Below, in pieces: positions 1 through 64,000 of a DNA stretch of 64,000 nucleotides (position 1 is the first letter of the stretch; each line of letters begins with the position of its first letter). The stretch lies in the NCBI GenBank assembly GCA_034437215.1, contig DAOTVC010000039.1, positions 35,188 through 99,187 on the forward strand. Reading direction: 5' to 3'. The notes below the pieces were generated by a model. The model had not been told where the DNA came from. It saw nothing but the letters and a program-made list of their open reading frames with translations, and made no database searches. The stretch is from Anaerolineae bacterium (GTDB lineage Bacteria; Chloroflexota; Anaerolineae; B4-G1; SLSP01). The translations under genes and the position numbers were made by a program.

Positions 1-101
1 CAACGCAGGAAAGGTCTGGTACGCCCCACCGCAGCAGCCATTTGAGCTAGTTTTAGAGCTGCTCACCCCACCACCCGGCGAAACCCAAAAGAGCCCTGCT
101 G

Positions 102-872
102 CTACCAGCTCTTCTCTCCGGGCACCTCAGCCCCGTTCCGGGGCTGCCCCCCGTGCCCCTCACAGAGCACCAGCGAGTCGCCCTGACGGTCGGTGTGCAC
201 GACGTAGAGGGCATCACCCGCCCGGAGCGTGATCCGGTATCCGGGAGTGATGACCATGAGGCAATTGGCACCGGGCGCCGCACATCCCAGGCAGGAGTTG
301 CGCCACTCCACAGATTGCACCTCCACAAGGGTCAAGGACTCCGCCGCAACACCCCGTCGCTCGGCGACCAGGCGCTTCGCAGCCGCGACGACGGATTGCA
401 ACGTCTCGGTAAGGGGGGGCTCCGGAGAGGGACGCGGAGAGAGATCAGGCTCGCACACCACAAAGTGAGCGGGCTCCTCGGCGGTGTGCACCGCGTAACC
501 TTTACCGCCGGCATCTTTCACGACCAGACGCCAACCGGGGGTGATGACCTGAGCGTAGTCCCTTCCGGGTCGGGGACAGCCGAGGGCCGTACTGGACCAC
601 TCCTCTCGTTGGGCCTCGACGAGCCGCAGCTCCTCTGCGGACGTCTCGAGAGCTTCCGCCAGGAGGGGGCGCAGTTGAGCAAAGAGGGCCCCTTCAACCC
701 CCAACGTGGGGGAAGGCGTGGGCAGAGGGGACGCCCTAGCGGGCGTCTGGACGGGCGATAGGGGGCTGGTCAGGGTCTCTGCCTCTCCTTCGGGGGCGGG
801 AGTGGGTAAGACCGGCGGCGTACAGGCAGCCCACGACAACAGTATCAGCAGAATCACAAGTCTAATCCGCAT
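102..872 (-). CDS. Predicted secreted lipoprotein with an internal tandem duplication: two ~75-aa Cys-containing domains (LGCPRPG..VITPGWRLVV..HFVVCE and LGCAAPG..VITPGYRITL..VLCEGHGG) joined by Pro/Thr/Ser-rich linkers
   Basis: ORF track. N-terminal hydrophobic signal followed by Cys (LLSWAAC, lipobox-like). Two repeated domains visible in the translation. No recognisable family. Confidence 0.5.
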   Translation of the reverse strand: MRIRLVILLILLSWAACTPPVLPTPAPEGEAETLTSPLSPVQTPARASPLPTPSPTLGVEGALFAQLRPLLAEALETSAEELRLVEAQREEWSSTALGCPRPGRDYAQVITPGWRLVVKDAGGKGYAVHTAEEPAHFVVCEPDLSPRPSPEPPLTETLQSVVAAAKRLVAERRGVAAESLTLVEVQSVEWRNSCLGCAAPGANCLMVITPGYRITLRAGDALYVVHTDRQGDSLVLCEGHGGQPRNGAEVPGEKSW

Positions 873-1340
873 TCAAACTCCTCCTCGGAAATTAGTCGTA
901 TAGTCTCGCAGTCTGGTAGTCAAGCAGTCATTGCATGCTTGGATGGGGTGGACAAGCACCGGCGTCTCCTTCAAGAGCAGCCTGGGCACGCGAGCGTCCC
1001 GCCCGCCAGGTTGGGGAACAAGGTGTCCGCGTTCCATCGAGAATCCGTCGCAGATCAAAGGTCAACAGCGAACGTCCTCTGCAGACCCGGCGGGTGCGCG
1101 TGAGGAGATCGCCTCTACGAGGAGACACCTATGAAGACGTCAGGGGGGACTTTCGAGTTCCGCACACCTCACGTTTGATCTCCTCCGCGCCCCCACTATA
1201 ATGATGGAGGGGTGTTTCAACCTAGTCGGAAGCGATCCCTCGCTGAAACGTGAGGATCTCACATTTTACGTTTCACCTTTCATGCCTCGGCTTGACTCAG
1301 CGGAGACATACCCTAACGATTGTAAGGGGGACAGAAGATA

Positions 1341-2255
1341 TTGAAAAGGATCAATCCCGTACTCACAAGGCACCTGCGACAGACAACGCACCGGAACAGA
1401 GCCTTCTGGCTGCTGGGGCTCTATCTGCTGGCGATCACGGTGCTGACCGTGCTCTTCGGCGCGCTCATCTTCGTCGCCACCTTAACTCCTCAGGTTGTAA
1501 CCTTCTCCATGTCCGATATCTACGAGACGGGCCGGATGATGTTCACCCTCTCCAGCCTCTTCCTTCTCATCGCAGCGAGCATCCTGGCTCCCATCAATGC
1601 CCTGGGTACCCTCGCCGGTGAGAGGGAGCAGCGCACCCTCGACCTGCTGCGCCTCACCACCCTCCATACCCGTTCCATCGTCCTGGGCAAGGTGGGGGCA
1701 GCGCTGATCAACGGCACCCTCTACATTCTGGCTCCCATTCCGCTGTTGATGATGGGGTATTGGCTCGGGGGGATCTCCGCTCTGGAGCTCGTGCTCACCT
1801 TCGCTTTTCTGGTGATCACCATGCTCTTCTGCACCTCCGTGGCCCTCTTCTTCTCCTCCCTCACCCGCAAGACGATTGCAGCCGTGCTGCTCTTCTACGG
1901 CCTGAGCTTCGCTACCCTGCCCCTTATCGGGATCCTCGCCTTCGTCTTCCAAGCCCTACCCTACCTGCTGTTGGATGGCCCCATCGCCGCCGGCTCTTTC
2001 CCGTTGCAGATCTTCATCGAACATGGCTGGGTGCTCCTGGCAGCGCTCCATCCTTACACGGCGGGTATCGTGAGCTACGCCCTCTGGACGGAAAAGGGGT
2101 CCTGGTTTTTCAACACCTTCTCCCTCTCGGGCCCCTACACCGGCCACCTCGTCACGCTGCCCTCTCCGTGGATCCCCTACTTCGTACTGGTCCTGGTCGT
2201 CTCCTTCTTCCTCCTCCGAAGCGCCTGGCGTCGTCTGGCACGCCCGAAGAGGTAG
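1341..2255 (+). CDS. ABC-2 family transporter permease with multiple transmembrane segments; no ATPase gene adjacent
   Basis: 304-aa polytopic membrane protein with the ABC-2 permease look (LRLTTLHTRSIVLGKVGAALINGTLYIL..). TTG start at 1341 preceded by AAGGGGGA. Confidence 0.5.
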   Translation: MKRINPVLTRHLRQTTHRNRAFWLLGLYLLAITVLTVLFGALIFVATLTPQVVTFSMSDIYETGRMMFTLSSLFLLIAASILAPINALGTLAGEREQRTLDLLRLTTLHTRSIVLGKVGAALINGTLYILAPIPLLMMGYWLGGISALELVLTFAFLVITMLFCTSVALFFSSLTRKTIAAVLLFYGLSFATLPLIGILAFVFQALPYLLLDGPIAAGSFPLQIFIEHGWVLLAALHPYTAGIVSYALWTEKGSWFFNTFSLSGPYTGHLVTLPSPWIPYFVLVLVVSFFLLRSAWRRLARPKR

Positions 2256-2258
2256 AGC

Positions 2259-3749
2259 ATGCGCGAAGAGAGCTTGCAGGCAGAGCAAGCCCGCCTCCTG
2301 GGCGCGCTCCGCAGACACGATGCCGTCGTGGGCCTGGGATGGGGCCTGGTAGCGGCGTTGGCCCTCGAGACGCTGCTGGTCCTCGCCGGTCGGTTGGTGC
2401 CCCTCTGGTACCGCAGCGCTCTCCTCCGGCTCCTCCCGCTCCTTCTCGGCAGCGGGCTCCTTCTCGGTGCCCTTGTCGGGGCTTATGGCAGCCGGCCCCT
2501 CAGCCGCCGCCTTCGTCGTCTGGAGCGAAATCTCGGGCTCGCCGAGCGCCTGATTACCGCTTGGGAACTGGAGCAAGGACGGATCACCGCCCCCCCTTCC
2601 ATGGTCGAAGAACAGCGCCAGGAGACCCTGGAAACTCTGCGAGGGCTGGACGCCGGGCGCACCTTTCCTCTACGACCCGCGCCGGCTGCCCTCCGCACCG
2701 TCCTGGGGCTCGTCCTGCTGCTCGGCGTAGCGCTGGGACTCCCTAACCCTCAGGAGGAGCGCCTCCTGGAACGGCAGGCGCTTCAGGAGGCCCACGAGGA
2801 AACGATCACCGAGATAGAGTCCTTGATCGCGAGTGTGGCACAAGATTCGTTTCTCGACCCCGAAACGCGCGAGGCAGCGCTGGAGGCCCTGGAAGAGGCC
2901 CTCAGCACCCTGGAGGATCCCCAGACTTCGCCCGACGAACAGATGCGGGCCCTGGACGAGGCTGAGGAGACGCTGGCGGACCTCGAAAACGCCGCAGCGG
3001 AGGCCCGCGTCCAGCAGCTCGCGGAAGCTGCCCCCCTCTCCACGGAGGAGGCAGTCCGACAGATGAGCGAGCTCCTGCAGAGGAGAGACCCTCAAGCGGC
3101 GGCGGCCTGGTTGCGGGAGCTGGTCGAGGAGCGCGGCGATCCGCTCACACCGGAGGAGATCCTGGCCCTGGCGGATGCCTTTACCGAGATGGCGCAGGCA
3201 CTTCAAGAGACAGATCCGGCACTCGCCGACCAGTTTCAGGAGATAGCGGAAGAGATCTACTCCGGTGACGCGCAGGAAGCGCGCGCAGCCATCCTGGAGG
3301 CCTCTGAAACGCTGGGAGAGGTAGCGGAGGGTAACGCGTCCAACCGTAGCCTGGAAAGCGCGCAGGCGCGCTTACAGCGCGTCGAGGAATCCCTGGGGGC
3401 TTCCGCCGGTATGCTATCAGAGGGGGAAGTCCCCAGGGGAGCAGACGCCTCCGGCAGCGGGGGCACAGCAGGCGGGGAGGATGCGGGCAGCAGTGCGCCC
3501 TATGGCCCCTCCGAGAGCGCGCGCCTCGAGGGGGAGAGCGGGCAGATCACCTTACCCCGTGAGAGAACAGCCGGGGAAGGGGAGCCGGGCGTAGGCAGCG
3601 CAGGCAGCGCCCGGGTGGACTACACGGAGGCCTACGGCGAGTATGCGGCGGCTGCAGAGGCCGAACTCTCCAGGCGCTCCCTCCCCCCGGCGATGCGGGG
3701 CTACATCCGTGCCTACTTCAGCAGCCTCGAAGAGCAGGGCTCGCAATAA
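2259..3749 (+). CDS. Hypothetical membrane-anchored protein with about three N-terminal TM helices and a long acidic Glu/Ala/Leu-rich predicted coiled-coil C-terminal domain
   Basis: 496-aa ORF starting 4 nt after the permease stop, so likely co-transcribed. Hydrophobic N-terminus, then repeated EEALxxLE-type acidic segments. Confidence 0.5.
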   Translation: MREESLQAEQARLLGALRRHDAVVGLGWGLVAALALETLLVLAGRLVPLWYRSALLRLLPLLLGSGLLLGALVGAYGSRPLSRRLRRLERNLGLAERLITAWELEQGRITAPPSMVEEQRQETLETLRGLDAGRTFPLRPAPAALRTVLGLVLLLGVALGLPNPQEERLLERQALQEAHEETITEIESLIASVAQDSFLDPETREAALEALEEALSTLEDPQTSPDEQMRALDEAEETLADLENAAAEARVQQLAEAAPLSTEEAVRQMSELLQRRDPQAAAAWLRELVEERGDPLTPEEILALADAFTEMAQALQETDPALADQFQEIAEEIYSGDAQEARAAILEASETLGEVAEGNASNRSLESAQARLQRVEESLGASAGMLSEGEVPRGADASGSGGTAGGEDAGSSAPYGPSESARLEGESGQITLPRERTAGEGEPGVGSAGSARVDYTEAYGEYAAAAEAELSRRSLPPAMRGYIRAYFSSLEEQGSQ

Positions 3750-3793
3750 GATTACGCACCACATAGCCTTGGCCAAGGAGATTATTGCAGTTC

Positions 3794-3822
3794 TTGACAA
3801 TCGTCCCGCCCTATGCTAACAT
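3794..3822 (+). promoter_or_regulatory. Sigma70-like promoter candidate TTGACA-N17-TAACAT
   Basis: Read from the sequence: TTGACA at 3794-3799, 17-nt spacer, TAACAT at 3817-3822. Confidence 0.4.
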
Positions 3823-3944
3823 GAAACTTGTTTGGAGATCCCAGTGCAAAACTTAACCGGAGCGACCCAGACCAACAACAATCAGCAGCCGCATCCTCGG
3901 GGAGGATCCGGTTAGCCGAACGCGCGAGCAACACGCGAATTGAA

Positions 3945-3978
3945 CCAGCCTACCGGACCGGAGGCTGGTTTTTCTTTT
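3945..3978 (+). terminator. Intrinsic terminator: CCAGCCT/AGGCTGG stem followed by TTTTTCTTTT
   Basis: Hairpin plus U-tract about 150 nt downstream of the candidate promoter and about 85 nt upstream of glnA. Confidence 0.5.
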
Positions 3979-4061
3979 GGGCTAGGGGTCTGCTCCAGAA
4001 GGAGGTGCAGCCAGGTGAGAAGCAAGGCCCGCGAGGGGTCACGTTGTAAACGGTCAAAATC

Positions 4062-5450
4062 TTGACAGCCAAGCAGACTCATATACCATTCAACCAAGGT
4101 CAGGAGGCAAGCAAAATGTCCATCGACGTAGTGTCCCGTGCCCAAGAAGATCAAGTACACTTTATCAGCTTACAGTTCATCGACATTCTGGGGAACATCA
4201 AGAGCGTGACCATCCCGGTCCAGCAGCTGGAGAACGCCCTTCAAGAGGGAGTCTGGTTTGACGGCTCCTCCATTCAGGGCTTCGCGCGCATCTACGAGAG
4301 CGACCGCGTCCTCGTGCCTGACCCCGGCACCTACCGGGTACTCCCCTGGAGCGCCCCGGAGCGGCGCCGGGCGCGCATCCTCTGTGACGTACACGGCCCG
4401 GACGGGGACCCCGCCGCCAATGACCCGCGTACCGTCCTCAAGCGCGCCGTGGAGCGCGCGGCGCAGCGGGGATACGTCTACAACACCGGGCCGGAGATCG
4501 AGTTCTTTATCTTCGAGAGAGCGGCTCACTCCCCTCTCAGTCCCGTCCCCCACGACGTCGTGGGTTACTTCGATTTCTCGCCGCGGGACAAGGCCCAACA
4601 GGTACGCAGCGAGATCGTCCTGGCACTGCAGGCTCTGGGTATCGAGGTCGAGATGAGCCACCACGAGGTAGCGACGGGCCAACACGAGATCGACTTCCGC
4701 TACGCCGACGCTCTCACCAGCGCCGACAACGCCGTCACCTTCAAGTCCGCCGTAAGGGCCGTCGCCGCCAGCCACGATCTCTACGCCAGTTTCATGCCGA
4801 AGCCTATCTTCGGGATCAACGGCTCGGGCATGCACACCCACCAGAGCTTCGCGGGCCGCGATAACGGACGCAATCTCTTCTACGATGCTCACGACACCCA
4901 CCACCTCTCCTCCCTGGCGCGCTCCTTCGTGGCGGGACAGTTAGCCCACGCCCGGGCCCTCTCCGCCATCGTCGCTCCCACCGTCAACAGCTACAAGCGG
5001 CTCACGCCGGGCTACGAGGCCCCCGTCTACATCTCCTGGGCCCACCGCAACCGCTCCGCCCTCATCCGCGTGCCCTCGGCACGTCCCGGACATGAGGCGG
5101 CGATGCGCGTCGAGCTCCGCTGCCCGGATCCCAGCGCTAACCCCTATCTCGCCTTCACCGCGATGTTGGCGGCCGGGCTGGACGGTATCGAGAAGGAGCT
5201 GAAACCACCGGCGATGGTCAACGAGGACATCTACCATCTGGAGCCGGCCGACCTGGAGGCGCGCGGGATCCAGACGCTGCCCGGCACGCTGGGGGAGGCC
5301 CTGGAGGCCCTGGAGAGAGACGAGGTGCTTCTCGAGGCCCTGGGTGCGCCCATCGTGGAGGCCTTTATGCGGGCTCGCCGGGCCGAGTGGGAGGAGTATC
5401 GCATCCAGGTCACGCCGTGGGAGCTGGAACGCTATTTAGAAACGGCCTGA
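4062..5450 (+). CDS. glnA: Glutamine synthetase type I
   Basis: 462 aa. Beta-grasp motif FDGSSI and ATP-binding region KPIFGINGSGMHTHQS; length typical of GSI. Confidence 0.9.
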   Translation: MTAKQTHIPFNQGQEASKMSIDVVSRAQEDQVHFISLQFIDILGNIKSVTIPVQQLENALQEGVWFDGSSIQGFARIYESDRVLVPDPGTYRVLPWSAPERRRARILCDVHGPDGDPAANDPRTVLKRAVERAAQRGYVYNTGPEIEFFIFERAAHSPLSPVPHDVVGYFDFSPRDKAQQVRSEIVLALQALGIEVEMSHHEVATGQHEIDFRYADALTSADNAVTFKSAVRAVAASHDLYASFMPKPIFGINGSGMHTHQSFAGRDNGRNLFYDAHDTHHLSSLARSFVAGQLAHARALSAIVAPTVNSYKRLTPGYEAPVYISWAHRNRSALIRVPSARPGHEAAMRVELRCPDPSANPYLAFTAMLAAGLDGIEKELKPPAMVNEDIYHLEPADLEARGIQTLPGTLGEALEALERDEVLLEALGAPIVEAFMRARRAEWEEYRIQVTPWELERYLETA

Positions 5451-5470
5451 AGCAGTTACTAGGGGGATGC

Positions 5471-5638
5471 CTGCCGTAGGCGGGGCAATCCCTGCCGTAG
5501 GCGGGGCAATCCCTGCCGTAGGCGGGGCAATCCCTGCCGTAGGCGGGGCAATCCCTGCCGGAGGCGGGGCAATCCCTGCCGTAGGCGGGGCAATCCCTGC
5601 CGGAGGCGGGGCAATCCCTGCCGGAGGCGGGGCAAGCA
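5471..5638. repeat. Tandem direct repeat of a 21-bp unit CTGCCGTAGGCGGGGCAATCC, about 8 copies, some with the T-to-G variant GGAGG. Flanked by the 12-bp inverted repeat GGGATGCCTGCC (5464-5475) ... GGCAGGCATCCC (5641-5652)
   Basis: Counted directly in the sequence. Intergenic between glnA and the NUDIX gene. ORFs 5410..5658(-) and 5467..5787(+) are artefacts of the in-frame 21-bp periodicity. Confidence 0.9.
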
Positions 5639-5668
5639 GGCGGCAGGCATCCCAACAAGGAGGAGCGT

Positions 5669-6124
5669 ATGGAGCCAGAACAGATTCCCGTCCTCTATGC
5701 CGTCGCCGGGGGGGTCGTCTACGACATACAAAAGCGCCAGGTGGTGGTGCTCATCCGCCCCTCCCGGGACGAGATCCGGCTGCCTAAAGGCCATATCCTG
5801 CCCGAGGAGAACCCCGAGCAGGCAGCCCTGAGGGAGATCACCGAGGAGACGGGCTATTCCGATCTGGAGATCGCCCTCACACTCGGAGAGCAGTTGGTCG
5901 TTTTTCCCTTCGGCAAGCACACTATTCGGCGCACGGAGTACTACTACCTGGTCTACCTCCGTTCGGAGCAGCAGGTGGAGCGCCCGCCTGCCGACGAGGA
6001 GGAGTTCTTCCCCATCTGGATCTCTCTGAACGAAGCCCTGGAGCACCTCACCTTTGAGGCCGAGCGCGAGTGGATCCGGCGGGCGCAGGCCTACCTCATA
6101 GAGCGCCGCGAAGATGGCGCGTGA
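5669..6124 (+). CDS. NUDIX hydrolase
   Basis: Nudix box GHILPEENPEQAALREITEETGY (G-x5-E-x7-REUxEExGU). RBS AAGGAGGA upstream. Confidence 0.8.
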   Translation: MEPEQIPVLYAVAGGVVYDIQKRQVVVLIRPSRDEIRLPKGHILPEENPEQAALREITEETGYSDLEIALTLGEQLVVFPFGKHTIRRTEYYYLVYLRSEQQVERPPADEEEFFPIWISLNEALEHLTFEAEREWIRRAQAYLIERREDGA

Positions 6125-6818
6125 ACGACGCGAAGCACTGAAGGCCAAGATCCTGGAGGTCCACCGGCGTCTCGGTGCCGCCTACGGTGAGCCGGAGCGC
6201 GAGGCGGAGAAGGGGGCCGTGGCCCAGCTGGTGAACACCATTCTCAGCCAGAACACCAACGACCGCAACCGCGATCTGGCCTACGATCGCCTGCGTCTAC
6301 GCTTCCCCAGCTGGGAAGCCGTGCGCGACGCGCCCCAGGAGAAGGTGATTGAAGCCATCCGCCCTGCAGGCCTGGCGCCCAGCAAGGGGCCCCGCATCCA
6401 GGAAGCCCTGCGAGAGATCACCCGCACGCAGGGCGAGATCACGCTCGACTTTCTGCGGGACCTGGGCCTTGAGGAGGCCCGGGAGTGGCTCCTCGGCATC
6501 AAGGGGGTCGGCCCCAAAACAGCCGCCATCGTGCTCCTCTTCGCCCTCGCACGGCCCGCCTTTCCGGTGGACACCCACGTGCACCGCGTGAGCCGGCGGC
6601 TGGGACTGATCCCGCAGGACACATCACGGGAGAAAGCCCACACCCTTCTGGAAGGGCTGGTTCCGGAGGCGCTCTACTATCCCTTTCACATCGAGTTGAT
6701 CCGCCACGGGCGGGAAGTCTGCACAGCCCGCAACCCGGAGCACGCCGCGTGTGGTCTACAGGATCTCTGCGACTACTATCAGGAGTTGAAGGTCGATGAA
6801 AGAGCGAACGAGAGTTAA
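6114..6818 (+). CDS. nth: Endonuclease III-like DNA glycosylase of the HhH-GPD family
   Basis: HhH-GPD signature LLGIKGVGPKTAAIVLLFAL..FPVDTHVHRV. C-terminal Cys cluster is incomplete (three Cys). Overlaps the NUDIX gene by 11 bp, so likely an operon. Confidence 0.7.
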   Translation: MARERREALKAKILEVHRRLGAAYGEPEREAEKGAVAQLVNTILSQNTNDRNRDLAYDRLRLRFPSWEAVRDAPQEKVIEAIRPAGLAPSKGPRIQEALREITRTQGEITLDFLRDLGLEEAREWLLGIKGVGPKTAAIVLLFALARPAFPVDTHVHRVSRRLGLIPQDTSREKAHTLLEGLVPEALYYPFHIELIRHGREVCTARNPEHAACGLQDLCDYYQELKVDERANES

Positions 6819-7353
6819 ATTCCCCCTGTTGATCTATCAGACCCTGAGCAAGCGCTGGTTCGTCTCTTCTGTGCTGCTCATCCCTCTGGGCCTGCTGCTC
6901 TGGTGGAGCCAGCGACAGAGTGGCCCCTACGCCTTCGCCATCCTCTTCGTCCCGCTGGCGGGCGTCCTCCTCACTATCTACACGCTGCTGGCGCGCAATG
7001 CCGCCGTCGTCTGCAGCCCCAAGCACTTCACCGTCCGTACGCCGCTCATGCCGGTGGTCTTCTCCTACCGGCGGGTGGAGAATGTACGGCCCCTCGAATT
7101 CGCCGCGGTCTTCCCTCCCCTGGAGGAAAAGGGAGTGCGGCGACGCTTCTACCAGAATCTCTGGGCCAAGACCGCCGTCGTCGTCGATCTCAAGGGCTAT
7201 CCCGTCGCCCTGTGGTGGCTGAAACTCTGGTTCAGCCCCTACCTGCTGCACCCCCAAGAGCGGGCCCTCGTCCTGCTCGTCGAGGAGTGGATGGCCCTCG
7301 TACGCCAGATCGAGATCCGGCGCGCGGCCCTCCAGGAGGGGCGACATTACTGA
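6796..7353 (+). CDS. Hypothetical membrane protein, possibly bacterial PH-domain-like
   Basis: 185-aa ORF with two N-terminal TM helices. Start overlaps the nth 3' end. No confident family. Confidence 0.35.
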   Translation: MKERTRVKFPLLIYQTLSKRWFVSSVLLIPLGLLLWWSQRQSGPYAFAILFVPLAGVLLTIYTLLARNAAVVCSPKHFTVRTPLMPVVFSYRRVENVRPLEFAAVFPPLEEKGVRRRFYQNLWAKTAVVVDLKGYPVALWWLKLWFSPYLLHPQERALVLLVEEWMALVRQIEIRRAALQEGRHY

Positions 7354-7379
7354 AAGCGCCGAGAGGGTCTTTGTTTTTG

Positions 7380-7710
7380 GTTGCTGAAGGGGGCACAAAC
7401 CCAAATTAAACGCATTGGATTTTGGATTCTGTAGGGCATTATCCCAAAATGATAGCGCAAACCCATAACTTATCCACTTTTCCACAGCTTTATCCACAGG
7501 CCAAACCGTAATTGTAGGGGTCACGAGGTCCCAAAGTGGCACTTACAGGGAAAAGGTAATTTGTTATTCACAGTTATTCGTGCAACCTTAAAACTTAGGT
7601 CCTTTTAACACAAAAGGGGCTCCTGGAATTGCACCCCCGGGGCTTTTTTGGTAAAATAGGGGCGTGCCAAGGGATGAAACGCCCTGCGGAACTCCACCAA
7701 GACACTTCCA
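7380..7710. other. Candidate oriC region upstream of dnaA: DnaA boxes TTATCCACT (7470-7478) and TTATCCACA (7490-7498), a degenerate box at 7439-7447, and an AT-rich stretch at 7561-7620
   Basis: Consensus DnaA boxes (TTATCCACA) seen directly. Sits immediately 5' of dnaA in a 360-bp non-coding, lower-GC region. Confidence 0.5.
7629..7657 (+). promoter_or_regulatory. Candidate dnaA promoter TTGCAC-N17-TAAAAT
   Basis: Read from the sequence, about 145 nt upstream of the likely dnaA ATG. Confidence 0.35.
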
Positions 7711-7800
7711 CAGGTGGAGGACGACACACCAATCTTTGCACGAAGTAGCATTATGGAATCGGAGGGTCCTTTTGCGCCCCTCCGCAGCAAGGGGAATTAT

Positions 7801-9144
7801 ATGAATGAGGCAAATTCGCACAAATTATGGCGCGCCACCTTGGGAGAGCTGGAGTTGCAGATGACGCGCGCCACCTTTGACACCTGGCTACGAGACACCC
7901 GTTGTCTGGGTTTGGAAAACGGAGAGACCCTGGTCATCGGTGTCAAGAACGGGTACGCGGTCGAGTGGCTGGAGAACCGCCTTCAACCCATCGTACAGCG
8001 CACCCTGCAGCACATTGCCGGAAAAAGTCTAGAAACACGCTTTGTGGTGTGGGAGGGTAATCGCACCCCGCCCCCGCCACCGCTTCTTCAGGGGGAGAGC
8101 ATGGATGTCGTCACCACTCCGGTTCCCGATCCAGGTCTGAATGAAGAGTATACCTTCCAGGACTACGTCGTGGGGCCGGGCAACCGGTTGGCGCAGGCGG
8201 CCTCCCAGGCCGTCGCCGAGGCACCGGCCCGCGCTTACAACCCCCTCTTCCTCTACGGCGGTGTGGGGTTGGGTAAGACCCATCTCCTCCACGCCATCGG
8301 TCAGATCTCCTACAGGCAGGGTCTGCAAGTCCTCTACATCTCCTCCGAGCAGTTTACCAACGACCTGGTCGAGGCCATCCGCACCCACACCACCGATGCC
8401 TTTCGGGATAAGTACCGCAACGCTGAAGTCCTCCTCGTCGATGACATTCAATTTATCGCCGGCAAAGAGAGCACCCAGGAGGAGTTCTTCCACACCTTCA
8501 ACGCCCTCCGCGATACCGGACACCAGATCGTTCTCAGCAGTGACCGCCCGCCCAAGGCTATGATCACCCTTGAGGAGCGCCTGCGGTCGCGCTTCGAGTG
8601 GGGCCTGATCGTCGACATCCAACCCCCGAATTTCGAGACCCGGTTGGCCATCCTGCGCAAGAAGGCCCATCGGCGCGGCGTGAAGATCTCGGACAGTGTG
8701 CTGGAGTTCATCGCCAGCAACGTCGAGAGCAACATCCGCGAGCTCGAGGGCGCTCTCAACCAGCTCCTGGCGCTCTCACGCCTCACGGGCTTGCCGCTAA
8801 ACCTGGAGACTGCTCAGCAGGCCCTCACCGACCTGCTCCCCAGCCGCCCCACCCTGACGGCCGAGGAGATCATCGAGATGGTCTCTACCTACTACAACCT
8901 CACCGTGGACGAGCTGCGGAGCCCTCGTCGCAGCCGCAGGATCGCCTTTCCCCGCCAGATTGCCATGTACCTGATCCGGGAGGAGACCGATTCCTCCCTG
9001 CCCCAAATCGGAGCGCAGCTGGGCGGCAGAGATCATACGACCATTCTCTACGGCTACGAGCGCATCCGCACCACCCTGGAAGAGGACCCCCAACTGCGAC
9101 GCGAGATCCTGACGCTCAAGTCACGCCTCTACGAACGCAACTAA
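7801..9144 (+). CDS. dnaA: Chromosomal replication initiator protein DnaA
   Basis: AAA+ Walker A GVGLGKTHLL and C-terminal DnaA-box binding domain (RRIAFPRQIAMYL). The ORF track starts at 7714, but the conserved N-terminus begins at MNEANSHKLW (ATG 7801). Confidence 0.9.
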   Translation: MNEANSHKLWRATLGELELQMTRATFDTWLRDTRCLGLENGETLVIGVKNGYAVEWLENRLQPIVQRTLQHIAGKSLETRFVVWEGNRTPPPPPLLQGESMDVVTTPVPDPGLNEEYTFQDYVVGPGNRLAQAASQAVAEAPARAYNPLFLYGGVGLGKTHLLHAIGQISYRQGLQVLYISSEQFTNDLVEAIRTHTTDAFRDKYRNAEVLLVDDIQFIAGKESTQEEFFHTFNALRDTGHQIVLSSDRPPKAMITLEERLRSRFEWGLIVDIQPPNFETRLAILRKKAHRRGVKISDSVLEFIASNVESNIRELEGALNQLLALSRLTGLPLNLETAQQALTDLLPSRPTLTAEEIIEMVSTYYNLTVDELRSPRRSRRIAFPRQIAMYLIREETDSSLPQIGAQLGGRDHTTILYGYERIRTTLEEDPQLRREILTLKSRLYERN

Positions 9145-9152
9145 CGCTTGTA

Positions 9153-9196
9153 CTACCCGCCGGGCCTCCCGATTATGCGGGAGGCCCGGCGGGTAG
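9153..9196 (+). terminator. Perfect 19-bp GC-rich hairpin (CTACCCGCCGGGCCTCCCG / CGGGAGGCCCGGCGGGTAG, loop ATTATG) 9 nt after the dnaA stop; no U-tract
   Basis: Seen in the sequence. Probable factor-independent terminator or RNA-stability element. Confidence 0.4.
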
Positions 9197-9295
9197 ACCG
9201 TACCTGGCATATCGCCAGAGGATGCTGGGCACTTTCTCTGTCCCTCACCCTCGAGTATAATCACCTCCTGATGCTACAAGAAAGGACCTAGATCC

Positions 9296-10828
9296 ATGGT
9301 GTTTCTGGATATCGTTCTGGCGGTCGTTCCGATCTCACTGATCCTCTTCCTCATGCTCGGCCTGCGGTGGAAGAGCTCGCGAGCGGGTCTGGCGGCCTGG
9401 ATTGCCGCCCTTATCGTCGCCGTCCTGCGCTTCGGCGTCGGGGGACGCATCCTCTGGTGGGCTCACGTTCGCGCCCTCTTCCTGGCACTCTACGTTCTCT
9501 ACATCATCTGGGGCGCGCTCCTCTTCTACCGGGTCACGGAAGCGGCAGGCGTGCTGGATGCGATGGGCACGCTGATGCACCGGATGGCGCCGACGCAGGC
9601 TGCCCAGGTGCTGCTGTTGGCCTGGGGACTCACCTCCTTCTTCCAGGGTGTGGGAGGCTTCGGCGTTCCCGTCGCTATCGTGGCGCCGATGATGGTGGGG
9701 CTGGGCTTCTCCATGGCGCAGGCCGTCGTCATCCCCTCCCTGGGCGACACGTGGGCCGTCTCCTTCGGCTCCCTGGGCTCGGCCTTTAACGCCCTGGCGG
9801 CGACCACGGGCGTATCCGAGCCCCTGCTGGCGACCTGGAGCGCCCTCCACATGGGGCTGCTCTGTCTCGTCATGGGCCTCTTCGCTCTATGGGCGGCCGA
9901 CGGGTGGGCTACCGTCCGCGAGGGTTGGCTCCCACTTCTCCTGATGGGCGTGGCCATGGCAGGGATGCAATTCGTCACAGCCCACTACGGCCTCCCTAAC
10001 ATCGCGGCCATGGTGGGAGCGCTGGCGGGCCTCCTCGTCGGCAGTATCTGGGCGCTCCTGCGCTTTCCGGAGGGACGCAGCGTGCTGCATGAGCCGGTTC
10101 TGCTCACCCGGGCCCTGCTGCCCTACGGCTTGCTCCTGGCGCTCATCCTCGTAGCCCGGCTCATCGTCCCGCTGCAGGTCCTGCTGCGCGCCGTCGTGCT
10201 CCAGGTCCCCATTCCCGGGCTTGTCACGGGACGTGGGTGGGTTATCGAGCCGGAGACGGCACGCGCCATCTCGGTCTTCGGGCACACCGGGGCCCTGCTC
10301 ATCTACGCGTCGCTCATCACCTACGGTTGGGCCCGGTACGCGGGATACATCGAGGGGGGACACAAGCGGGAGATTCTGCGCAAGGTGTTGCGCAGCGGCC
10401 TCTCCTCGACGCTCACCATCCTCTCCATGGTCGCGGTGGCCAGCATCATGGACTACGCCGGCATGCTACAGCTCCTCTCGGAGCTGATGGCGGGTGCGGC
10501 AGGACGGCTCTTTCCTCTGGTTTCCCCCTTCATCGGCGCCCTGGGAGGCTTTGTCACGGGCAGCAACTCCAACTCGAACGTCCTCTTCGGCGTCCTCCAG
10601 CGCAACGTGGCCGAGACTCTGCACTACGTCGTCCCGCTGATCCTCGGGGCCCAGAACGCCGGCGCTGCCGTCGGCGCGACCTTCTCGCCCTCCAAAATCC
10701 TGGTGGGGTGCAGTACCGTCGACCTGGACAACTGCGAGGCGATCATCATGCAGCAGCTGCTTGGCTATACCCTGCTGGCCCTGATCATCTTGGCGCTCTT
10801 CACCTGGCTCTTGACGCTGGTATATTGA
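9296..10828 (+). CDS. L-lactate permease (LctP) family transporter
   Basis: 510-aa polytopic protein. Segment FFQGVGGFGVPVAIVAPMMVGLGF resembles the LctP core [24 protein letters not shown]. Confidence 0.6.
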   Translation: MVFLDIVLAVVPISLILFLMLGLRWKSSRAGLAAWIAALIVAVLRFGVGGRILWWAHVRALFLALYVLYIIWGALLFYRVTEAAGVLDAMGTLMHRMAPTQAAQVLLLAWGLTSFFQGVGGFGVPVAIVAPMMVGLGFSMAQAVVIPSLGDTWAVSFGSLGSAFNALAATTGVSEPLLATWSALHMGLLCLVMGLFALWAADGWATVREGWLPLLLMGVAMAGMQFVTAHYGLPNIAAMVGALAGLLVGSIWALLRFPEGRSVLHEPVLLTRALLPYGLLLALILVARLIVPLQVLLRAVVLQVPIPGLVTGRGWVIEPETARAISVFGHTGALLIYASLITYGWARYAGYIEGGHKREILRKVLRSGLSSTLTILSMVAVASIMDYAGMLQLLSELMAGAAGRLFPLVSPFIGALGGFVTGSNSNSNVLFGVLQRNVAETLHYVVPLILGAQNAGAAVGATFSPSKILVGCSTVDLDNCEAIIMQQLLGYTLLALIILALFTWLLTLVY

Positions 10829-10871
10829 GCCTGGGTCGCTAATATTTTTGATTTCGTAACATTTTTGTTCC

Positions 10872-10900
10872 TTGAAGTTATATCCCCTTGTCTGTATAAT
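10872..10900 (+). promoter_or_regulatory. Promoter candidate TTGAAG-N17-TATAAT upstream of the response-regulator gene
   Basis: Read from the sequence. Confidence 0.4.
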
Positions 10901-10951
10901 CAGAGAAGAGAGAAAAAACCGTCCCTCACTATCTAGCGACGAGGAGATGAT

Positions 10952-12088
10952 ATGGCAAGACGCATCTTGATCGCCGATGATGACCTGGAAGCCCTGCGCC
11001 TCATCGGCCTGATGCTGGAGCGCAAGGGGTACGAAATCGTCGCAGCCGCCTCGGGTGAGCAGGCGCTGAAGAAGATCGAGGAGCAGCTGCCCGATCTCAT
11101 CATCCTCGACGTGATGATGCCCGGCGTAGATGGTTACGAGGTGGCTCGACACTTACGGGAGAATCCCAGAACCGCTCCGATCCCCATCCTCTTCTTCACG
11201 GCCAAGAGCTCCATTACCGACAAGATCGCGGGCTTTCAGGCCGGCGGCGACGACTATCTGACGAAGCCCATCCATCCGGCGGAGCTGCTCTCGCGGGTCG
11301 AGGTTCTCCTGCAGCGCAGCGCTCGCCAGACAGTTCCTGAGACGGCCCGGGCCAAGGTCTTTGCCCTACTCCCCGTCAAGGGCGGGGTCGGTAACAGCAC
11401 GCTGGCCCTCAACATGGCCCTACAAATGGCTCAAGTGAAGGAGAAGCGCACGATCCTGGTGGAGTTGGTGGATGGCGGAGGCTCCAGCGCCTCACAACTC
11501 GGCGCCTCCGCCACTCGAGGTCTGCAGTCCCTGGTGGAGAAAGGGCCGCTGGCGCTCAGTTCTGCTGCGGTGGATGCCCAGGCCCTCAAGCACGAGACCG
11601 GGCTGCGCGTTCTGCCTGCCAGCCCGCGACCTGCCGGTCTGGTCCCCGCCATCACTGAGGAGTTCGTCCAGGCCCTGCTGCGCATTCTCCTGACGGAGTA
11701 CGACCACGTGCTCTTTGACCTCTCCCCTACGCTCAACAAGGCCACCACTGAGGTGCTGCACCAGGCTCAGTACGTCATCCTCACCTTCGAACCCACAAAG
11801 ATCGCGCTAGCCCTCGCCCATACCTTCCTGGAGAGCCTGGAGGAGCGGAACATCGGCGCCTACAAGGTCCGCCCTGTCTTCATCCACCGCGCCCCGGCTG
11901 CCGACGCCATCACCCGAGACTCCGTTAAGGCGGAGATCGGTCAGGAGCTCTTAGCCAGCATCCCTCCTGTACCCGACGCCGCTTACGAAAGTTGGTCTGC
12001 GGGACAGCCCATGCTGCTCACGCAACCGCAGAATCTCTTCTCGCAGCAGGTGCGCTTTATCGTTGATCGGCTTTTGGAATCCTCTTAA
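10952..12088 (+). CDS. Response regulator: canonical REC domain fused to a ParA/MinD-like domain with a degenerate Walker A (KGGVGNST in place of KGGxGK[ST])
   Basis: REC residues present (DDD, D in LIILDVMMP, T, K). The C-terminal region has the ParA/MinD fold signature but lacks the P-loop Lys. Confidence 0.7.
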   Translation: MARRILIADDDLEALRLIGLMLERKGYEIVAAASGEQALKKIEEQLPDLIILDVMMPGVDGYEVARHLRENPRTAPIPILFFTAKSSITDKIAGFQAGGDDYLTKPIHPAELLSRVEVLLQRSARQTVPETARAKVFALLPVKGGVGNSTLALNMALQMAQVKEKRTILVELVDGGGSSASQLGASATRGLQSLVEKGPLALSSAAVDAQALKHETGLRVLPASPRPAGLVPAITEEFVQALLRILLTEYDHVLFDLSPTLNKATTEVLHQAQYVILTFEPTKIALALAHTFLESLEERNIGAYKVRPVFIHRAPAADAITRDSVKAEIGQELLASIPPVPDAAYESWSAGQPMLLTQPQNLFSQQVRFIVDRLLESS

Positions 12089-12108
12089 AGAGACTGTTCA
12101 CTGAGCAA

Positions 12109-13350
12109 ATGAAACGTTCGACTCCCGTGTCACCCTTAGATACCTTCCAGAACAGACCTCGAGAGCAGGAACAGGAGCTGCTCGAACAACGGGTCGCCCG
12201 GTTGGAGCAGCTCCTGGCCGTTGGTCGGCGCCTGAACTCTACCCTGGAGATACCGGCGCTCCTGCTGCAGGTCGTCAGCGCGGCGCGAGAGATCACAGGC
12301 GCGGACGCGGCCTCTATCCTGCTCGTGGAGAACGACAAGACGTTGCGTTTTGCTGCCTCCTGCGGCCCCGACGACACCCTCCTCAAAACGACCGAGGTGC
12401 CCATCGACAAAAGCCTCGCGGGATGGGTGGTGCGCAATGCCGAGACCGCCATCGTGGAGGATGCCACCTCCGACCTGCGCGTCTACGTCATCGACGAGGC
12501 CCTGACCACCCGCTCCATCGTGGCGGTTCCGATGCTCTTCGGCGAGCAGGTCATCGGAGTGCTGGAAAGCCTGACCCACCACGAACAGCACCGCTTCAGC
12601 CCTCACGACGTTGAGGCCCTGGAGACCCTGGCCGGTATCGCTGCCGTGGCCGTGCAGAACGCACGCCTCTTCCAACAGAGTGACTGGATCGCTGAGATCG
12701 TTCACGAGATCCGCACCCCCCTCACCTCCATCATGACCTATGCCGACCTTCTCGCCACCCGTCAGTTACAGCCTCACTCGCGCCAGAAGTTCGTGGAGAT
12801 CATCAACCATGAGGCCAACCGGGTCAACGGTCTCATCAACCAATTCCTGGATCTGGCCCGGCTGGAGTCAGGCCGGGTCATCATGAAGCGCACGCCCTTC
12901 TCCCTGGCAGAGGTCATCCGGCTCTCCCGGGATCTCATCCGCCCCCAGGCCGACGAACGGCAGATGTCCCTGGAGGTGGTCGTCCCTCCGGACCTACCCG
13001 AGGTTCTGGGGGACGCCGAACGCATCCAGCAGGTGCTGCTCAACTTTCTCTCCAATGCCGTGAAGTATGCCAATCCAGGCGATCGCATCTCGGTAGCTTG
13101 CGAGGTGGGGGCGGAGGAGCTCATCGTGACGGTCACCGATACGGGGCCCGGCATCGCCAAAGAGCACCAGCAGGGTCTCTTTGAGAAGTTCTCGCGCGTT
13201 CCCGGCAGCGAGGAGCGCGCCGAAGGCTCGGGACTGGGCTTGAACATCGCACGTCAGATCATCCTGGCCCACCAAGGCCGCGTCTGGCTGGAGAGCGAGG
13301 CAGGAGAAGGGAGCACCTTCGCCTTTTCCCTCCCCCTGACCACCGAGTGA
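12109..13350 (+). CDS. GAF-domain sensor histidine kinase
   Basis: GAF region; HisKA H-box EIVHEIRTPLTSI; HATPase_c G-boxes (GSGLGLNIARQI). Confidence 0.8.
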   Translation: MKRSTPVSPLDTFQNRPREQEQELLEQRVARLEQLLAVGRRLNSTLEIPALLLQVVSAAREITGADAASILLVENDKTLRFAASCGPDDTLLKTTEVPIDKSLAGWVVRNAETAIVEDATSDLRVYVIDEALTTRSIVAVPMLFGEQVIGVLESLTHHEQHRFSPHDVEALETLAGIAAVAVQNARLFQQSDWIAEIVHEIRTPLTSIMTYADLLATRQLQPHSRQKFVEIINHEANRVNGLINQFLDLARLESGRVIMKRTPFSLAEVIRLSRDLIRPQADERQMSLEVVVPPDLPEVLGDAERIQQVLLNFLSNAVKYANPGDRISVACEVGAEELIVTVTDTGPGIAKEHQQGLFEKFSRVPGSEERAEGSGLGLNIARQIILAHQGRVWLESEAGEGSTFAFSLPLTTE

Positions 13351-13388
13351 TACTTTACAAACCCACAAAATATGGTATCATTTCTCCG

Positions 13389-13430
13389 CCCTGTGAGTGT
13401 CGTAGGCACTCTCGGGTTTTTTGTGTTTTT
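13389..13430 (+). terminator. Intrinsic terminator (imperfect hairpin plus TTTTTTGTGTTTTT) after the histidine-kinase gene
   Basis: Seen in the sequence. Confidence 0.5.
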
Positions 13431-13466
13431 GAATAGTGTATCTTGCCGTTGGAGGACAAGCAGGCT

Positions 13467-13937
13467 ATGAATCAACACCCTGTATACCTGACGAAAGAAG
13501 GGTACGAGGAGTTAGAGAACGAGCTGGACCACCTGAAGCGTGTACGGCGCCAGAAGGTCGCCGAACGCCTTCACGATGCGCTGAGTGAGGGCGAGCTCAT
13601 CGAGAACGCCGAGCTCGAGGATGCCCGTCGCGAACAGGCCTTCGTCGAAGGACGCATCTACATGTTAGAACAGCAGCTGCGCAACGCCCGGCTCATCGAG
13701 GGTGGTTCGAAAGAGGGTATTATCGGCGTGGGCAGCCACGTGACCGTTGAGGAGGAGGGCTCGGACCATCCGGAGATCTATCACGTGGTCGGCTCCGCCG
13801 AAGCTTCGCCGAAGGACGGCAAGATTTCCAACGAGTCCCCGCTGGGCAGAGCCCTGCTGGGCAAGCGCGTTGGGGAAGAAGCGGTGGTGAAAGCCCCCGA
13901 TGGGAACATCGTCTTCCAGATTCTCGCTGTGCAGTAG
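13467..13937 (+). CDS. greA: Transcription elongation factor GreA
   Basis: N-terminal coiled coil (LTKEGYEELENELDHLK) and C-terminal FKBP-like domain. ATG at 13467 has a GGAGGA RBS. The track start at 13443 is a TTG. Confidence 0.85.
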   Translation: MNQHPVYLTKEGYEELENELDHLKRVRRQKVAERLHDALSEGELIENAELEDARREQAFVEGRIYMLEQQLRNARLIEGGSKEGIIGVGSHVTVEEEGSDHPEIYHVVGSAEASPKDGKISNESPLGRALLGKRVGEEAVVKAPDGNIVFQILAVQ

Positions 13938-13957
13938 CAGCCGTCGACAGCCACCGC

Positions 13958-13990
13958 AAGCCCATACCCGCGTATGGGCTTGTTTGTTGC
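13958..13990 (+). terminator. Intrinsic terminator AAGCCCATA-CCCGCG-TATGGGCTT followed by GTTTGTT
   Basis: Seen in the sequence. Confidence 0.55.
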
Positions 13991-14069
13991 CGGGAGCAAG
14001 CGTTGATTGAGTTGGCGCCGGTGCCCCCACCGCCAAACGAAGTTAGAGTGTCGTGAAAGGGAGAAGCCC

Positions 14070-15581
14070 ATGGAGTTGAACAAACTGGAACAACAGCGGG
14101 TAGCAAAGGTAAATCTGCTGCGCGCAGCAGGGGAGGAGCCCTATCCCCACCGCGCCCACCGCACCCACACCCTCGCCGAAGCCCATGACGCTTACGAGAC
14201 AGTGGAGGGGACCGAGGAGCCCCTGCTTACCGTAACCGTTGCCGGACGCCTCGTCAGCATCCGCACCATGGGCAAGCTCGCCTTCGCCCACGTCGAGGAC
14301 GAGAGCGGCAAGCTCCAGCTCTTCATCCGCCGCAATGACGTGGGCGAGGAGAGCTACGAGCTCTTCAAGAAGGCCTTCGACCTGGGCGATTTCGTCGAGG
14401 CAGCCGGGCAGATGATACGCACACGCACCGGCGAGGTCAGTGTCCGGGTTGAGAAGCTCCGCATGCTATCCAAAGCCATCAGCCCCTTGCCCCTTGCCAA
14501 GGAGTACGAGGATGAGGAGGGGGATGTCACCCGCTACAGTGCCTTCTCCGACATCGAGGAGCGGTATCGCCAGCGGTACGCCGACCTGGCGGTCAATCCT
14601 GAGGTGCGTCACCTCTTCCGCCTTCGATCCCGCACCATCAGCGCGCTACGCTCCTGGCTCGACGAACACGGCTTCTTGGAGGTCGAGACGCCGGTGCTCC
14701 AGCCCGTCTACGGTGGGGCAGCCGCGCGCCCCTTCACCACCTACCACAATCAGCTCAAACAGGAGCTCTATCTCCGCATCTCCTTCGAGCTCTACCTCAA
14801 GCGCCTCCTCGTGGGGATGTTCGAGCGCGTCTACGAAATCGGCCGGGACTTCCGCAACGAAGGAGTCTCCTACAAGCACAACCCCGAGTTCACCCAGCTG
14901 GAGCTCTACGTCGCCTACGCCGATCTCTTCAGTATCATGGAGACGGTCGAAGAGCTCCTCTCCCACACGGCGGGGGCGGTTCTGGGAACCCGGACGATTA
15001 CCTATCAGGGCCAGGAGCTCGATCTTGCGCCCCCCTGGCGCCGCGTAAGCCTGCAAGAGGTCATCCGCGAGGGAACCGGCATCGACTACCGGGAGTTCGC
15101 CACCGCTGCGGCGCTCCGGGCTGAGATGCGCAAGCACGGTTTCCACGCCGACGATAAGGCCAACTGGGGGCAGCTGGTGGACAACCTGCTCTCCCGGGTG
15201 GAACCCGCCCTCATCCAGCCCACCTTCGTCTACGACTATCCTGTGGAGATCTCACCCTTGGCGAAACAGAAGCCCCAAGATCCCACCCACGTGGAGCGCT
15301 TCGAGCTCTTCGTCGGTGGGCTCGAGATGGGCAACGCCTTCACGGAGCTCAACGACCCCTTTGAGCAGGAGGAGCGCTTTCTGCAACAGGGCCGGGCCTA
15401 CGAAGCAGGGGACGAGGAAGCACAGCCCATGGACGAGGACTATCTACAGGCGCTGAAGTACGGGATGCCCCCTAACGGCGGTTTCGGACTGGGCATCGAT
15501 CGTCTGGCGATGCTCTTTACCGATCGTCACTCCATCCGTGAGGTTCTGCTCTACCCGCACCTCAGACCGCGCGAGGAGTAA
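14070..15581 (+). CDS. lysS: Lysyl-tRNA synthetase, class II
   Basis: Anticodon-binding OB fold plus class II core (motifs FRNEG, GGLEMGNAFTEL, GLGIDR). Start at MELNKLEQ with an AGGGAG RBS; the track start at 14007 is upstream. Confidence 0.9.
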   Translation: MELNKLEQQRVAKVNLLRAAGEEPYPHRAHRTHTLAEAHDAYETVEGTEEPLLTVTVAGRLVSIRTMGKLAFAHVEDESGKLQLFIRRNDVGEESYELFKKAFDLGDFVEAAGQMIRTRTGEVSVRVEKLRMLSKAISPLPLAKEYEDEEGDVTRYSAFSDIEERYRQRYADLAVNPEVRHLFRLRSRTISALRSWLDEHGFLEVETPVLQPVYGGAAARPFTTYHNQLKQELYLRISFELYLKRLLVGMFERVYEIGRDFRNEGVSYKHNPEFTQLELYVAYADLFSIMETVEELLSHTAGAVLGTRTITYQGQELDLAPPWRRVSLQEVIREGTGIDYREFATAAALRAEMRKHGFHADDKANWGQLVDNLLSRVEPALIQPTFVYDYPVEISPLAKQKPQDPTHVERFELFVGGLEMGNAFTELNDPFEQEERFLQQGRAYEAGDEEAQPMDEDYLQALKYGMPPNGGFGLGIDRLAMLFTDRHSIREVLLYPHLRPREE

Positions 15582-15595
15582 GCGTCTGTAAGAAA

Positions 15596-15719
15596 ATAAC
15601 TTCCCGACGGTGGGTGCTCGGGGAACGTAGCGAACTGCTGGAAGGGCTGGAGACGCACAGCCCTCAAACGAGTCAGGAGGAGCTCTTTCATCCTGACTCC
15701 AGAGACATCGGGAAGTTAT
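15596..15719. other. Structured non-coding element: outer 12-bp inverted repeat ATAACTTCCCGA/TCGGGAAGTTAT enclosing two or three internal hairpins (AGGGCTG..CAGCCCT; GAGTCAGGA..TCCTGACTC)
   Basis: Seen in the sequence between the convergent lysS and membrane-protein genes. Candidate terminator complex or small RNA. Confidence 0.35.
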
Positions 15720-15797
15720 ACTTTTACGAACCCTAAGCGTACAATCCCCAGAGAGGGCGATCGAGTCGATCGCCCTCTCTGCATAGCAACCGTATCC

Positions 15798-16403
15798 TTA
15801 CGTGCGCGCCCGCCGCCGGCTCTTCCGCACCCGCTTCACGACGAAGACGACAACCAAGACGAGCGCCATCAACCCGGAGACGATGCGAATGAGCGGGGAG
15901 TTGAAGCTCGTACCGATGAGTTGTCCGTGGATGGTCCCCAGAAGGAAGGCCAAGTAGTTGAGCCAGTGGATGATGCGCCAGCTGCGTCCCAGGGAAGCCC
16001 GAAAGAGGGCGGTAAGAGAGGTGATGGCGATGAGCCAGAAGGCCGGGCGCCCTCCGAGAGCCAAAAAGCTGCGTACGGAGGCAAAACTCGGCAGAAAGAC
16101 CGCGACCGTTCCCGACTGCCAGGCAGCACTCACCGCATGCAGGGTCAGAGCCACCAGGGCGGTCACGGAGACGGCGTGGTGCACCTTTACGAAGGAGCGC
16201 CCAAAGTACTGGGTCAACTCCCGCAGATAGAGAGAGGAGAGGCTGGCGAGGAAGACCGCCAGATAACCCAAGAGGGCTCCTATCCGGAGAACCCCCGCCA
16301 ACGTCGACCCGGGAGGGATGAAAAGCACAACGACCACGACGAGGGCCACGGCGAGCAGCCCACTCAAAATCAGAACCCAGGTATTCTTCGGTGTGAGAGC
16401 CAC
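15798..16403 (-). CDS. Six-TM membrane protein, possibly a ferric-reductase-like heme-binding transmembrane domain (MsrQ/YedZ-like)
   Basis: 201 aa, about six TM helices with conserved-looking His pairs (HHAVS, IHWLNY..IHG). No msrP partner nearby. Family call is tentative. Confidence 0.4.
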   Translation of the reverse strand: MALTPKNTWVLILSGLLAVALVVVVVLFIPPGSTLAGVLRIGALLGYLAVFLASLSSLYLRELTQYFGRSFVKVHHAVSVTALVALTLHAVSAAWQSGTVAVFLPSFASVRSFLALGGRPAFWLIAITSLTALFRASLGRSWRIIHWLNYLAFLLGTIHGQLIGTSFNSPLIRIVSGLMALVLVVVFVVKRVRKSRRRART

Positions 16404-16571
16404 GTTAACCTCCTTAAAATAGTCAGATAGTCGTTTAGTCGCCTGGTCGCACAGTCAAAAACAATGCCTGCCTGTCATCCGGAGCGAAGTGAAGGATAAG
16501 GAACCGGACCTGAGCCGTCTACCGGGAGAGTCAACTCCCCCTGGAGATAGTCCACGCATAGGAGGGGCGAG

Positions 16572-17204
16572 TCACAACTCCCCCACCACCTCCGCCTCCA
16601 ACCGTCGGAAGAAGTCCTCCATGTAGCGATGACGCGCTTCGGCCATCTGCCGCCCTGTCTGGGTGTAGAGCCGCTCCCTGAGACGGGAGAGCTTGACGAC
16701 AAACTCGTGCACGGGCGTGTGGGCCACGGGATCGTCCCCCGCCGTCTCCCAGCGCTCCAGATCCACGCTCTCCAGAGGAGCCCAGAGCCGTTGGTTGTGC
16801 GCCCCACCGTAGGCAAAGGCGCGCGCCACGCCCACCGCCCCGATGGCGTCCAGCTTGTCGGCGTCGAAGAGCACCTGCGCCTCCAAGGTCTCCGGTTGGG
16901 GTGCAGTACGGAAGCGGTGCGCGGCAATGGCATGCACGACAGCCTCGACCCAGGCCGGCGGACAGGATGTGAGGAGCAGGGCCGCCCGCTCTGCAGCCAC
17001 GTCGGCGTGATCGCGCCCCTGGTGCTGGGCCTCGGACCGCCCCCAATCGTGCAGCAGGGCCGCCGTCCGCACGATGGAGAGGTCGGCCCCCTCCCGGCGT
17101 GCGATCTGCCCCGCAACGCGCTCGACGCGGAGAATGTGATCGAAATCGTGGACGCTGTCGGCCTCTTCGTAGAGGGCGCGCGCTTGTTCGATGGTCAGAC
17201 GCAT
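16572..17204 (-). CDS. HD-domain metal-dependent phosphohydrolase
   Basis: H..HD motif (HDFDHILRV) and LLHDWG. Confidence 0.7.
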   Translation of the reverse strand: MRLTIEQARALYEEADSVHDFDHILRVERVAGQIARREGADLSIVRTAALLHDWGRSEAQHQGRDHADVAAERAALLLTSCPPAWVEAVVHAIAAHRFRTAPQPETLEAQVLFDADKLDAIGAVGVARAFAYGGAHNQRLWAPLESVDLERWETAGDDPVAHTPVHEFVVKLSRLRERLYTQTGRQMAEARHRYMEDFFRRLEAEVVGEL

Positions 17205-17322
17205 CGACCCCTCCCCTGCCGCCCATTATACAACGAGAGACGGACAGAATAAAGGAGAGTCTTTCACGAAGGGGTTAACGAGGAGCAACCCGCCGGGGAC
17301 AAAGACAGTAGCGCTCGTCGAG

Positions 17323-18450
17323 CTACGGGAGATAGATCAGGGGATTGGTCGGGTAGCCGTTGTAGCGAATCTCGAAGTGCAGATGGGGACCCGTGGAGTA
17401 GCCGGTGCTGCCCATCGCACCGATCACCTGCCCCATCTCCACGACTTCACCCTCGTAGACGAAGATATTGCTGAGGTGCGCGTAGTAGGTCTGGAAGCCG
17501 TTGGTGTGATCCACGACAACCAGATAGCCATACCCTACGTCCGTCCAGCCGGCGAAGACCACGTAACCGGCGTCGGCAGCCACGATGGCAACTCCGGTAG
17601 CATTGGCTACGTCGACAGCACGGTGCCCGTACCAGTAGCCCTGACTGAGGTATCCACCGGCCGGCCAAGAGAAGTTAGCCCCACCGACAGCGCCTTCAGG
17701 CGCCGGACCTTCATAGAGGACGACCTCTCGCTTCTCGTAGGGCTTCGTCCCGCCGGGTATGATCACCTTCGTACCCGGCATCAGATCCCCCCCGTCGGTC
17801 AAGGTGTTGAAGGGGCAGTTCCGAATCTCTGCAGCGGAGGCACTGTACTTCTCAGCCAGGCTCCGCACCGTGTCCTCCTCGGTGACGGCGTGGTAGACCC
17901 CATCCAGCGGTAGGATGACCAGCTCCTGCCCCACCTTGAGAAGATCGGGGGCCTTTTCCATCGCCGGGTTCGACCACATGATGGTCGTCGGCTCCAGCCC
18001 AAAGGCTTCCGCGATCGATTGGGTGGTGTCCCCCGGTTGTATGGTGTAGGTGACGATCTCCAGACGGGGGCGTGGGGGAATGTAGGTGTGCGGCTCTGCC
18101 GCGCGGGCAATCCTGCCCAAGGCGCTGGCTCGATAGTAAGGACGCATCGAACCGGCGAGGGGCTGGGTCTGTTTCTCTGTAACGATCAACGGCTCCAGGG
18201 AGAGGGAGTTGACGGCACCCGAGGCCATACCGATGGGCGCGTCCAACTGCAGACCCCAAAAGGCCAGGAAGGCGGCCAAAATCAGGAGCAGGGCGGCGTG
18301 GGAGCCAAACCTACCCAGGTAGGGGCGTTGACCCCGGTGGTCACCGTTCCAGCGCCAGACGAGAGCCGCAAAAGCAGCAATGGCGTGGGTGATTGCTCGC
18401 CCACGCCACTCGAGGTACTCTTTGGGGCTCTTCACATTAGAGCTGCCCAT
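17323..18450 (-). CDS. Membrane-anchored LysM-domain M23 family metallopeptidase
   Basis: N-terminal TM, LysM repeats (YTIQPGDTTQSIAEAFG..; HAVTEEDTVRSLAEKY..), and M23 motifs HRAVD..GYGYLVVVDH..HLHFEIR. Confidence 0.8.
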   Translation of the reverse strand: MGSSNVKSPKEYLEWRGRAITHAIAAFAALVWRWNGDHRGQRPYLGRFGSHAALLLILAAFLAFWGLQLDAPIGMASGAVNSLSLEPLIVTEKQTQPLAGSMRPYYRASALGRIARAAEPHTYIPPRPRLEIVTYTIQPGDTTQSIAEAFGLEPTTIMWSNPAMEKAPDLLKVGQELVILPLDGVYHAVTEEDTVRSLAEKYSASAAEIRNCPFNTLTDGGDLMPGTKVIIPGGTKPYEKREVVLYEGPAPEGAVGGANFSWPAGGYLSQGYWYGHRAVDVANATGVAIVAADAGYVVFAGWTDVGYGYLVVVDHTNGFQTYYAHLSNIFVYEGEVVEMGQVIGAMGSTGYSTGPHLHFEIRYNGYPTNPLIYLP

Positions 18451-19631
18451 TACCAGAAAAGTTGGGGGTTTTGAGGCACACCGCCGTAACGGATCTCAAA
18501 GTGCAGATGCGGGCCCGTGGACCAACCCGTGGTCCCGCAAGCACCCAGCACGGATCCCTGGGGCACGAGGTCGCCGGCGGTGACCCAGATGGAGTCGAAG
18601 TGGGCGTAACGGCTCGTGTAGCCGTTGCCGTGATCGACGATCACGAGATTCCCATACCCTCCGCTCCAACCCGTGAAGGTCACAATCCCGTTATCCGCCG
18701 CGTAGATGGCGTCCCCCAGGCTGCAGCGGTAGTCCAGGCCGATGTGACGCGGGTTGCGCGGGTCGTGGAAGGTCCAGCCGGAGATGGCGTAGGAGCCCGT
18801 GGGGAGCCCCCACCAGCCATCCGCTCCCGTCATGGCTGCGGTGACGCTGCCGCTGAAGCTGCTGCTGCGAGCCATAGGCAGGACAGGATCGGGCGGGGGC
18901 GCTTCCCACTGGATGGTCTCCCCCACACCGCCGGGCACCACGAGCAGCTGGCCCTCACTCAGGGTCTGGCCTCGATCGATCCCGTTCCACATGTTGTAGA
19001 GGGCCACGGGCTCCACCTCGTACTGCTCGGCGATACTGCGCACACTCTCCCCCGCGGCGACGGTGTGATAGGCGCCGTCGATGGGCGGGATCGCCAAGAC
19101 GAGTCCGGGGTTGATGAGCCAGGGCGCGCCCTGGAGAGGCTCCATGTTGGACCAGACGATGGTCTCCGGAGAGAGATCGAACTTCCAGGCGATATCGTAG
19201 ATGGTATCGCCCATCTGCACCGTGTAGGTGATGACCTCGAGACGCACACGATCGGGGATGGTGGTATGGGGTATGACCTGACGCGAAATCGCCCGCTGGG
19301 CAGGGGACTGCCACGAGCGGACGGCGCCGACGGTCATCAACGTAGGCGTAGCCATAGGTTCTGCAGCAACCTGGGAAGAGGGCGCTGAATCCTCCGCCAC
19401 ACTGATCTGCGTCCATGTAATACGGCCCACAAAGACCAGGAGCAGGACCAGAAAGATGATCCCCAGGTGTGCACTGTACCGCCCTAGCAGAGATGCGACG
19501 GCCTGACGATCACTGCTCAACCGCCAGGCCCACGCTATCGTTTTCGCTAGAACACGCCCAAAGGCGCGGGACAGCGCCCGCGGCGAACCTTGGAACGATG
19601 TTGCTTCAAAAGTCTCTTCGTTCGTATTCAT
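18450..19631 (-). CDS. Membrane-anchored LysM-domain M23 family metallopeptidase; tandem paralog of the previous gene
   Basis: Same architecture (TM, two LysM, M23 with HIGLD..GYGNLVIVDH..HLHFEIR). Confidence 0.8.
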   Translation of the reverse strand: MNTNEETFEATSFQGSPRALSRAFGRVLAKTIAWAWRLSSDRQAVASLLGRYSAHLGIIFLVLLLVFVGRITWTQISVAEDSAPSSQVAAEPMATPTLMTVGAVRSWQSPAQRAISRQVIPHTTIPDRVRLEVITYTVQMGDTIYDIAWKFDLSPETIVWSNMEPLQGAPWLINPGLVLAIPPIDGAYHTVAAGESVRSIAEQYEVEPVALYNMWNGIDRGQTLSEGQLLVVPGGVGETIQWEAPPPDPVLPMARSSSFSGSVTAAMTGADGWWGLPTGSYAISGWTFHDPRNPRHIGLDYRCSLGDAIYAADNGIVTFTGWSGGYGNLVIVDHGNGYTSRYAHFDSIWVTAGDLVPQGSVLGACGTTGWSTGPHLHFEIRYGGVPQNPQLFW

Positions 19632-19801
19632 AATGATATTGCACTCGATGAGTACAACATGTCCATTATAGCACGGGAAAAAAGGGAACGCAACTCCGCA
19701 CCTGACGACTTCCTTACAACCAAAGTGTCGAGCCGCACCTCCACAGCAGAAAGCGGCGGGGCCATCAGTGCCCCGCCGCCTACCACCGTCCGCTCTCAGA
19801 G

Positions 19802-21085
19802 CTACCGGCTGAAGATCTCCTGGGCCAGCAGCCCCTCCTCCTCACGCAGACCGTGCACGTGCACTCTGCGCCCCTGCTCCAGATCCTCGAAGCCGAAGTC
19901 CGGCTCCTCGCGGGAGCGGTAGCGGGTCTCATCCGTCACGCGCACCGAGACGATGCCGTAGCGCGTGCCCAGGCGGAAGCCCTCTCCCTCCATGGAGAGG
20001 ATGAGACCGCCGACCTCGACCCGATCACGCCGGGAGGGCACGCGGACCGCCCACGCCCGGAAGGTGCCATCGGCCTCCCACTCACCACTGCACTGGATGC
20101 GATCCCCGGTCTGCAGGGCTTCGAGATCTCCGCCCTCCTCGCCGGGGACGTAGAACTTCGTCGTCGCATCCGTCTGCACCTCGATCACCTGATCGAGACG
20201 GGTCTGTACCCGGATCATCGACCCTTCGATTCCCAGGACCTCGCCGACCAGAGCAGCTGCTCCGGAAGGGATGACCGCCACGTGGAGGGCAAAGGCTGTG
20301 TCTCCTTCCATACGGGCGCGGATTCCCACGACGGCCCCTACTTCGATGTCCGCAAGAGTCGGCTCTGCGACCTCCGGGACCACGAAGTCCGTCTCGTCGG
20401 TCACGGTAAGGGTCAGCTCTTGCCCCTCACGCCGCTCTACGGTCAGACTGTTCGTCCCTCGGGCAGTCACGGTGCCCCGCAGCTTGCCCTGTCTGGGGCG
20501 CGGGACGGTCACCAGTCGCGCCAGGACGCCCTCGTCCACGGCTTGACCGACCACGACGACGGTCGTTCCCACCTCCAGATCCTCGAGGGTGGGTTCTTCG
20601 AGATCGGGCAAGCGGAAGTGAGTGATCTCGTCCACGCTCACCGCCACCGTCCCCTCCTCCGTCAGGAGCGCCAAGCCCTCACTCCCGATACTCTCCACCT
20701 CCCCTCTGAGGCGGGCGGGTTTGGCGGGACGGACGACGAGAACGCGGGCCCGTAGGCCATCCTCTGTGGGCTTCCCCTGGGCCAGCACGAAGTTACCGAC
20801 CTCCACGTCCTCCAAGCCCGGCGACTCGACCTCGGGGATGACGAAACGGGTGGAACCCTCCACATAGATCGTCCGCTCCCCCCGCTCATGGGTAATCTGA
20901 AGGGAGTCAGCCCCGACGGAGACCACAGTCCCGGCAGCGCGTCCTCCACGGTGTACCCTACTACCCTCGCCCTGGGGACGGAGCTCACTTCCAGGCCCGC
21001 CCGGTGCAGCCACGGCAGGCAGCACCACGAGCAGGCTCAACAACAGGACCCCCACAACACCCATCCATCGAACTTTCATCGTCAT
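19802..21085 (-). CDS. Secreted protein made of about five tandem ~70-aa repeats (..G.V.S.....L.V......V...T.F..PE......LED.EVG..V...G..)
   Basis: Signal peptide, then a repeat visible by eye five times. A downstream 9-bp hairpin GCGGCGGGG..CCCCGCCGC at 19751-19780 may terminate it. Confidence 0.5.
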   Translation of the reverse strand: MTMKVRWMGVVGVLLLSLLVVLPAVAAPGGPGSELRPQGEGSRVHRGGRAAGTVVSVGADSLQITHERGERTIYVEGSTRFVIPEVESPGLEDVEVGNFVLAQGKPTEDGLRARVLVVRPAKPARLRGEVESIGSEGLALLTEEGTVAVSVDEITHFRLPDLEEPTLEDLEVGTTVVVVGQAVDEGVLARLVTVPRPRQGKLRGTVTARGTNSLTVERREGQELTLTVTDETDFVVPEVAEPTLADIEVGAVVGIRARMEGDTAFALHVAVIPSGAAALVGEVLGIEGSMIRVQTRLDQVIEVQTDATTKFYVPGEEGGDLEALQTGDRIQCSGEWEADGTFRAWAVRVPSRRDRVEVGGLILSMEGEGFRLGTRYGIVSVRVTDETRYRSREEPDFGFEDLEQGRRVHVHGLREEEGLLAQEIFSR

Positions 21086-21182
21086 ACCTCCTGAATCAGA
21101 TTGCTTACAGCCTCTAGGATACGGAAGGACGTAAGACGCCTATGGGCAAAGTGTAAAAAAGTTGTAAAAAGGGCGCCTGTCC

Positions 21183-21211
21183 TTGACACTCTCCTCGGGC
21201 GTGCGATAATT
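21183..21211 (+). promoter_or_regulatory. Promoter candidate TTGACA-N17-ATAATT upstream of trxA
   Basis: Read from the sequence. Confidence 0.45.
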
Positions 21212-21289
21212 TGACCAGATAGTAATGGTGAAATTCGTTGCGCGAAACGCGCGGCAAAGTCCACTAACTCAGAGGAAAGCGAGGTAGCT

Positions 21290-21613
21290 ATGTCCAAAGC
21301 GAAAGCCGTAGATGAAACCACCTTCGAATCTGAAGTCCTCAACGCCTCCAAGCCGGTGCTTGTTGATTTCTGGGCCTCCTGGTGCCCCCCCTGTCGTGCT
21401 CTGGCCCCTACCCTGGACGAGCTTGCGGAAGAGGTCGGGGACAAGATGCGGATTGTTAAGGTCAACGTTCAGGAAGTGACGGAGGTACCCCAGCGCTTCA
21501 GCGTCATGAACATCCCCACCCTCATCCTGTTCAAGAACGGAGAAGAGACCTTGCGCCTGGTGGGCAATCGCTCGAAGAAAGCGCTCCTCAAGGAGCTGCA
21601 ACCCTACATCTGA
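21290..21613 (+). CDS. trxA: Thioredoxin
   Basis: 107 aa; active site WCPPC (a variant of WCGPC). Confidence 0.85.
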   Translation: MSKAKAVDETTFESEVLNASKPVLVDFWASWCPPCRALAPTLDELAEEVGDKMRIVKVNVQEVTEVPQRFSVMNIPTLILFKNGEETLRLVGNRSKKALLKELQPYI

Positions 21614-21634
21614 TCCCGCCCCTGGCGAAAGAGA

Positions 21635-21668
21635 AAGCCCACTGGCGTTGCCAGTGGGCTTTTCTGTT
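21635..21668. terminator. Bidirectional intrinsic terminator AAGCCCACTGG-CGTTG-CCAGTGGGCTT with an A-run upstream and a T-run downstream
   Basis: Between the convergent trxA (+) and yabN-like (-) genes. Confidence 0.6.
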
Positions 21669-21682
21669 GGTTCGCAAGAGAA

Positions 21683-23137
21683 CTACTCCGCGAGGGCTCC
21701 CTTCGCCGCATCCCAGAGCTGCAGCAGCTCCTCGACCCCCAGCTCCTCGAGGGGGACCCCACCTTGGCGCGCCGCCTCCTCGACGTGTTGAAAGCGCTGT
21801 GCGAAGCGCGCGTTGGCCTCACGCAGGGCGCTCTCCGGCTCCACCCCCAGCCAGCGCGCCCAGTTGGCGACGGCCAGAAGCAGGTCGCCCATCTCGATGA
21901 AACGCTCTTCAGCATCTCTGGCCGCCTCCAGCTCCCGGATCTCCTCCTCGACCTTGGCCTTCACCGCCTCGAGGGTGGGCCAATCGAAGCCCACATGCTT
22001 GGCCCGGCTGACGTAGGCATAGGCCTGCGCAAGCGCCGGAAGTGTGCGCGGCACGCTCGCCAACAACGAGTGCCCCTCGCGCCCCTGGGTCTCGCGCTCC
22101 TGGCGCTTGAGAGTCTCCCAGTTCAACGAGACCTCCTCGGCATCGGCGACCTCGACCTCACCCCAGACGTGGGGATGGCGGTGTTTGATCTTCTCGTCGA
22201 TGGAGCGAATGACCTCCGCCATCTGGAACTCCCCCAGCTCCGTGGCAATCTGGGCGTGCAGGACGATCTGCAGGAGGAGATCGCCCAGCTCCTCGCGCAA
22301 CGCTTCGGGTTCGTCGCGGTCGATGCTCTCCAGGACCTCGTAGGCCTCCTCGAGGAGATTGGTCCGCAGGCTCTCGTGGGTCTGCTCGCGATCCCACGGG
22401 CACCCTTCGGGGGCGCGGAGGCGTGCGATGGTCTCCTGGAACCCCTCGAAACTGCTGACGCTCCCCAGCGGAGGCACGTAGAGGGAGGTCAGGGCCCCCA
22501 ATGGTTGGCGATCCACCGCGAAGAGGGGCAACCACGCGACCCGCTCGGCAGGTGTGCCCCCGGCATCCACAAGAGCGACCTCGTGGTCATCGGGGTACTG
22601 GTTCATCAGCGTGAGTTTGAGCGCCGAAGCCACCCGCCGGTTGTAGATCTGAGCGATAAGAGCCGGGAGATCGGGGTTGAAGGGGGGGTGGTGGAGATCC
22701 GCCACCGCCAACGCGTCGAGCGTCTGGAGCCCATCGAGAGCGTCCAGACGCAGGGCCGTCAACATGGGCTCGATGAAGCTGAGGCCCGCTACGACACGCA
22801 CCGGCACCTCCGCCTGTTCAGCCCCCCGCAGAATGTGCATCGCCGCGGCCTCCCCCACCAGGGGATGACCGGGGACGCCGTAGACGCACCCCTCTTCGCG
22901 CCGCCCCAGAGTCAGCACCTCCGCGGCGATGGCCCGGTAGACCTCCTGAAAGGAGTCGGCCCTCTCGTAGAGCGCATCGAAGGAGTGTATCCGCAGCCCT
23001 GGCGGCAGGTCGGCCACGACAGGGTGGTGGGTGGTACGCAGCCAGAGCTCGGGGGTTTCCGAGAGCACCTGCCACGCCTCGCGTGTCAGCTGTTCGGGAG
23101 CCCCCGGTCCCAGCCCGACGATGGTGATGGATCCCAT
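21683..23137 (-). CDS. YabN-like bifunctional protein: N-terminal tetrapyrrole (SAM-dependent) methylase-like domain fused to a C-terminal MazG nucleoside-triphosphate pyrophosphohydrolase domain
   Basis: N-terminal MGSITIVGLGPGAPEQLT (methylase family). C-terminal MazG EExxE motifs (EEAYEVLESI..ELGDLLLQIV; ..EIRELEAARDAEERFIEMGDLLLAVAN). Confidence 0.75.
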   Translation of the reverse strand: MGSITIVGLGPGAPEQLTREAWQVLSETPELWLRTTHHPVVADLPPGLRIHSFDALYERADSFQEVYRAIAAEVLTLGRREEGCVYGVPGHPLVGEAAAMHILRGAEQAEVPVRVVAGLSFIEPMLTALRLDALDGLQTLDALAVADLHHPPFNPDLPALIAQIYNRRVASALKLTLMNQYPDDHEVALVDAGGTPAERVAWLPLFAVDRQPLGALTSLYVPPLGSVSSFEGFQETIARLRAPEGCPWDREQTHESLRTNLLEEAYEVLESIDRDEPEALREELGDLLLQIVLHAQIATELGEFQMAEVIRSIDEKIKHRHPHVWGEVEVADAEEVSLNWETLKRQERETQGREGHSLLASVPRTLPALAQAYAYVSRAKHVGFDWPTLEAVKAKVEEEIRELEAARDAEERFIEMGDLLLAVANWARWLGVEPESALREANARFAQRFQHVEEAARQGGVPLEELGVEELLQLWDAAKGALAE

Positions 23138-23161
23138 AATCCCTCCGTCAGCTACAACGCA

Positions 23162-23194
23162 CAGGTAGGCGAGCCGTGCTCGCCTACCTGTGTA
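23162..23194 (-). terminator. Perfect 15-bp hairpin CACAGGTAGGCGAGC-CGT-GCTCGCCTACCTGTG downstream of rpsI
   Basis: Seen in the sequence; no strong U-tract. Confidence 0.4.
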
Positions 23195-23215
23195 CTTTCC
23201 AGACCTAGATAAACT

Positions 23216-23614
23216 CTAGCGCTTCGTGTACTGGGTCGCCTTGCGTGCCCGGCGCAGACCTGGCTTTTTCCGCTCCTTCTCCCGCGCGTCACGGGTCAGA
23301 TAACCCGCACGACGCAAGTCGGAGCGCAGATTCTCGTTGTACTCCACCAAGGCGCGCGCCAGACCCATGCGAATGGCCTCCGACTGCCCGGTGATCCCGC
23401 CACCATTGACGAGCACCGTCATGTCGAACTGACCTGCCGTCTGCGTGACATTGAAGGGGCCCACCACAGCGCTTTGATCCTTGGAACGACCAAAGTAGTC
23501 GGTGTGGACCTTCCCGTTCACCAGAACCTGACCACTGCCACCCGGATAGATGCGCACGCGGGCGGTAGCGCGCTTACGACGGCCCAGTCCCTCATAGTAC
23601 TGCTGTTCTGCCAT
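23216..23614 (-). CDS. rpsI: 30S ribosomal protein S9
   Basis: Ends ..RRARKATQYTKR; typical S9 length. Confidence 0.9.
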   Translation of the reverse strand: MAEQQYYEGLGRRKRATARVRIYPGGSGQVLVNGKVHTDYFGRSKDQSAVVGPFNVTQTAGQFDMTVLVNGGGITGQSEAIRMGLARALVEYNENLRSDLRRAGYLTRDAREKERKKPGLRRARKATQYTKR

Positions 23615-23627
23615 CTACTTCCTCTCC

Positions 23628-24044
23628 TTAAAACTCCAACGGCTTCGGCTGTTGGGCCTCGTGCGGATGCTCCGCGCCCTCGTACACCTTCAGCTTCTTG
23701 AACATCTGGCGTCCCAGGGGACCGCGGGGCAGCATGCCCTTGACAGCGTGCTCGATCACCCGTTCGGGGAAGGTCTCCAGCTGCCGACGCAGCGTGACGG
23801 ACTTCAACCCGCTGGGGTAGCCGGAGGCGCGATGATACATCTTCTGATCCAACTTGCGCCCCGTCACCGCCACCTGCTCGGCGTTGATAACGATCACGTA
23901 ATCCCCTACGTCCACATGGGGAGTGTACATCGGCTTATGCTTCCCTCGCAGAATGCGAGCGATCTCCGTTGCCAGACGCCCGAGGGTCTGCCCTGTGGCG
24001 TCAACGACGTACCACTCCCGCGAGACGTCCTCGGCCTTGGCCAT
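23628..24044 (-). CDS. rplM: 50S ribosomal protein L13
   Basis: Conserved start [25 protein letters not shown]; the track ORF is extended upstream to 24122. Confidence 0.85.
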
Positions 24045-24118
24045 ATAACTCTTGCTTTGTCTCACGTTCTTCACTTTGTAATCACTCCTTAAAAATGAGT
24101 GCTTGCTCGCTTGCCCAC

Positions 24119-24862
24119 TCACGACTTCTGCTCGGCATAACTGACGTCCTCAAGCACAAGCCCCTTGGCAGCCACTGCTGGACCCGCCCGTCGCCGATCC
24201 TGCGATTGCAGAATCTCCACAAACTCGGCTACGCTGAGGGCACCCTTCCCCACGCGCAACAGGGTCCCAACGATCATCCGTACCATGCGATAGAGAAAGG
24301 CGTTGGCCTCGATGGTGAAGCGCAGCCAATCCCCGTCCTCACGCCACACCGCGGCAAAGACCTCGCGTACGGTCTTCTCCCCCTGCGGGGGTGAGCCGAA
24401 AGCGGCAAAGTCCTGCACTCCCCCGAGGGAGCGAGCCGCCCTCTGCATCCTCTCCACGTCGAGGGGACCGTAAAGATGCAGGCTGTAGCGCTCCACCAGC
24501 GGGTTACGTACCGGTGCCCGATAAAGGCTATAGGAGTAGCGCCGTCGCCGCGCGTCAAAACGCGGATGGAAGTCCGGGGGCGCCTCCACGAGCTCCGGCA
24601 CAGAGATCTGTTCCGGAAGCAGGGCGTTCATGCCCCGCTGGAGGTCCGCCAGACTGTGACGCCAGACCGGATCGAAAGCGATGACCTGTCCCAGGGCATG
24701 CACGCCGGCATCGGTACGTCCAGCAGCCAGGATACGGGTGGGAGTAGCGGTTAACTTCTCGATGACGCGCTCCAGATCCGCCTGGATGCTGGGCGCGTTT
24801 GTCTGAAACTGAAATCCGCTGTACCCCGTTCCGTCGTACGCGACGACGGCCTTCACCCGCAC
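24119..24862 (-). CDS. truA: tRNA pseudouridine(38-40) synthase TruA
   Basis: [18 protein letters not shown]..; catalytic Asp region RTDAGVHA. Confidence 0.85.
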
Positions 24863-24877
24863 TACGGCGCTCCGTTA

Positions 24878-25261
24878 CTACTCTACGAGTTCTAAAAGTA
24901 CCATCGGGGCGGCATCACCCTTGCGGCGCCCCAGCTTCAACATCCGGGTGTAACCACCGGGACGCTCCAGGTAGCGCGGTGCGATCTCATCAAAGAGCAC
25001 CTGCACGAGTTCCCGATCCTTTAATTCGGCATCCACGAGACGCCGGGCGTGTACCCCTGCCGAGGGCGTCTCCGCTTCGGCTGCCAGCCCGCGCTTGGCG
25101 CGGGTGATCATCTTCTCCGCGTAGCCCCGGACGGCCTCCGCCTTGGCCCGCGTGGTGCGGATCCGACCGTGGCGAAAGAGAGCTTTCGCCAGGTTGCGGC
25201 GCAGGGCCTTCCGATGGCCCGTGGAACGGCTTAGTTTCTTACCAGCGACGCGATGTCGCAT
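24878..25261 (-). CDS. rplQ: 50S ribosomal protein L17
   Basis: MRHRVAGKKLSRSTGHRKAL.. typical L17. Confidence 0.9.
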   Translation of the reverse strand: MRHRVAGKKLSRSTGHRKALRRNLAKALFRHGRIRTTRAKAEAVRGYAEKMITRAKRGLAAEAETPSAGVHARRLVDAELKDRELVQVLFDEIAPRYLERPGGYTRMLKLGRRKGDAAPMVLLELVE

Positions 25262-25287
25262 CCTTGACCTCCTACAATAACCTGAGG

Positions 25288-26253
25288 CTACGCTTCCTCA
25301 GCCTCTGCATCGTCTTCGGGCCAGAAATCGTGGGCCCGCAGCTGTTCCTCGAGTTCCTCGAGGGACTTCTCACCAAAGTTACGAATGGCAAGCAGGGAAT
25401 CCTCCCCCCGCTTCATCATCTCCAAGACCTCACCCACGTTGGAGATTCCCGTGCGCTTGAGCGCGTTGTAGACCCGCACCCCCAGCCCAAGATCCTCGAT
25501 CGGGGTGGCATAAGCGCGATGCGGAATGTCCTCTTCCTCGGGCTCCGCAACCCCCTCTTCCTCTTCGGGCTCCATCTCCGCACCCGCAACCAAACGCAGG
25601 TGGGTGACGAGAATGCGCGCGGCATCCTTGAGAGCGTCCAAGGGTTGGATGCGCCCGTCGGTCCAGATCTCCATGGATAGACGATCGTAGTTGGTCAGCT
25701 GACCCACCCGCGCCTGCTCGACGCGGAAGGTCACCCGGCGTACGGGATTGAAGATCGCATCCACCGGCAGCATGCCCACAGCCATGCGGCCTCGACCATC
25801 GGCCGGCAGATACCCGCGCCCCTTCTCGACGGTGAACTCAAAGTCCAGCTGCGCCTCGGGATCGTCCACAGTGAAGAGATAGAGATCCGGATTGACAATC
25901 TCTATCTCGGGAGGAGCGATGATATCGCCCGCCGTCACCACGCCCTCACCCTCCACGCGCAGGGTCATGTACTGCGGCCCCTCATCGTTCAGGATCAGAC
26001 GAATCTGCTTCAGTCGCAACATCACCTGGATGACGTCTTCACGCACTCCAGGGATGGCGGTGAACTCGTGGGGAATGTCGACGATGCGCATCCCCGTGAT
26101 CGCGGCTCCCTCCAGGGAGGAGAGCAACGCACGGCGCATGGAATTTCCCAACGTGACTCCATACCCACCCTCCAGCGGTCCGATCACATAGCGACCATAC
26201 TGTTGGGTATTGACATCAACTTCTACCTTAGGTAGAACTGGCGCTGCTAACAC
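25288..26253 (-). CDS. rpoA: DNA-directed RNA polymerase alpha subunit
   Basis: N-terminal domain (..GYGVTLGNSMRRALLSSLEGAAITG) and C-terminal domain. Confidence 0.9.
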   Translation of the reverse strand: MLAAPVLPKVEVDVNTQQYGRYVIGPLEGGYGVTLGNSMRRALLSSLEGAAITGMRIVDIPHEFTAIPGVREDVIQVMLRLKQIRLILNDEGPQYMTLRVEGEGVVTAGDIIAPPEIEIVNPDLYLFTVDDPEAQLDFEFTVEKGRGYLPADGRGRMAVGMLPVDAIFNPVRRVTFRVEQARVGQLTNYDRLSMEIWTDGRIQPLDALKDAARILVTHLRLVAGAEMEPEEEEGVAEPEEEDIPHRAYATPIEDLGLGVRVYNALKRTGISNVGEVLEMMKRGEDSLLAIRNFGEKSLEELEEQLRAHDFWPEDDAEAEEA

Positions 26254-26269
26254 GTCGCCTCCCGTTCAC

Positions 26270-26911
26270 TTAGCGTGAGTAGAACTCAACAATCAACTGC
26301 TCCTGCACCGGCACTTCAATCTCCTGGCGCTCGGGCAACGAGAGCATGCGACCTGCCAAGTGTTCCTCATCGTAGAAATCCAACCAGGACGGTACCGTGC
26401 GCTTACCCAGCAGCTCCTTGCGCTCCTTAAAGTACTTCAGACGTCGACTTTCAGGGCGCACCGCTACGGCATCCCCTGGACGCACGGAGAAAGACGGAAT
26501 GTTAGTCTTGCGACCGTTCACGGTGATGTGTCCATGCTGCACCAGCTGGCGCGCTTGAGAACGCGAATCGGCCAGCCCCAGCCGGTAAACGACATTATCC
26601 AGACGGGACTCCAGCAGCCGTAACAGATTCTCACCGGTCAACCCTGCGAGGCGTTCGGCCTCATGGAAGTAACGGCGGAACTGGCGCTCCAGAATCCCAT
26701 AGATGCGGCGTGCCTTCTGCTTCTCACGCAGCTGAATTGAGTAGTTCGAAGCCCGGCGCCGGCGGAAGGAGGCCTCCCGACCATGCTGCCCCGGCGGGTA
26801 GGAACGCTTCTCGAACGGGCACTTATCCGTGTAGCACTTCTCGCCCTTCAAGAAGAGCTTCATTCCTTCGCGACGGCACAGCTTGCACGCAGGCCCTACA
26901 TATCTTGCCAT
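26270..26911 (-). CDS. rpsD: 30S ribosomal protein S4
   Basis: [16 protein letters not shown].. start with an AGGAGG RBS; the track ORF is extended to 26965. Confidence 0.9.
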
Positions 26912-26934
26912 GAATTCCTCCTGCTTCTTTAACC

Positions 26935-27342
26935 TTATACCCGGCGCTTCTTGGGCGGGCGGCAACCGTTATGGGGAATGGGGGTCCTGTCCACGATGGA
27001 ACGCACCCGCAGCCCCGTCCCCGCGATGGCGCGGAGCGCTGCTTCCCGACCCGGACCGGCGCCCTTCACGAAGATATCCACTTCCTGAAGGCCGTCGTTG
27101 GACATCGCATCGTCGATCACCCGCTCGGCAGCGAGCCGGGCGGCGAAGGGCGTGCTCTTGCGCGTCCCCTTGAAGCCCATGGTTCCGGCGCTGCCCCAAC
27201 GAATGACGTTGCCCACGGGATCCGTCACCGAGATGATGGTGTTGTTGAATGTAGTATGAATATAGATCTGCCCGCGCGGCACATTGCGCTTCACACGACG
27301 CGGTGCTCTGCTACGCCGAGTACTGCCACGACGTTTAGCCAT
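26935..27342 (-). CDS. rpsK: 30S ribosomal protein S11
   Basis: Typical S11 sequence. Confidence 0.9.
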
Positions 27343-27368
27343 AAATCCTCCTCAACTCCTGAATGACC

Positions 27369-27758
27369 TTACTTCTTCTTAGAACCGCGCCGGCGACCAC
27401 GTCCCGGCACCGTCCTGCGAGGACCGCGCCGTGTACGGGCGTTAGTGCGGGTGCGCTGACCGCGCACCGGCAGGTTGCGGCGGTGCCGCAGTCCACGATA
27501 GCTGCCAATCTCGATCAGCCGCTTGATGTTCATCTGAACCTCACGGCGGAGATCACCCTCGACCGTCAGTTCCCGGTCGATGATCTCACGCAGGGCGGCG
27601 ACCTCGCTCTCCGACAAGTCGCGAATGCGCTTGTCGGGATCGATCTGCGCCTGCTCCAGAAGCTCGTTGCTCGTCGAGCGCCCAATCCCATAGATGTAGG
27701 TCAGCCCAACCTCAACACGCTTATCGCGAGGTAGATCTACACCTGCAATACGTGCCAT
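27369..27758 (-). CDS. rpsM: 30S ribosomal protein S13
   Basis: [26 protein letters not shown].. Confidence 0.9.
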
Positions 27759-27777
27759 AGTCTCCCTAACTCCTTAC

Positions 27778-27891
27778 TTAGCCCTGTCGCTGTTTGTGCT
27801 TGGGATTTTCGCAAATCACCCGCACAACCCCGCGCCGCCGAATGATCTTGCACTTCGGACAACGTCGCTTGACAGATGGTGATACCTTCAT
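27778..27891 (-). CDS. rpmJ: 50S ribosomal protein L36, zinc-ribbon (C+) form
   Basis: Not in the ORF track because it is short. Manual reverse-strand translation gives [37 protein letters not shown]. Confidence 0.85.
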
Positions 27892-28002
27892 GATTCCAAC
27901 CTCCTCACTTCTTGCTCTTCCAACCGGCACTCAAACCTGGCACTAGGCCAAGGATCAATGATACCGCATTTCACGCTGTTTGCAAGTTTAACCAACCGGC
28001 CC

Positions 28003-29307
28003 CTACCGCAGGAAACCCTCGTAGTGACGCATCAGCAACTGCGCCTCCAACTGGCGCATGGTATCCACGACCACACCCACGACGATGAGCAAGCCCGAGC
28101 TGCCGATCAGCATCGCGTTGGTATCCATCACCTGGCTGACCACCAAGGGCAGCACGGCGACGAAGCCCAGGAAGAGGGCCCCCGCCAACGTAATGCGGCG
28201 GTAAACGTTGTTGATGAAGATCTCGGTCTTCTTGCCCGGCCGCACGCCGGGGATGAAGCCCCCCTGGCGCTGCAGATTCTCAGGGAGATTCTGCTGCTGG
28301 ACCATGACGTCGGTGTAGAAGTAGGTGAAGCCGACGACGGCGGCGAAGTAGAGGGGGATGTACCAGGGATTGGCACCGCCGAAAAAGCCCATCACGCTCG
28401 TGGCGACGTTCTGCACCGCCGGATTGCTGTTGTTGACGAAGAATTGCGCGATCACCGCCGGGAAGGAGAGAATGGACTGGGCAAAGATCAAGGGGATCAT
28501 GCCCGCGGTGTTCACCTTCAACGGAATGTAGGTGCTCCCCCCGCCGTAGACCTTCATACCCCGTACCCGCTTGCCATACTGGACCCGGATGCGCCGCTCC
28601 CCCTCCTGGACGTAGACGATGACGATCATCGTCAAGACCATGATGAGAAGGAAGATGAAGAGGCCGAGAACGGGATTATCGCCGCCCAGGATCTGCAGGA
28701 TGTTCGTCGGTACCCGGGAGACGATGCCTCCGAAGATGATGAGGGAGAGGCCGTTCCCGATCCCCTGCTCGGTGATCAACTCACCCAGCCAGACGGCGAA
28801 CATCGTCCCCGCCGTCATCGTCAAGAGGACGGTGATCGAGGAGAGGATCTGTCCCTGCCGGAACCCAAAGTTCGGCAGGATGCCGTACTGCACGGCCAGG
28901 GACTGGGCCAGGCCGAAGGAGTAGAGCAGCGCCAGCGGGACCGTCACGAAGAAGACCCACTGATTCATCTTGCGCTGCCCCTCCTCGCCTTCCTCCTTCA
29001 GCATCTGCTCCAGCTTCGGAAAGATAGGGAGCAGGAGCTGCAGGACGATCTGAGCCGTCACGTAGGGTGAGACGCCTGCGGCCAGGACGGAGAAGTTAGC
29101 GATTGCCCCACCGGACAGCATATCCAGCAGCCCGACAAACTCACCCGTCGGGGTCTCCCGCGTCAAGAGCTGTTCCAACGCCGCCCGGTTCACGCCCGGC
29201 ACCGGAATATTGGACGCCAAGCGGAAGATCACCAGGATCAAGAGCGTGTACAACAGCCGACGACGCAGGTCGGGCAGCTTCAGCGCATTACGCAGGGCTT
29301 CAATCAT
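28003..29307 (-). CDS. secY: Preprotein translocase subunit SecY
   Basis: 434 aa, 10 TM, typical SecY N-terminus. Confidence 0.9.
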   Translation of the reverse strand: MIEALRNALKLPDLRRRLLYTLLILVIFRLASNIPVPGVNRAALEQLLTRETPTGEFVGLLDMLSGGAIANFSVLAAGVSPYVTAQIVLQLLLPIFPKLEQMLKEEGEEGQRKMNQWVFFVTVPLALLYSFGLAQSLAVQYGILPNFGFRQGQILSSITVLLTMTAGTMFAVWLGELITEQGIGNGLSLIIFGGIVSRVPTNILQILGGDNPVLGLFIFLLIMVLTMIVIVYVQEGERRIRVQYGKRVRGMKVYGGGSTYIPLKVNTAGMIPLIFAQSILSFPAVIAQFFVNNSNPAVQNVATSVMGFFGGANPWYIPLYFAAVVGFTYFYTDVMVQQQNLPENLQRQGGFIPGVRPGKKTEIFINNVYRRITLAGALFLGFVAVLPLVVSQVMDTNAMLIGSSGLLIVVGVVVDTMRQLEAQLLMRHYEGFLR

Positions 29308-29334
29308 TGTGTCTCCTCCATCGCTTAGGAATCG

Positions 29335-29817
29335 CTAGCGGGTGCGATGCCCGCCCCGTTCCCAGGGCAGCAACTCTACCTGACCGCCAGCACTCTCAAT
29401 CTTCTCACGCGCACCCTTGGAGATGCGATGTGTCTGCACCGTCAGTGGCTGGTCGAGTTCGCCCCGGCCCAACACCACGATCAGATCGGTCGCGTGCTTG
29501 ATCAGTCCGGCCTTCACGAGGGCCTCCGGTGTGACGACGCCGCCGGCTGCGAAACGCTCGGCCAGCTGATCCACGTTCACGGGATGGAACTCGAGCTTCC
29601 ACGGATTGAAGAAACCGGTACCGCGGACGAAGGGCAGCTTCCGCACGAGAGGCAGCTGGCCACCCTCGAAGTAAGGGCGCACCCCGCCGCCGCTGCGCGC
29701 GTTCTGACCCTTGGTACCCCGACCGGCGGTCTTACCCTGTCCGGCAGCGATACCGCGTCCCACGCGACGCTTATTCTTCTTGGACCCTTGAGCGGGTCTA
29801 AGTTCATGTAACTTCAC
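29335..29817 (-). CDS. rplO: 50S ribosomal protein L15
   Basis: Conserved start (V)KLHELRPAQGSKKNKRRVGRG at a GTG with a GGAGG RBS 5 nt upstream; the track start at 29829 is a TTG. Confidence 0.85.
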   Translation of the reverse strand: MKLHELRPAQGSKKNKRRVGRGIAAGQGKTAGRGTKGQNARSGGGVRPYFEGGQLPLVRKLPFVRGTGFFNPWKLEFHPVNVDQLAERFAAGGVVTPEALVKAGLIKHATDLIVVLGRGELDQPLTVQTHRISKGAREKIESAGGQVELLPWERGGHRTR

Positions 29818-29834
29818 CGTAGCCTCCAACTCTC

Positions 29835-30029
29835 TTATGCCTCTGCTTCGATCTCTTCAACTGCGACCAGGTGGGCGACCTTCTCGAGCATGCCCCGTAC
29901 CGCCGCGTTGTCGGGCTGTACGATCACCTGATTCAGTTTGCGCAAGCCCAGGGCCTGGACCGTGCGCTTCTGGCGCCCGGACCGCCCGATGGGGCTGTGA
30001 ATGAGCTTGATCTGCAATTCTTTGGCCAT
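29835..30029 (-). CDS. rpmD: 50S ribosomal protein L30
   Basis: [15 protein letters not shown]..; start overlaps the rpsE stop (ATGATGG). Confidence 0.85.
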
Positions 30030-30562
30030 CATACCTCCTCGCGACGCCAGAAGGGCATGACGTGCGCCTCGGGCACGCCGCGGTCACGCGCCACGTCTTC
30101 GACACGGCGCAGGTTGCGCAGGGCGTCCATGGCGGCCTGTGCTACGTTGACCTTCGTGGCGCTGCCCAACGACTTGGTCAGGACGTCCCGCACGCCGGCG
30201 GCCTCCAAAATGGCCCGGACGGCGCCCCCGGCGATAACACCGGTGCCCGGCGTAGCCGGGCGCAAGAAGACCCGCGCGCCACTGCACTCTCCCACCACCT
30301 CGTGAGGCAGTGTGGTGCCTTCCAGCGAGATCGAGGTCATGTTGCGTCGAGCGCGATCCGTCGCCTTGCCGATCGCTTCGGGAACCTTAGGAGCCTTGCC
30401 GATGCCCAGCCCCACCTGTCCCTTATTGTCCCCCACCACCGCCACGACGCGGAAGTGGAAGGTGCGACCGCCCTTGACGACCTTCGCCACCCGAGCGATA
30501 TCCACTACACGTTCATCCAGTTCTTCTTCCACATTACGTGGATTGCGTTCTCTACGTGCCAT
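30029..30562 (-). CDS. rpsE: 30S ribosomal protein S5
   Basis: Typical S5. Confidence 0.9.
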
Positions 30563-30598
30563 CTTTTCTCCTGTCGGCTTGATCTACAGCACCCGGCG

Positions 30599-30967
30599 TC
30601 AGAACTCCAGGCCAGTCTTACGAGCAGCCTCAGCCAACGCTTTAATCCGCCCATGGAACTTGTACCCAGCGCGGTCAAAGACGACCTGACGAACACCCTT
30701 GTCCAGGGCCCGTTCTGCTACTGCCCGTCCCACGACTTCAGCCTGTTCCGTCTTCGACTTGCCAGCAACTTGATCGCGAATATCGGTGTCAATCGTAGAC
30801 GCCGACGCCAAGGTGTGGCCGACGGTATCGTCGATAATTTGAGCATACATATGATTCAAGCTGCGAAAGACGTTCAGACGTGGACGTTCAGGCGTACCCA
30901 CCACGCGTTTGCGTACGTGAGCGCGACGCCGTTCACGGGCTTGTCTGCGATTCACTTCTGGTTTCAT
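30599..30967 (-). CDS. rplR: 50S ribosomal protein L18
   Basis: Typical L18. Confidence 0.9.
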
Positions 30968-31016
30968 AATTCTTTTACCTCTTCTTCAAACCCTCAGTCT
31001 CACGCGTGTAAGACAC

Positions 31017-31562
31017 TCAGATGGCCTTACCGGCCTTGCCGGCCTTACGGCGGATGCGCTCGCCTACGTAGCGAATGCCCTTGCCCAGGTAGGGCTCGAC
31101 CGGGCGCCAACCACGAATCTCGGCAGCCAACTGGCCGACGACCTGCTTATCCAGCCCCTCCACCACGATAGTGTTCGCGCGCGGATTGACCACAAAGTTC
31201 ACGTCGGCAGGCGGCTCAATCTCTACGGGATGAGAATAACCAAGGTGCATCACCAGCGTGTTCCCCTCCAGCTCGGCACGGTAACCCGTACCGCGGATCT
31301 CCAGGGCCTTGCTGTATCCCTCGGTTACGCCAACGACCATATTGTTGATCAGCGCGCGGGTGAGACCGTGCAGCGCCTTGACCTGACGGCTCTCGTCGGC
31401 ACGGTCAACGTGCACGACGCCGTCTTCCTGGGTGATAACCATGTGAGCATCGAACTCCTGCGTCAACTCACCCTTAGGGCCACGCACAGTCACCCGGCTC
31501 CCGTCAATCTGTACCTCTACGCCGTCCGGAACCGGGATCGGCATATATCCAATTCTAGACAC
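31017..31562 (-). CDS. rplF: 50S ribosomal protein L6
   Basis: Conserved start (V)SRIGYMPIPVP at a GTG with AGGAGGA upstream; the track ORF is extended to 31640. Confidence 0.85.
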   Translation of the reverse strand: MSRIGYMPIPVPDGVEVQIDGSRVTVRGPKGELTQEFDAHMVITQEDGVVHVDRADESRQVKALHGLTRALINNMVVGVTEGYSKALEIRGTGYRAELEGNTLVMHLGYSHPVEIEPPADVNFVVNPRANTIVVEGLDKQVVGQLAAEIRGWRPVEPYLGKGIRYVGERIRRKAGKAGKAI

Positions 31563-31614
31563 TCTAATCCTCCTACGGTAGCCTTTTAGCCGTCGTTCGA
31601 CCGCTCCGGCTACA

Positions 31615-32016
31615 CTACCAGACGTAGCAGACGATCTCACCGCCGACGCGCAGCCGACGGGCCTGCTGTCCGGTCAGGACACCCTTGGGGGTGGAGAGGA
31701 TAGCGATCCCCATGCCACTACGAACCCAAGGAATATCCTTAACCTGGGTGTACAGGCGCCGTCCCGGCTTGCTCACCCGCTTCAGCTCACTGATCACGGA
31801 GCGCTGGAACTTCCCCTCGCCCACGTACTTCAACTTGACGAGCAGGGCGGACTGCGGCTGCTCCTCCACCACCTTGAAATCCTCAATGTACCCTTCGTCC
31901 TTCAGAATCTTCGCAATCGCGACCTTCATGCTCGACGAGGGCATGGAGACGACGTCGTGTCGTGCCATGATACCATTGCGGATTCGAGTCAGCATATCAG
32001 CTATTGGGTCTGTCAT
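31615..32016 (-). CDS. rpsH: 30S ribosomal protein S8
   Basis: Start [15 protein letters not shown]; the track ORF is extended to 32079. Confidence 0.85.
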
Positions 32017-32026
32017 TCTCTCCACC

Positions 32027-32209
32027 TCACCAGCTGGACTTGACCAGACCGGGAATCTTTCCCTCGAGGGCCAACTCACGAATACAGATTCGGCAGAGGC
32101 CGAACCGGCGGTAGTACCCTCGGGGGCGACCGCAACGACGACAGCGGTTGCGCACGCGCACCTTGTACTTACGTCGCGTCTCCCGAATCGGCATAGATGT
32201 CTTAGCCAT
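32027..32209 (-). CDS. rpsZ: 30S ribosomal protein S14 type Z, zinc-binding 61-aa form
   Basis: [20 protein letters not shown] Cys4 motif. Confidence 0.9.
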
Positions 32210-32233
32210 AACTTATCTTTCTCCTTGTCCGAC

Positions 32234-32773
32234 CTACGCCCGACGGAAGGGCATACCCAACAGCTCCAGGAGCCGCCGCCCTTCTTCGTCGGTTTCGGCT
32301 GTCGTTGCGATGCTCACCTCAAAGCCCCGGACCTTGTCGATACTGTCGTAGTCGATCTCGGGGAACAGCAACTGCTCCCGCAGCCCCAGCGTGTAGTTCC
32401 CACGCCCGTCCAGCTTGTCCCCTACGCCGCGGAAGTCGCGGGTACGGGGCAGAGCGACGTTCATCAGCCGGTCCAGGAAGGCCCACATGCGCTCACCGCG
32501 CAGGGTCACCTTCACACCAATGGCCCGCCCCTCGCGCAGCTTGAAGCTGGCGATGGACTTGCGCGCCTTGGTCACCACAGGTTGCTGGCCCGCAATCGTC
32601 GCCATGTCGCGCGTCGCGTGCTCGACGGCCTTGGGATTATCCAACGCCTCCCCGAGCCCCACGTTCAGCACCACCTTGCGGATGCGGGGCACCTGCATCA
32701 CATTGTCGTAACCGAACTCCTTCATCAGGGTCGGAACGATCTCTTTCTCATAACGTCTCTTCAGATCAGGCAT
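32234..32773 (-). CDS. rplE: 50S ribosomal protein L5
   Basis: Typical L5. Confidence 0.9.
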
Positions 32774-32785
32774 CCTTCACACCTC

Positions 32786-33109
32786 CTAGTCGATGGTCTC
32801 GCCGCACTGTTTGCAGAGCCGCACCTTCGTGCCGTCCTCGCGCGTCGTATAACCGACCCGCGTGGCCTCATTGCACTCCGGGCAGACCAACATGACGTTG
32901 GAAATATGAATCGGAGCCTCGAACTGAATCCGCCCTGCCTGCGTCTGCGAGCGACCGGCCCGCACGGGGCGCTGGTGCTTCGTAACGACGTTGACCTTGG
33001 AGACCACAACGCGGTCTTCCTTGGGCAGGACACGCAGGACGGTATTGCGGGCGCCAATATCGTCGCCGGCAATCACTTCAACCGTGTCACCTTTTCTGAT
33101 CCGATTCAT
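32786..33109 (-). CDS. rplX: 50S ribosomal protein L24 (KOW domain) with a C-terminal Cys4 motif (CPEC..CKQC)
   Basis: [22 protein letters not shown] start. The C-terminal region aligns with E. coli ..[23 protein letters not shown] but carries four Cys. Confidence 0.85.
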
Positions 33110-33131
33110 TCTTCTACCACCTCGGCACCCC

Positions 33132-33503
33132 TCAAAGCACTTCCGGTGCCAATGAAATAATCTTCATGTATCCCTTGTCACGGAGCTCGCGGGCCACCGG
33201 CCCAAAGATGCGGGTTCCGCGCGGGTTGATTCCCGTACTGTCCAGAATCACAGCTGCGTTATCATCAAAACGGATATAAGAGCCATCCGGACGGCGGTAC
33301 TCCTTAGCCACCCGTACGATCACGGCCCGAACAATCTCACCCTTCTTGACGGACGAAGTCGGCGTGGCCGACTTCACCGTCGCAACGATGCGGTCGCCCA
33401 CGGAGCCGTACTTCCGTCTTGAACCACCCATGACCTGAATGCAGAGCAGCTCTTGTGCTCCCGTATTGTCTGCCACCTTGAGGCGCGTCTCGGATTGAAT
33501 CAT
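33132..33503 (-). CDS. rplN: 50S ribosomal protein L14
   Basis: [16 protein letters not shown].. Confidence 0.9.
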
Positions 33504-33512
33504 CGTTCCTCC

Positions 33513-33764
33513 TTACGCAGCCCGCTCCAGGACCTCTTCGACAGCCCAGCGCTTGCGGCGGCTCAGGGGACGCGACTCCACAATCTGTACGCGATCACCC
33601 AGACGGCAGGCATTCTCCTCGTCGTGCGCCATGTACTTCGTGGCGTCCCGCACCACCTTCTTGTAGAGCGGGTGACGATAGGTGCGCTCCACGCGCACGA
33701 CCACTGTCTTGTCCATCTTGTCGCTGGTCACAACACCGACCAGACGCTTGCGCCGCTCTTTCAT
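33513..33764 (-). CDS. rpsQ: 30S ribosomal protein S17
   Basis: Typical S17. Confidence 0.9.
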
Positions 33765-33979
33765 GCCGCGCCTCCTTTCTCGTGCTGCGCCTGCAGCTCC
33801 CGCTCGCGCAGAATAGTTAGAATACGAGCGATGTCCTTGCGCACAGCCGTGATGGCGTTCTTGTCAATCAGACTGCCTGCATACCACTGCTGCCGCAGGT
33901 TGAAGAGCTCGCGCCGAGTCTCCTGGAGACGATGCTGCAGTTCTTCCGTTGTAAATTCGCGTAGTTTGTTCGCTTGCAT
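33761..33979 (-). CDS. rpmC: 50S ribosomal protein L29
   Basis: Typical L29. Confidence 0.85.
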
Positions 33980-33982
33980 CGC

Positions 33983-34414
33983 TTACTCTCCCGCCGCTTC
34001 GCCCGGCTCCAGGCGACGCAGCACCTGGGTTCTGATCGGCAGCTTGTGCGAAGCCAGACGCAGAGCTTCCAGCGCCACCTCTTCCGAAACACCCGCCACC
34101 TCGAACATGACGCGACCGGGGCGCACGACGGCGACCCACTGCTCAACCATGCCCTTGCCCTTACCCATGCGGGATTCGGCGGGCTTGGCGGTGACCGGCT
34201 TGTCGGGGAAGATTCGAATCCAGTACTTCCCCCGGCGCTTCATGTAGCGCACGATGGCCCGGCGCGCCGCCTCGATCTGGCGAGCGGTGATCCACGAGGG
34301 CTCCAGCGCCTGCAGTCCGAAATCACCAAAACTGACCTCGGTCCCGCGGCTCTCCTTGCCCTTCATGCGCCCGCGATGTTGTCTGCGGTACTTTACCCGC
34401 TTCGGCATTAACAT
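33983..34414 (-). CDS. rplP: 50S ribosomal protein L16
   Basis: [16 protein letters not shown].. Confidence 0.9.
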
Positions 34415-34441
34415 AACAATTCCTCCTCCACCTAACGTCGG

Positions 34442-35125
34442 CTAGCGGGCGGACGACTCTTCAGCCGTCTGTCCGGGCAGGATCTCGCCCCTGTACACCC
34501 AGACCTTCACGCCGATGCGTCCATAGGTGGTGCGCGCCTCTTCCTGCGCATAGTCGATGTCAGCGCGCAGGGTCTGCAGCGGAACGCGCCCTTCGCGCAT
34601 CCAATCGCGGCGGGACATCTCCGAACCGCCCAGCCGCCCACTGCACATCACCTTGATGCCCTCGGCACCCGCCCGCATCGCCTGCCGCACCGCGCGCTTC
34701 ATCGCCCGGCTGTGATAGATACGCCGCTCCAGCTGGGAGACGATGTTCTCGGCGATCAGCTTCGCGTCCAGGTCGGGCTGCTCCACTTCCTTCACGTCCA
34801 CGTGAACGCGCTTGCCACCGGTCAGCTCCTCGAGCTGCTTGCGCAGCGCCTTGACGTTCTCGCCCTTGCGCCCGATGACGACACCCGGCCGGGAGGTCCA
34901 GATCTCGATGGAGACCTGATTGGGCGGGAAACGCTCGATCTCCACCCGGGAGATGGAAGACTGCCCGTCCTTCGAGCGCTTCTTCATCTCCGAGTAGATC
35001 AGGTTGCGAACGTGCCGGTCCTCATTCAAGAGATCGGCGTAGGTCCGGCCTTCGGCGTACCACCGTGACTTCCAGTCCCGAATAACCTTTAAACGAAATC
35101 CATAAGGATGAACTTTACGACCCAA
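34442..35125 (-). CDS. rpsC: 30S ribosomal protein S3
   Basis: [24 protein letters not shown].. with a KH domain. Confidence 0.9.
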
Positions 35126-35139
35126 AATTGGCCTCCTTT

Positions 35140-35505
35140 TTACTCAACGCGTTCTTCAAGAACGACGGTGATGTGGGACGAGCGCTTACGGATGGGGCGA
35201 TACCGACCGCGGCTTCCCCATCGCACGCGCCAACCCTTACCGGGCATCACGCCCGGTCCCTCGTCGGCGTAGAGCTCCACGATGTAGAGGCTGTCCGAGT
35301 CCAGGCCCTTCTCCTCGGCATTGGCGATCGCCGAGCGAATGACCTTCCGGACCGGTAGTGCCGCTGCGTGGGGCATCTCGTCCAGCAGAATAATAGCCTG
35401 CTGAGCGTTCATCCCCCGGAAGGGCGGTAAAACCCGCCGCACCTTGCGCGGAGTCATCGGAATGTGTTTGGCTTGTGCACGTACCTGTTCTTCCATGCGC
35501 GCCAC
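35140..35505 (-). CDS. rplV: 50S ribosomal protein L22
   Basis: ..[32 protein letters not shown]. Confidence 0.85.
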
Positions 35506-35787
35506 CTACAACACCCTTCCCTTTTTCTCTCGCATCACGTGCCCCCGGAAGGTCCGCGTCGGCGCAAACTCTCCCAGCCGATGACCTACCATGTTCTCGG
35601 TGATGTAGATGGGTACGTGCCGCCGCCCATCGTGGACGGCGAGGGTGTGCCCCACCATCTGGGGGAAGATGACCGAGGCCCGTGACCAGGTGCGGATGAC
35701 CCGCTTCTGACCGGTCCGGTTCATCTCTTCGACCTTCTCCAACAACTTCGGGGCGATATACGGCCCCTTCTTCAACGAACGGGACAT
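35506..35787 (-). CDS. rpsS: 30S ribosomal protein S19
   Basis: [16 protein letters not shown].. Confidence 0.9.
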
Positions 35788-35799
35788 CTCTGCCTCCTC

Positions 35800-36645
35800 T
35801 TACTTGCGCCCGCGACCGGCCTTGCGCCGCCGGACAATGTACTTATCGGTCGCCTTATTCCTGCGGGTCTTGCGCCCCAAGGTGTACCAACCCCACGGCG
35901 ACTTGGGCCCGGGCAGCCCGATGGGCGACCGGCCCTCACCACCACCGTGCGGGTGGTCGCGCGGGGACATGGCCGAACCGCGAACGGTAGGCCGCCAACC
36001 CAGCCAGCGCTTGCGCCCAGCCTTACCCAACTTCACGTTGGCATGCTCGACGTTGCCCACCTGACCGATAGTTGCCATACACTCCTTGCGCACCAGACGC
36101 ATCTCCGTGCTGGGGAGACGGAGGGTGACGTAGTCCCCTTCCTTGGCGAGCACCTGGGCAGCCGCACCGGCGGCCCGCACCATCTGCCCACCCCGTCCCG
36201 GATAGAGCTCCACGTTGTGCACCATGGTACCCAGAGGAATGTTCTGCAACGGCGTCGCATTCCCCACACTCACCTCGACCGACTCGGTGTCGCTGACGAC
36301 GGTGTCGCCCACCTTCAGGCCCAAGGGGGCCAGAATGTAGCGCTTCTCGCCATCGGCGTAGTGCAAGAGCGCGATCCGTCCCGAACGGTTGGGATCGTAC
36401 TCGATGGATGCCACACGGGCCGGCACACCGTGCTTGTCCCGCTGGAAGTCGATGACGCGATACTTGCGTCGATGACCACCCCCGCGATGGCGCACGGTAA
36501 TGCGCCCGTAGACGTTCCGACCGGCCCGCTTGCTCAGCGGCTTGACCAGGCTCTTCTCCGGCTCGGTGCGCGTAATCTCCTCAAACGTGTGCCCGGTCAT
36601 CCAACGCCGACCGGGTGACGTCGGCTTAAACTTTTTCATTGCCAT
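35800..36645 (-). CDS. rplB: 50S ribosomal protein L2
   Basis: ..[11 protein letters not shown].. typical L2. Confidence 0.9.
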
Positions 36646-36650
36646 GGTTC

Positions 36651-36938
36651 TTACGCCTCCAAAGCCTCTATGCGCTGGCCGGAAGCGAGGGTGACGATGG
36701 CCTTCTTCCAGACGGGCCGGCGGACCATGACCCGCCGCCCTCGCATCTTGGAGGCCTTAGCCGGCATCACCATCACGTTGACGTTCTCCACATCCACGTC
36801 GTAGATCTCCTCGACCGCGCGCTTAATCTCTGACTTATTGGCATGGAGATTCACCTCGAAGGTGTACTTCCCCAGCCACTTCTGCGACTCCGTCTTCTCT
36901 GTAATGAGCGGGCGTACAATCACATCGTAGATATTCAT
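36651..36938 (-). CDS. rplW: 50S ribosomal protein L23
   Basis: [16 protein letters not shown].. Confidence 0.9.
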
Positions 36939-37603
36939 GATTGCTCCTCAACCTCGGGCTCCGCCTCTGCCACACCCTGCTTGCCCAGAAGGGACACAAT
37001 GGTGTCCAGCGCCGCGACCGGGGCGACGATGTAGTCGGCGCCCAGCAGATCCCGCACGTTCAAGTAGTCGGCGCGTAGAATCTGCACCGTGGGGATGTTC
37101 CGCACGGCCCGTTCGAGGATCTCGTCACGCTCGGGCAACAGAATCAACACCTTGCCCTCGCTCACGTTCAAATTGTTCAGCGTCTGGACGATCTCCCGGG
37201 TCTTGGGCGCTGCCATCTGCAGCTCGTCGAGCCACACGATCTCATCGGCGGCCATCTTCACCGAAAGGGCGGAGCGGACCGCGGCCCGATGCATCTTGCG
37301 GGGCATCTTCTTGGTATAGCTGCGGGGCAGGGGGCCGTGAGCAATCCCACCACCGACAAAGATGGGGGCATTGCGGCTGCCGTGACGCGCCCGTCCCGTG
37401 CCCTTCTGCCGGTACCACTTCGACTTAGAACGGTTATTCTCACTTCGAGTCTTCGTGCTGTGTGTCCCCTGTCGCCCGTTGGCCAGCTGGCGTACCAGCG
37501 CCTGGTGCATCAAGGGCACGTTCACGGGAGCCTCGAAGATGTCCGGGCGCAGCTCGATCTCCTCGACCGTCTCGCCCTGCATATTCCGCACAGGAACGCG
37601 CAT
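36935..37603 (-). CDS. rplD: 50S ribosomal protein L4
   Basis: Start MRVPVRNMQGETVEEIEL with a GGGAGG RBS; the track ORF is extended to 37732 and overlaps rplC. Confidence 0.85.
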   Translation of the reverse strand: MRVPVRNMQGETVEEIELRPDIFEAPVNVPLMHQALVRQLANGRQGTHSTKTRSENNRSKSKWYRQKGTGRARHGSRNAPIFVGGGIAHGPLPRSYTKKMPRKMHRAAVRSALSVKMAADEIVWLDELQMAAPKTREIVQTLNNLNVSEGKVLILLPERDEILERAVRNIPTVQILRADYLNVRDLLGADYIVAPVAALDTIVSLLGKQGVAEAEPEVEEQS

Positions 37604-37604
37604 C

Positions 37605-38255
37605 TTACCTACCTCCCTTGCGCACCCGCTGCTTCCGGGCCAACTGCACCTCGACCAACCCTCCGTTGGGTCCGGGCACGCTGCCCTTGACCGCCAGAAG
37701 ATTGCGCTCCGGATCAACGAGCACGACCTCAACGTTCTGCGATGTCACACGCCGCACACCCATGTGCCCGGGCATGCGCATCCCTTTCCAGACCCGACCG
37801 GGTGAAGCGCTGGCCCCGATGGAGCCGGGCGCGCGCTGGCGGTCGGACTGACCGTGGGTCTTGGGACCACCGGCAAAACCGTGGCGCTTCACCACGCCGG
37901 CGAACCCCCGGCCCTTCGATGTCCCTACGACGTCGACGCGCTCACCGGGCTCGAAGATATCGGCCTTGAGCTCCTGGCCGACCTCGTACTCGTCGTCCTC
38001 GCGGACACGCATCTCGCGGAGGTGCCGCAGAGGCGGTACGCCCGCACGATCGAGGTGACCCCGCTGCCCACCCGTAAGGTGTTTCTCCTTAGCCACTTCA
38101 AATCCCAGCTGAACGGCGCGATAGCCATCTTTCTCGGCTGTTTTTACCTGCGTGATGTAGCAGGGACCGACCTCAATTACGGTCACCGGTACCACCTCGC
38201 CGTTCTCTTGAATCACCTGGGTCATCCCAGCCTTACGACCTAAAATGCCTTTCAT
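37605..38255 (-). CDS. rplC: 50S ribosomal protein L3
   Basis: [15 protein letters not shown].. Confidence 0.9.
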
Positions 38256-38434
38256 CCTTCTTTATGCCTCCTGGGGACTGCCGGCGCTCCAGGCGCCACA
38301 TCATCCCTGCTCTTTTGCCCACGATCACCCCCCCGGTCCCTGCCCCATTGGTACAGGCACCAGGGGGGTGGTGGTTCAATCTCTGTTAACCAGCGGTCCC
38401 AATGACCGCATGGCCTATGATGCGAGACGAGAGC

Positions 38435-38743
38435 TTAGAGCTTGATCTCGATATCAACCCCTGCCGGCATGTTGAGCCGCATCAGGGTGTCGATGGTCTT
38501 CGAATCCGGCTCCACTATATCGATCAGCCGCTTGTGTGTGCGGATCTCGAAGTGCTCGTGGCTGTCCTTATCGATGAAGGTGGAGCGCCGCACCGTGAAA
38601 CGCTCGAGCTTGGTCGGCAAGGGCACCGGCCCCACAACGCGGGCCCCCGTGCGCTCTGCCGACTCGACGATACGCCGAGCGGATTCGTCCAAAATTCGAT
38701 GATCGTACCCTTTGAGCCGAATGCGAATACGTTGTTTACTCAT
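38435..38743 (-). CDS. rpsJ: 30S ribosomal protein S10
   Basis: [19 protein letters not shown].. Confidence 0.9.
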
Positions 38744-38770
38744 AGACCACCTAGCTATATGCTGCCGGAA

Positions 38771-39988
38771 CTAGTCCAGCACCTTAGTAATGACCCCAGC
38801 GCCTACGGTCAGACCACCCTCGCGGATGGCGAAGCGGGACCCGGCCTCGAGAGCCACAGGCTCGATGAGCTCGATGGTCATCTCGGTGCGGTCACCCGGC
38901 ATCACCATCTCCACGCCCTCGGGCAGCTCAACGGAGCCGGTGATGTCCATCGTGTTGATGTAGAACTGCGGCTTGTAGCCACTGAAGAAGGGGTTGTGAC
39001 GCCCACCCTCGTCGCGGCGCAGGATGTAGACCTCGCTCTCGAACTTGCGCTTGGCGTGAATGGAGCCGGGCTTCGCAACCACGATACCCCGACCCACCTC
39101 GTCCTTGCCCACACCGCGCAGGAGCAGACCGGCGTTGTCGCCGGCCACGACCTTGTCCAGAATCTTGTGGAACATCTCCATGGAGGTGACCACCGTCTTG
39201 CGGGGCTTCTCTTCGAGACCCACCAGCTCCACCTCGGTGTTGGGGGTGAGCGTACCACGCTCCACGCGTCCGGTCACGACCGTACCGCGCCCCTTGATGG
39301 AGAAGACGTCCTCGATGGGCATCAGGAAAGGCTTGTCCTCCTCGCGCTCCGGCGTGGGGATGTACTCGTCCACGACACGCATCAGCTCCCAGATCGGAGC
39401 GTAGCACTCGTCCTCGGGATCATCGCTCTCACAGTTCAGCGCCTGGAGGGCGGAACCGCGGACGATGGGCGTCTCGTCGCCGGGGAACCCGTAGGTGCTG
39501 AGCAGCTCACGGATCTCCAGCTCGACCAGCTCCAGGAGCTCGGGGTCGTCCATCAGATCGACCTTGTTCAGGAAGACGACGATGGCCGGAACCTCTACCT
39601 GGCGGGCCAACAGGATGTGCTCGCGCGTCTGGGGCATCGGGCCGTCGACGGCGGAGACCACCAGAATGGCCCCGTCCATCTGCGCGGCACCGGTGATCAT
39701 GTTCTTGATGTAGTCACGGTGACCGGGGCAGTCGACGTGCGCGTAGTGGCGGTTCTCCGTCTCGTACTCGACGTGCGAGATGGCGACCGTCAGAATCTTG
39801 GTGGCGTCGCGCCGGAACATCTTGGCGTCGGCCTTGGCCACGTCGTCGTACCCGCGGTAGTTCGACCAACCCTTGGTCGCCAGCGTCTTGGTGATCGCGG
39901 CGGTCAAGGTCGTCTTGCCGTGGTCGATATGACCGATAGTTCCCACGTTCACGTGGGGCTTCGTGCGTTCAAACTTCTCCTTACCCAT
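38771..39988 (-). CDS. tuf: Translation elongation factor Tu
   Basis: [18 protein letters not shown] motifs; 405 aa. Confidence 0.95.
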
Positions 39989-40029
39989 TACTTCCCTCTC
40001 CTTTTGTCGTGATGATTTCGCTTCACTCT

Positions 40030-42108
40030 TTAGGATGATCGGCCATACACGATGGCTGCCATCTGTCCGGACTCCACCGGTTCATAGTGGTGGAACTCCA
40101 TCGTAAAGGTGCCCCGACCTTGAGTAGCACTCCGTAGGTCGGTAGCATATCCAAACATCTGGGCCAGCGGGGCAAACGCCCGCACGGCCTGAACATTGCC
40201 AGCCCGAGGCTCCATCGCCTGGATATCGGCGCCTCTGGCATTGAGGTCGCCCAGAACATCCCCGAGATAAACCTCAGGCACAACCGCCTCCACATTCATG
40301 ATGGGCTCCAGGAGCACCGGGCTTGCGGTCTCCACCGCCTGCCGGAAAGCCTGGGCGGCAGCTGCGCGAAAGGCCATCTCCGTCGAGAGCGTCGGGTCGG
40401 CCTCCGCATCCACCAGCTCGATCTCGAGCCCTACCAGCGGATATCCCGCCAGGAATCCGCTCTCCAACGATTCCACCACGCCGGCCCGGATCGCCTCCAG
40501 ATAGTGGGCGGGGAGCTTACCGTCGCGCAGAGCGCTCTCGAAGTGCGTATCCCGTCCCACAGCCGCCGGACGAACCGTCAGGTTCACGCGGGCGTACTGC
40601 GGTTTACCCGCCAGGATCCGATCGAAGACAATGTCGATCGAAGCCGGCTCGGTAACCGTCTCCTTGTACGCCACGCGCGGACGTCCTACGTTAGCCTGCA
40701 CCCGGAACTCGCGTAACATGCGATCCACCAGTATCTCCAGGTGCAGCTCGCCCATGCCGGCGATGATAGTCTGACCCGTAGCCTCATCTATCCGTACCCG
40801 GAAGGTGGGGTCCTCCTCCGCCAGCCGATCCAGAGCCTCGTTGAGGCGCTCCTGATCGGCGATCGTCCGCGGCTCCACCGCCACGAAGATCACCGGCTCC
40901 GGGAAGCGAATGCTCTCCAGGACGATGGGCGCGTTGATGGCGCTCAGGGTATCCCCCGTGAAACTCGTCTTGAGCCCCACGGTAGCCCCGATATCACCGG
41001 CCTGCAGCTCCTCCACCTCTTCCCGGTGGTCGGCGAACATCCGCAGCAGCCGGGAGATCCGCTCCCGGGCTCCCTTGGTGGCGTTATAGACCACCCCACC
41101 CTGGCGAATCACGCCCGAGTAGACGCGGAAGTAAGCCAACCGGCCCGCGTAGGGGTCAGCAGCAATTTTAAAGATCAAGGCAGCCAGCGGCGCTTCAGGG
41201 TCCGCCGGTCGCTCCTCCACACCCTTCTTGGTCTCGCCCTCCACCGGTGGAATATCCAACGGCGAAGGCAGATAGTGCACGATCGCATTCAACAGAGGCT
41301 GGACGCCCTTGTTGCGCAGAGCCGATCCGCAGAGCACCGGTTGCACCGCGCCGGCGATCGTCGCGCGACGCAGCGCGGCGCGCAGGTCGGCCACCGGCAG
41401 CTCCTCACCCTCCAGGTAGAGGAGCATCAGATCGTCATCGGTCTCCACGATGGCCTCGATCATCGCCTCGCGGGCGATCTCGGCCTCCGCCAGGACCTCC
41501 TCCGGAATCGGAACGAACTTGGACTGCGCGCCCAGTTCGTCCGGCCAGACGATGCCCTGCCATTCCAGGAGATCCACGGCCCCCCGGAAGTCGGCCTCGG
41601 CACCGATGGGCCACTGAATGGGGATGGGGTGGGCGCCCAACCGCTCACGCAGCGTCTCGACCGCGCGGGCGAAATCGGCCCCCAGCTTGTCCATCTTGTT
41701 GATGAAGGCGACGAGCGGAACGCCGAAGGATTTGGCCTGTCGCCAGACCGTCTCCGACTGCGGCTCTACCCCCGCCATCCCATCAAAGACCACGATCCCG
41801 CCGTCCAAAACGCGCAGACTGCGCTGCACTTCGGCGGTGAAGTCGATGTGCCCCGGGGTGTCGACGATGTTGATCTGGTGATCCTGCCAGAAGCAGGTCA
41901 CGGCTGCGGAGGTGATGGTAATGCCCCGCTCACGCTCCTGGACCATCCAGTCGGTCACGGTGGTCCCTTCGTCGACGTTACCCAGGCGGTGGGTGCGACC
42001 GGTGTAGTAGAGAATGCGTTCGGTCGTCGTCGTCTTGCCCGCATCGATGTGGGCGATGATGCCGATGTTGCGAATATTCTCGAGTGAATGTACTTTAGAC
42101 TTAGGCAT
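40030..42108 (-). CDS. fusA: Translation elongation factor G
   Basis: [12 protein letters not shown].. GTPase plus domains II-V; 692 aa. Confidence 0.95.
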
Positions 42109-42208
42109 AGTCGCTCAGTCGTTGGGTCTGCCCGTCGTTTAGCCTGCGTATCGTAGCTGCCATAGCTGCTCTCCGACCGGGCACCTAAACCACCGGGCGA
42201 CTAGATGA

Positions 42209-42679
42209 CTACCAGCGCAGATGCGCGAAGGCGCGGTTCGCTTCGGCCATCTTGAGGGTATCTTCGCGCCGCTTGACCGCAGAACCGGCCCCTTGGGCAG
42301 CGTCCATCAATTCGGCCGCCAGCTTCTCCACCATCCCCCGCCCGTGGCGCTTACGAGCGGCCTCGAGCAACCAGCGGATGGCCAGCGAGACCTGCCGGTA
42401 GGCCGTAACCTCGACGGGAATCTGATAGGTGGACCCCCCAACCCGGCGGGGCTTCACCTCGACGGGCGGCGAGACATTACGAATCGCCGACTCAAAGATC
42501 TCCAACGCCGGCTTCTTCATCCGCGCCTCGGCCAGCTCCATCGCATCGTACATGGTCTGGCGGGCAATACTCTTCTTGCCGCCGCGCATCATGCGATTGA
42601 TGAACTTCTGCACCAAAACGCTATTGTATCTGACATCGGGCGCGATCTCGCGCTTGGAAGGACGGTACCTTCTGGGCAT
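42209..42679 (-). CDS. rpsG: 30S ribosomal protein S7
   Basis: Typical S7. Confidence 0.9.
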   Translation of the reverse strand: MPRRYRPSKREIAPDVRYNSVLVQKFINRMMRGGKKSIARQTMYDAMELAEARMKKPALEIFESAIRNVSPPVEVKPRRVGGSTYQIPVEVTAYRQVSLAIRWLLEAARKRHGRGMVEKLAAELMDAAQGAGSAVKRREDTLKMAEANRAFAHLRW

Positions 42680-42696
42680 CTATCTTTCCTCTCTCG

Positions 42697-43110
42697 TTAG
42701 GACTTCTTGGTTCCGTACTTGGAACGCCGCTGCTCACGCCCCTCAACACCGGTAGTGTCCAGGGTCCCGCGCACGATGTGATAACGCACACCGGGCAGAT
42801 CCTTTACACGACCACCCCGCACGAGCACCACGGAGTGCTCCTGAAGGTTATGGCCCTCACCGGGGATGTAAGCCGTGACCTCCACACGATTCGAGAGACG
42901 CACGCGCGCGATCTTCCGCAAGGCCGAGTTCGGCTTCTTGGGGGTGGTGGTCCGCACGATCGTGCAGACGCCCCGCTTCTGCGGATTCCCGCCCTCAACG
43001 CGCACCCGCTTGCCCTTCAACGTATTGTAGTTGTAGAGCAGCGCGGGAGACTTGGACTTGCTCTCCTTGCGTTTTCGTCCCTTACGCACCAACTGATTAA
43101 TCGTAGGCAC
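42697..43110 (-). CDS. rpsL: 30S ribosomal protein S12
   Basis: [22 protein letters not shown].. Confidence 0.9.
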
Positions 43111-43270
43111 TTATCTTCCTCCTAATAACTCCACTGAAGAAGGCCATCGAGAAACATTGATGGCCTCTTCGTTGCGACCTTATTCAGATTTTAACGGGCG
43201 ACAGGGTATCTGGCTGTCACCCTCTTGCGAAAGCACATTCTACCATGAAAGCGAAAAACGTCAACTGCAG

Positions 43271-43312
43271 CTAACAAAAAGGGTGTGGCTGTAAAAGATC
43301 GCAGCCACACCC
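43271..43312 (-). terminator. Intrinsic terminator downstream of rpoB: 11-bp stem GGGTGTGGCTG/CAGCCACACCC followed on the minus strand by a U-tract (plus-strand AAAAAG at 43275-43280)
   Basis: Seen in the sequence between the rpoB stop and the rpsL promoter region. Confidence 0.55.
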
Positions 43313-43333
43313 TACCTCTCAACTCCCGGGCGC

Positions 43334-46300
43334 CTACCGTCGCTCGGGCGCCAATCCCAGCAGGCCCATACCCAACTTGGGCGTCTGAGCCTGCCGCTCC
43401 TCCCGCCCAAAGCGCAAGACGTCGCCCGAGTCGGTGATGGCTTCCACCGCGAGGGCCAGACTCTGCAGCTCCTTGACGAGCACCTTGAAGGAGGCCGGAA
43501 TCCCCGGCTCCTCGATGGGCAGGCCCTTGACGATGGACTCGTAGGCCTTTACCCGCCCCTGCACATCGTCCGATTTGATGGTCAGCATCTCCTGCAGGGT
43601 GTAGGCGGCCCCGTAGGCCTCCAACGCCCAGACCTCCATCTCACCGAAGCGCTGCCCACCGAACTGGGCCTTACCGCCCAACGGCTGCTGCGTCACCAGG
43701 GAGTAGGGGCCGGTCGAACGCGTGTGCACCTTGTCCTCCACCAGGTGGGCCAACTTGAGCATGTAGATAATGCCCACAGTCACCGGTTGGTCGAAGGGGC
43801 GTCCCGTCTTGCCGTCATACAACATCATCTTGCCCAGCGTGGGCAGGGAAGAGTTGTGCTGCAGGCTGTAACTGGTCGCCGTGTGGACGATCTCTTCGTC
43901 GGAGAGCCCCTCGGTGGACATCCCCTGCTCCTCCATCCAGAGCTTCAGACAGACCACCTGGGCCTGCTCGTCCACGGCGTCGCGCTGCGCCCGCGGGCGG
44001 TCGTCGTCCTCGAAGGTTAACACGCTGTCGGGATCGTACCCCAACTCCCGCAACCACTCGCGCAGCACCGAGCGCCGGGCATAGGTGCGATCGTCCCGCA
44101 GGCGATCAATGTCGTAGTCCAGCTGGGAGAGCCAGGCAGCGACGTAGATCAAGCGGGCTTCGTCATCGTCGCGCAGCTGCTCCAGATCGAAGTTCTGGGC
44201 CTTGAGCCAGGTCCACGCGCGCTCCAGGGCCTCTTCCCAGGCACGGTCGATGAGCCAGGCGCGCGCCATCTCGGCGGCGATCTCCTGCTCGTTCGCCCCG
44301 TCGAAGACCGGGGTGATGGTGCGGAAGCCCAGACGCTCCGCCGCCCACCCCAAGTGGGTCTCCAGCACCTGACCGATATTCATACGACCGGGTACGCCCA
44401 GGGGGTTGAGGATGATGTCGATGGTCCGCCCGTCGTCGAGGAAGGGCATGTCCTCCACCGGCACGACCTGGGAGATGACACCCTTGTTGCCGTGGCGCCC
44501 GGCCATCTTGTCGCCCTCGGTGATCTTGCGCCGCTGGGCCACGCTCACCCGCACGACCTTCTCCACACCCGCGGGCAGGTCTCGATACTCTTCGCGGTCA
44601 AAGACCTTGACGTCCACGACCTTGCCGTGGGCCCCGTGAGGCATACGCAGGCTCGTGTCCTTCACATCCCGCAGCTTCTCTCCGAAGATGGCGCGCAGGA
44701 GCTTCTCCTCGGGCGTGAGCTCCTTCTCGCCCTTCGGCGTGATCTTGCCCACCAGAATGTCCAGGGGCCCGACCTCGGCCCCCACGCGGATGACCCCCTC
44801 TTCGTCGAGGTCACGCAGGGCGTCGTCAGAGACGTTGGGAATCTCCCGAGTGACCTCCTCGGGTCCCAGCTTCGTATCGCGGGCCGTCAGCTCGTGCTTC
44901 TCGATGTGAACCGAGGTGAACTGGTCGTCGCGCACCAGATCCTTGCTGAGGAGAATGGCGTCCTCGTAGTTGCCCCCCTCCCACGACATGAAGGCGACGA
45001 GCACGTTCTGGCCCAGGGCCAGGTTGCCCCCCTCCGTCGAGGAGCTGTCGGCGAGCACCGTCCCCTTCTGCACCCGCTGTCCCCGGCGCACCACGGGACG
45101 CTGGTCCACGCAGGTGCTCTGGTTGGAGCGTTGATACTTCCGCAGCTCGTAGCTCTCCAGATTACCGTCGTCCCCCAATACGACGATCTCGTATCCGGAG
45201 ACGCCGATGACCACACCCGACTTACGGGCGCTGATGACGAGCCCGGAGTTCGCCGCTGCCGGACCCTCCATCCCAGTCCCCACGAGCGGGGCCTCGGGCT
45301 GAATGAGGGGCACGGCCTGGCGCTGCATGTTCGAGCCCATGAGAGCGCGGTTGGCGTCGTCGTGCTCCAGGAAGGGGATGAGAGAGGCGGAGATGCCGAC
45401 GATCTGAATGGGAGCTACGTCGACGAAGTCGATGCGCTCGGGTGTGGTGAAGATGAACTGGTCACCCCGCCGGGCAGCGATGCGCCGCAGGCGGAAGTAG
45501 CCCTCTTCGTCGAGCAGGGTGTTGGCCTGGGCGATGACGTAGGGCTCCTCCTTGTCCGCCGAGAGGTAGATGACCTCGCCCGTTACGCGAGGTTGAATCC
45601 GCACCGGATCCTTCAGCGGCAGCGCCGCAATCCGCTCGGCGAGTTCCCGGTCGATCTGCGTGCCCGCCGCCGCGACGACGTCCCCGCTCTCCGGGTCCTC
45701 AAGATCGTCCCGCAGCGTCTCGCCGACCAGCTGCTCGGCGATGTTGGGCACCACACGGATGACCTTCCGGTAGGGGGTCTCGATGAAGCCCAAGTCATTG
45801 ATGCGCGCGTAGGAGCCCAGGCGACCGATGAGGCCAATGTTCGGACCCTCGGGGGTCTCGATGGGGCAGATACGCCCGTAGTGGCTGTGGTGCACGTCGC
45901 GGACGTCGAAGCCGGCGCGCTCACGGCGCAGACCACCGGGGCCCAACGCCGACAGCGTGCGCTTATGGGTGAGGCTGGAGAGCGGGTTGGTCTGCTCCAT
46001 AAACTGTGAGAGCTGGCTGGAGCCGAAGAACTCGCGGATGGAAGCGACCACCGGGCGGATGTTGATGAGGCTGACGGGGGTCGGGGACTCGTCGCGGATA
46101 CTCATCCGCTCCTTGACCACCCGCTCCATCCGCACCAGACCCACACGCACCTTGGCCTGGACCAGCTCCCCGACGGTCTTCACCCGGCGGTTGCCCAGGT
46201 GGTCCATGTCGTCGGGGCCGGCGACGCCGTTGTTGATGTGGATCATACGCCGCGTCAGATTGACGAGGTCTTCCTTCGTGATGGTCCGCACCGCCATGGG

Positions 46301-47236
46301 CACGTTCAAGCCCATGCGCTGGTTCAGCTTGTAGCGCCCCACCCGCTGCAGGTTGTAGCGCTGGGAGTCGAAGAGCTGGGAGATCATGTACTCCTGAGCA
46401 TTCTCGAGGGTGGGCGGATCGCCGGGGCGCATGCGCCGGTAGAACTCGATGAGCGCCTCTTCGGCGACGGTGCGGTTGTTCTTGGGATCCCAGGTCGGCT
46501 CCTGGCGGATGGTGGTGGCGACCCAGGGGTGATCGGGATCGTTGTCGGCTTCCTCGAAGAGCTGGAAGAGCTCCTCGTCCGTCCCCTCCACGAGCACGTC
46601 ACTGTGCAGCTCGTCATCGACGGCAGCCAGGGCGCGCAGGAAGATGGTGATGGGGATGGTGCGTTTGCGGTTGAAGCGCAGGGTGAGGTAGCCGGACTTC
46701 CGGGTCTCGAACTCCATCCAGGCTCCCCGATCGGGGATGAGCTTGGCGGTCGCCAGACGGCGTCCCCCCTCTTCGTCCATCCCGAAGTAGACACCCGGCG
46801 AGCGAATGAGCTGGCTGACGACGACGCGCTCCGTCCCGTTAATGATAAAGGTGGCGTTCTCGGTCATCAGGGGCAGATCCCCCAGGAAGATCTCCTGCTG
46901 GACGATCTCGCTCGTCTCCCGGTTCACCAGGGCCACGTCCACGTAGAGAGGCACGGCGTAGGTTAGATCGCGGTTTAAGCACTCTTCACGGGAGTGCTTG
47001 GGCTCTCCAAAACGATAGGAGAGATCGAAGTCGGCCTCGCGGGCCCTCTTGCCCGGCAGATAGAGGCTCAACAGGCCGTTGTAGCTCTCGATGGGTGAAA
47101 TTTCGTCAAAGAGGTTCTGCAGCCCCTCTTCCTGCAACCAGTGATAAGATTGTAACTGAACTTCGACAAGACCGGGTAGCGGCAAAGCGCTAGAAATGCG
47201 TGCGTACGACTTTACTCCCAGGTCAGTTGTTGTCAT
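43334..47236 (-). CDS. rpoB: DNA-directed RNA polymerase beta subunit; rpoC is not adjacent
   Basis: 1300 aa with the conserved beta-subunit regions. The next gene downstream is rpsL, not rpoC. Confidence 0.95.
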
Positions 47237-47440
47237 CCTTAATCCTCTCCTCTTGGAGTTCTCCAGAAATCCCCCGCCGGATTCTGTGGACCAATGCGCA
47301 GCTTTACTTTAAACGCCAAACGGAAGCGAGGAAAATGCCCGCTTCTCGTTGTAATCCTGTCTGTAGCGATATCTCAAGCGATTGAGTATTATACCATGTC
47401 TCCTGCAGGCGTCAAAGGGGCTTTGGATATTCAAGCAGGA

Positions 47441-47596
47441 CTGCCCTGGAAAAACTCCTTCCAACACGGAGAACACCGAGAAAACCAAGGAGATAGTGAA
47501 ACATCTTTATAAAAAGCGCTCTTGTGCCTGATTTTATGAAGTCCGATTTAAAAAATCTCCGTGCCCTCTGTGGTAAAAAGGCTTTTTTCAGCAGAG
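47441..47596. mobile_element. MITE-like ~156-bp palindromic element, copy 1, flanked by a perfect 10-bp direct repeat TCAAGCAGGA (47431-47440 and 47597-47606)
   Basis: Seen in the sequence. Terminal inverted repeats (CTGCCCTGGAAAAA.. / ..TTTTTTCAGCAGAG) and internal ACGGAGA / TCTCCGT symmetry. Homologous copies at 49606-49762 and 63197-63330. Confidence 0.55.
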
Positions 47597-47643
47597 TCAA
47601 GCAGGAATTTTGGATATCCCGGAGCAGGAAGCCCTGTAGGCCC

Positions 47644-48354
47644 TCAAGCAAGCGCGCTGTCCGGCCGGCGCTCCGGAGACCCGGGGGCCGGTGCAGTCCC
47701 GTCCCCCGCCTCCAGCTGCGCGACGTCACCGGCGTAGGCACCCCGGTAGGAGGGGGGCAACAGGCGCGCGATGCGCACCATAATCCGCTGGGTGGCCACC
47801 GCCAGCTCCTCGGAGCGCAACCGCCCCTCTTTCTCCAGGCGGAAGGGCTCCCCGAAGACCACCCGCACCTTCATCCGCTGCAACCGTCGAAGGCGCGACC
47901 CCATCTGCTCCGTACCCGTGATGGCGACGGGCAGGAGGGGCACGTGAGCGTGGGCCGCCAGGAAGGCCACCCCGGGCTTTCCCGGCTGCAGGGAGGCCGT
48001 TCTCGAACGTGTGCCCTCCGGCGCCAGCCCCAACACCTTGCCCTCCTCGAGGAGCTGCAAGGCCTGCATCAGCGCGCTGCGGTCGAACTCGGAGCGCCGC
48101 ACCCAGATGGGATCGGTCATCTTCAAGAACCAGTGGAAGAAGGGGTAGGATTTATACTTTTCCGCCACCATCCCGTAGACCCGTCGGGGACAGGCGATGC
48201 CGAGCAGGGGCGTGTCCAGCCGGCTGATATGATTCGTCGCCAGAATCAGCCCCCCCTCGGAGGGCACGTTCTCCGCCCCCACGACCTCGATGCGCGCAAG
48301 CAGACGAAAGAGCAGCGCGACGGCCTTCTGCAATCTACGAAAGCTGGTATCCAT
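47644..48354 (-). CDS. plsC: 1-acyl-sn-glycerol-3-phosphate acyltransferase (PlsC family)
   Basis: Acyltransferase HxxxxD motif (NHISRLD) and PEGTRS motif. Confidence 0.75.
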   Translation of the reverse strand: MDTSFRRLQKAVALLFRLLARIEVVGAENVPSEGGLILATNHISRLDTPLLGIACPRRVYGMVAEKYKSYPFFHWFLKMTDPIWVRRSEFDRSALMQALQLLEEGKVLGLAPEGTRSRTASLQPGKPGVAFLAAHAHVPLLPVAITGTEQMGSRLRRLQRMKVRVVFGEPFRLEKEGRLRSEELAVATQRIMVRIARLLPPSYRGAYAGDVAQLEAGDGTAPAPGSPERRPDSALA

Positions 48355-48423
48355 TTTCCCTCACGTGCGGCAGTCTGCTGGTCGGTTCCACATCCCCAAG
48401 GCCCCTGCGGTATCCCACTTCTC

Positions 48424-49452
48424 TCACCCGGTCGTGCCCCAGGTCAGGACGGCATAGTCAGCCGGCTCGATGCCCCCCTTGGGCGTCAGCAGGACGGTGA
48501 AAGCAGCGCTCTCCCCGGAGGCGAGCGCCTGCTCCGCTGCCAACACCGCCTCCCGGTAGGCGATGACCTGGCCCTCCGCATCGTAGAGGGTGACGACGAC
48601 GGTCACGGGGCTCACAGGGGAGGGTGTGTCGTTGAGCACCCGACCGGCCACGCGGTACTGGGGGCCCGAGACCCCCGCCTGCAACTCGAGCAGGGTGAGG
48701 GGGACGAAGCCGGCGGTGATCGCACTGATCAGCTCCGCCCGCCGCAGGCTCACGCGCGCCTCCGCCGCTCCGGGCGGGGGGCTCTCGAAGAGCAGTGCGA
48801 AGGGCGCCCGCTTCCCCGGAGACAGATAGTCGGCGGCAGCCAGCGTGTTCTCGGTCACGAGGGGCGTTCCCCCGGCATCCAGCAGCGTCACCTGCACCTG
48901 CAGATTCGTGACGGGATTGGCCGTGGCGTTGACCACCTCGCCCATGCACCAGAGCCCTCCCACCGCCGTCGGGTAGAGCCCCACCCCCGAGGCCTCCAGG
49001 GGTATGGGCGTCGGTGTGGGTAACAAGAGATTATCGATGGGAAGAGGAGCAGCGACCTCCGCTTCCTCCTCGGTCGAGCGCAAGGGGATGACGAGGGACT
49101 GCCCGATGCTCAAGGCGTTCGGATCGTCGATCCCGTTGGCCGCCTGCAGGTCCTCCACGGCCACCCCATACTCGAAAGCGATGCCGAAGAGGGTGTCCCC
49201 CGACTCCACGATGTGCATGACGGGCGTCGGCGAGGGGGAGGGCGTGAAGGTGGGCGTGGGCAGAATGGGCGTCCTGAAGGACTCGGGATCAGCGGTAGGT
49301 GGACGCTGGGGGGCATTGGGCGCCAGGGCCTCGGTCGCCGTAGGGGAGGGCAGGGGCGTGAGAACGGTACCACAGCCGGACGCCAGAAGCAGCATCGCTA
49401 ACAGCGCCAACCGGCTCCTCACCCCGCTCATCCCTCTGCCTTGGCCTCTCAC
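48424..49452 (-). CDS. Secreted lipoprotein with one LysM domain and C-terminal repeated beta-rich domains
   Basis: Signal and lipobox LLASGC; LysM (HIVESGDTLFGIAFEYGVAVEDL..); the remainder is hypothetical. Confidence 0.6.
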   Translation of the reverse strand: MRGQGRGMSGVRSRLALLAMLLLASGCGTVLTPLPSPTATEALAPNAPQRPPTADPESFRTPILPTPTFTPSPSPTPVMHIVESGDTLFGIAFEYGVAVEDLQAANGIDDPNALSIGQSLVIPLRSTEEEAEVAAPLPIDNLLLPTPTPIPLEASGVGLYPTAVGGLWCMGEVVNATANPVTNLQVQVTLLDAGGTPLVTENTLAAADYLSPGKRAPFALLFESPPPGAAEARVSLRRAELISAITAGFVPLTLLELQAGVSGPQYRVAGRVLNDTPSPVSPVTVVVTLYDAEGQVIAYREAVLAAEQALASGESAAFTVLLTPKGGIEPADYAVLTWGTTG

Positions 49453-49537
49453 AGAGGAGAATTATAACACAGACTTCGTGAAAAACCAGTCATACAAATC
49501 TCAAACTTGTATACCCCCACTTGAGCCAGACCAAGGC

Positions 49538-49590
49538 GTGAAACGTGAACTGTGAGCCCCTCACGTTTCACGCTGTACGTTTCAGCCAGG
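49538..49590. promoter_or_regulatory. Palindromic element GTGAAACGTGA-N12-TCACGTTTCAC upstream of the LysM lipoprotein gene promoter; same motif family as the site at 1237-1275
   Basis: 11-bp perfect inverted arms seen in the sequence, about 45 nt upstream of a candidate extended -10 (TGTTATAAT, minus strand) for the 48424..49452 gene. Confidence 0.35.
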
Positions 49591-49605
49591 GGTAGCTCAT
49601 AACTG

Positions 49606-49762
49606 ACTGCCCTGAAAAAACTTCTTCCACCACGGAGAACACTGAGAAAATCAAGGAGATAGTGAAATATTTTTATAAAAACGCTCTGTTTCCTGATTTT
49701 ATGAAGGTCAATTTTAAAAAAATCTCCGTGCCCTCTGTGGTAAAAAGGCTTTTTTCAGCAGA
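49606..49762. mobile_element. MITE-like element, copy 2, flanked by TCATAACTGA / TCATAACTGG (9 of 10 bp target-site duplication)
   Basis: About 85% identical to copy 1 with the same termini. Confidence 0.55.
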
Positions 49763-50066
49763 GTCATAACTGGAGGGGAACCCTAGTGTTTTGTCAAGTG
49801 TCAATTGATGAACGTGCATGGCGTCTTATCAGCCGGGGTAACTCGACTGCAGTCGCTATCCGAGGCGCTAACGCACCGCACGCCGACCTACGTCGACGCG
49901 AGTTCCGTCCACGCAGGTGGACGGTCGGCCAACGGCCCCGGTAGAGTACTTCAGTGCTCGTTTGTGGCTGTTTATCAAATCAGGTTTGACAAACCACTAG
50001 AGTGATCAGCGACTGGAACGTGCCTCGCATCAGATGTGAGAAAACACGGGCACCAGGCGGCTGCTG

Positions 50067-51065
50067 CTAGCTCTCGGCGCTCTCGGCCTCCGCGATGATG
50101 TCCCCCTGACGCAGGGCCTCCCGGGAGATCTCGAAACGCGGCTGTACCTTTCGCCAGAGGTAGAGCCCGCCCAGCACCAACCAGGGCACCCCCAGAGCGC
50201 CCAGCAGGAAAGCGGGGTGGGGCAGATGGGGCGCGCCCGAGAAGCGGTCGAGGTTGAAGAGGATGAGGACGATGGCCGTCCAGACCGTGAGGAAGTTGGG
50301 GATGGCATCCCCGGAGTGAATGGCCCCCAGACCGGGCGTGCGCTTCTTGGTCAGGGGCCAGAAGAGGTTGCTGCCCATGTAACCGCTCTGATCTTCGATC
50401 ACGTGGCCTGCAAAGCCCAGCCCCATCACGATCCCCGCCCACCTCCCCAGGAGCAGGGCTGCGACGAGCCCCAGCAGCAGGGCGACGACGAGGCTGTGGG
50501 TCCAGCGCCGGTGCCAGTCGAGGAAGTGGACGTAGAGCTTACCCTCCTCACGGGCGAAGCGAAAGGAGGGCCCGCTGAAGATGTTGATCTTGTACTCGGA
50601 GCTGTAGGTGTGGACGAGGGGCACGTCGAGCTTGCGCCGGGCCTCCGCGACCCCCTCGGGCTCCGTACCCGCGTAGGGCACCTGGCCGGTGTTGACCAGC
50701 GGCCCTACCCGCACGGCCACCTCACCGGCCTCGGGGTCGAAACGGATGGCGTACTCCCGCCAGAGATCCGGCCCCAGCCGGATGGTGTGCGCCATCACGT
50801 TCTGCGGTCGTCCCGACGCGTAGGCCTCCTGCATGGCAGCGACGAGAGCGTCGGCGATGGCCTCGGGGTCGGGGTCCGCTTCCGCCTCGATCTCCAGGTC
50901 GTACCTCTCGAAGTAGCGGGCGAACTTGAAGTCGAGGGTGTCGGGCAGGATCCCGCCGACGCCGCCCAGCATGGGCAAGAGAGCGCCGTCGGCTCCCGCT
51001 GCGACCACCTCGGGAAAGAAGGTCGCCAGCGCCACGCCCGTGATGAAGTGCGAGATACCTTTCAT
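50067..51065 (-). CDS. Membrane protein, possibly a DUF457/YdjM-type membrane-bound metal-dependent hydrolase carrying a ~140-aa soluble insertion
   Basis: N-terminal HFITGVALA.. and C-terminal H..D..LFWPL-type segments; family assignment is tentative. Confidence 0.35.
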   Translation of the reverse strand: MKGISHFITGVALATFFPEVVAAGADGALLPMLGGVGGILPDTLDFKFARYFERYDLEIEAEADPDPEAIADALVAAMQEAYASGRPQNVMAHTIRLGPDLWREYAIRFDPEAGEVAVRVGPLVNTGQVPYAGTEPEGVAEARRKLDVPLVHTYSSEYKINIFSGPSFRFAREEGKLYVHFLDWHRRWTHSLVVALLLGLVAALLLGRWAGIVMGLGFAGHVIEDQSGYMGSNLFWPLTKKRTPGLGAIHSGDAIPNFLTVWTAIVLILFNLDRFSGAPHLPHPAFLLGALGVPWLVLGGLYLWRKVQPRFEISREALRQGDIIAEAESAES

Positions 51066-51215
51066 GAGTTCATACCCCTTTCGAGAGTATTACCGCGAGA
51101 AGGAGCCAGGGATCAGGGATGAGGAGTCAAGATAGGAACACCGGCCTGACCTGTAGGCCCGTTGAAAATAGTCTGTCTGTATTTTAGCAACCCTAGCAAG
51201 CACACCCTCCAGCTC

Positions 51216-52628
51216 TCAGTGCTGGCGCCGCAGGTTCATCGGGTAGCGGCTGCGCAGACGCCCCCCACCCCGCTTCCCCCACCCGAGCGGCAAACCGTCG
51301 ACGGTGACGAGGACGTGGCCCGCGAGCCCTTCGTCGGGCCAGAAGCCGCCCCGCAGGAACTTGGCGATCCGCGGGTCGTCGGGCGCCAGGGAGATCGTAG
51401 TGGTCGCCTCCGAGGGCCGCAGCGCCATCGCCAGGGCGTGATTGGGCTCCACGCGTCCGTGGCGCAGGCTCGCCACCCACCAGCCGGGTCGCAGCACCCG
51501 CAGCCCCTCCCAGTAAGAGGGGGCCAGCGGCACGACGTAGAGCTGGTCGTCGGAGCTCAAGACCAGCCCCGCCTCCGGGGGCGCGCCCTGCAGGGCGGGT
51601 CCCACCCACTCCCGGTAGAGATTCAACACCCGTCCGGGCACCTCGTTGGCCTCCCACTGCAGCGGTAGAGGCCCGGCAGGCTCACCCCGCCGGTGGAGCA
51701 GCGCGTAGAAGTGCCCGTGTCCGGGCCCCCGGTGGGGCCAGAAGCGCCCCGCACCCCGCAGGGTCTCCGGCGCCCCCACCCACTCGGGGTGCCCGGGATA
51801 GAGTCCCGGGAGATCGGGGAGAGTCGCCACCTCGAAGTCGGGATGGGCAGCGAGAAAGGCGGCGACGGTGCCCTCGTTCTCCTCCGGGGAGAAGGTACAG
51901 GTGCCGTAGAGGAGGCGTCCGCCCGGACGGACGAGGGGCGCGGCTTGATCCAGAATCCCCTGCTGGCGGTGCGAGTAGGTTTTCACCGTTTCCCCGCTCC
52001 AGTCGGCGAGGGAGCGTGGGTCGCGCGCGAAGGTCCCCTCCCCCGAACAGGGTGCGTCCACGAGCGCCGCGTCGAAGAGCCCGGCCCACCGCTCCGCCAG
52101 GCGGTCGGGGTACTCGTTGGTGATCAGAGCCTGGGTCACCCCCATCCGCTCGACGTTCATCGCCAACACCGAAGCCCGGTGGCGGTGTACCTCGTTGGCC
52201 ACGAGCACGCCCTGGTTTTCCATCCGCGCTGCGAGGTGGGTGGCCTTGCCGCCGGGGGCTGCGGTCAGATCGATCACCCACTCGCCGGGCCGGGGCTGCA
52301 GCAAGCAGGCGGCGGCCATCGCGCTGGGGTCCTGGACGTAGTAGAGCCCGGCGGTGTGGTAGGGGTGGCGGCCCACCGCCTCCTCGTCCTCGGGGAACCA
52401 GCGCCCTTCAGCGCACCAGGGCACCGGCTCCGTCTCCCAGGGGAGACGGGCGAGCAGCTCGGGGAGCGCTCCCCGAGCTGCATTCAGACGGAGGCCGACG
52501 TCCCGCCGGGCCAGGGCCGCCAGGAAGGGTTCGAGCTCCCCGGCGCCCAGCCATGCGGCCATCCGCTCGCGGAAAGCCGCAGGCCAATCAGGCTGCCCCT
52601 CAACCCCATTCACATCCCCACCCCGCAA
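51216..52628 (-). CDS. 16S rRNA (cytosine-C5) methyltransferase of the RsmB/RsmF (NOL1/NOP2/Sun) family
   Basis: SAM-binding DLTAAPGGKAT and catalytic DAPCSGEG motifs; 470 aa suggests RsmF-like. Confidence 0.8.
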   Translation of the reverse strand: MRGGDVNGVEGQPDWPAAFRERMAAWLGAGELEPFLAALARRDVGLRLNAARGALPELLARLPWETEPVPWCAEGRWFPEDEEAVGRHPYHTAGLYYVQDPSAMAAACLLQPRPGEWVIDLTAAPGGKATHLAARMENQGVLVANEVHRHRASVLAMNVERMGVTQALITNEYPDRLAERWAGLFDAALVDAPCSGEGTFARDPRSLADWSGETVKTYSHRQQGILDQAAPLVRPGGRLLYGTCTFSPEENEGTVAAFLAAHPDFEVATLPDLPGLYPGHPEWVGAPETLRGAGRFWPHRGPGHGHFYALLHRRGEPAGPLPLQWEANEVPGRVLNLYREWVGPALQGAPPEAGLVLSSDDQLYVVPLAPSYWEGLRVLRPGWWVASLRHGRVEPNHALAMALRPSEATTTISLAPDDPRIAKFLRGGFWPDEGLAGHVLVTVDGLPLGWGKRGGGRLRSRYPMNLRRQH

Positions 52629-52705
52629 TCGATGAACGTCCTCTTCAGCAAGGATCTCGCTCTTGCATCAGGCATTACACAGTACGAGATATGCAATAGT
52701 CCGCC

Positions 52706-53959
52706 CTACTCCTTCTCGTAGGGTTGGCCGTCGGCGGCGGGCGCCCGCGTGCGCCCCACCACCCCGGCCAGGACGATCATCGTCACCAGGTAGGGGGCCA
52801 TGAGCAGGAACTGCGACGGGATCGGCACCTGCATGATGGCCAACTTCGTCTGCAGGGAGTCGGCAAAGCCGAAGATCAGGGAGGCTCCGAAGGCCCCGAT
52901 GGGATTCCAATTGCCGAAGATCATCGCAGCCAGGCCGATGAAGCCCTTGCCCGCCGTCATCAGCTCGTCGAAGCGGGCCACGGAGCTGAGAACCAGGTAG
53001 GCGCCGCCCAAGCCGCCCACGACGCCCCCGAGGATGACGTTGAGGTAGCGCATCTGAAAGACGTCGATGCCCAGGGTGTCGGCGGCGCGGGGATGCTCCC
53101 CGACGGCGCGGGTGCGCAACCCCCACCGCGTGTAGAAGAGCGCCACGTAGATGGTGAAGACCAGAATGATGGTGAGATAGACGGGGATGGTGCTTCTGAA
53201 AAGCACCGATCCGATGACGGGAATGCGGCTGAGAAGGGGGAGAGAGAGTCCGCTAAAGGTGGCGGGGCTGTTGAGAGCCGCGTTCTGCTGAAGATAGCGG
53301 GAGCTGAAGTAGCTGGTGAGCCCCGTCGCCAGGATGTTGATAGCCGTACCCGCGATGATCTGATCGACCTTGTAACGGATGGCGAGCACCGCTAACATGG
53401 CCCCCATCAACCCACCGGCGAGGAGGGCCGCGATCAGGCCGACCCAGACGTTGTCGCTCACACTGCCGATCAGCGCCGAGATAAAGGCGCCCGTGAGCAT
53501 CATCCCCTCGATGCCGATGTTGACGACGCCACTGCGCTCGCAGAGAATACCGCTCAGCGCAGCCAGGACGATGGGGATGGAGCGCAGCAGGGTGGACTGC
53601 AACATCCCGGTGACGTTCATCGACCTGCCCCGGGCCGCCCAGGTCAGAAAGGCCAGGATGAAGAAGAAAGCCACGAAGCCCAGAGCGAGGTTTTGCCGCT
53701 TAAAACCCCTGGCCAATTGCCAGACTCCCAGCGCTCCGTTGATAAACGCCATAACAGAGAGGAAGAGACGGGTATTGAAAGTGAGATCCCCAATCAAGAG
53801 AACGTCGCCCCGGGCGCCCCAGGTGAAGGTGGTCTCCAGATCGGCAGGTGTGCTGGCTACGAAGAGCAACAAGATGGCCAGGGCTGCCACAATGAAGGTA
53901 ATGCCCAGGCCGATGCGCCTGCCGGTTCCACGTTTTTCGATAACGATTTGTTGTTCCAT
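52706..53959 (-). CDS. ABC transporter permease for the BMP/nucleoside-type system
   Basis: Polytopic permease in an operon with the BMP substrate-binding proteins. Confidence 0.75.
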   Translation of the reverse strand: MEQQIVIEKRGTGRRIGLGITFIVAALAILLLFVASTPADLETTFTWGARGDVLLIGDLTFNTRLFLSVMAFINGALGVWQLARGFKRQNLALGFVAFFFILAFLTWAARGRSMNVTGMLQSTLLRSIPIVLAALSGILCERSGVVNIGIEGMMLTGAFISALIGSVSDNVWVGLIAALLAGGLMGAMLAVLAIRYKVDQIIAGTAINILATGLTSYFSSRYLQQNAALNSPATFSGLSLPLLSRIPVIGSVLFRSTIPVYLTIILVFTIYVALFYTRWGLRTRAVGEHPRAADTLGIDVFQMRYLNVILGGVVGGLGGAYLVLSSVARFDELMTAGKGFIGLAAMIFGNWNPIGAFGASLIFGFADSLQTKLAIMQVPIPSQFLLMAPYLVTMIVLAGVVGRTRAPAADGQPYEKE

Positions 53960-53974
53960 GTCATTCTCCTGCCT

Positions 53975-55168
53975 TTAGCCCCAACCCCGGGTCAACACTA
54001 ACTCCTGCTCCTTCTCCACACGGACCCGGTAGAGGGTCCGGATGATGGCGGGAGCAGCGACGAAGACGATGATAAGCCCCTGCAGGATGGAGGTGATATC
54101 GATGGGGATTTTCGCGACGCCCTGCATGTTGGTGGCGCCCGCCCGCAGGGCACCAAAGAGGAGCGACGCGAGCACCACGCCCAGAGGGTGGCTCTTCCCC
54201 AAGAGGGCCAGGGCAATGGCGTCGAAGCCGTACCCTGCATAGAAAGCGTTGGGCATGAAGCGAATGACGCCGAGAATATCCGCCGGAGCAGCCAACCCCG
54301 CCAAGCCTCCGCTGATGAGCATCGTCACCAGGATGATCTTCGGAACGTTGATGCCTGCGTAGCGCGCGGCGTCGGGGCTCTGGCCGACGGTGCGGATCTC
54401 GTAGCCCAGGGTGGTCTTGAAGAGCAGCCACCAGACGAAAGCGGCGGCCACCAGGGCCAGAATAAAACCGGCGTTCAAGCGGATGGTGGAGTCGGAGGGG
54501 AAGAACTGGGGCAGATAGGCGGAGGGCTGCACCTGAGGGCTGACCGGGCGGTAGCCCTCGCGGGCCATCGGCCCGCCCACGTCCAGCATGAACTCCGCCA
54601 GCCGGTAAGCGATGTAGTTCATCATGATGGAGTTGATGACCTCGTGCGCCCCGGTCTTGGCTTTAAGCACGCCCACGATGCCCGCCCAGACCGCTCCGCC
54701 CGCGATGCCGGCCAGCAGGGCCAGGGGCAGGTGCACAATCATGGGCAGTCCCGTGAGGCTGTAGCCGACGTAGACGCTGGTGAGCCCGGCGACGAAGTAC
54801 TGGCCCTCGGCGCCGATGTTGAAGAGTCCGCCCTGAAAGCCGAAGGCCACCGCCAGTCCGGCAAAGATGTAGGGGGTGGCGATGCGCAGCGTCTCGGTGA
54901 TGTGGTAGAGATCGCCGAAGGCTCCCACGGCGAAGGCGCCGTACGCCAGGGAGATCACCTCCCAGGCGCGCCGGAGCCCCGCGCCTATCCCCTCGCCGAA
55001 GGCGGCGATGACCGTATCGTCGGTGATGATAATCAAAAGCGCGCCCAAAATCAGCGCCGTGACGATGGCCAGAACCGGAATCAAGAGGCTCTGCAGCGTA
55101 CCCCGGGATAGCTCCCACCGGGATGCGTCCTTGCGTTCTTCCCGTTCTCGTCTCTCGTTGTCGTTCAT
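53975..55168 (-). CDS. ABC transporter permease for the BMP/nucleoside-type system
   Basis: Polytopic permease; the 4-nt overlap with the ATPase gene indicates translational coupling. Confidence 0.75.
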   Translation of the reverse strand: MNDNERREREERKDASRWELSRGTLQSLLIPVLAIVTALILGALLIIITDDTVIAAFGEGIGAGLRRAWEVISLAYGAFAVGAFGDLYHITETLRIATPYIFAGLAVAFGFQGGLFNIGAEGQYFVAGLTSVYVGYSLTGLPMIVHLPLALLAGIAGGAVWAGIVGVLKAKTGAHEVINSIMMNYIAYRLAEFMLDVGGPMAREGYRPVSPQVQPSAYLPQFFPSDSTIRLNAGFILALVAAAFVWWLLFKTTLGYEIRTVGQSPDAARYAGINVPKIILVTMLISGGLAGLAAPADILGVIRFMPNAFYAGYGFDAIALALLGKSHPLGVVLASLLFGALRAGATNMQGVAKIPIDITSILQGLIIVFVAAPAIIRTLYRVRVEKEQELVLTRGWG

Positions 55169-56724
55169 AGTGTCTCTCCCGGCTCGATGATGATGTCCCT
55201 TTCGGCTTCTTCCCGAGAACGCACGCCGGCCATCAGCAGTCCGATCTTCTCCTTGGTCGCCTCCTCGGCGGGCACCACGTCCATAATCTCGCCCTCGTAT
55301 ATGACGATGATGCGGTCAGTCAGCCCCAGGACCTCGTCCAGCTCGGCGGAGACGACGAAGACGGCGGCGCCCTCGTCGCGCTTCTTCACCAGCTGTGAGT
55401 GGATGTACTCGATGGAGCCCACGTCGAGGCCGCGGGTAGGCTGCGAAGCGATGACCAGCTTCACCTCCCGGCTCAGCTCGCGGGCCACGATCACCTTCTG
55501 CTGATTCCCACCGGAGAGATTGCTCACCGGTGTCAGGATGTCCGGGGTCCGGATGTCATACTCCCCGACGAGCCGTTCGGCGCGCTCCGCGACGGCGCCC
55601 TGCTGCATCACCGGCCCCCGCGCGATGGGCGGCAGATAGTAGGTGTTCAGAATCAGGTTGTCGGCGACGGAGTAGCCCAGCACCAGCCCGTTACGCTGGC
55701 GATCCTCGGGGATGTGCGCCGTCCCCGCCTCGGTGATCACGCGCGGCGAGCGGTTGGTGACCGCCTGGCCCAGAATCTCGATGGAGCCGCCCGCCACCCC
55801 ACGCAGACCGGTGAGAGCCTCCACGAGCTCGGTCTGTCCGTTGCCCTGGACGCCCGCCACGCCCACGATCTCACCGGCGTGCACCTCGAAGGAGATGCCC
55901 TTCAGGGCGACCTCGCCGTGCTCGCCCAGCACCTGCAGATCGTCCACGTCCAGGATGATCTCGTCGGGATGGGCCTCCTCCTTCGAGACCTCCAGGAGAA
56001 CTTCGCGGCCCACCATCATGGCGGCCAGATCCTTCTCACTGCTCTCCTCGGGCGTCGTCTCCCCCACCTGCTTGCCCCCTCGCAGAACGACGATGCGATC
56101 CGCCAGGGCCAGGACCTCCTTCAGCTTGTGGGAGATGAAGATGACCGACTTGCCCTGCGAGACCAGCGACTCGATGACCTCGAAGAGCCCCTCCACCTCC
56201 TGGGGGGTCAGGACCGCCGTCGGCTCATCGAGGATCAGAATGTCGGCGTTGCGGTAGAGGAGCTTGATGATCTCTACCCGCTGCTGCAACCCCACGGGGA
56301 GATCGCCCACCAGGGCTCGGGGATCGACCTGCAGCCCGTACCGCTCGGAGATCTCGCGAATCCTCTCCGCTGCTGCCTTCCGATCCAAAAAGACGCCGTT
56401 CTTGAGGGACTCCATCCCCAACATCACGTTCTCCGTCACGGTGAAGACGGGGACGAGCATGAAGTGCTGGTGCACCATGCCGATACCCAGGTCGATGGCG
56501 TCGTTGGAGTCCTCGATGGTGACCTTCTCACCACGGACGTAGATCTCGCCCTCGTCGGGCGCGTAGAGGCCGTAGAGCACGTTCATCAACGTGGTCTTGC
56601 CGGCTCCGTTCTCCCCCAAAAGCGCGACCACCTCCCCTTCGTGCAGCGTGAGATCGACGTGATCGTTGGCCAGCACGCCCGGGAAGCGTTTGGTGATGTC
56701 CTTCAGTTCCAGAACCGGGGGCAT
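55165..56724 (-). CDS. ABC transporter ATP-binding protein with two fused ATPase domains
   Basis: Two Walker A motifs (GENGAGKTT; GVQGNGQTE) and two LSGG signatures; 519 aa. Confidence 0.85.
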   Translation of the reverse strand: MPPVLELKDITKRFPGVLANDHVDLTLHEGEVVALLGENGAGKTTLMNVLYGLYAPDEGEIYVRGEKVTIEDSNDAIDLGIGMVHQHFMLVPVFTVTENVMLGMESLKNGVFLDRKAAAERIREISERYGLQVDPRALVGDLPVGLQQRVEIIKLLYRNADILILDEPTAVLTPQEVEGLFEVIESLVSQGKSVIFISHKLKEVLALADRIVVLRGGKQVGETTPEESSEKDLAAMMVGREVLLEVSKEEAHPDEIILDVDDLQVLGEHGEVALKGISFEVHAGEIVGVAGVQGNGQTELVEALTGLRGVAGGSIEILGQAVTNRSPRVITEAGTAHIPEDRQRNGLVLGYSVADNLILNTYYLPPIARGPVMQQGAVAERAERLVGEYDIRTPDILTPVSNLSGGNQQKVIVARELSREVKLVIASQPTRGLDVGSIEYIHSQLVKKRDEGAAVFVVSAELDEVLGLTDRIIVIYEGEIMDVVPAEEATKEKIGLLMAGVRSREEAERDIIIEPGETL

Positions 56725-56861
56725 ACCTCCTCCTTGAAACTTGTCGGCTATGAATCAGGAATGATGCAAGGTGGGATGCGTAGCGCGTGACCCACGGCCA
56801 CACACTACGCATCCCTTTTCTCACGAAACTCGGGTAGGTGCGCTATGCACACCAGATCTTT

Positions 56862-57959
56862 CTACTGGCTGGACCCCAGATAGGTGTCCCAGCCGGTGTC
56901 GATCTCGCCGTCGATGATGCTCTGGCGAATGTTCTCCACCTCGCCCATCACCTCCTCGGCGACCACACCCTCAGTGACGGGGGCGATGCCCACGCCGTCG
57001 TTCTCCAGCGTGCCGATGTAGGGCGCCTGCCCCTCGAAGTTCTCGAAGTCGGGCTCCAACATCAGGGCGATGGTATCGTAGACGGCGTTGTCCATCCACT
57101 TCACCACGCTGGTCAGGACGATGTCGGCGTACTCGGGAGCGCTGAAGGTCCAGTCGGTGTCCACACCGATGATCCAGGCGTCGCCCTGCTCCTGCACGGC
57201 CTGCGCGGAGCCCAGCCCCACGGGACCGGCGACGGGCATGATGACGTCGGCGCCCTCGGACAGGAACTCCTCGGCCACCCGGCGCCCATCGGAGGTGGAC
57301 TCGAAGTTGCCGACGAAGACGCCGTCCGCCTCTGCGGTGCTCCACCCTAACAGCTCCACGTCGGCGTCGTGCTGCTCGTTGTAGTACTCGACGCCCGACT
57401 GGAAGCCGACCATGAAGATGGTCACGGTGGGGATCTTGATCCCGCCGTAGGTGGCGACGATGCCGGTCTGGGTCGCGGCTGCGGCCAGGTATCCGGCCAG
57501 GAAGCCGGCCTCGTCGGTGGCAAAGCTCAGACCCCGGACGTTCAGGTATTGACCGCCGTAGTCGTAGTCGACGATGGCAAACATCGTCTCGGGGTTCTGC
57601 TGGGCAAACTCCTCGGTGGCGTCAGCGAGCAGGAAGCCGACGGTGACGATCAGATCGGTCTCCTGCCGGAGCAGCTGGTTGATGTTCGTAGCATAGTCGG
57701 TCTGCTGCTGGGACTCCAGCACCGTGCCCTCGACGTTCAGCTCCTCCCTGGCGCGTTCAACGCCCCGCCAGGAAGTCTGGTTGAAGGAGCGGTCGTCCAC
57801 GCCGCCGATGTCGGTGACCATGCCGACGAGGAGAGTCGGCTCCTCCGGCGTCTCCTCGGTGGGCGCCTCCGTCGGAGTCGCTTCGTCTCCCCCACAGGCG
57901 GTCAGCAGCATGCTGACCACGACGAACAGACTCAGTAACATCCACAAACTCTTACGCAT
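56862..57959 (-). CDS. BMP-family (PnrA-like) ABC substrate-binding lipoprotein
   Basis: Lipobox LLTAC; BMP-family sequence. ATG at 57959 has an AGGAGGG RBS; the track ORF is extended to 58022. Confidence 0.8.
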   Translation of the reverse strand: MRKSLWMLLSLFVVVSMLLTACGGDEATPTEAPTEETPEEPTLLVGMVTDIGGVDDRSFNQTSWRGVERAREELNVEGTVLESQQQTDYATNINQLLRQETDLIVTVGFLLADATEEFAQQNPETMFAIVDYDYGGQYLNVRGLSFATDEAGFLAGYLAAAATQTGIVATYGGIKIPTVTIFMVGFQSGVEYYNEQHDADVELLGWSTAEADGVFVGNFESTSDGRRVAEEFLSEGADVIMPVAGPVGLGSAQAVQEQGDAWIIGVDTDWTFSAPEYADIVLTSVVKWMDNAVYDTIALMLEPDFENFEGQAPYIGTLENDGVGIAPVTEGVVAEEVMGEVENIRQSIIDGEIDTGWDTYLGSSQ

Positions 57960-58261
57960 TGGTATCCCTCCTGCTAAAGTTAACAATCGTACCGACCGCC
58001 AGATTCTCCTCTGCTTTCGCACACCTCCTTAGATTAGGAACTGGGACTTGTTGGTCAGTGGGCCCGGAGGATCCGCAGGTACCAAGTGGGACGCGGTCCC
58101 TGGGCGCCTCTACCTTCAATTATACTCCAGCCGCTTGAGGGTCGCAATTGGCGCCCCCAGGTGGGGGCGCTTCAGGGACAACAACAGACGAGGACGGAAG
58201 GTGGGCACAAGTAAGGAGGGGGTGGATCACCACCCCCTCCTTGAATGGGTACGAGAAGTGC

Positions 58262-60373
58262 TTACTCGCTCAGGCCGGCCAGGTAGGCGCTCCAACCGGT
58301 TTCAATGTCCCCGGCGATGATGCCCTGCTTGACCTGCTCGATCTCGTCCAGCACCTCGGCAGAGACGGCGCCGCTGGCGACGGGGGCGATGCCCACACCG
58401 CTGTTCTGCAGCGTGCCCAGGTAGGTCTCCCCACCGAAGCTCGAGAAGTTCTCGCGGGCCACCTTCTTAATAGTGTCGAAGACTGCCACGTTCATGTTCT
58501 TGAGGACGCTGGTGAGGATGATCTCCTCGTACTCACCCGCGCTCACCGCCCAGTCGGTGTCCACGCCGATGATCCAGGCGTCACCCGCCTCTTTCACCGC
58601 CTGCGCGGAGCCCAGCCCCACGGGACCGGCGACGGGCATGATGACGTCGGCGCCCTCGGCCAGGAACTCCTCGGCCACCCGGCGCCCGTCGTCCGTCGAC
58701 TCGAAGTTGCCGACGAAGACGCCGTTGTTCTCGGCGGTGTTCCAGCCCAGAACCTCGACGTCGGCGTCGTACTGCTCGTTGTAGTAGGCCACACCGGCCT
58801 CAAAACCCACCATGAAGATGGTCACGGGCGGGATATTGATGCCCCCGAAGGTAGCCACCCGGCCCGTCTGCGTGGCCGCCGCCGCCGCGTAGCCGGCGAG
58901 GAAGCCCGCCTGATCGGTGGCAAAGGTCAGCCCGCGCACGTTCTCGATGGGGGGATCGTAGGCGAAATCGACGATGGCGAAGTTGGTATCGGGGTTGTCC
59001 TGCGCGAACTGTGCCGTGTCGTCGGCCAGCAGGAAGCCCACGGTCACGATGAGATCGGTATCCTGCTGCAGGTACTGGGTGAGGTTGGTGGCGTAGTCCG
59101 TCTGCTGCTGGGACTCCAGGTAGGAGCCCTCGACGTTCAGCTCGGTTATGGCCCGGACGATGCCCTGCCAGGCCGTCGCGTTGAAGGACTTGTCGTCGAT
59201 GCCGCCGATGTCGGTCACCATCCCGACGGAGATCTCGCGGTACTCGGGCTCCGCGGGGGCCACCCCCAGGGACTCGAGGTAGGCGCCCCAACCCGTTGCC
59301 AGCTCACCGGCGATAATCTGCCCCTTGATCTGCTCCAGCTCCTGGCGCAGATCAGCGTCGATGGTGCCCTCAGCAACCGCGGCGATACCCACGCCGTTGT
59401 TCTCCAGCGTGCCCAGGTAGGGCTCCCCGCCGAAGTCGGTGAAGCCGGGGGCGGCCACCCTCTCGATGGTGTCGAAGACCGCCACGTCCATGTTCTTGAG
59501 GACGCTGGTGAAGATGACGTCCTCGTACTCGGGCGCGCTCACCGCCCAGTCGGTGTCCACGCCGATGATCCAGGCGTCACCCGCCTCTTTCACCGCCTGC
59601 GCGGAGCCCAGCCCCACGGGACCGGCGACGGGCATGATGATGTCGGCGCCCTCGGCCAGGAACTCCTCGGCCACCCGACGCCCGTCGTCCGTCGACTCGA
59701 AGTTGCCGACGAAGACCCCGTTGTTCTCGGCGGTGTTCCAGCCCAGAACCTCGACGTCGGCGTCGTGCTGCTCATTGTAGTAGGCCACACCGGCCTCAAA
59801 ACCCACCATGAAGATGGTCACGGGCGGGATATTGATGCCCCCGAAGGTAGCCACCTTGCCCGTCTGCGTGGCCGCTGCCGCCGCGTAGCCGGCGAGGAAA
59901 CCCGCCTCGTCGGTGGCGAAGGTCAGCCCGCGCACGTTGGGGTAAGCGCCGCCGTAGGAGTAGTCGACGATGGCGAAGTTGACATCGGGGTTGGATTCCG
60001 CGAACTGCGCCGTGTCGTCGGCCAGCAGGAAGCCCACGGTCACGATGAGGTTGGCGTCCTGCTGCACGTACTGGGTGATGTTGGTGGCATAGTCCGTCTG
60101 CTGCTGGGACTCCAGGTAGGAGCCCTCGACGTTCAGCTCCTCGATGGCGCGCTCGATGCCCTGCCAGGCCGTCGCGTTGAAGGATTTGTCGTCGATACCG
60201 CCGATGTCGGTCACCATGCCGACGAGGAGAGTCGGCTCCTCCGGCGTCTCCTCGGTGGGCTCCTCCGTTACCGGCGGCTCCGTCGGTTCGGGCACCGGCG
60301 TGGGCCGGCAGGCACCCAGCAACATCGAGACGACGAGCACCAGGCTCAACAGTAACCAAAACTTCTTCTGCAT
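58262..60373 (-). CDS. Fused tandem-duplicated BMP-family substrate-binding lipoprotein (two complete BMP domains, 703 aa)
   Basis: Lipobox LLGAC. The two halves are about 90% identical to each other and to the downstream single substrate-binding protein. Confidence 0.8.
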   Translation of the reverse strand: MQKKFWLLLSLVLVVSMLLGACRPTPVPEPTEPPVTEEPTEETPEEPTLLVGMVTDIGGIDDKSFNATAWQGIERAIEELNVEGSYLESQQQTDYATNITQYVQQDANLIVTVGFLLADDTAQFAESNPDVNFAIVDYSYGGAYPNVRGLTFATDEAGFLAGYAAAAATQTGKVATFGGINIPPVTIFMVGFEAGVAYYNEQHDADVEVLGWNTAENNGVFVGNFESTDDGRRVAEEFLAEGADIIMPVAGPVGLGSAQAVKEAGDAWIIGVDTDWAVSAPEYEDVIFTSVLKNMDVAVFDTIERVAAPGFTDFGGEPYLGTLENNGVGIAAVAEGTIDADLRQELEQIKGQIIAGELATGWGAYLESLGVAPAEPEYREISVGMVTDIGGIDDKSFNATAWQGIVRAITELNVEGSYLESQQQTDYATNLTQYLQQDTDLIVTVGFLLADDTAQFAQDNPDTNFAIVDFAYDPPIENVRGLTFATDQAGFLAGYAAAAATQTGRVATFGGINIPPVTIFMVGFEAGVAYYNEQYDADVEVLGWNTAENNGVFVGNFESTDDGRRVAEEFLAEGADVIMPVAGPVGLGSAQAVKEAGDAWIIGVDTDWAVSAGEYEEIILTSVLKNMNVAVFDTIKKVARENFSSFGGETYLGTLQNSGVGIAPVASGAVSAEVLDEIEQVKQGIIAGDIETGWSAYLAGLSE

Positions 60374-60519
60374 TGATCTCCTCCTAAATAGTTGGAAATT
60401 GGGGTTTAAAGGTTTGGGTGGTAGTCATTGACCTCTCTGTTGGATGAAATTCTACCTCCTCTGAAGAAGATTGTGGGGTCGAACACCAGACGCCGGATGT
60501 GGCTTGAACATCCTCTCCG

Positions 60520-60548
60520 ATTATACCGCTAGAGTGCCGCCGGGACAA
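60520..60548 (-). promoter_or_regulatory. Promoter of the BMP operon: TTGTCC-N17-TATAAT on the minus strand, followed by a ~150-nt 5' UTR and AGGAGGA RBS
   Basis: Read from the reverse complement. Confidence 0.45.
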
Positions 60549-60603
60549 TCGCCCGCCGGCATCCGCTGTCGCCCAAGTGGCGTGCAGGGGTGACGGGTAA
60601 CGC

Positions 60604-60638
60604 GTCCCGGTGCCGGCGGCATCGGCCGGCACCGGGAC
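60604..60638 (-). terminator. 13-bp perfect GC hairpin GTCCCGGTGCCGG..CCGGCACCGGGAC just downstream of the clpC stop
   Basis: Seen in the sequence; no U-tract. Confidence 0.4.
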
Positions 60639-60647
60639 GACACTCAA

Positions 60648-63131
60648 CTACTCCTCGACGAGCGGCTCCGCGACCTCGGCCTCGACACTCCCGGGCACGT
60701 CCTCCGACTTCTCGAAGGTCAACTCGCCCTCCACCTCGTCGATGAGGATCACGTCTCCGGCCGTGAAGCCATCGCCCAACAGGCTGACGCTCAGGGGGCT
60801 TTCGACGTAACGCTGGATGGCACGGCGCAGGGGACGGGCACCGAATTGGCTGTCATACCCCTGCTCGGCAAGCCAACGCTTCGCCTCGGACGTCAGGCTG
60901 ACCCGCAGGTCAAACTCCGCGAGACGCTCCTTCACCTCGAGCATCTGCAGGTCGACGATCTGCTCGACGTCCTCCACCGAGAGGTGGTTGAAGACGATGA
61001 TCTCGTCGACGCGGTTGATGAACTCGGGCCGGAAGGTCCGCTTCAACTCCGAGAGCATCCGGCGCCGCGTCTCCTCCTCCTGAGCGTCCCCGGCCTGCAC
61101 GAAGCCGATGGCCCCGCCCTGTCGCAGGTACTCGGTCCCCACGTTGGAGGTCATAATGACCACGGTGTTGCGGAAGTCCACCGTGCGCCCCTGTCCGTCG
61201 GTGAGGCGCCCCTCGTCGAGGATCTGCAGCAGGGCGTTCCAGATGTCGGCGTGGGCCTTCTCGATCTCGTCGAAGAGCACCACCTGGTAGGGGCGGCGCC
61301 GCACCGACTCGGTGAGCTGCCCCCCCTGATCGTAGCCCACGTAACCCGGAGGCGCTCCGAAGAGCCGGGAGACGGTGTGCCCCTCGCGGTACTCGCTCAT
61401 GTCCACCCGCAGCAGGGCGTCCTCGTCGTCGAAGAGGAAGGCCGCCAGCGCCTTGGCCGTCTCGGTCTTCCCCACACCGGAAGCGCCCAGAAAGAGGAAG
61501 GAGCCGATGGGGCGGCGGGGATCCTTCAGACCGGCACGGGCGCGGCGGATGGCGTCGGCGATGGCCTGGATGGCCTCGTCCTGCCCGATGATCCGCTCCT
61601 GAACGGCCTCCTCCATGCGCAGCAGCTTCTTGGCCTCCGCCTCCAGCACCTGCGCCACGGGGATCCCCGTCCAGGCGGAGACGACGTCGGCGATGTCCTC
61701 AGCCTCGACGGTCTCGTCCAACTGGTGGCTCTCCAGCCACTCCTCCCGCTTCTTGCCGAAGACCTGTTCCAGCCGCAGGCGCTGGGTCTTGATGTCGGCA
61801 GCGCGCTCGTAGTCCCGCGTGTTCCCGGCGGACTCCTCCTCCTTGCGCAGCTTATTGATCTCCGCCTCCATCCGCTTGAGGTCAGGGGGCAGGGTGAAGA
61901 GCGCCACGCGCAACTTCGCCGCCGCCTCGTCCATCAAATCGATGGCCTTATCGGGGAGATGGCGGTCGGTGACGTAGCGGTGAGAGAGGCGGGCCGCCGC
62001 TGCCAGAGCGGCGTCGGAGATGCGCACCTTGTGGTGGGCCTCGTAGCGGTCGCGCAGCCCCTTCAGCATCTGGATGGTGTCCTCCACCGAGGGTTGCTCC
62101 ACGAAGACGGGCGCGAAACGGCGTTCGAGAGCGCCGTCCTTCTCGATGTACTGCCGGTACTCGTCCAGCGTCGTCGCGCCGAGAGCCTGCAACTCCCCAC
62201 GGGCCAGGGCGGGCTTGATCATGTTGGAGGCGTCGAGCGCGCCGGCGGCGTTGCCCGCACCGACCACCGTATGCAGCTCGTCAATGAAGAGGATGATCTC
62301 CCCCTCGGCGCGCTGCACCTCCTCCAGAATCCCCTTCAGACGCTCCTCGAACTCACCCCGGAAGCGGGTCCCGGCGACCAGGGCCCCCAGGTCCAGCTGC
62401 ACGAGGAGCTTGCCCTTCAGAATCTCGGGTACGTCGTCGGTGGCGACGTGCTGCGCCAGCCCCTCGACGATGGCCGTCTTCCCCACGCCCGGCTCGCCGA
62501 TGAGCACGGGGTTGTTCTTCGTGCGCCGCACGAGGATCTGGATCACCCGCTGGATCTCGGCGTCCCGCCCGATGACCGGATCGAGCTTCTGCTCGCGGGC
62601 CATCTGGGTCAGGTCACGGCTGTACTTCTCGAGAATGCGGTAGCCGGACTCCGCACGGGGCGTCGTCACATGCTGCCCCCCGCGCATCTCCTGAATGGCC
62701 TCGAGGGCCAGGTCGCGGGTCACGCCGTACTCCTGGAAGAGCCGGGCGACGGAGGTATTGCGCTCGTGCAAGATGGCGAGGAAGAGATGTTCGGTGGAGA
62801 TGTACTCGTCCTTGAGCTTGTTCGCCTCCTCCTGGGCCAGATCCAGCACCCGCTTGACCCGCGGGGTGATGAAGACCTGCTGACCGCCCCGGGCGCCGTA
62901 GATGCCGGGGCGCACGTTCTCGCGCAGCAGCTTGTCCAGCTCCGTGGCCAACTCCGTGGGCTCGGCGCCCATATCGCGGAGCAGCTCGGAGACCGTGCCC
63001 TCGGGCTGTTGGATGAGCGCCAGCAGGAGGTGCTCCACGTCCACCTGGCTGTGACCGTACCGGGTCATCAGCTCCACGGCCTGCTGCGCTGCCTGCTGGG
63101 CGCGTTCGGTAAATCGATCAAAACGCATCAT
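60648..63131 (-). CDS. clpC: ATP-dependent Clp protease ATP-binding subunit, ClpC-type (two AAA+ modules, short middle domain, Clp_N repeats)
   Basis: Two Walker A motifs (GEPGVGKT; GASGVGKT). 827 aa with a short inter-domain linker, so ClpC rather than ClpB. Confidence 0.85.
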
Positions 63132-63196
63132 GCTTCTTAACCTCTCAACGGGGACGCCCGTCCCCCTCTGCTGCTGACTATTTATAAGGTAAGGAC

Positions 63197-63330
63197 GGCT
63201 CTTCTGAAGAAAGCTCTCTTACCACGGAGATCACGGAGATTTTTGAAGTTTAACTTTCATAAGAATCTCCATGATTTTCTCAGTATTCTCTGTGTCCTCC
63301 GTGGTGAAATAGAGTTCTTTCAGTAGAGCC
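63197..63330. mobile_element. MITE-like element, copy 3: shorter (~134 bp) derivative in the opposite orientation, flanked by a 6-bp direct repeat AAGGAC
   Basis: The reverse complement aligns with copies 1 and 2 (CACCACGGAG..ATCTCCGTG..), with an internal deletion of about 35 bp. Confidence 0.45.
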
Positions 63331-63339
63331 AAGGACAGG

Positions 63340-64000
63340 TTACAGCGCGAAGGATTTGAGAGCCTCACGGGCCGCTGCCTGTTCGGCACTCCGCTTGCTC
63401 GCTCCTACCCCCTCACCGATGACCCGCTCCTCGATGAGCACCTGAGCCGTAAAGACCTTGGCGTGGTCCGGCCCCTCTTCCTTGATAATTTGGTAGGTGG
63501 GCGTGATCCCCGTCTCGGCCTGGGCCCACTCCTGAAAGCGGGACTTGGCATCCACGTAGGAGCGCGCCTCCAGAATCGTCTCCGCTTCGCGCGCGAACCA
63601 GGCAGCCACGCGCTCCCAGACCACCTCCAATGAACTGTCGAGGTAGAGGGCGCCGACGGTCGCCTCCAGCGCATCGCACAGGTTTGCCGGTCGTTCCCGC
63701 CCACCCCCCTCCTCCTCACCGTGACCCAATCGCAGCGCGGCACCGATGTCCAGCTCTTGCGCGAGGCGGGCGAGGGTCTGGGTACGTACCAGGGTGGCCC
63801 GCAGGCGGGTGAGAGGTCCCTCGGAGAAGTCGGGGAACTCGCTGTAGAGCCAGGCGGCGACGAGAAAGTCCAGCACCGCATCTCCCAGGAACTCCAACCG
63901 TTGGTTGTGATGCTCCTCGCCCCCCTCCTCGGGGTGCTCGTGCGCGTAGGAAGGGTGGGTGAGGGCCAGACGGAGCAACGCCGGATTTTGAAAGGTGTAG
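63340..64000 (-). CDS. rnc: Ribonuclease III; its N-terminus runs past the window end
   Basis: ..FQNPALLRLALTHPSY..NQRLEFLGDAVLDFLV.. RNase III signature and C-terminal dsRBD. The reading frame continues to position 64000. Confidence 0.85.
   Translation of the reverse strand, partial: YTFQNPALLRLALTHPSYAHEHPEEGGEEHHNQRLEFLGDAVLDFLVAAWLYSEFPDFSEGPLTRLRATLVRTQTLARLAQELDIGAALRLGHGEEEGGGRERPANLCDALEATVGALYLDSSLEVVWERVAAWFAREAETILEARSYVDAKSRFQEWAQAETGITPTYQIIKEEGPDHAKVFTAQVLIEERVIGEGVGASKRSAEQAAAREALKSFAL

Follow-up and report, generated by a model that had tools for sequence, protein, structure and literature searches.

According to a large survey, MITEs are widespread, intergenic and mostly genus-specific; the main text of that survey makes no reference to the Chloroflexi (PMC11602168). 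The closest described analogue in behaviour of the family analysed here is MITEAba12 from Acinetobacter, which is 113 bp long, has 16-bp inverted repeats and is flanked by 9-bp duplications in AT-rich targets. Its duplications are intact in 40% of the copies, and its partner ISAba12 has the same 16-bp repeats (PMC6382973). The three inserts which we studied in a stretch of 64,000 nucleotides from an Anaerolineae bacterium of the Chloroflexota (this whole stretch is called the window) resemble MITEAba12 in being short, non-coding and AT-rich, with imperfect inverted repeats, duplications of about 9 bp and AT-rich intergenic targets. In both families only part of the copies have intact duplications, and presence varies among related genomes. 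However, the two share no sequence similarity, and while a partner IS is known for MITEAba12, none was found for the Chloroflexota family, which also differs by its two-part symmetry, its tandem CACRGAG units, its YCA-N4-TGR target and its uncultured host.

ERIC/IRU and Correia elements are imperfect intergenic palindromes of 100-160 bp which, when co-transcribed, can form long RNA hairpins, and which can affect the expression of their neighbours. The Chloroflexota elements are likewise long imperfect intergenic palindromes able to fold as RNA hairpins, but their sequences are unrelated to ERIC and Correia elements, they belong to a different phylum and 8-10 bp are duplicated, whereas Correia elements are not known to duplicate more than TA. 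With REP/BIME sequences they share that they are extragenic, palindromic and multicopy. They are four to five times longer than REPs, have duplications on both sides and show no tag that is conserved; REPs are not known to leave a target duplication. For REPs, a length of 20-40 bp and a fixed GTAG or CGTC tag have been described (PMC3733652).

A symmetric target consensus is preferred by Tn10. The IS4 family generates duplications of about one helical turn (~10 bp), and its IS10 subgroup combines CT ends with 9-bp repeats (PMC2266710, Table 1). The Chloroflexota family resembles the IS10 and IS50 subgroups of IS4 in its CT ends and its duplication of 9-10 bp; the comparison is confined to these two features and amounts to an analogy of mechanism rather than to membership of the family. 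No transposase with the DDE and YREK motifs could be connected with the element.

Copies, anatomy and distribution of the element

All three palindromic copies that had been named in an earlier, sequence-only reading of the window were recovered (c1 to c3, Table 1). The limits given there for c1 were exact, those of c2 were one base off and those of c3 have been redrawn. In a pairwise comparison c1 and c2 are 89.9% identical, while c3 shares only 62-65% with c1 or c2 in either orientation; the identity of about 85% formerly ascribed to all three copies therefore stands for c1 and c2 only. c3 is a separate, diverged subfamily, and its palindrome is closer to perfect than those of c1 and c2.

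Table 1. Positions of the elements, their parts, the flanking repeats and the neighbouring genes in the window.
Feature	Position	Strand	Remarks
MITE copy 1 (c1)	47441-47596	+	156 bp; between acyltransferase stop and rpoB promoter
MITE copy 2 (c2)	49607-49763	+	157 bp; between YdjM stop and LysM/DUF3426 promoter region
MITE copy 3 (c3)	63199-63328	+	130 bp; rnc-clpC spacer; near-perfect palindrome
Outer inverted-repeat block, c1 left	47441-47454	+	CTGCCCTGGAAAAA; pairs with 47583-47596; conserved family-wide
Outer inverted-repeat block, c1 right	47583-47596	+	TTTTTTCAGCAGAG; conserved family-wide
Inner arm, c1 left	47464-47481	+	ACACGGAGAACACCGAGA; inverted partner 47556-47573
Inner arm, c1 right	47556-47573	+	TCTCCGTGCCCTCTGTGG; inverted partner 47464-47481
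c1 left target-site duplication	47431-47440	.	TCAAGCAGGA; identical to 47597-47606
c1 right target-site duplication	47597-47606	.	TCAAGCAGGA; 10/10
c2 left target-site duplication	49597-49606	.	TCATAACTGA; 9/10 versus 49764-49773
c2 right target-site duplication	49764-49773	.	TCATAACTGG; 9/10
c3 left decayed duplication	63189-63198	.	GTAAGGACGG; 7/10 versus 63329-63338, core AAGGAC
c3 right decayed duplication	63329-63338	.	CCAAGGACAG; 7/10 versus 63189-63198
rpoB	43334-47236	-	3' neighbour of c1 spacer on gene strand
rpoB promoter (context, outside the element)	47388-47415	-	TTGACG, 16 nt, TG-n-TATAAT
Acyltransferase	47644-48354	-	c1 spacer neighbour
LysM/DUF3426 protein	48424-49452	-	c2 spacer neighbour
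YdjM	50067-51065	-	c2 spacer neighbour
RsmF	51216-52628	-	neighbouring gene
clpC	60648-63131	-	c3 spacer neighbour
rnc	63340 to window end	-	c3 spacer neighbour

The elements have a G+C content of 37-42% in comparison to 63% for the window, and their base composition is foreign to the surrounding genome. The core motif matches nine times in the window where 0.4 matches are expected, and the terminal pattern GTGGTRARA-N4-5-TTYYTTCAGNAGAG four times where 0.00 are expected. An nhmmer search with a profile of the element ends found no copy beyond the three within the 64 kb. Segmental duplication as the source of c1 and c2 can be ruled out because their flanks are unrelated outside the 10-mers adjoining the elements. 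A 2-kb Logan contig which matches the acyltransferase has both of its ends 25-26 nt inside c1 and c2; this hints weakly at graph breaks caused by the repeat.

The imperfect terminal inverted repeats and the internal ACGGAGA/TCTCCGT symmetry described before are both real. In the three copies the outer block reads CTGCCCTG(G)AAAAA or CTCTTCTGAAGAAA at one end and TTTTTTCAGCAGAG or TTCTTTCAGTAGAG at the other, and the inner inverted block of each copy is built on (A)CCACGGAGA / TCTCCGTGG. The ends of the family as a whole are two-part: the outer block CTCTNCTGAAAAAA, with its complement TTTTTTCAGNAGAG at the opposite end, is followed after a variable spacer of 8-14 nt by the inner block TTCACCACRGAG and one or two extra tandem CACRGAG units, the mirror being CTCYGTGGTGA. 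The full architecture consists of CTGAAAAAA, a spacer, TTCACCACRGAG, more CACRGAG units, a variable centre, mirrored CTCYGTG units, GTGGTRARA and TTTTTTCAGNAGAG; an end pair in inverted orientation is written CTCTNCTGAAAAAA...TTCACCAC.

Across 12 elements the outer CTCTNCTGAAAAAA / TTTTTTCAGNAGAG and the inner ACCACRGAG / CTCYGTGGT are conserved. The centre has neither a fixed length nor a fixed sequence and is unconserved between subfamilies, and even the tandem unit can be swapped, for a CGCAAAG type in L159, L158 and the second element of L127 and for a GCCAAGA type in L132 (L numbers denote loci outside the window), with the termini unchanged. The inverted symmetry is thus two-part and spans most of the element, and its repeats have the length of at least 10-15 bp that is usual in a MITE. 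Family members range from 105 to 187 bp, inside the size range of MITEs (about 50-800 bp), and have no coding capacity; they are too short to encode a transposase.

Copies beyond the window, on which the sequence-only reading depended, do exist. A scan of the terminal pattern against one genome per GTDB species gave 13 loci, nine of which have the whole architecture and come from six other Chloroflexota MAGs (two Anaerolineales, two Anaerolineae, one Thermoflexia and Chloroflexota SpSt-1153). The four pattern matches outside the Chloroflexota have no inner units and look like chance. Another 28 loci with the terminal pattern were found in metagenomes; in two of the metagenomes, Ga0180432 and Ga0129302, near-identical ends border at least 11 and at least five different flanks, respectively, and many metagenome contigs end within the element, as a multicopy repeat would lead one to expect. 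The terminal pattern had no match in 2.9 million viral contigs, and blastn of the copies against plasmid and phage collections gave no match either. A pattern combining the outer with the inner block matched viral contigs 94 times, all by chance, since none of these matches continues with NGAG. As defined by its termini, the family is restricted to Chloroflexota in the data searched.

A literature search for MITEs in Chloroflexi returned no description, and a full-text search with the core motif as a string returned only unrelated eukaryotic primer matches. The family is genuine and apparently undescribed, while its kind, the bacterial MITE, is well known.

Flanking repeats and orthologous sites

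The direct repeat which flanks c1 is exact over 10 bp, as had been read from the sequence before. The repeat around c2, which had been called perfect, is present but matches in nine positions out of ten, and c3, to which no duplication had been assigned, has a decayed one. For the family, 11 full-length elements with ends placed by pattern or profile were examined by comparing 10 nt per side in register. The seven best-scoring elements, which come from five genomes, are c1 (10/10), c2, L127 and L135 (9/10 each), L125 and L123 (8/10 each) and c3 (7/10). Once a boundary slack of 1-2 nt is allowed, L146 reaches 7/8 and L132 8/11. The flank repeats of L123 (8/10) and L159 (CATATTATG, 9 bp) were spotted by eye. 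With the same slack of 1-2 nt, strong in-register repeats of about 9 bp (8-11) flank eight of the 11 full-length elements, and the repeats are weak in three (L131, L155 and L122).

The mean flank identity is 6.3-6.5 of 10, compared with 3.8 for all mismatched left/right pairs, and scores of at least 7 were obtained for six of 10 elements but only for four of 90 mismatched-pair controls. That the controls average above 2.5 is due to a symmetric consensus which the flanks have in common, YCA-N4-TGR. Of 28 right flanks, all have Y at position 1, 26 have C at position 2 and 25 have A at position 3; in most left flanks TGR stands directly before CTCT. Outside the repeat the flanks are wholly different between copies, and the repeats recur around independent elements in other genomes. 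They do not belong to a longer shared sequence; had they done so, this would have told against the sequence-only reading. Counted by position, the matches in the seven best elements are 5, 4, 7, 7, 7, 7, 7, 7, 6 and 3. Therefore the duplication length is best put at 9 bp (8-10) rather than at a fixed 10, and of the 9-10 bp proposed earlier the shorter value is the more likely.

The relatives keep the gene order RsmF-YdjM-LysM-acyltransferase-rpoB-rpsL-rpsG-fusA, with an acyltransferase that is 83% (L163) or 71% (L167) identical to the one in the window. In both of them the spacer between acyltransferase and rpoB can be aligned starting at the promoter and has no c1, and the YdjM-LysM spacers have no c2. 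What can be seen at these two sites is the absence of the element and not a base-exact empty site, since sequence divergence upstream of the promoters is too great. c3 is present in a MAG of the same species (GCA_046541445.1, L168). It is absent from the 94-nt rnc-clpC spacer of L169 and L170, two contigs of one relative whose ClpC is 95% identical, and from the 29-nt spacer of L171 (ClpC 88% identical). Where the window reads CCTGTCCTTGG-[element]-CCGTCCTTAC on the gene strand, L169 and L170 have a single GGACTTCC, which is a single-copy target-like sequence at the empty site of c3. Hence none of the orthologous spacers of these relatives carries the element at any of the three sites, whereas its presence there without flanking repeats would have counted against the sequence-only reading. 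All three insertions are younger than the separation from the closest relatives available.

Insertion mechanism and rival explanations

We consider it highly probable that the three inserts are copies of a non-coding mobile MITE family with two-part inverted ends, which inserts with a stagger of about 9 bp. The proposal of the sequence-only reading that this is a non-autonomous element inserted by a transposase gains support from the further copies, the recurrent flank repeats and the absence in relatives. In size, inverted repeats, duplications, dispersed copies and insertion polymorphism the family agrees with what defines a MITE. A DDE transposase acting in trans would bind the two-part ends, and on insertion the two target strands would be cut about 9 bp (8-10) apart at AT-rich symmetric YCA-N4-TGR sites, from which the flanking direct repeats would result. 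In a GC-rich genome suitable sites would fall in the spacers from the 3' end of a gene to the next promoter or leader, where insertions would be tolerated, and the copies in the window would be largely neutral passengers.

Our best guess for the mobilising enzyme is an IS10/IS50-like DDE transposase of the IS4 family, because of the CT ends, the duplication of about 9 bp and the symmetric target. The C(T/W) start and the duplication of about 9-10 bp that are typical of IS4 were both found, as weak and non-exclusive features. As to an autonomous partner, a search of the window and some 45 related loci detected no inverted end pairs 0.5-4 kb apart, and the full-length IS with these inverted repeats for which the sequence-only reading suggested a search was not encountered there. 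A lone element end in L141 adjoins HigB-like, HTH/M78 and phosphorylase genes and no transposase.

IS3, IS481 and Mu-type elements end in TG...CA, and IS3 and IS481 duplicate 3-5 bp or more. The bases which we assign to the target could accordingly be read as the true termini, TGR-CTCT...AGAG-YCA (5'-TG...CA-3'), with an IS3/IS481-like partner and 4-bp duplications AGCA, TAAC and AGGA for c1, c2 and c3. In at least 25 of 28 right flanks AGAG is followed by YCA, a degree of conservation equal to that of the inverted repeat, and together with the TGR in front of CTCT in most left flanks this speaks for such an anatomy, as do mismatches within the 10-mers at positions 1-2 (c3, L123 and partly L125) and at position 10 (four of seven). 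However, the non-consensus bases next to the element are mirrored in the distal repeat: c1 has GGA and L127 has TGA on both sides, and c3 shares a C at position 8 and L123 a T at position 3. Because mirrored bases are predicted by a duplicated target and not by termini encoded in the element, and as TG...CA termini need a target that itself reads YCA-N4-TGR, which is less economical, we regard this anatomy as unlikely.

A mobile element with a duplicated target of about 9 bp must also be weighed against explanations based on RNA or single-stranded DNA. All copies are predicted to fold as long hairpins, with -42.4 kcal/mol (z = -3.8) for c1 and -53.9 kcal/mol (z = -6.95) for the minus-strand RNA of c3. 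These strong predicted folds, the A-run and T-run bordering the stem, the intergenic positions and the place of c3, which directly follows the RNase III gene and whose spacer measures 29-94 nt in relatives and is probably co-transcribed, would suit an immobile cis-regulatory or structured RNA which the host conserves for its function, such as a terminator, a hairpin processed by RNase III or an sRNA. Yet the same spacers in close relatives are without the element, and neither centre nor type of repeat unit is fixed, both being interchangeable between copies. The consensus structure of 12 elements reduces to the CTGAAAAAA/TTTTTTCAG and ACCACRGAG/CTCYGTGGT blocks, both conserved in sequence on each arm, with a double change in one of 18 pairs. 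Arm covariation as a sign of RNA function was therefore rejected; the pattern fits an inverted repeat recognised by a protein and does not speak for an RNA fold under selection. Rfam had no match at the gathering threshold in the window and 12 related loci and only chance-level hairpin matches at permissive thresholds, and no terminators, intrinsic-terminator-like sites or promoters are predicted within any copy. A conserved host RNA is thus very improbable, although individual copies may have been co-opted secondarily by the host.

The same palindromic, intergenic and multicopy character could recall a REP/BIME-type extragenic palindrome spread by an HUH tyrosine transposase (RAYT) on single-stranded hairpins, all the more as many copies contain GTAG within ...CAGTAGAG and REPs have been reported in Chloroflexi (PMC3733652). 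At 105-187 bp the elements contrast with REPs of 20-40 bp, and GTAG is not a conserved tag, because N of CAGNAGAG varies (T, C, G, A). They also carry flanking duplications of 8-10 bp, and we know of no target duplication left by IS200/IS605-type HUH transposition. We therefore hold a REP origin to be extremely unlikely.

Gene neighbourhood, inner arm motif and significance

c1 lies 3' of the acyltransferase gene and 5' of rpoB, c2 3' of YdjM and 5' of the LysM/DUF3426 gene, and c3 3' of rnc and 5' of clpC. All neighbours are on the minus strand, therefore each copy sits in a co-directional spacer, and the 3' positions relative to rpoB and clpC given in the sequence-only reading have to be corrected to positions 5' of rpoB, the LysM gene and clpC. 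The rpoB promoter is near-consensus (11/12 consensus matches plus TG), invariant in L163 and L167, and begins 15 nt downstream of the c1 duplication on the gene strand, which places c1 between the acyltransferase stop and this promoter. Downstream of c2 a conserved TGTTATAAT is found. By its position c1 puts about 170 bp of AT-rich DNA directly upstream of the rpoB -35, and a local effect on expression is plausible. Since their spacer is merely 29-94 nt in relatives, rnc and clpC are probably co-transcribed and c3 is probably inside their transcript. There it would add a hairpin with a stem of about 60 bp just after the RNase III gene, plausibly a potential substrate of RNase III. A possible candidate promoter consists of a hybrid -35 (TTCAGA) at the end of c3 and TATAAA in its flank.

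In a pattern scan (inner arm motif written as ACCACRGAGNNCACRGAGA) matches to TCTCYGTGNNCTCYGTGGT were found in at least 120 uncultivated viral contigs. The consensus of the inner arm is aTTnACCACrGAG-gA-CACrGAGA-r-CACrGAGg, roughly 35 nt. In the 133 unique viral occurrences among the matches listed, the third CACRGAG unit, which the pattern does not require, is kept to about 87% at each position, and ACCAC has aTTn in front of it. Therefore the viral matches are real relatives and not due to chance. About 15 occurrences among the matches listed are full hairpins and most are single arms in or beside short spacers; the viral contigs with the inner motif have none of the outer termini of the Chloroflexota family. 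Start codons just downstream of the motif were counted for 58 of 138 occurrences among the matches listed and for 297 of 690 random positions, a difference that is not significant in this crude test.

Some viral arms among the matches listed end in GGAGG 5-10 nt ahead of ATG, a placement like that of a ribosome-binding site as predicted from position.

That the inner arm is a module of about 35 nt conserved across phyla, beyond being transposon filler, and represents either a cis-element or the footprint of a hairpin superfamily, seems improbable to us, and the viral motif is the only part of this analysis with a possible unexpected outcome. If it were true, the Chloroflexota MITE would carry and disperse an undescribed widespread cis-element (protein-binding or translation-leader), or the arm would be the footprint of a larger unrecognised hairpin-repeat superfamily with swappable units of 9-10 nt.

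MITEs are routine in bacterial genomes and no concept is changed by the present family. A repeat family is now defined in a poorly studied and mostly uncultured phylum (Chloroflexota, Anaerolineae/Thermoflexia). It breaks metagenome assemblies, because many contigs end inside the element, and it supplies insertion-polymorphism markers between close Anaerolineales lineages. The family also points to a transposase with a strongly symmetric YCA-N4-TGR target. For the host, AT-rich hairpin DNA now stands upstream of the rpoB promoter and in the rnc-clpC spacer, where effects on expression and RNA processing are testable.

Gene order and promoters around rpoB

In the window an acyltransferase gene precedes rpoB, and rpsL-rpsG-fusA follow directly after it (42697-47236). 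This departs from the usual rplJL-rpoB-rpoC arrangement, no rpoC being adjacent, and the order acyltransferase-rpoB-rpsL-rpsG-fusA is kept in three related Anaerolineae contigs (L164, L165, L167). The extended -10 promoters of rpoB and of the LysM gene have exactly the same bases in relatives whose proteins are 71-83% identical. The spacer DNA around them is not conserved in this way.

Further along, positions 56862-60373 hold three tandem paralogous Bmp/PnrA-like substrate-binding modules, which share 78-90% DNA identity across blocks of 270-300 nt; an ABC transporter operon follows downstream of them.

Other repeats in the window

A second palindromic repeat of 34 nt (sTGAAACGTGAgg...cTCAC...ACGTTTCAC) is unrelated to the MITE. 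Its half-site has four matches, where 0.7 are expected, and its second site lies 26 nt from the left duplication of MITE copy 2. The repeat is absent from the aligned spacer of the relatives. Shortly after the end of the ORF at 5450 there is also a tandem array (5470-5635), in which a 21-bp unit (CCTGCCGTAGGCGGGGCAATC) is repeated 7.9 times with 97% matches.

Features of the window and of related loci
Feature	Location	Positions	Strand	Remark
Inner-arm module	L064, viral contig	3391-3409, 5742-5760, 8688-8706
Inner-arm module	L077, viral contig
Inner-arm module	L111, viral contig	701-747, 1764-1801
Extended -10 promoter of rpoB	window	47388-47415	minus	TGgTATAAT
Extended -10 promoter of LysM gene	window	~49480-49500	minus	TGTTATAAT
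34-nt palindromic repeat	window	1243-1276, 49538-49571		both intergenic
Two fused Bmp/PnrA-like modules	window	58262-60373		single 703-aa ORF
Third Bmp/PnrA-like module	window	56862-58022		386-aa ORF
Unit-swapped/compound member	L127	3763-3949
Unit-swapped/compound member	L132	2841-3187

The inner arm in viral contigs

The inner arm of the MITE is a module of about 35 nt (aTTnACCACrGAGgACACrGAGArCACrGAGg), which is present, without the outer MITE termini, in more than 120 contigs of uncultivated viruses among the matches listed (loci L002-L121). Its third unit, which lies outside the requirements of the search pattern, shows a conservation of about 87% per position there. Of the viral occurrences listed, about 15 are full hairpins and the remainder single arms. 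Frequently the module stands directly 5' of a start codon, with a GGAGG spaced like a ribosome-binding site, and in some cases it runs in frame within long ORFs. A comparison of the module with Rfam gave no match.

Exchanged units and atypical ends

In family members (L159, L158, L127, L132 and L153) the tandem arm unit is exchanged with the termini unchanged, CACRGAG being replaced by CGCAAAG-type or GCCAAGA-type units. In the viral L111 a CACAGAG hairpin is nested within a CGCAAAG hairpin, and L127 and L132 each carry two elements, tandem or nested, with one flank in common.

The ends themselves can also be atypical. L141 (3080-3790) has a non-coding stretch of 700 nt, with an HTH/M78 gene on one side and a glucan phosphorylase gene on the other, terminating in a solitary MITE-type right end (GTGGTAAGATGACTTTTTTCAGGAGAG) without inner repeat units; no transposase is present at this locus. 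The family member in L130 (2830-2960) combines a canonical right end with the left end TATCATCTCAATATTTCGGGGCAG rather than CTCTNCTGAAAAAA. Despite this it has the flanks TCAAATTATGG and TCAATTATGG; the copy is possibly rearranged or nested.

Follow-up and report, generated by a model that had tools for sequence, protein, structure and literature searches.

We find that a 64,000-nt stretch of DNA (the window) from an uncultured bacterium of the Anaerolineales (Chloroflexota, class Anaerolineae) encodes a CUT2-type importer, likely for nucleosides, that most probably has an old fused double receptor and a single receptor, with the copies kept alike by recombination. The transporter is ordinary, and the fused double receptor under concerted evolution is apparently undescribed. 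A limited body of literature on PnrA structures, tandem substrate-binding domains and PF02608 did not describe any BMP domains fused in tandem.

The extracellular receptor would exist in two lipid-anchored forms, A-linker-B (703 aa) and C (365 aa), each gene with its own promoter and strong 3′ hairpin, and both forms presumably feed one ATPase/two-permease translocator. Homologous recombination between repeats spaced 996 nt apart would keep the copies similar. It would have homogenised an A/B core of ~390 nt after the lineage parted from its nearest sequenced relative and copied a patch of ~60–80 nt between C and A/B, leaving out the hinge loop and, in each domain, the 3′ third. Two binding sites per anchor presumably bring a functional benefit.

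Receptor and transporter genes

The open reading frames and Pfam matches agree with the sequence-only reading that three BMP domains are present and that two of them are fused in tandem within one gene, and Pfam likewise places one ATPase and two permeases downstream of the substrate-binding protein (SBP) genes (Table 1). PF02608 scores 348.4 bits over two stretches in the double protein and 189 bits in the single one, the gathering threshold being 24.1. The single-domain protein has 365 residues, the 366 given by that reading including the stop codon. This length is counted from an ATG preceded by a Shine-Dalgarno sequence; the frame from the GTG at 58022 has 386 codons for amino acids. By inspection, a lipobox Cys ends both signal peptides (VVSMLLGA/C in the double and VVSMLLTA/C in the single). 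The 703-aa double is a 100% match to a protein of the MAG Anaerolineales bacterium (P0001).

A double-cassette ATPase and two BPD_transp_2 (PF02653) permeases adjoin the SBP gene, as in CUT2-type operons, an importer class that we take to be TCDB 3.A.1.2. The best NCBIfam match, NF047927 (ABC_BMP_B6, putative vitamin B6 SBP), gave the double 107.8 bits and the single 61.7 bits, both under the curated cut-off of 400, and the ATPase and permeases likewise stayed under their NCBIfam cut-offs. Hence, no equivalog name is assignable.

The double-gene promoter matches the consensus at 10 of 12 positions (two sites found versus 0.4 expected), and its −10 element is kept in the orthologous locus L006 and other relatives. 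Across the aligned leaders of seven related SBP genes, conservation is confined to the −10 box, the Shine-Dalgarno sequence and an AGGAGGT motif that recurs internally, and the alignment gave no convincing common structure among these seven. An Rfam scan of 50000–64000 (E<=1) found no riboswitch in either long leader, with chance-level miRNA/sRNA matches only. The −10 box is all that the two SBP promoter/leader regions of the window have in common (local alignment score 10.5). Recognisable upstream homology thus did not survive from the duplication that yielded C.

The 13-bp hairpin behind the double gene is 97% conserved in L006, with a T-run behind it there, and resembles a terminator or a stabiliser of mRNA 3′ ends. 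The contig tail of L006 (308 nt) departs from the window just past this hairpin and is gene-free. The 137-nt spacer holding the 20-bp hairpin folds at −58.3 kcal/mol (z=−4.8).

Table 1. Features of the receptor locus, in window coordinates
Feature	Position	Strand	Detail or basis
Sigma-70-like promoter of double SBP gene	60520..60548	(-)	TTGTCC-17-TATAAT, then ~145-nt leader
Double BMP (PnrA-like) SBP lipoprotein gene	58262..60373	(-)	703 aa; PF02608 Bmp twice, E=3.7e-104
Signal peptide, lipobox and Pro/Thr/Glu-rich tether	60236..60373	(-)	MQKKFWLLLSLVLVVSMLLGA/C, Cys22; tether aa 23-46; translation
BMP domain A	59261..60235	(-)	aa 47-371; HMM envelope
Putative A-B conversion tract, domain A arm	59531..59920	(-)	92-100% identity to 58535-58924; holds 107-nt run 59534-59640
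Inter-domain linker	59240..59260	(-)	APAEPEY; part of clade-conserved junction
BMP domain B	58265..59239	(-)	aa 379-703; HMM envelope
Putative A-B conversion tract, domain B arm	58535..58924	(-)	holds 107-nt run 58538-58644
GC-rich hairpin, 13 bp, directly 3′ of double SBP stop codon	58215..58240	(-)	-29.2 kcal/mol, z=-5.1
Sigma-70-like promoter of single SBP gene	58119..58147	(-)	TTGCGA-17-TATAAT, then ~160-nt leader
Single-domain BMP lipoprotein gene	56862..57959	(-)	365 aa; one Bmp domain; lipobox LLTA/C
BMP domain C (within single-domain gene)	56865..57839	(-)	
Putative short conversion tract in C	57199..57259	(-)	61 nt exact with B (58599-58659), 46 nt exact with A
Perfect hairpin, 20 bp, between single SBP and ATPase genes	56771..56816	(-)	repeat search
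ABC ATPase, two fused ABC_tran cassettes	55165..56724	(-)	519 aa
Permease 1, BPD_transp_2	53975..55168	(-)	397 aa
Permease 2, BPD_transp_2	52706..53959	(-)	417 aa

Soundness of the assembly

A short-read assembler could have expanded a gene that has one domain or another arrangement, or stitched strain variants in tandem. Repeats of ~1 kb are hard for such assemblers, and many homologues end at contig ends inside the repeat. However, this artefact, which the sequence-only reading had raised against itself, is extremely unlikely here. The independent assembly L087 (GCA_046541445.1 contig) has the same layout at 99.85% nucleotide identity over 14 kb (18 mismatches) and encodes an identical 703-aa protein. 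Another sample yielded the orthologue P0002, which has the same double arrangement and whose two domains are orthologous to A and B, respectively. Other assemblies contain over 115 fused doubles, some of them on contigs of 0.5–4.5 Mb.

Moreover, with 13% of sites differing between A and B, reads can be placed uniquely outside the core. Elsewhere, near-identical doubles may have collapsed in short-read assemblies, leaving some of their single-domain ‘relatives’. As the repeats break or collapse such assemblies, the receptor copy number is probably mis-estimated in many MAGs.

Mosaic identity and probable gene conversion

The repeat finder places the three copies in register, 1400 and 996 nt apart. 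Segments of them had been described from the sequence alone as about 90–98% identical. We obtained 90.0% between C and B (57161–57330 and 58561–58730), 98.2% between B and A (58561–58730 and 59557–59726) and 88.2% between C and A (57161–57330 and 59557–59726). The claim stands as 88.2–98.2% after realignment, but the third start, given as 59560, lies 3 nt off the register and yields only 41% as written.

Over the whole domains, the nucleotide identity is 86.6% for A–B, 76.5% for A–C and 74.8% for B–C. The A–B identity is strongly mosaic, spanning 62% to 100% along the domain, with 97–99% over alignment nt 361–630 and 62–79% in the 3′ third. The longest exact runs are 107 nt between A and B (codon-shuffle p=0.0006) and 61 nt between B and C (codon-shuffle p<1e-4), at the positions in Table 1.

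Strong purifying selection together with codon bias, in the best-conserved portion of the fold, might leave such a core without any recombination. The core (GADxIMPVAGPVGLG...IIGVDTD) is indeed the most conserved protein part of the family, and codon usage is biased in this GC-rich genome. As a check on this explanation, we compared synonymous codon differences, which between A and B amount to 7/125 (5.6%) in the core and 22/140 elsewhere. At the same codons, however, the differences between species are 36–54% and uniform along the domain, the core equalling the flanks, so the orthologue divergence in the core is not as low as that of A–B.

In the quartet test against the orthologue L006, concerted sites outnumber orthology sites by 10 to 1 in the core (nt 361–630), whereas outside it 8 concerted sites stand against 62 orthology sites (Fisher p=2.3e-7), and the core count holds against both orthologue copies. 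Codon usage within the same genome does inflate the synonymous similarity of paralogues, but the clustering of the signal is unexplained by it. Selection and codon bias alone are therefore very unlikely indeed to account for the core.

Judged by these comparisons, gene conversion is taken to have homogenised the ~390-nt A–B core after the split from the closest orthologue. In C, all 14 informative sites of alignment nt 549–630 place it with A/B and not with the orthologue L004S, a statistic reached in 0 of 300 permutations. A shorter tract of ~60–80 nt is likewise taken to tie C to A and B by conversion. The exact runs, the synonymous differences and the quartet test thus bear out the ongoing gene conversion that had been proposed earlier. 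The process would be gene conversion, possibly with unequal crossing-over, and the data fit either.

Age of the fusion

The similarity could instead be the remnant of a recent tandem duplication without conversion, in which A, B and C are young and not yet diverged. The high overall A–B identity favours it. In the clade of the window, however, the A–B junction TGWxAYLxSLGxxxxEPEYxxIxVGMVT is common to eight proteins (P0001, P0003, P0004, P0006, P0008, P0009, P0011 and P0012), and relatives with this motif are only 72–78% identical to the window protein. L001 and L003 also have the gene order clpB, double, ATPase, permeases, rsmF, and the ATPase/permease order beside the SBP gene is matched in L001–L005. 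Junction and synteny conserved at such identities mean that the fusion is old and that recombination upholds the similarity, which is no residue of the duplication.

The mosaic identity with its non-uniform synonymous divergence also speaks against a young duplication, as does the clustering in the core of lineage-specific substitutions common to A and B. Hence, the recent duplication suggested by the sequence-only reading falls away, and duplication without conversion is very unlikely as an explanation for the window. In some other lineages (P0022, P0048, P0054 and P0107), the N-terminal tether of the same protein recurs at the junction, which argues for fresh re-duplication there rather than conversion. 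An A–B identity of 99–100% in lineages with such a junction also fits a fresh duplication.

Maintenance by recombination agrees with the pattern across the family. The intra-protein A–B identity is 72–100% in 116 of the 117 fused doubles, against 50–78% across genomes, and at the nucleotide level it is 87, 93, 80 and 99% in four genomes against 59–76% between genomes. A and B are exclusive sisters in 40 of 62 dereplicated doubles, in neighbour-joining trees built on p-distance-type corrections without bootstraps. The duplication predates the split, yet the paralogues are closer than the orthologues, as in concerted evolution.

The family arrangements comprise a single gene, adjacent genes, a fused double, a fused triple and, in the window, a double plus a single. 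Two unfused BMP genes lie side by side at 14 loci. We take the fused double to be an old architecture, widespread in the class Anaerolineae. At 78% aa and 81% nt identity, the closest relative of C is P0123, which is the only SBP at a syntenic locus of another genome. Save for the one short tract, C is nearer to an orthologue from another genome than to A or B. By this measure the single-domain gene is not a fresh copy of A or B.

Binding pocket, hinge loop and fold

Ten pocket residues, D19, D24, F27, N28, D98, F151, F176, V224, D225 and K242 in BmpA numbering, are the same in A, B and C, A and B being 82% identical. The F27/F176 aromatic sandwich and the ribose- and base-binding residues of the nucleoside subgroup are present in all three, by the contact list of solved BMP relatives (PMC13325309, PMC7093131). 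Nucleosides would be the most likely substrates of the importer. Riboflavin (RfuA) and atrazine (AtzT) are also bound by BMP-family members, according to PDB entry titles.

The closest solved chain is 7X0R, the C. thermocellum Lbp (E=5e-46), which was modelled with guanosine (PMC9601137). Our structure model of the double has a mean pLDDT of 88.7, with values <50 at residues 21–42. The model shows the two-lobe periplasmic-binding-protein fold and superposes over one domain on PnrA, BmpD and Lbp, with the best matches to 7X0R, 6Y9U, 6SHU and 2FQW at a target-normalised TM of 0.79–0.86. No chain in the PDB spans A and B together, the query-normalised TM being 0.40 at most.

The sequence-only reading suggested that divergent residues may tune the ligand range. 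This gains little support, as the ten pocket residues are identical. What remains of it are two differences. One is at the position aligned with BmpA Ile147, which is Pro in A and B and Thr in C, and the other is in the hinge loop that follows the ribose-binding Asp. The loop is YSYGGAYP in A and YDYGGQYL in C, and B differs from both with FAYDPPIE.

Sub-functionalised receptors, in which the ligand spectra of A, B and C differ materially and selection keeps the unhomogenised hinge loop and C-terminal third different, are a possibility that we entertain only tentatively; they are compatible with the conversion model. The divergent loop is an island directly after the ribose-binding Asp, flanked by homogenised stretches. 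Loop types recur family-wide (GGxY, DPPI, SLG and a long Cys-containing insert), and a minority of the doubles pair two types. Small loop changes near the pocket are known to shift the nucleoside preference in BmpA, TmpC and PnrA (PMC13325309). On the other side, the known first-shell residues are the same ten in all three domains, and the majority of doubles carry one matching loop type in both domains.

In a further and rather improbable reading, the fused double is itself a functional unit, favoured as a symmetric pseudo-dimer and re-tuned in nucleoside specificity by the exchange of hinge-loop cassettes. The AlphaFold pTM of 0.82 for the whole 703-aa chain suggests a fixed pseudo-dimeric A–B packing in the model, a value that may itself be an artefact of paralogue-derived covariation. 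The homogenisation across Anaerolineae may then be selectively favoured, for example for a symmetric receptor, and the loop ‘alleles’ may be swapped among domains, genes and lineages. If true, the loop exchange would be a recombination-driven diversification of receptor specificity on a homogenised scaffold.

Comparison with known systems

Many bacteria scavenge nucleosides mainly through receptors of the BMP/PnrA type. An old fused double kept alike by recombination offers a natural system for what a second, identical site per anchor adds to an ABC importer, be it capture rate, avidity or cooperativity, and for how intragenic gene conversion shapes multidomain proteins.

The nearest known systems are the nucleoside-binding BMP lipoproteins of CUT2-type importers, PnrA/TmpC of T. 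pallidum, PnrA of S. pneumoniae, BmpA/BmpD of B. burgdorferi and Lbp of C. thermocellum. The window receptors share with them PF02608, the fold at the TM values above, the aromatic sandwich, the ribose-binding Asp/Lys and the lipoprotein anchor, as well as the operon with a double-cassette ATPase and two BPD_transp_2 permeases. However, the solved or characterised PnrA-type members are all single-domain proteins of ~320–360 aa, whereas the window has two fused domains and a third in the neighbouring gene.

The substrate-binding domains of GlnPQ are of the PF00497-type SBP class. They form one polypeptide with the permease and are unlike in specificity and affinity, whereas those of the window are of PF02608, have the same pocket residues and reside in a separate lipoprotein. 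Here the double SBP is a gene of its own with its own signal peptide, and the permeases carry no SBP domain. The likeness is in having two substrate-binding domains covalently in tandem; in GlnPQ of Lactococcus lactis and its relatives, such domains are linked in series and give more than one site per transporter (PMC8025302, PMC11331510).

As to the mode of evolution, the window resembles tufA/tufB and the rRNA operons in that within-genome paralogues are closer than orthologues, with mosaic tracts and depressed synonymous divergence. In those established cases, gene conversion makes duplicated bacterial genes evolve in concert. Unlike them, the converting units here are the two halves of one open reading frame plus a neighbouring gene, and the pattern recurs across a protein family in one bacterial class.

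Organization of the locus

Two lipoprotein genes precede a single transporter (table), with clpB and RNase III upstream of the set and rsmF and ydjM downstream. Both encoded substrate-binding proteins (SBPs) begin with a signal peptide with a terminal lipobox cysteine, and a tether rich in Pro, Thr and Glu comes next. The single-domain gene starts at ATG 57959 with a Shine-Dalgarno sequence; the alternative GTG 58022 gives 386 aa in the ORF list. A 29-nt exact match between the double and single genes (60225-60253 and 57829-57857), encoding EETPEEPTLL, sits at the tether/domain boundary, and the surrounding signal-peptide and tether sequences have diverged, with indels.

Features of the BMP transporter locus
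Feature	Position	Strand	Detail
Promoter, double SBP gene	60548-60520	-	sigma-70-like, 10/12 matches
Fused double BMP lipoprotein gene	58262-60373	-	703 aa, two full-length PF02608 (Bmp, PnrA-like) domains
Hairpin 3' of double SBP gene	58215-58240	-	13-bp stem, z=-5.1
Promoter, single SBP gene	58147-58119	-	sigma-70-like, 10/12 matches
Single-domain BMP lipoprotein gene	56862-57959	-	365 aa, one PF02608 domain
Hairpin 3' of single SBP gene	56771-56816	-	perfect 20-bp stem; z=-4.8 for the 137-nt spacer before the ATPase gene
ABC ATPase gene	55165-56724	-	two ABC_tran cassettes
Permease gene 1	53975-55168	-	BPD_transp_2
Permease gene 2	52706-53959	-	BPD_transp_2

The promoter scan found these two against 0.4 expected. 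The 5' leaders of the two SBP genes are long, at ~145-160 nt (60374-60520 and 57960-58119, minus strand), and gave no Rfam match. Inside them, ~60-100 nt ahead of the true Shine-Dalgarno, lies an AGGAGGT(G/A) motif that might act as a standby site or in regulation; motifs like it also occur in the leaders of homologous loci L001, L003 and L005. The 137-nt spacer folds with an MFE of -58.3 kcal/mol, and its 20-bp hairpin is probably a partial terminator or an mRNA stabiliser setting the SBP to translocator ratio.

Copy number of the BMP domains

The three domains, A and B of the double (N- and C-terminal) and C of the single, lie in register with spacings of 1400 and 996 nt by the repeat finder. 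With the third moved by -3 nt, to 59557-59726, the segments that the sequence-only reading placed at about 90-98% identity measure 90.0% (C-B), 98.2% (B-A) and 88.2% (C-A). Over whole domains, A-B, A-C and B-C identities are 86.6, 76.5 and 74.8% in nucleotides and 81.5, 72.2 and 69.4% in amino acids. The A-B identity is strongly mosaic, at 97-99% over alignment nt 361-630 (the core) and 62-79% in the 3' third, and C comes to 91-93% with A and B only near nt 541-630.

Such repeats could arise from a collapsed or expanded assembly. This is contradicted by an independent assembly (GCA_046541445.1, contig JBKHDH010000106.1), which matches window positions 49997-64000 at 99.85% with 18 mismatches and 2 gaps; there, too, the double stands next to the single, and the 703-aa protein is identical. 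A different sample supplied the nearest orthologue (protein P0002 of locus L006, 89.5% nt), likewise a fused double. Moreover, two full-length BMP domains share one polypeptide in 117 of the 120 best homologues, some on contigs of 0.5-4.5 Mb.

Separately, 20 homologues are doubles broken off inside the repeat at a contig end (among them P0122-P0130, P0135, P0148, P0181, P0200, P0207, P0210, P0230, P0234, P0235 and P0237). Short-read assemblies evidently break at this repeat, so that MAGs probably understate the copy number. A few of the single-domain "relatives" of near-identical doubles may themselves be doubles that collapsed in assembly.

Age of the fusion

The order clpB - SBP - ATPase - permeases - rsmF is syntenic in relatives with 76-85% ClpB/ATPase identity, but their receptor sets differ. 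Between clpB and the ATPase gene, L001 and L003 have only a fused double, L004 and L005 only a single, and the window and L087, the independent assembly, both. Among the best 80 species-representative loci listed, 56 have one BMP gene, 14 two separate (mostly adjacent) genes and 10 a fused double; within 4-kb flanks, a two-plus-one layout was seen in none of these GTDB loci.

The junction TGWxAYLxSLGxxxxEPEYxxIxVGMVT, which is unlike the N-terminal tether, is common to eight dereplicated proteins of the window's clade (P0001, P0003, P0004, P0006, P0008, P0009, P0011 and P0012) whose identity to the window protein is 72-78%. This sequence pattern indicates one ancestral A-B fusion for the clade. 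Hence, the fusion is old, against the recent duplication that the sequence-only reading gave as one option. In P0022, P0048, P0054 and P0107, the junction is instead a copy of the protein's own tether and A-B identity is 97-100%, which suggests either a new round of duplication or conversion that extended through the linker.

Repeat periods lie between 314 and 348 residues. Larger fusions also occur in related Chloroflexota (P0033, P0034, P0036, P0037, P0041, P0052 and P0086): P0036 has three BMP domains in 1071 aa, and others add a binding domain of the PF12974 (phosphonate) or PF00497 (amino-acid) type to a double BMP.

Concerted evolution of the fused domains

Bacterial paralogues are well known to undergo gene conversion. 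Within proteins, A-B identity is 72-100% in 116 of the 117 fused doubles (P0095, at 53%, is the exception), and it is 79-99% in ten further doubles from GTDB species representatives. The 117 are 50-78% identical to the window's domains, with the close orthologue P0002 at 91-93%. The position-specific signal, A with A and B with B, is almost absent across them. A and B are exclusive sisters in 40 of 62 doubles on a neighbour-joining tree of 148 dereplicated proteins, and in four genomes their nucleotide identity is 87, 93, 80 and 99% against 59-76% between genomes.

In the window, among codons with an identical amino acid, synonymous differences between A and B number 7/125 in the core (codons 106-235) and 22/140 outside it (Fisher p=0.01). 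Between species, the same codons differ synonymously by 36-54% and the core/flank contrast is absent. The longest stretch over which A and B match without a difference measures 107 nt (codon-shuffle p=0.0006).

A quartet of A and B from the window and from L006 gave, over nt 361-630 of the core, 1 orthology site against 10 at which both copies in one genome differ from both in the other, but 62 against 8 outside it (Fisher p=2.3e-7). Thus, the core was homogenised after the two lineages split, while the ends kept orthology. Taken as a whole, C has its closest match in the only SBP of L004 (81% nt), but within alignment nt 549-630 each of the 14 informative sites places it with A and B, a statistic reached in 0/300 permutations, and a 61-nt exact C-B run lies there.

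The synonymous, exact-run, quartet and C-patch evidence together supports the ongoing gene conversion that the sequence-only reading had proposed, not a recent duplication. In the family as a whole, conversion is probably joined by unequal crossing-over, and the two look alike in these data.

Structure and ligand

AlphaFold2, with a 56-sequence alignment, modelled the whole 703-aa chain at a mean pLDDT of 88.7 and a pTM of 0.82, with disorder only in the tether (residues 21-42). The pTM suggests a defined A-B packing in the model, but it could be an artefact of a duplicated protein, in which intra-domain covariation is taken for inter-domain contacts. No PDB chain spans both domains (query-normalised TM <=0.40).

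In both sequence and fold, C. thermocellum Lbp (7X0R) is the nearest chain of known structure; its authors modelled guanosine in it (PMC9601137). S. pneumoniae PnrA, B. burgdorferi BmpD and BmpA and T. pallidum PnrA rank next. A, B and C keep all ten residues that touch the nucleoside in these structures, in BmpA numbering D19, D24, F27, N28, D98, F151, F176, V224, D225 and K242 (PMC13325309, PMC7093131); of the pocket, only the I147-aligned position varies (Pro, Pro and Thr). With these residues kept and solved relatives of the nucleoside type, nucleoside uptake is the best prediction of function. NCBIfam gave only sub-threshold matches, to a 'putative B6' transporter family, and by PDB entry titles other BMP-family proteins bind riboflavin or atrazine.

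Since the first-shell residues are the same in A, B and C, the idea that divergent residues tune the ligand range has little to support it directly. The copies differ most clearly in the hinge loop directly after the ribose-binding Asp (A YSYGGAYP, C YDYGGQYL, B FAYDPPIE), an island of divergence flanked by homogenised sequence. A few loop types recur across the family and both halves usually carry the same one; the window protein is in the minority of doubles combining two. In one subgroup (P0034, P0037, P0038, P0039, P0052, P0069 and P0070), both halves of each double carry in this hinge loop a ~16-residue insert with two cysteines (YPDCWPGAVVGKDCGSD), which may form a disulfide-stapled loop.

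Comparison with known systems

Within the limits of our literature search, a lipoprotein with two complete BMP domains appears undescribed, as does family-wide concerted evolution of such a protein in Anaerolineae. The importer itself is an ordinary PnrA/Bmp-type CUT2 transporter. GlnPQ likewise has tandem binding domains, but they are of another class, fused to the permease and diverged in specificity (PMC8025302).
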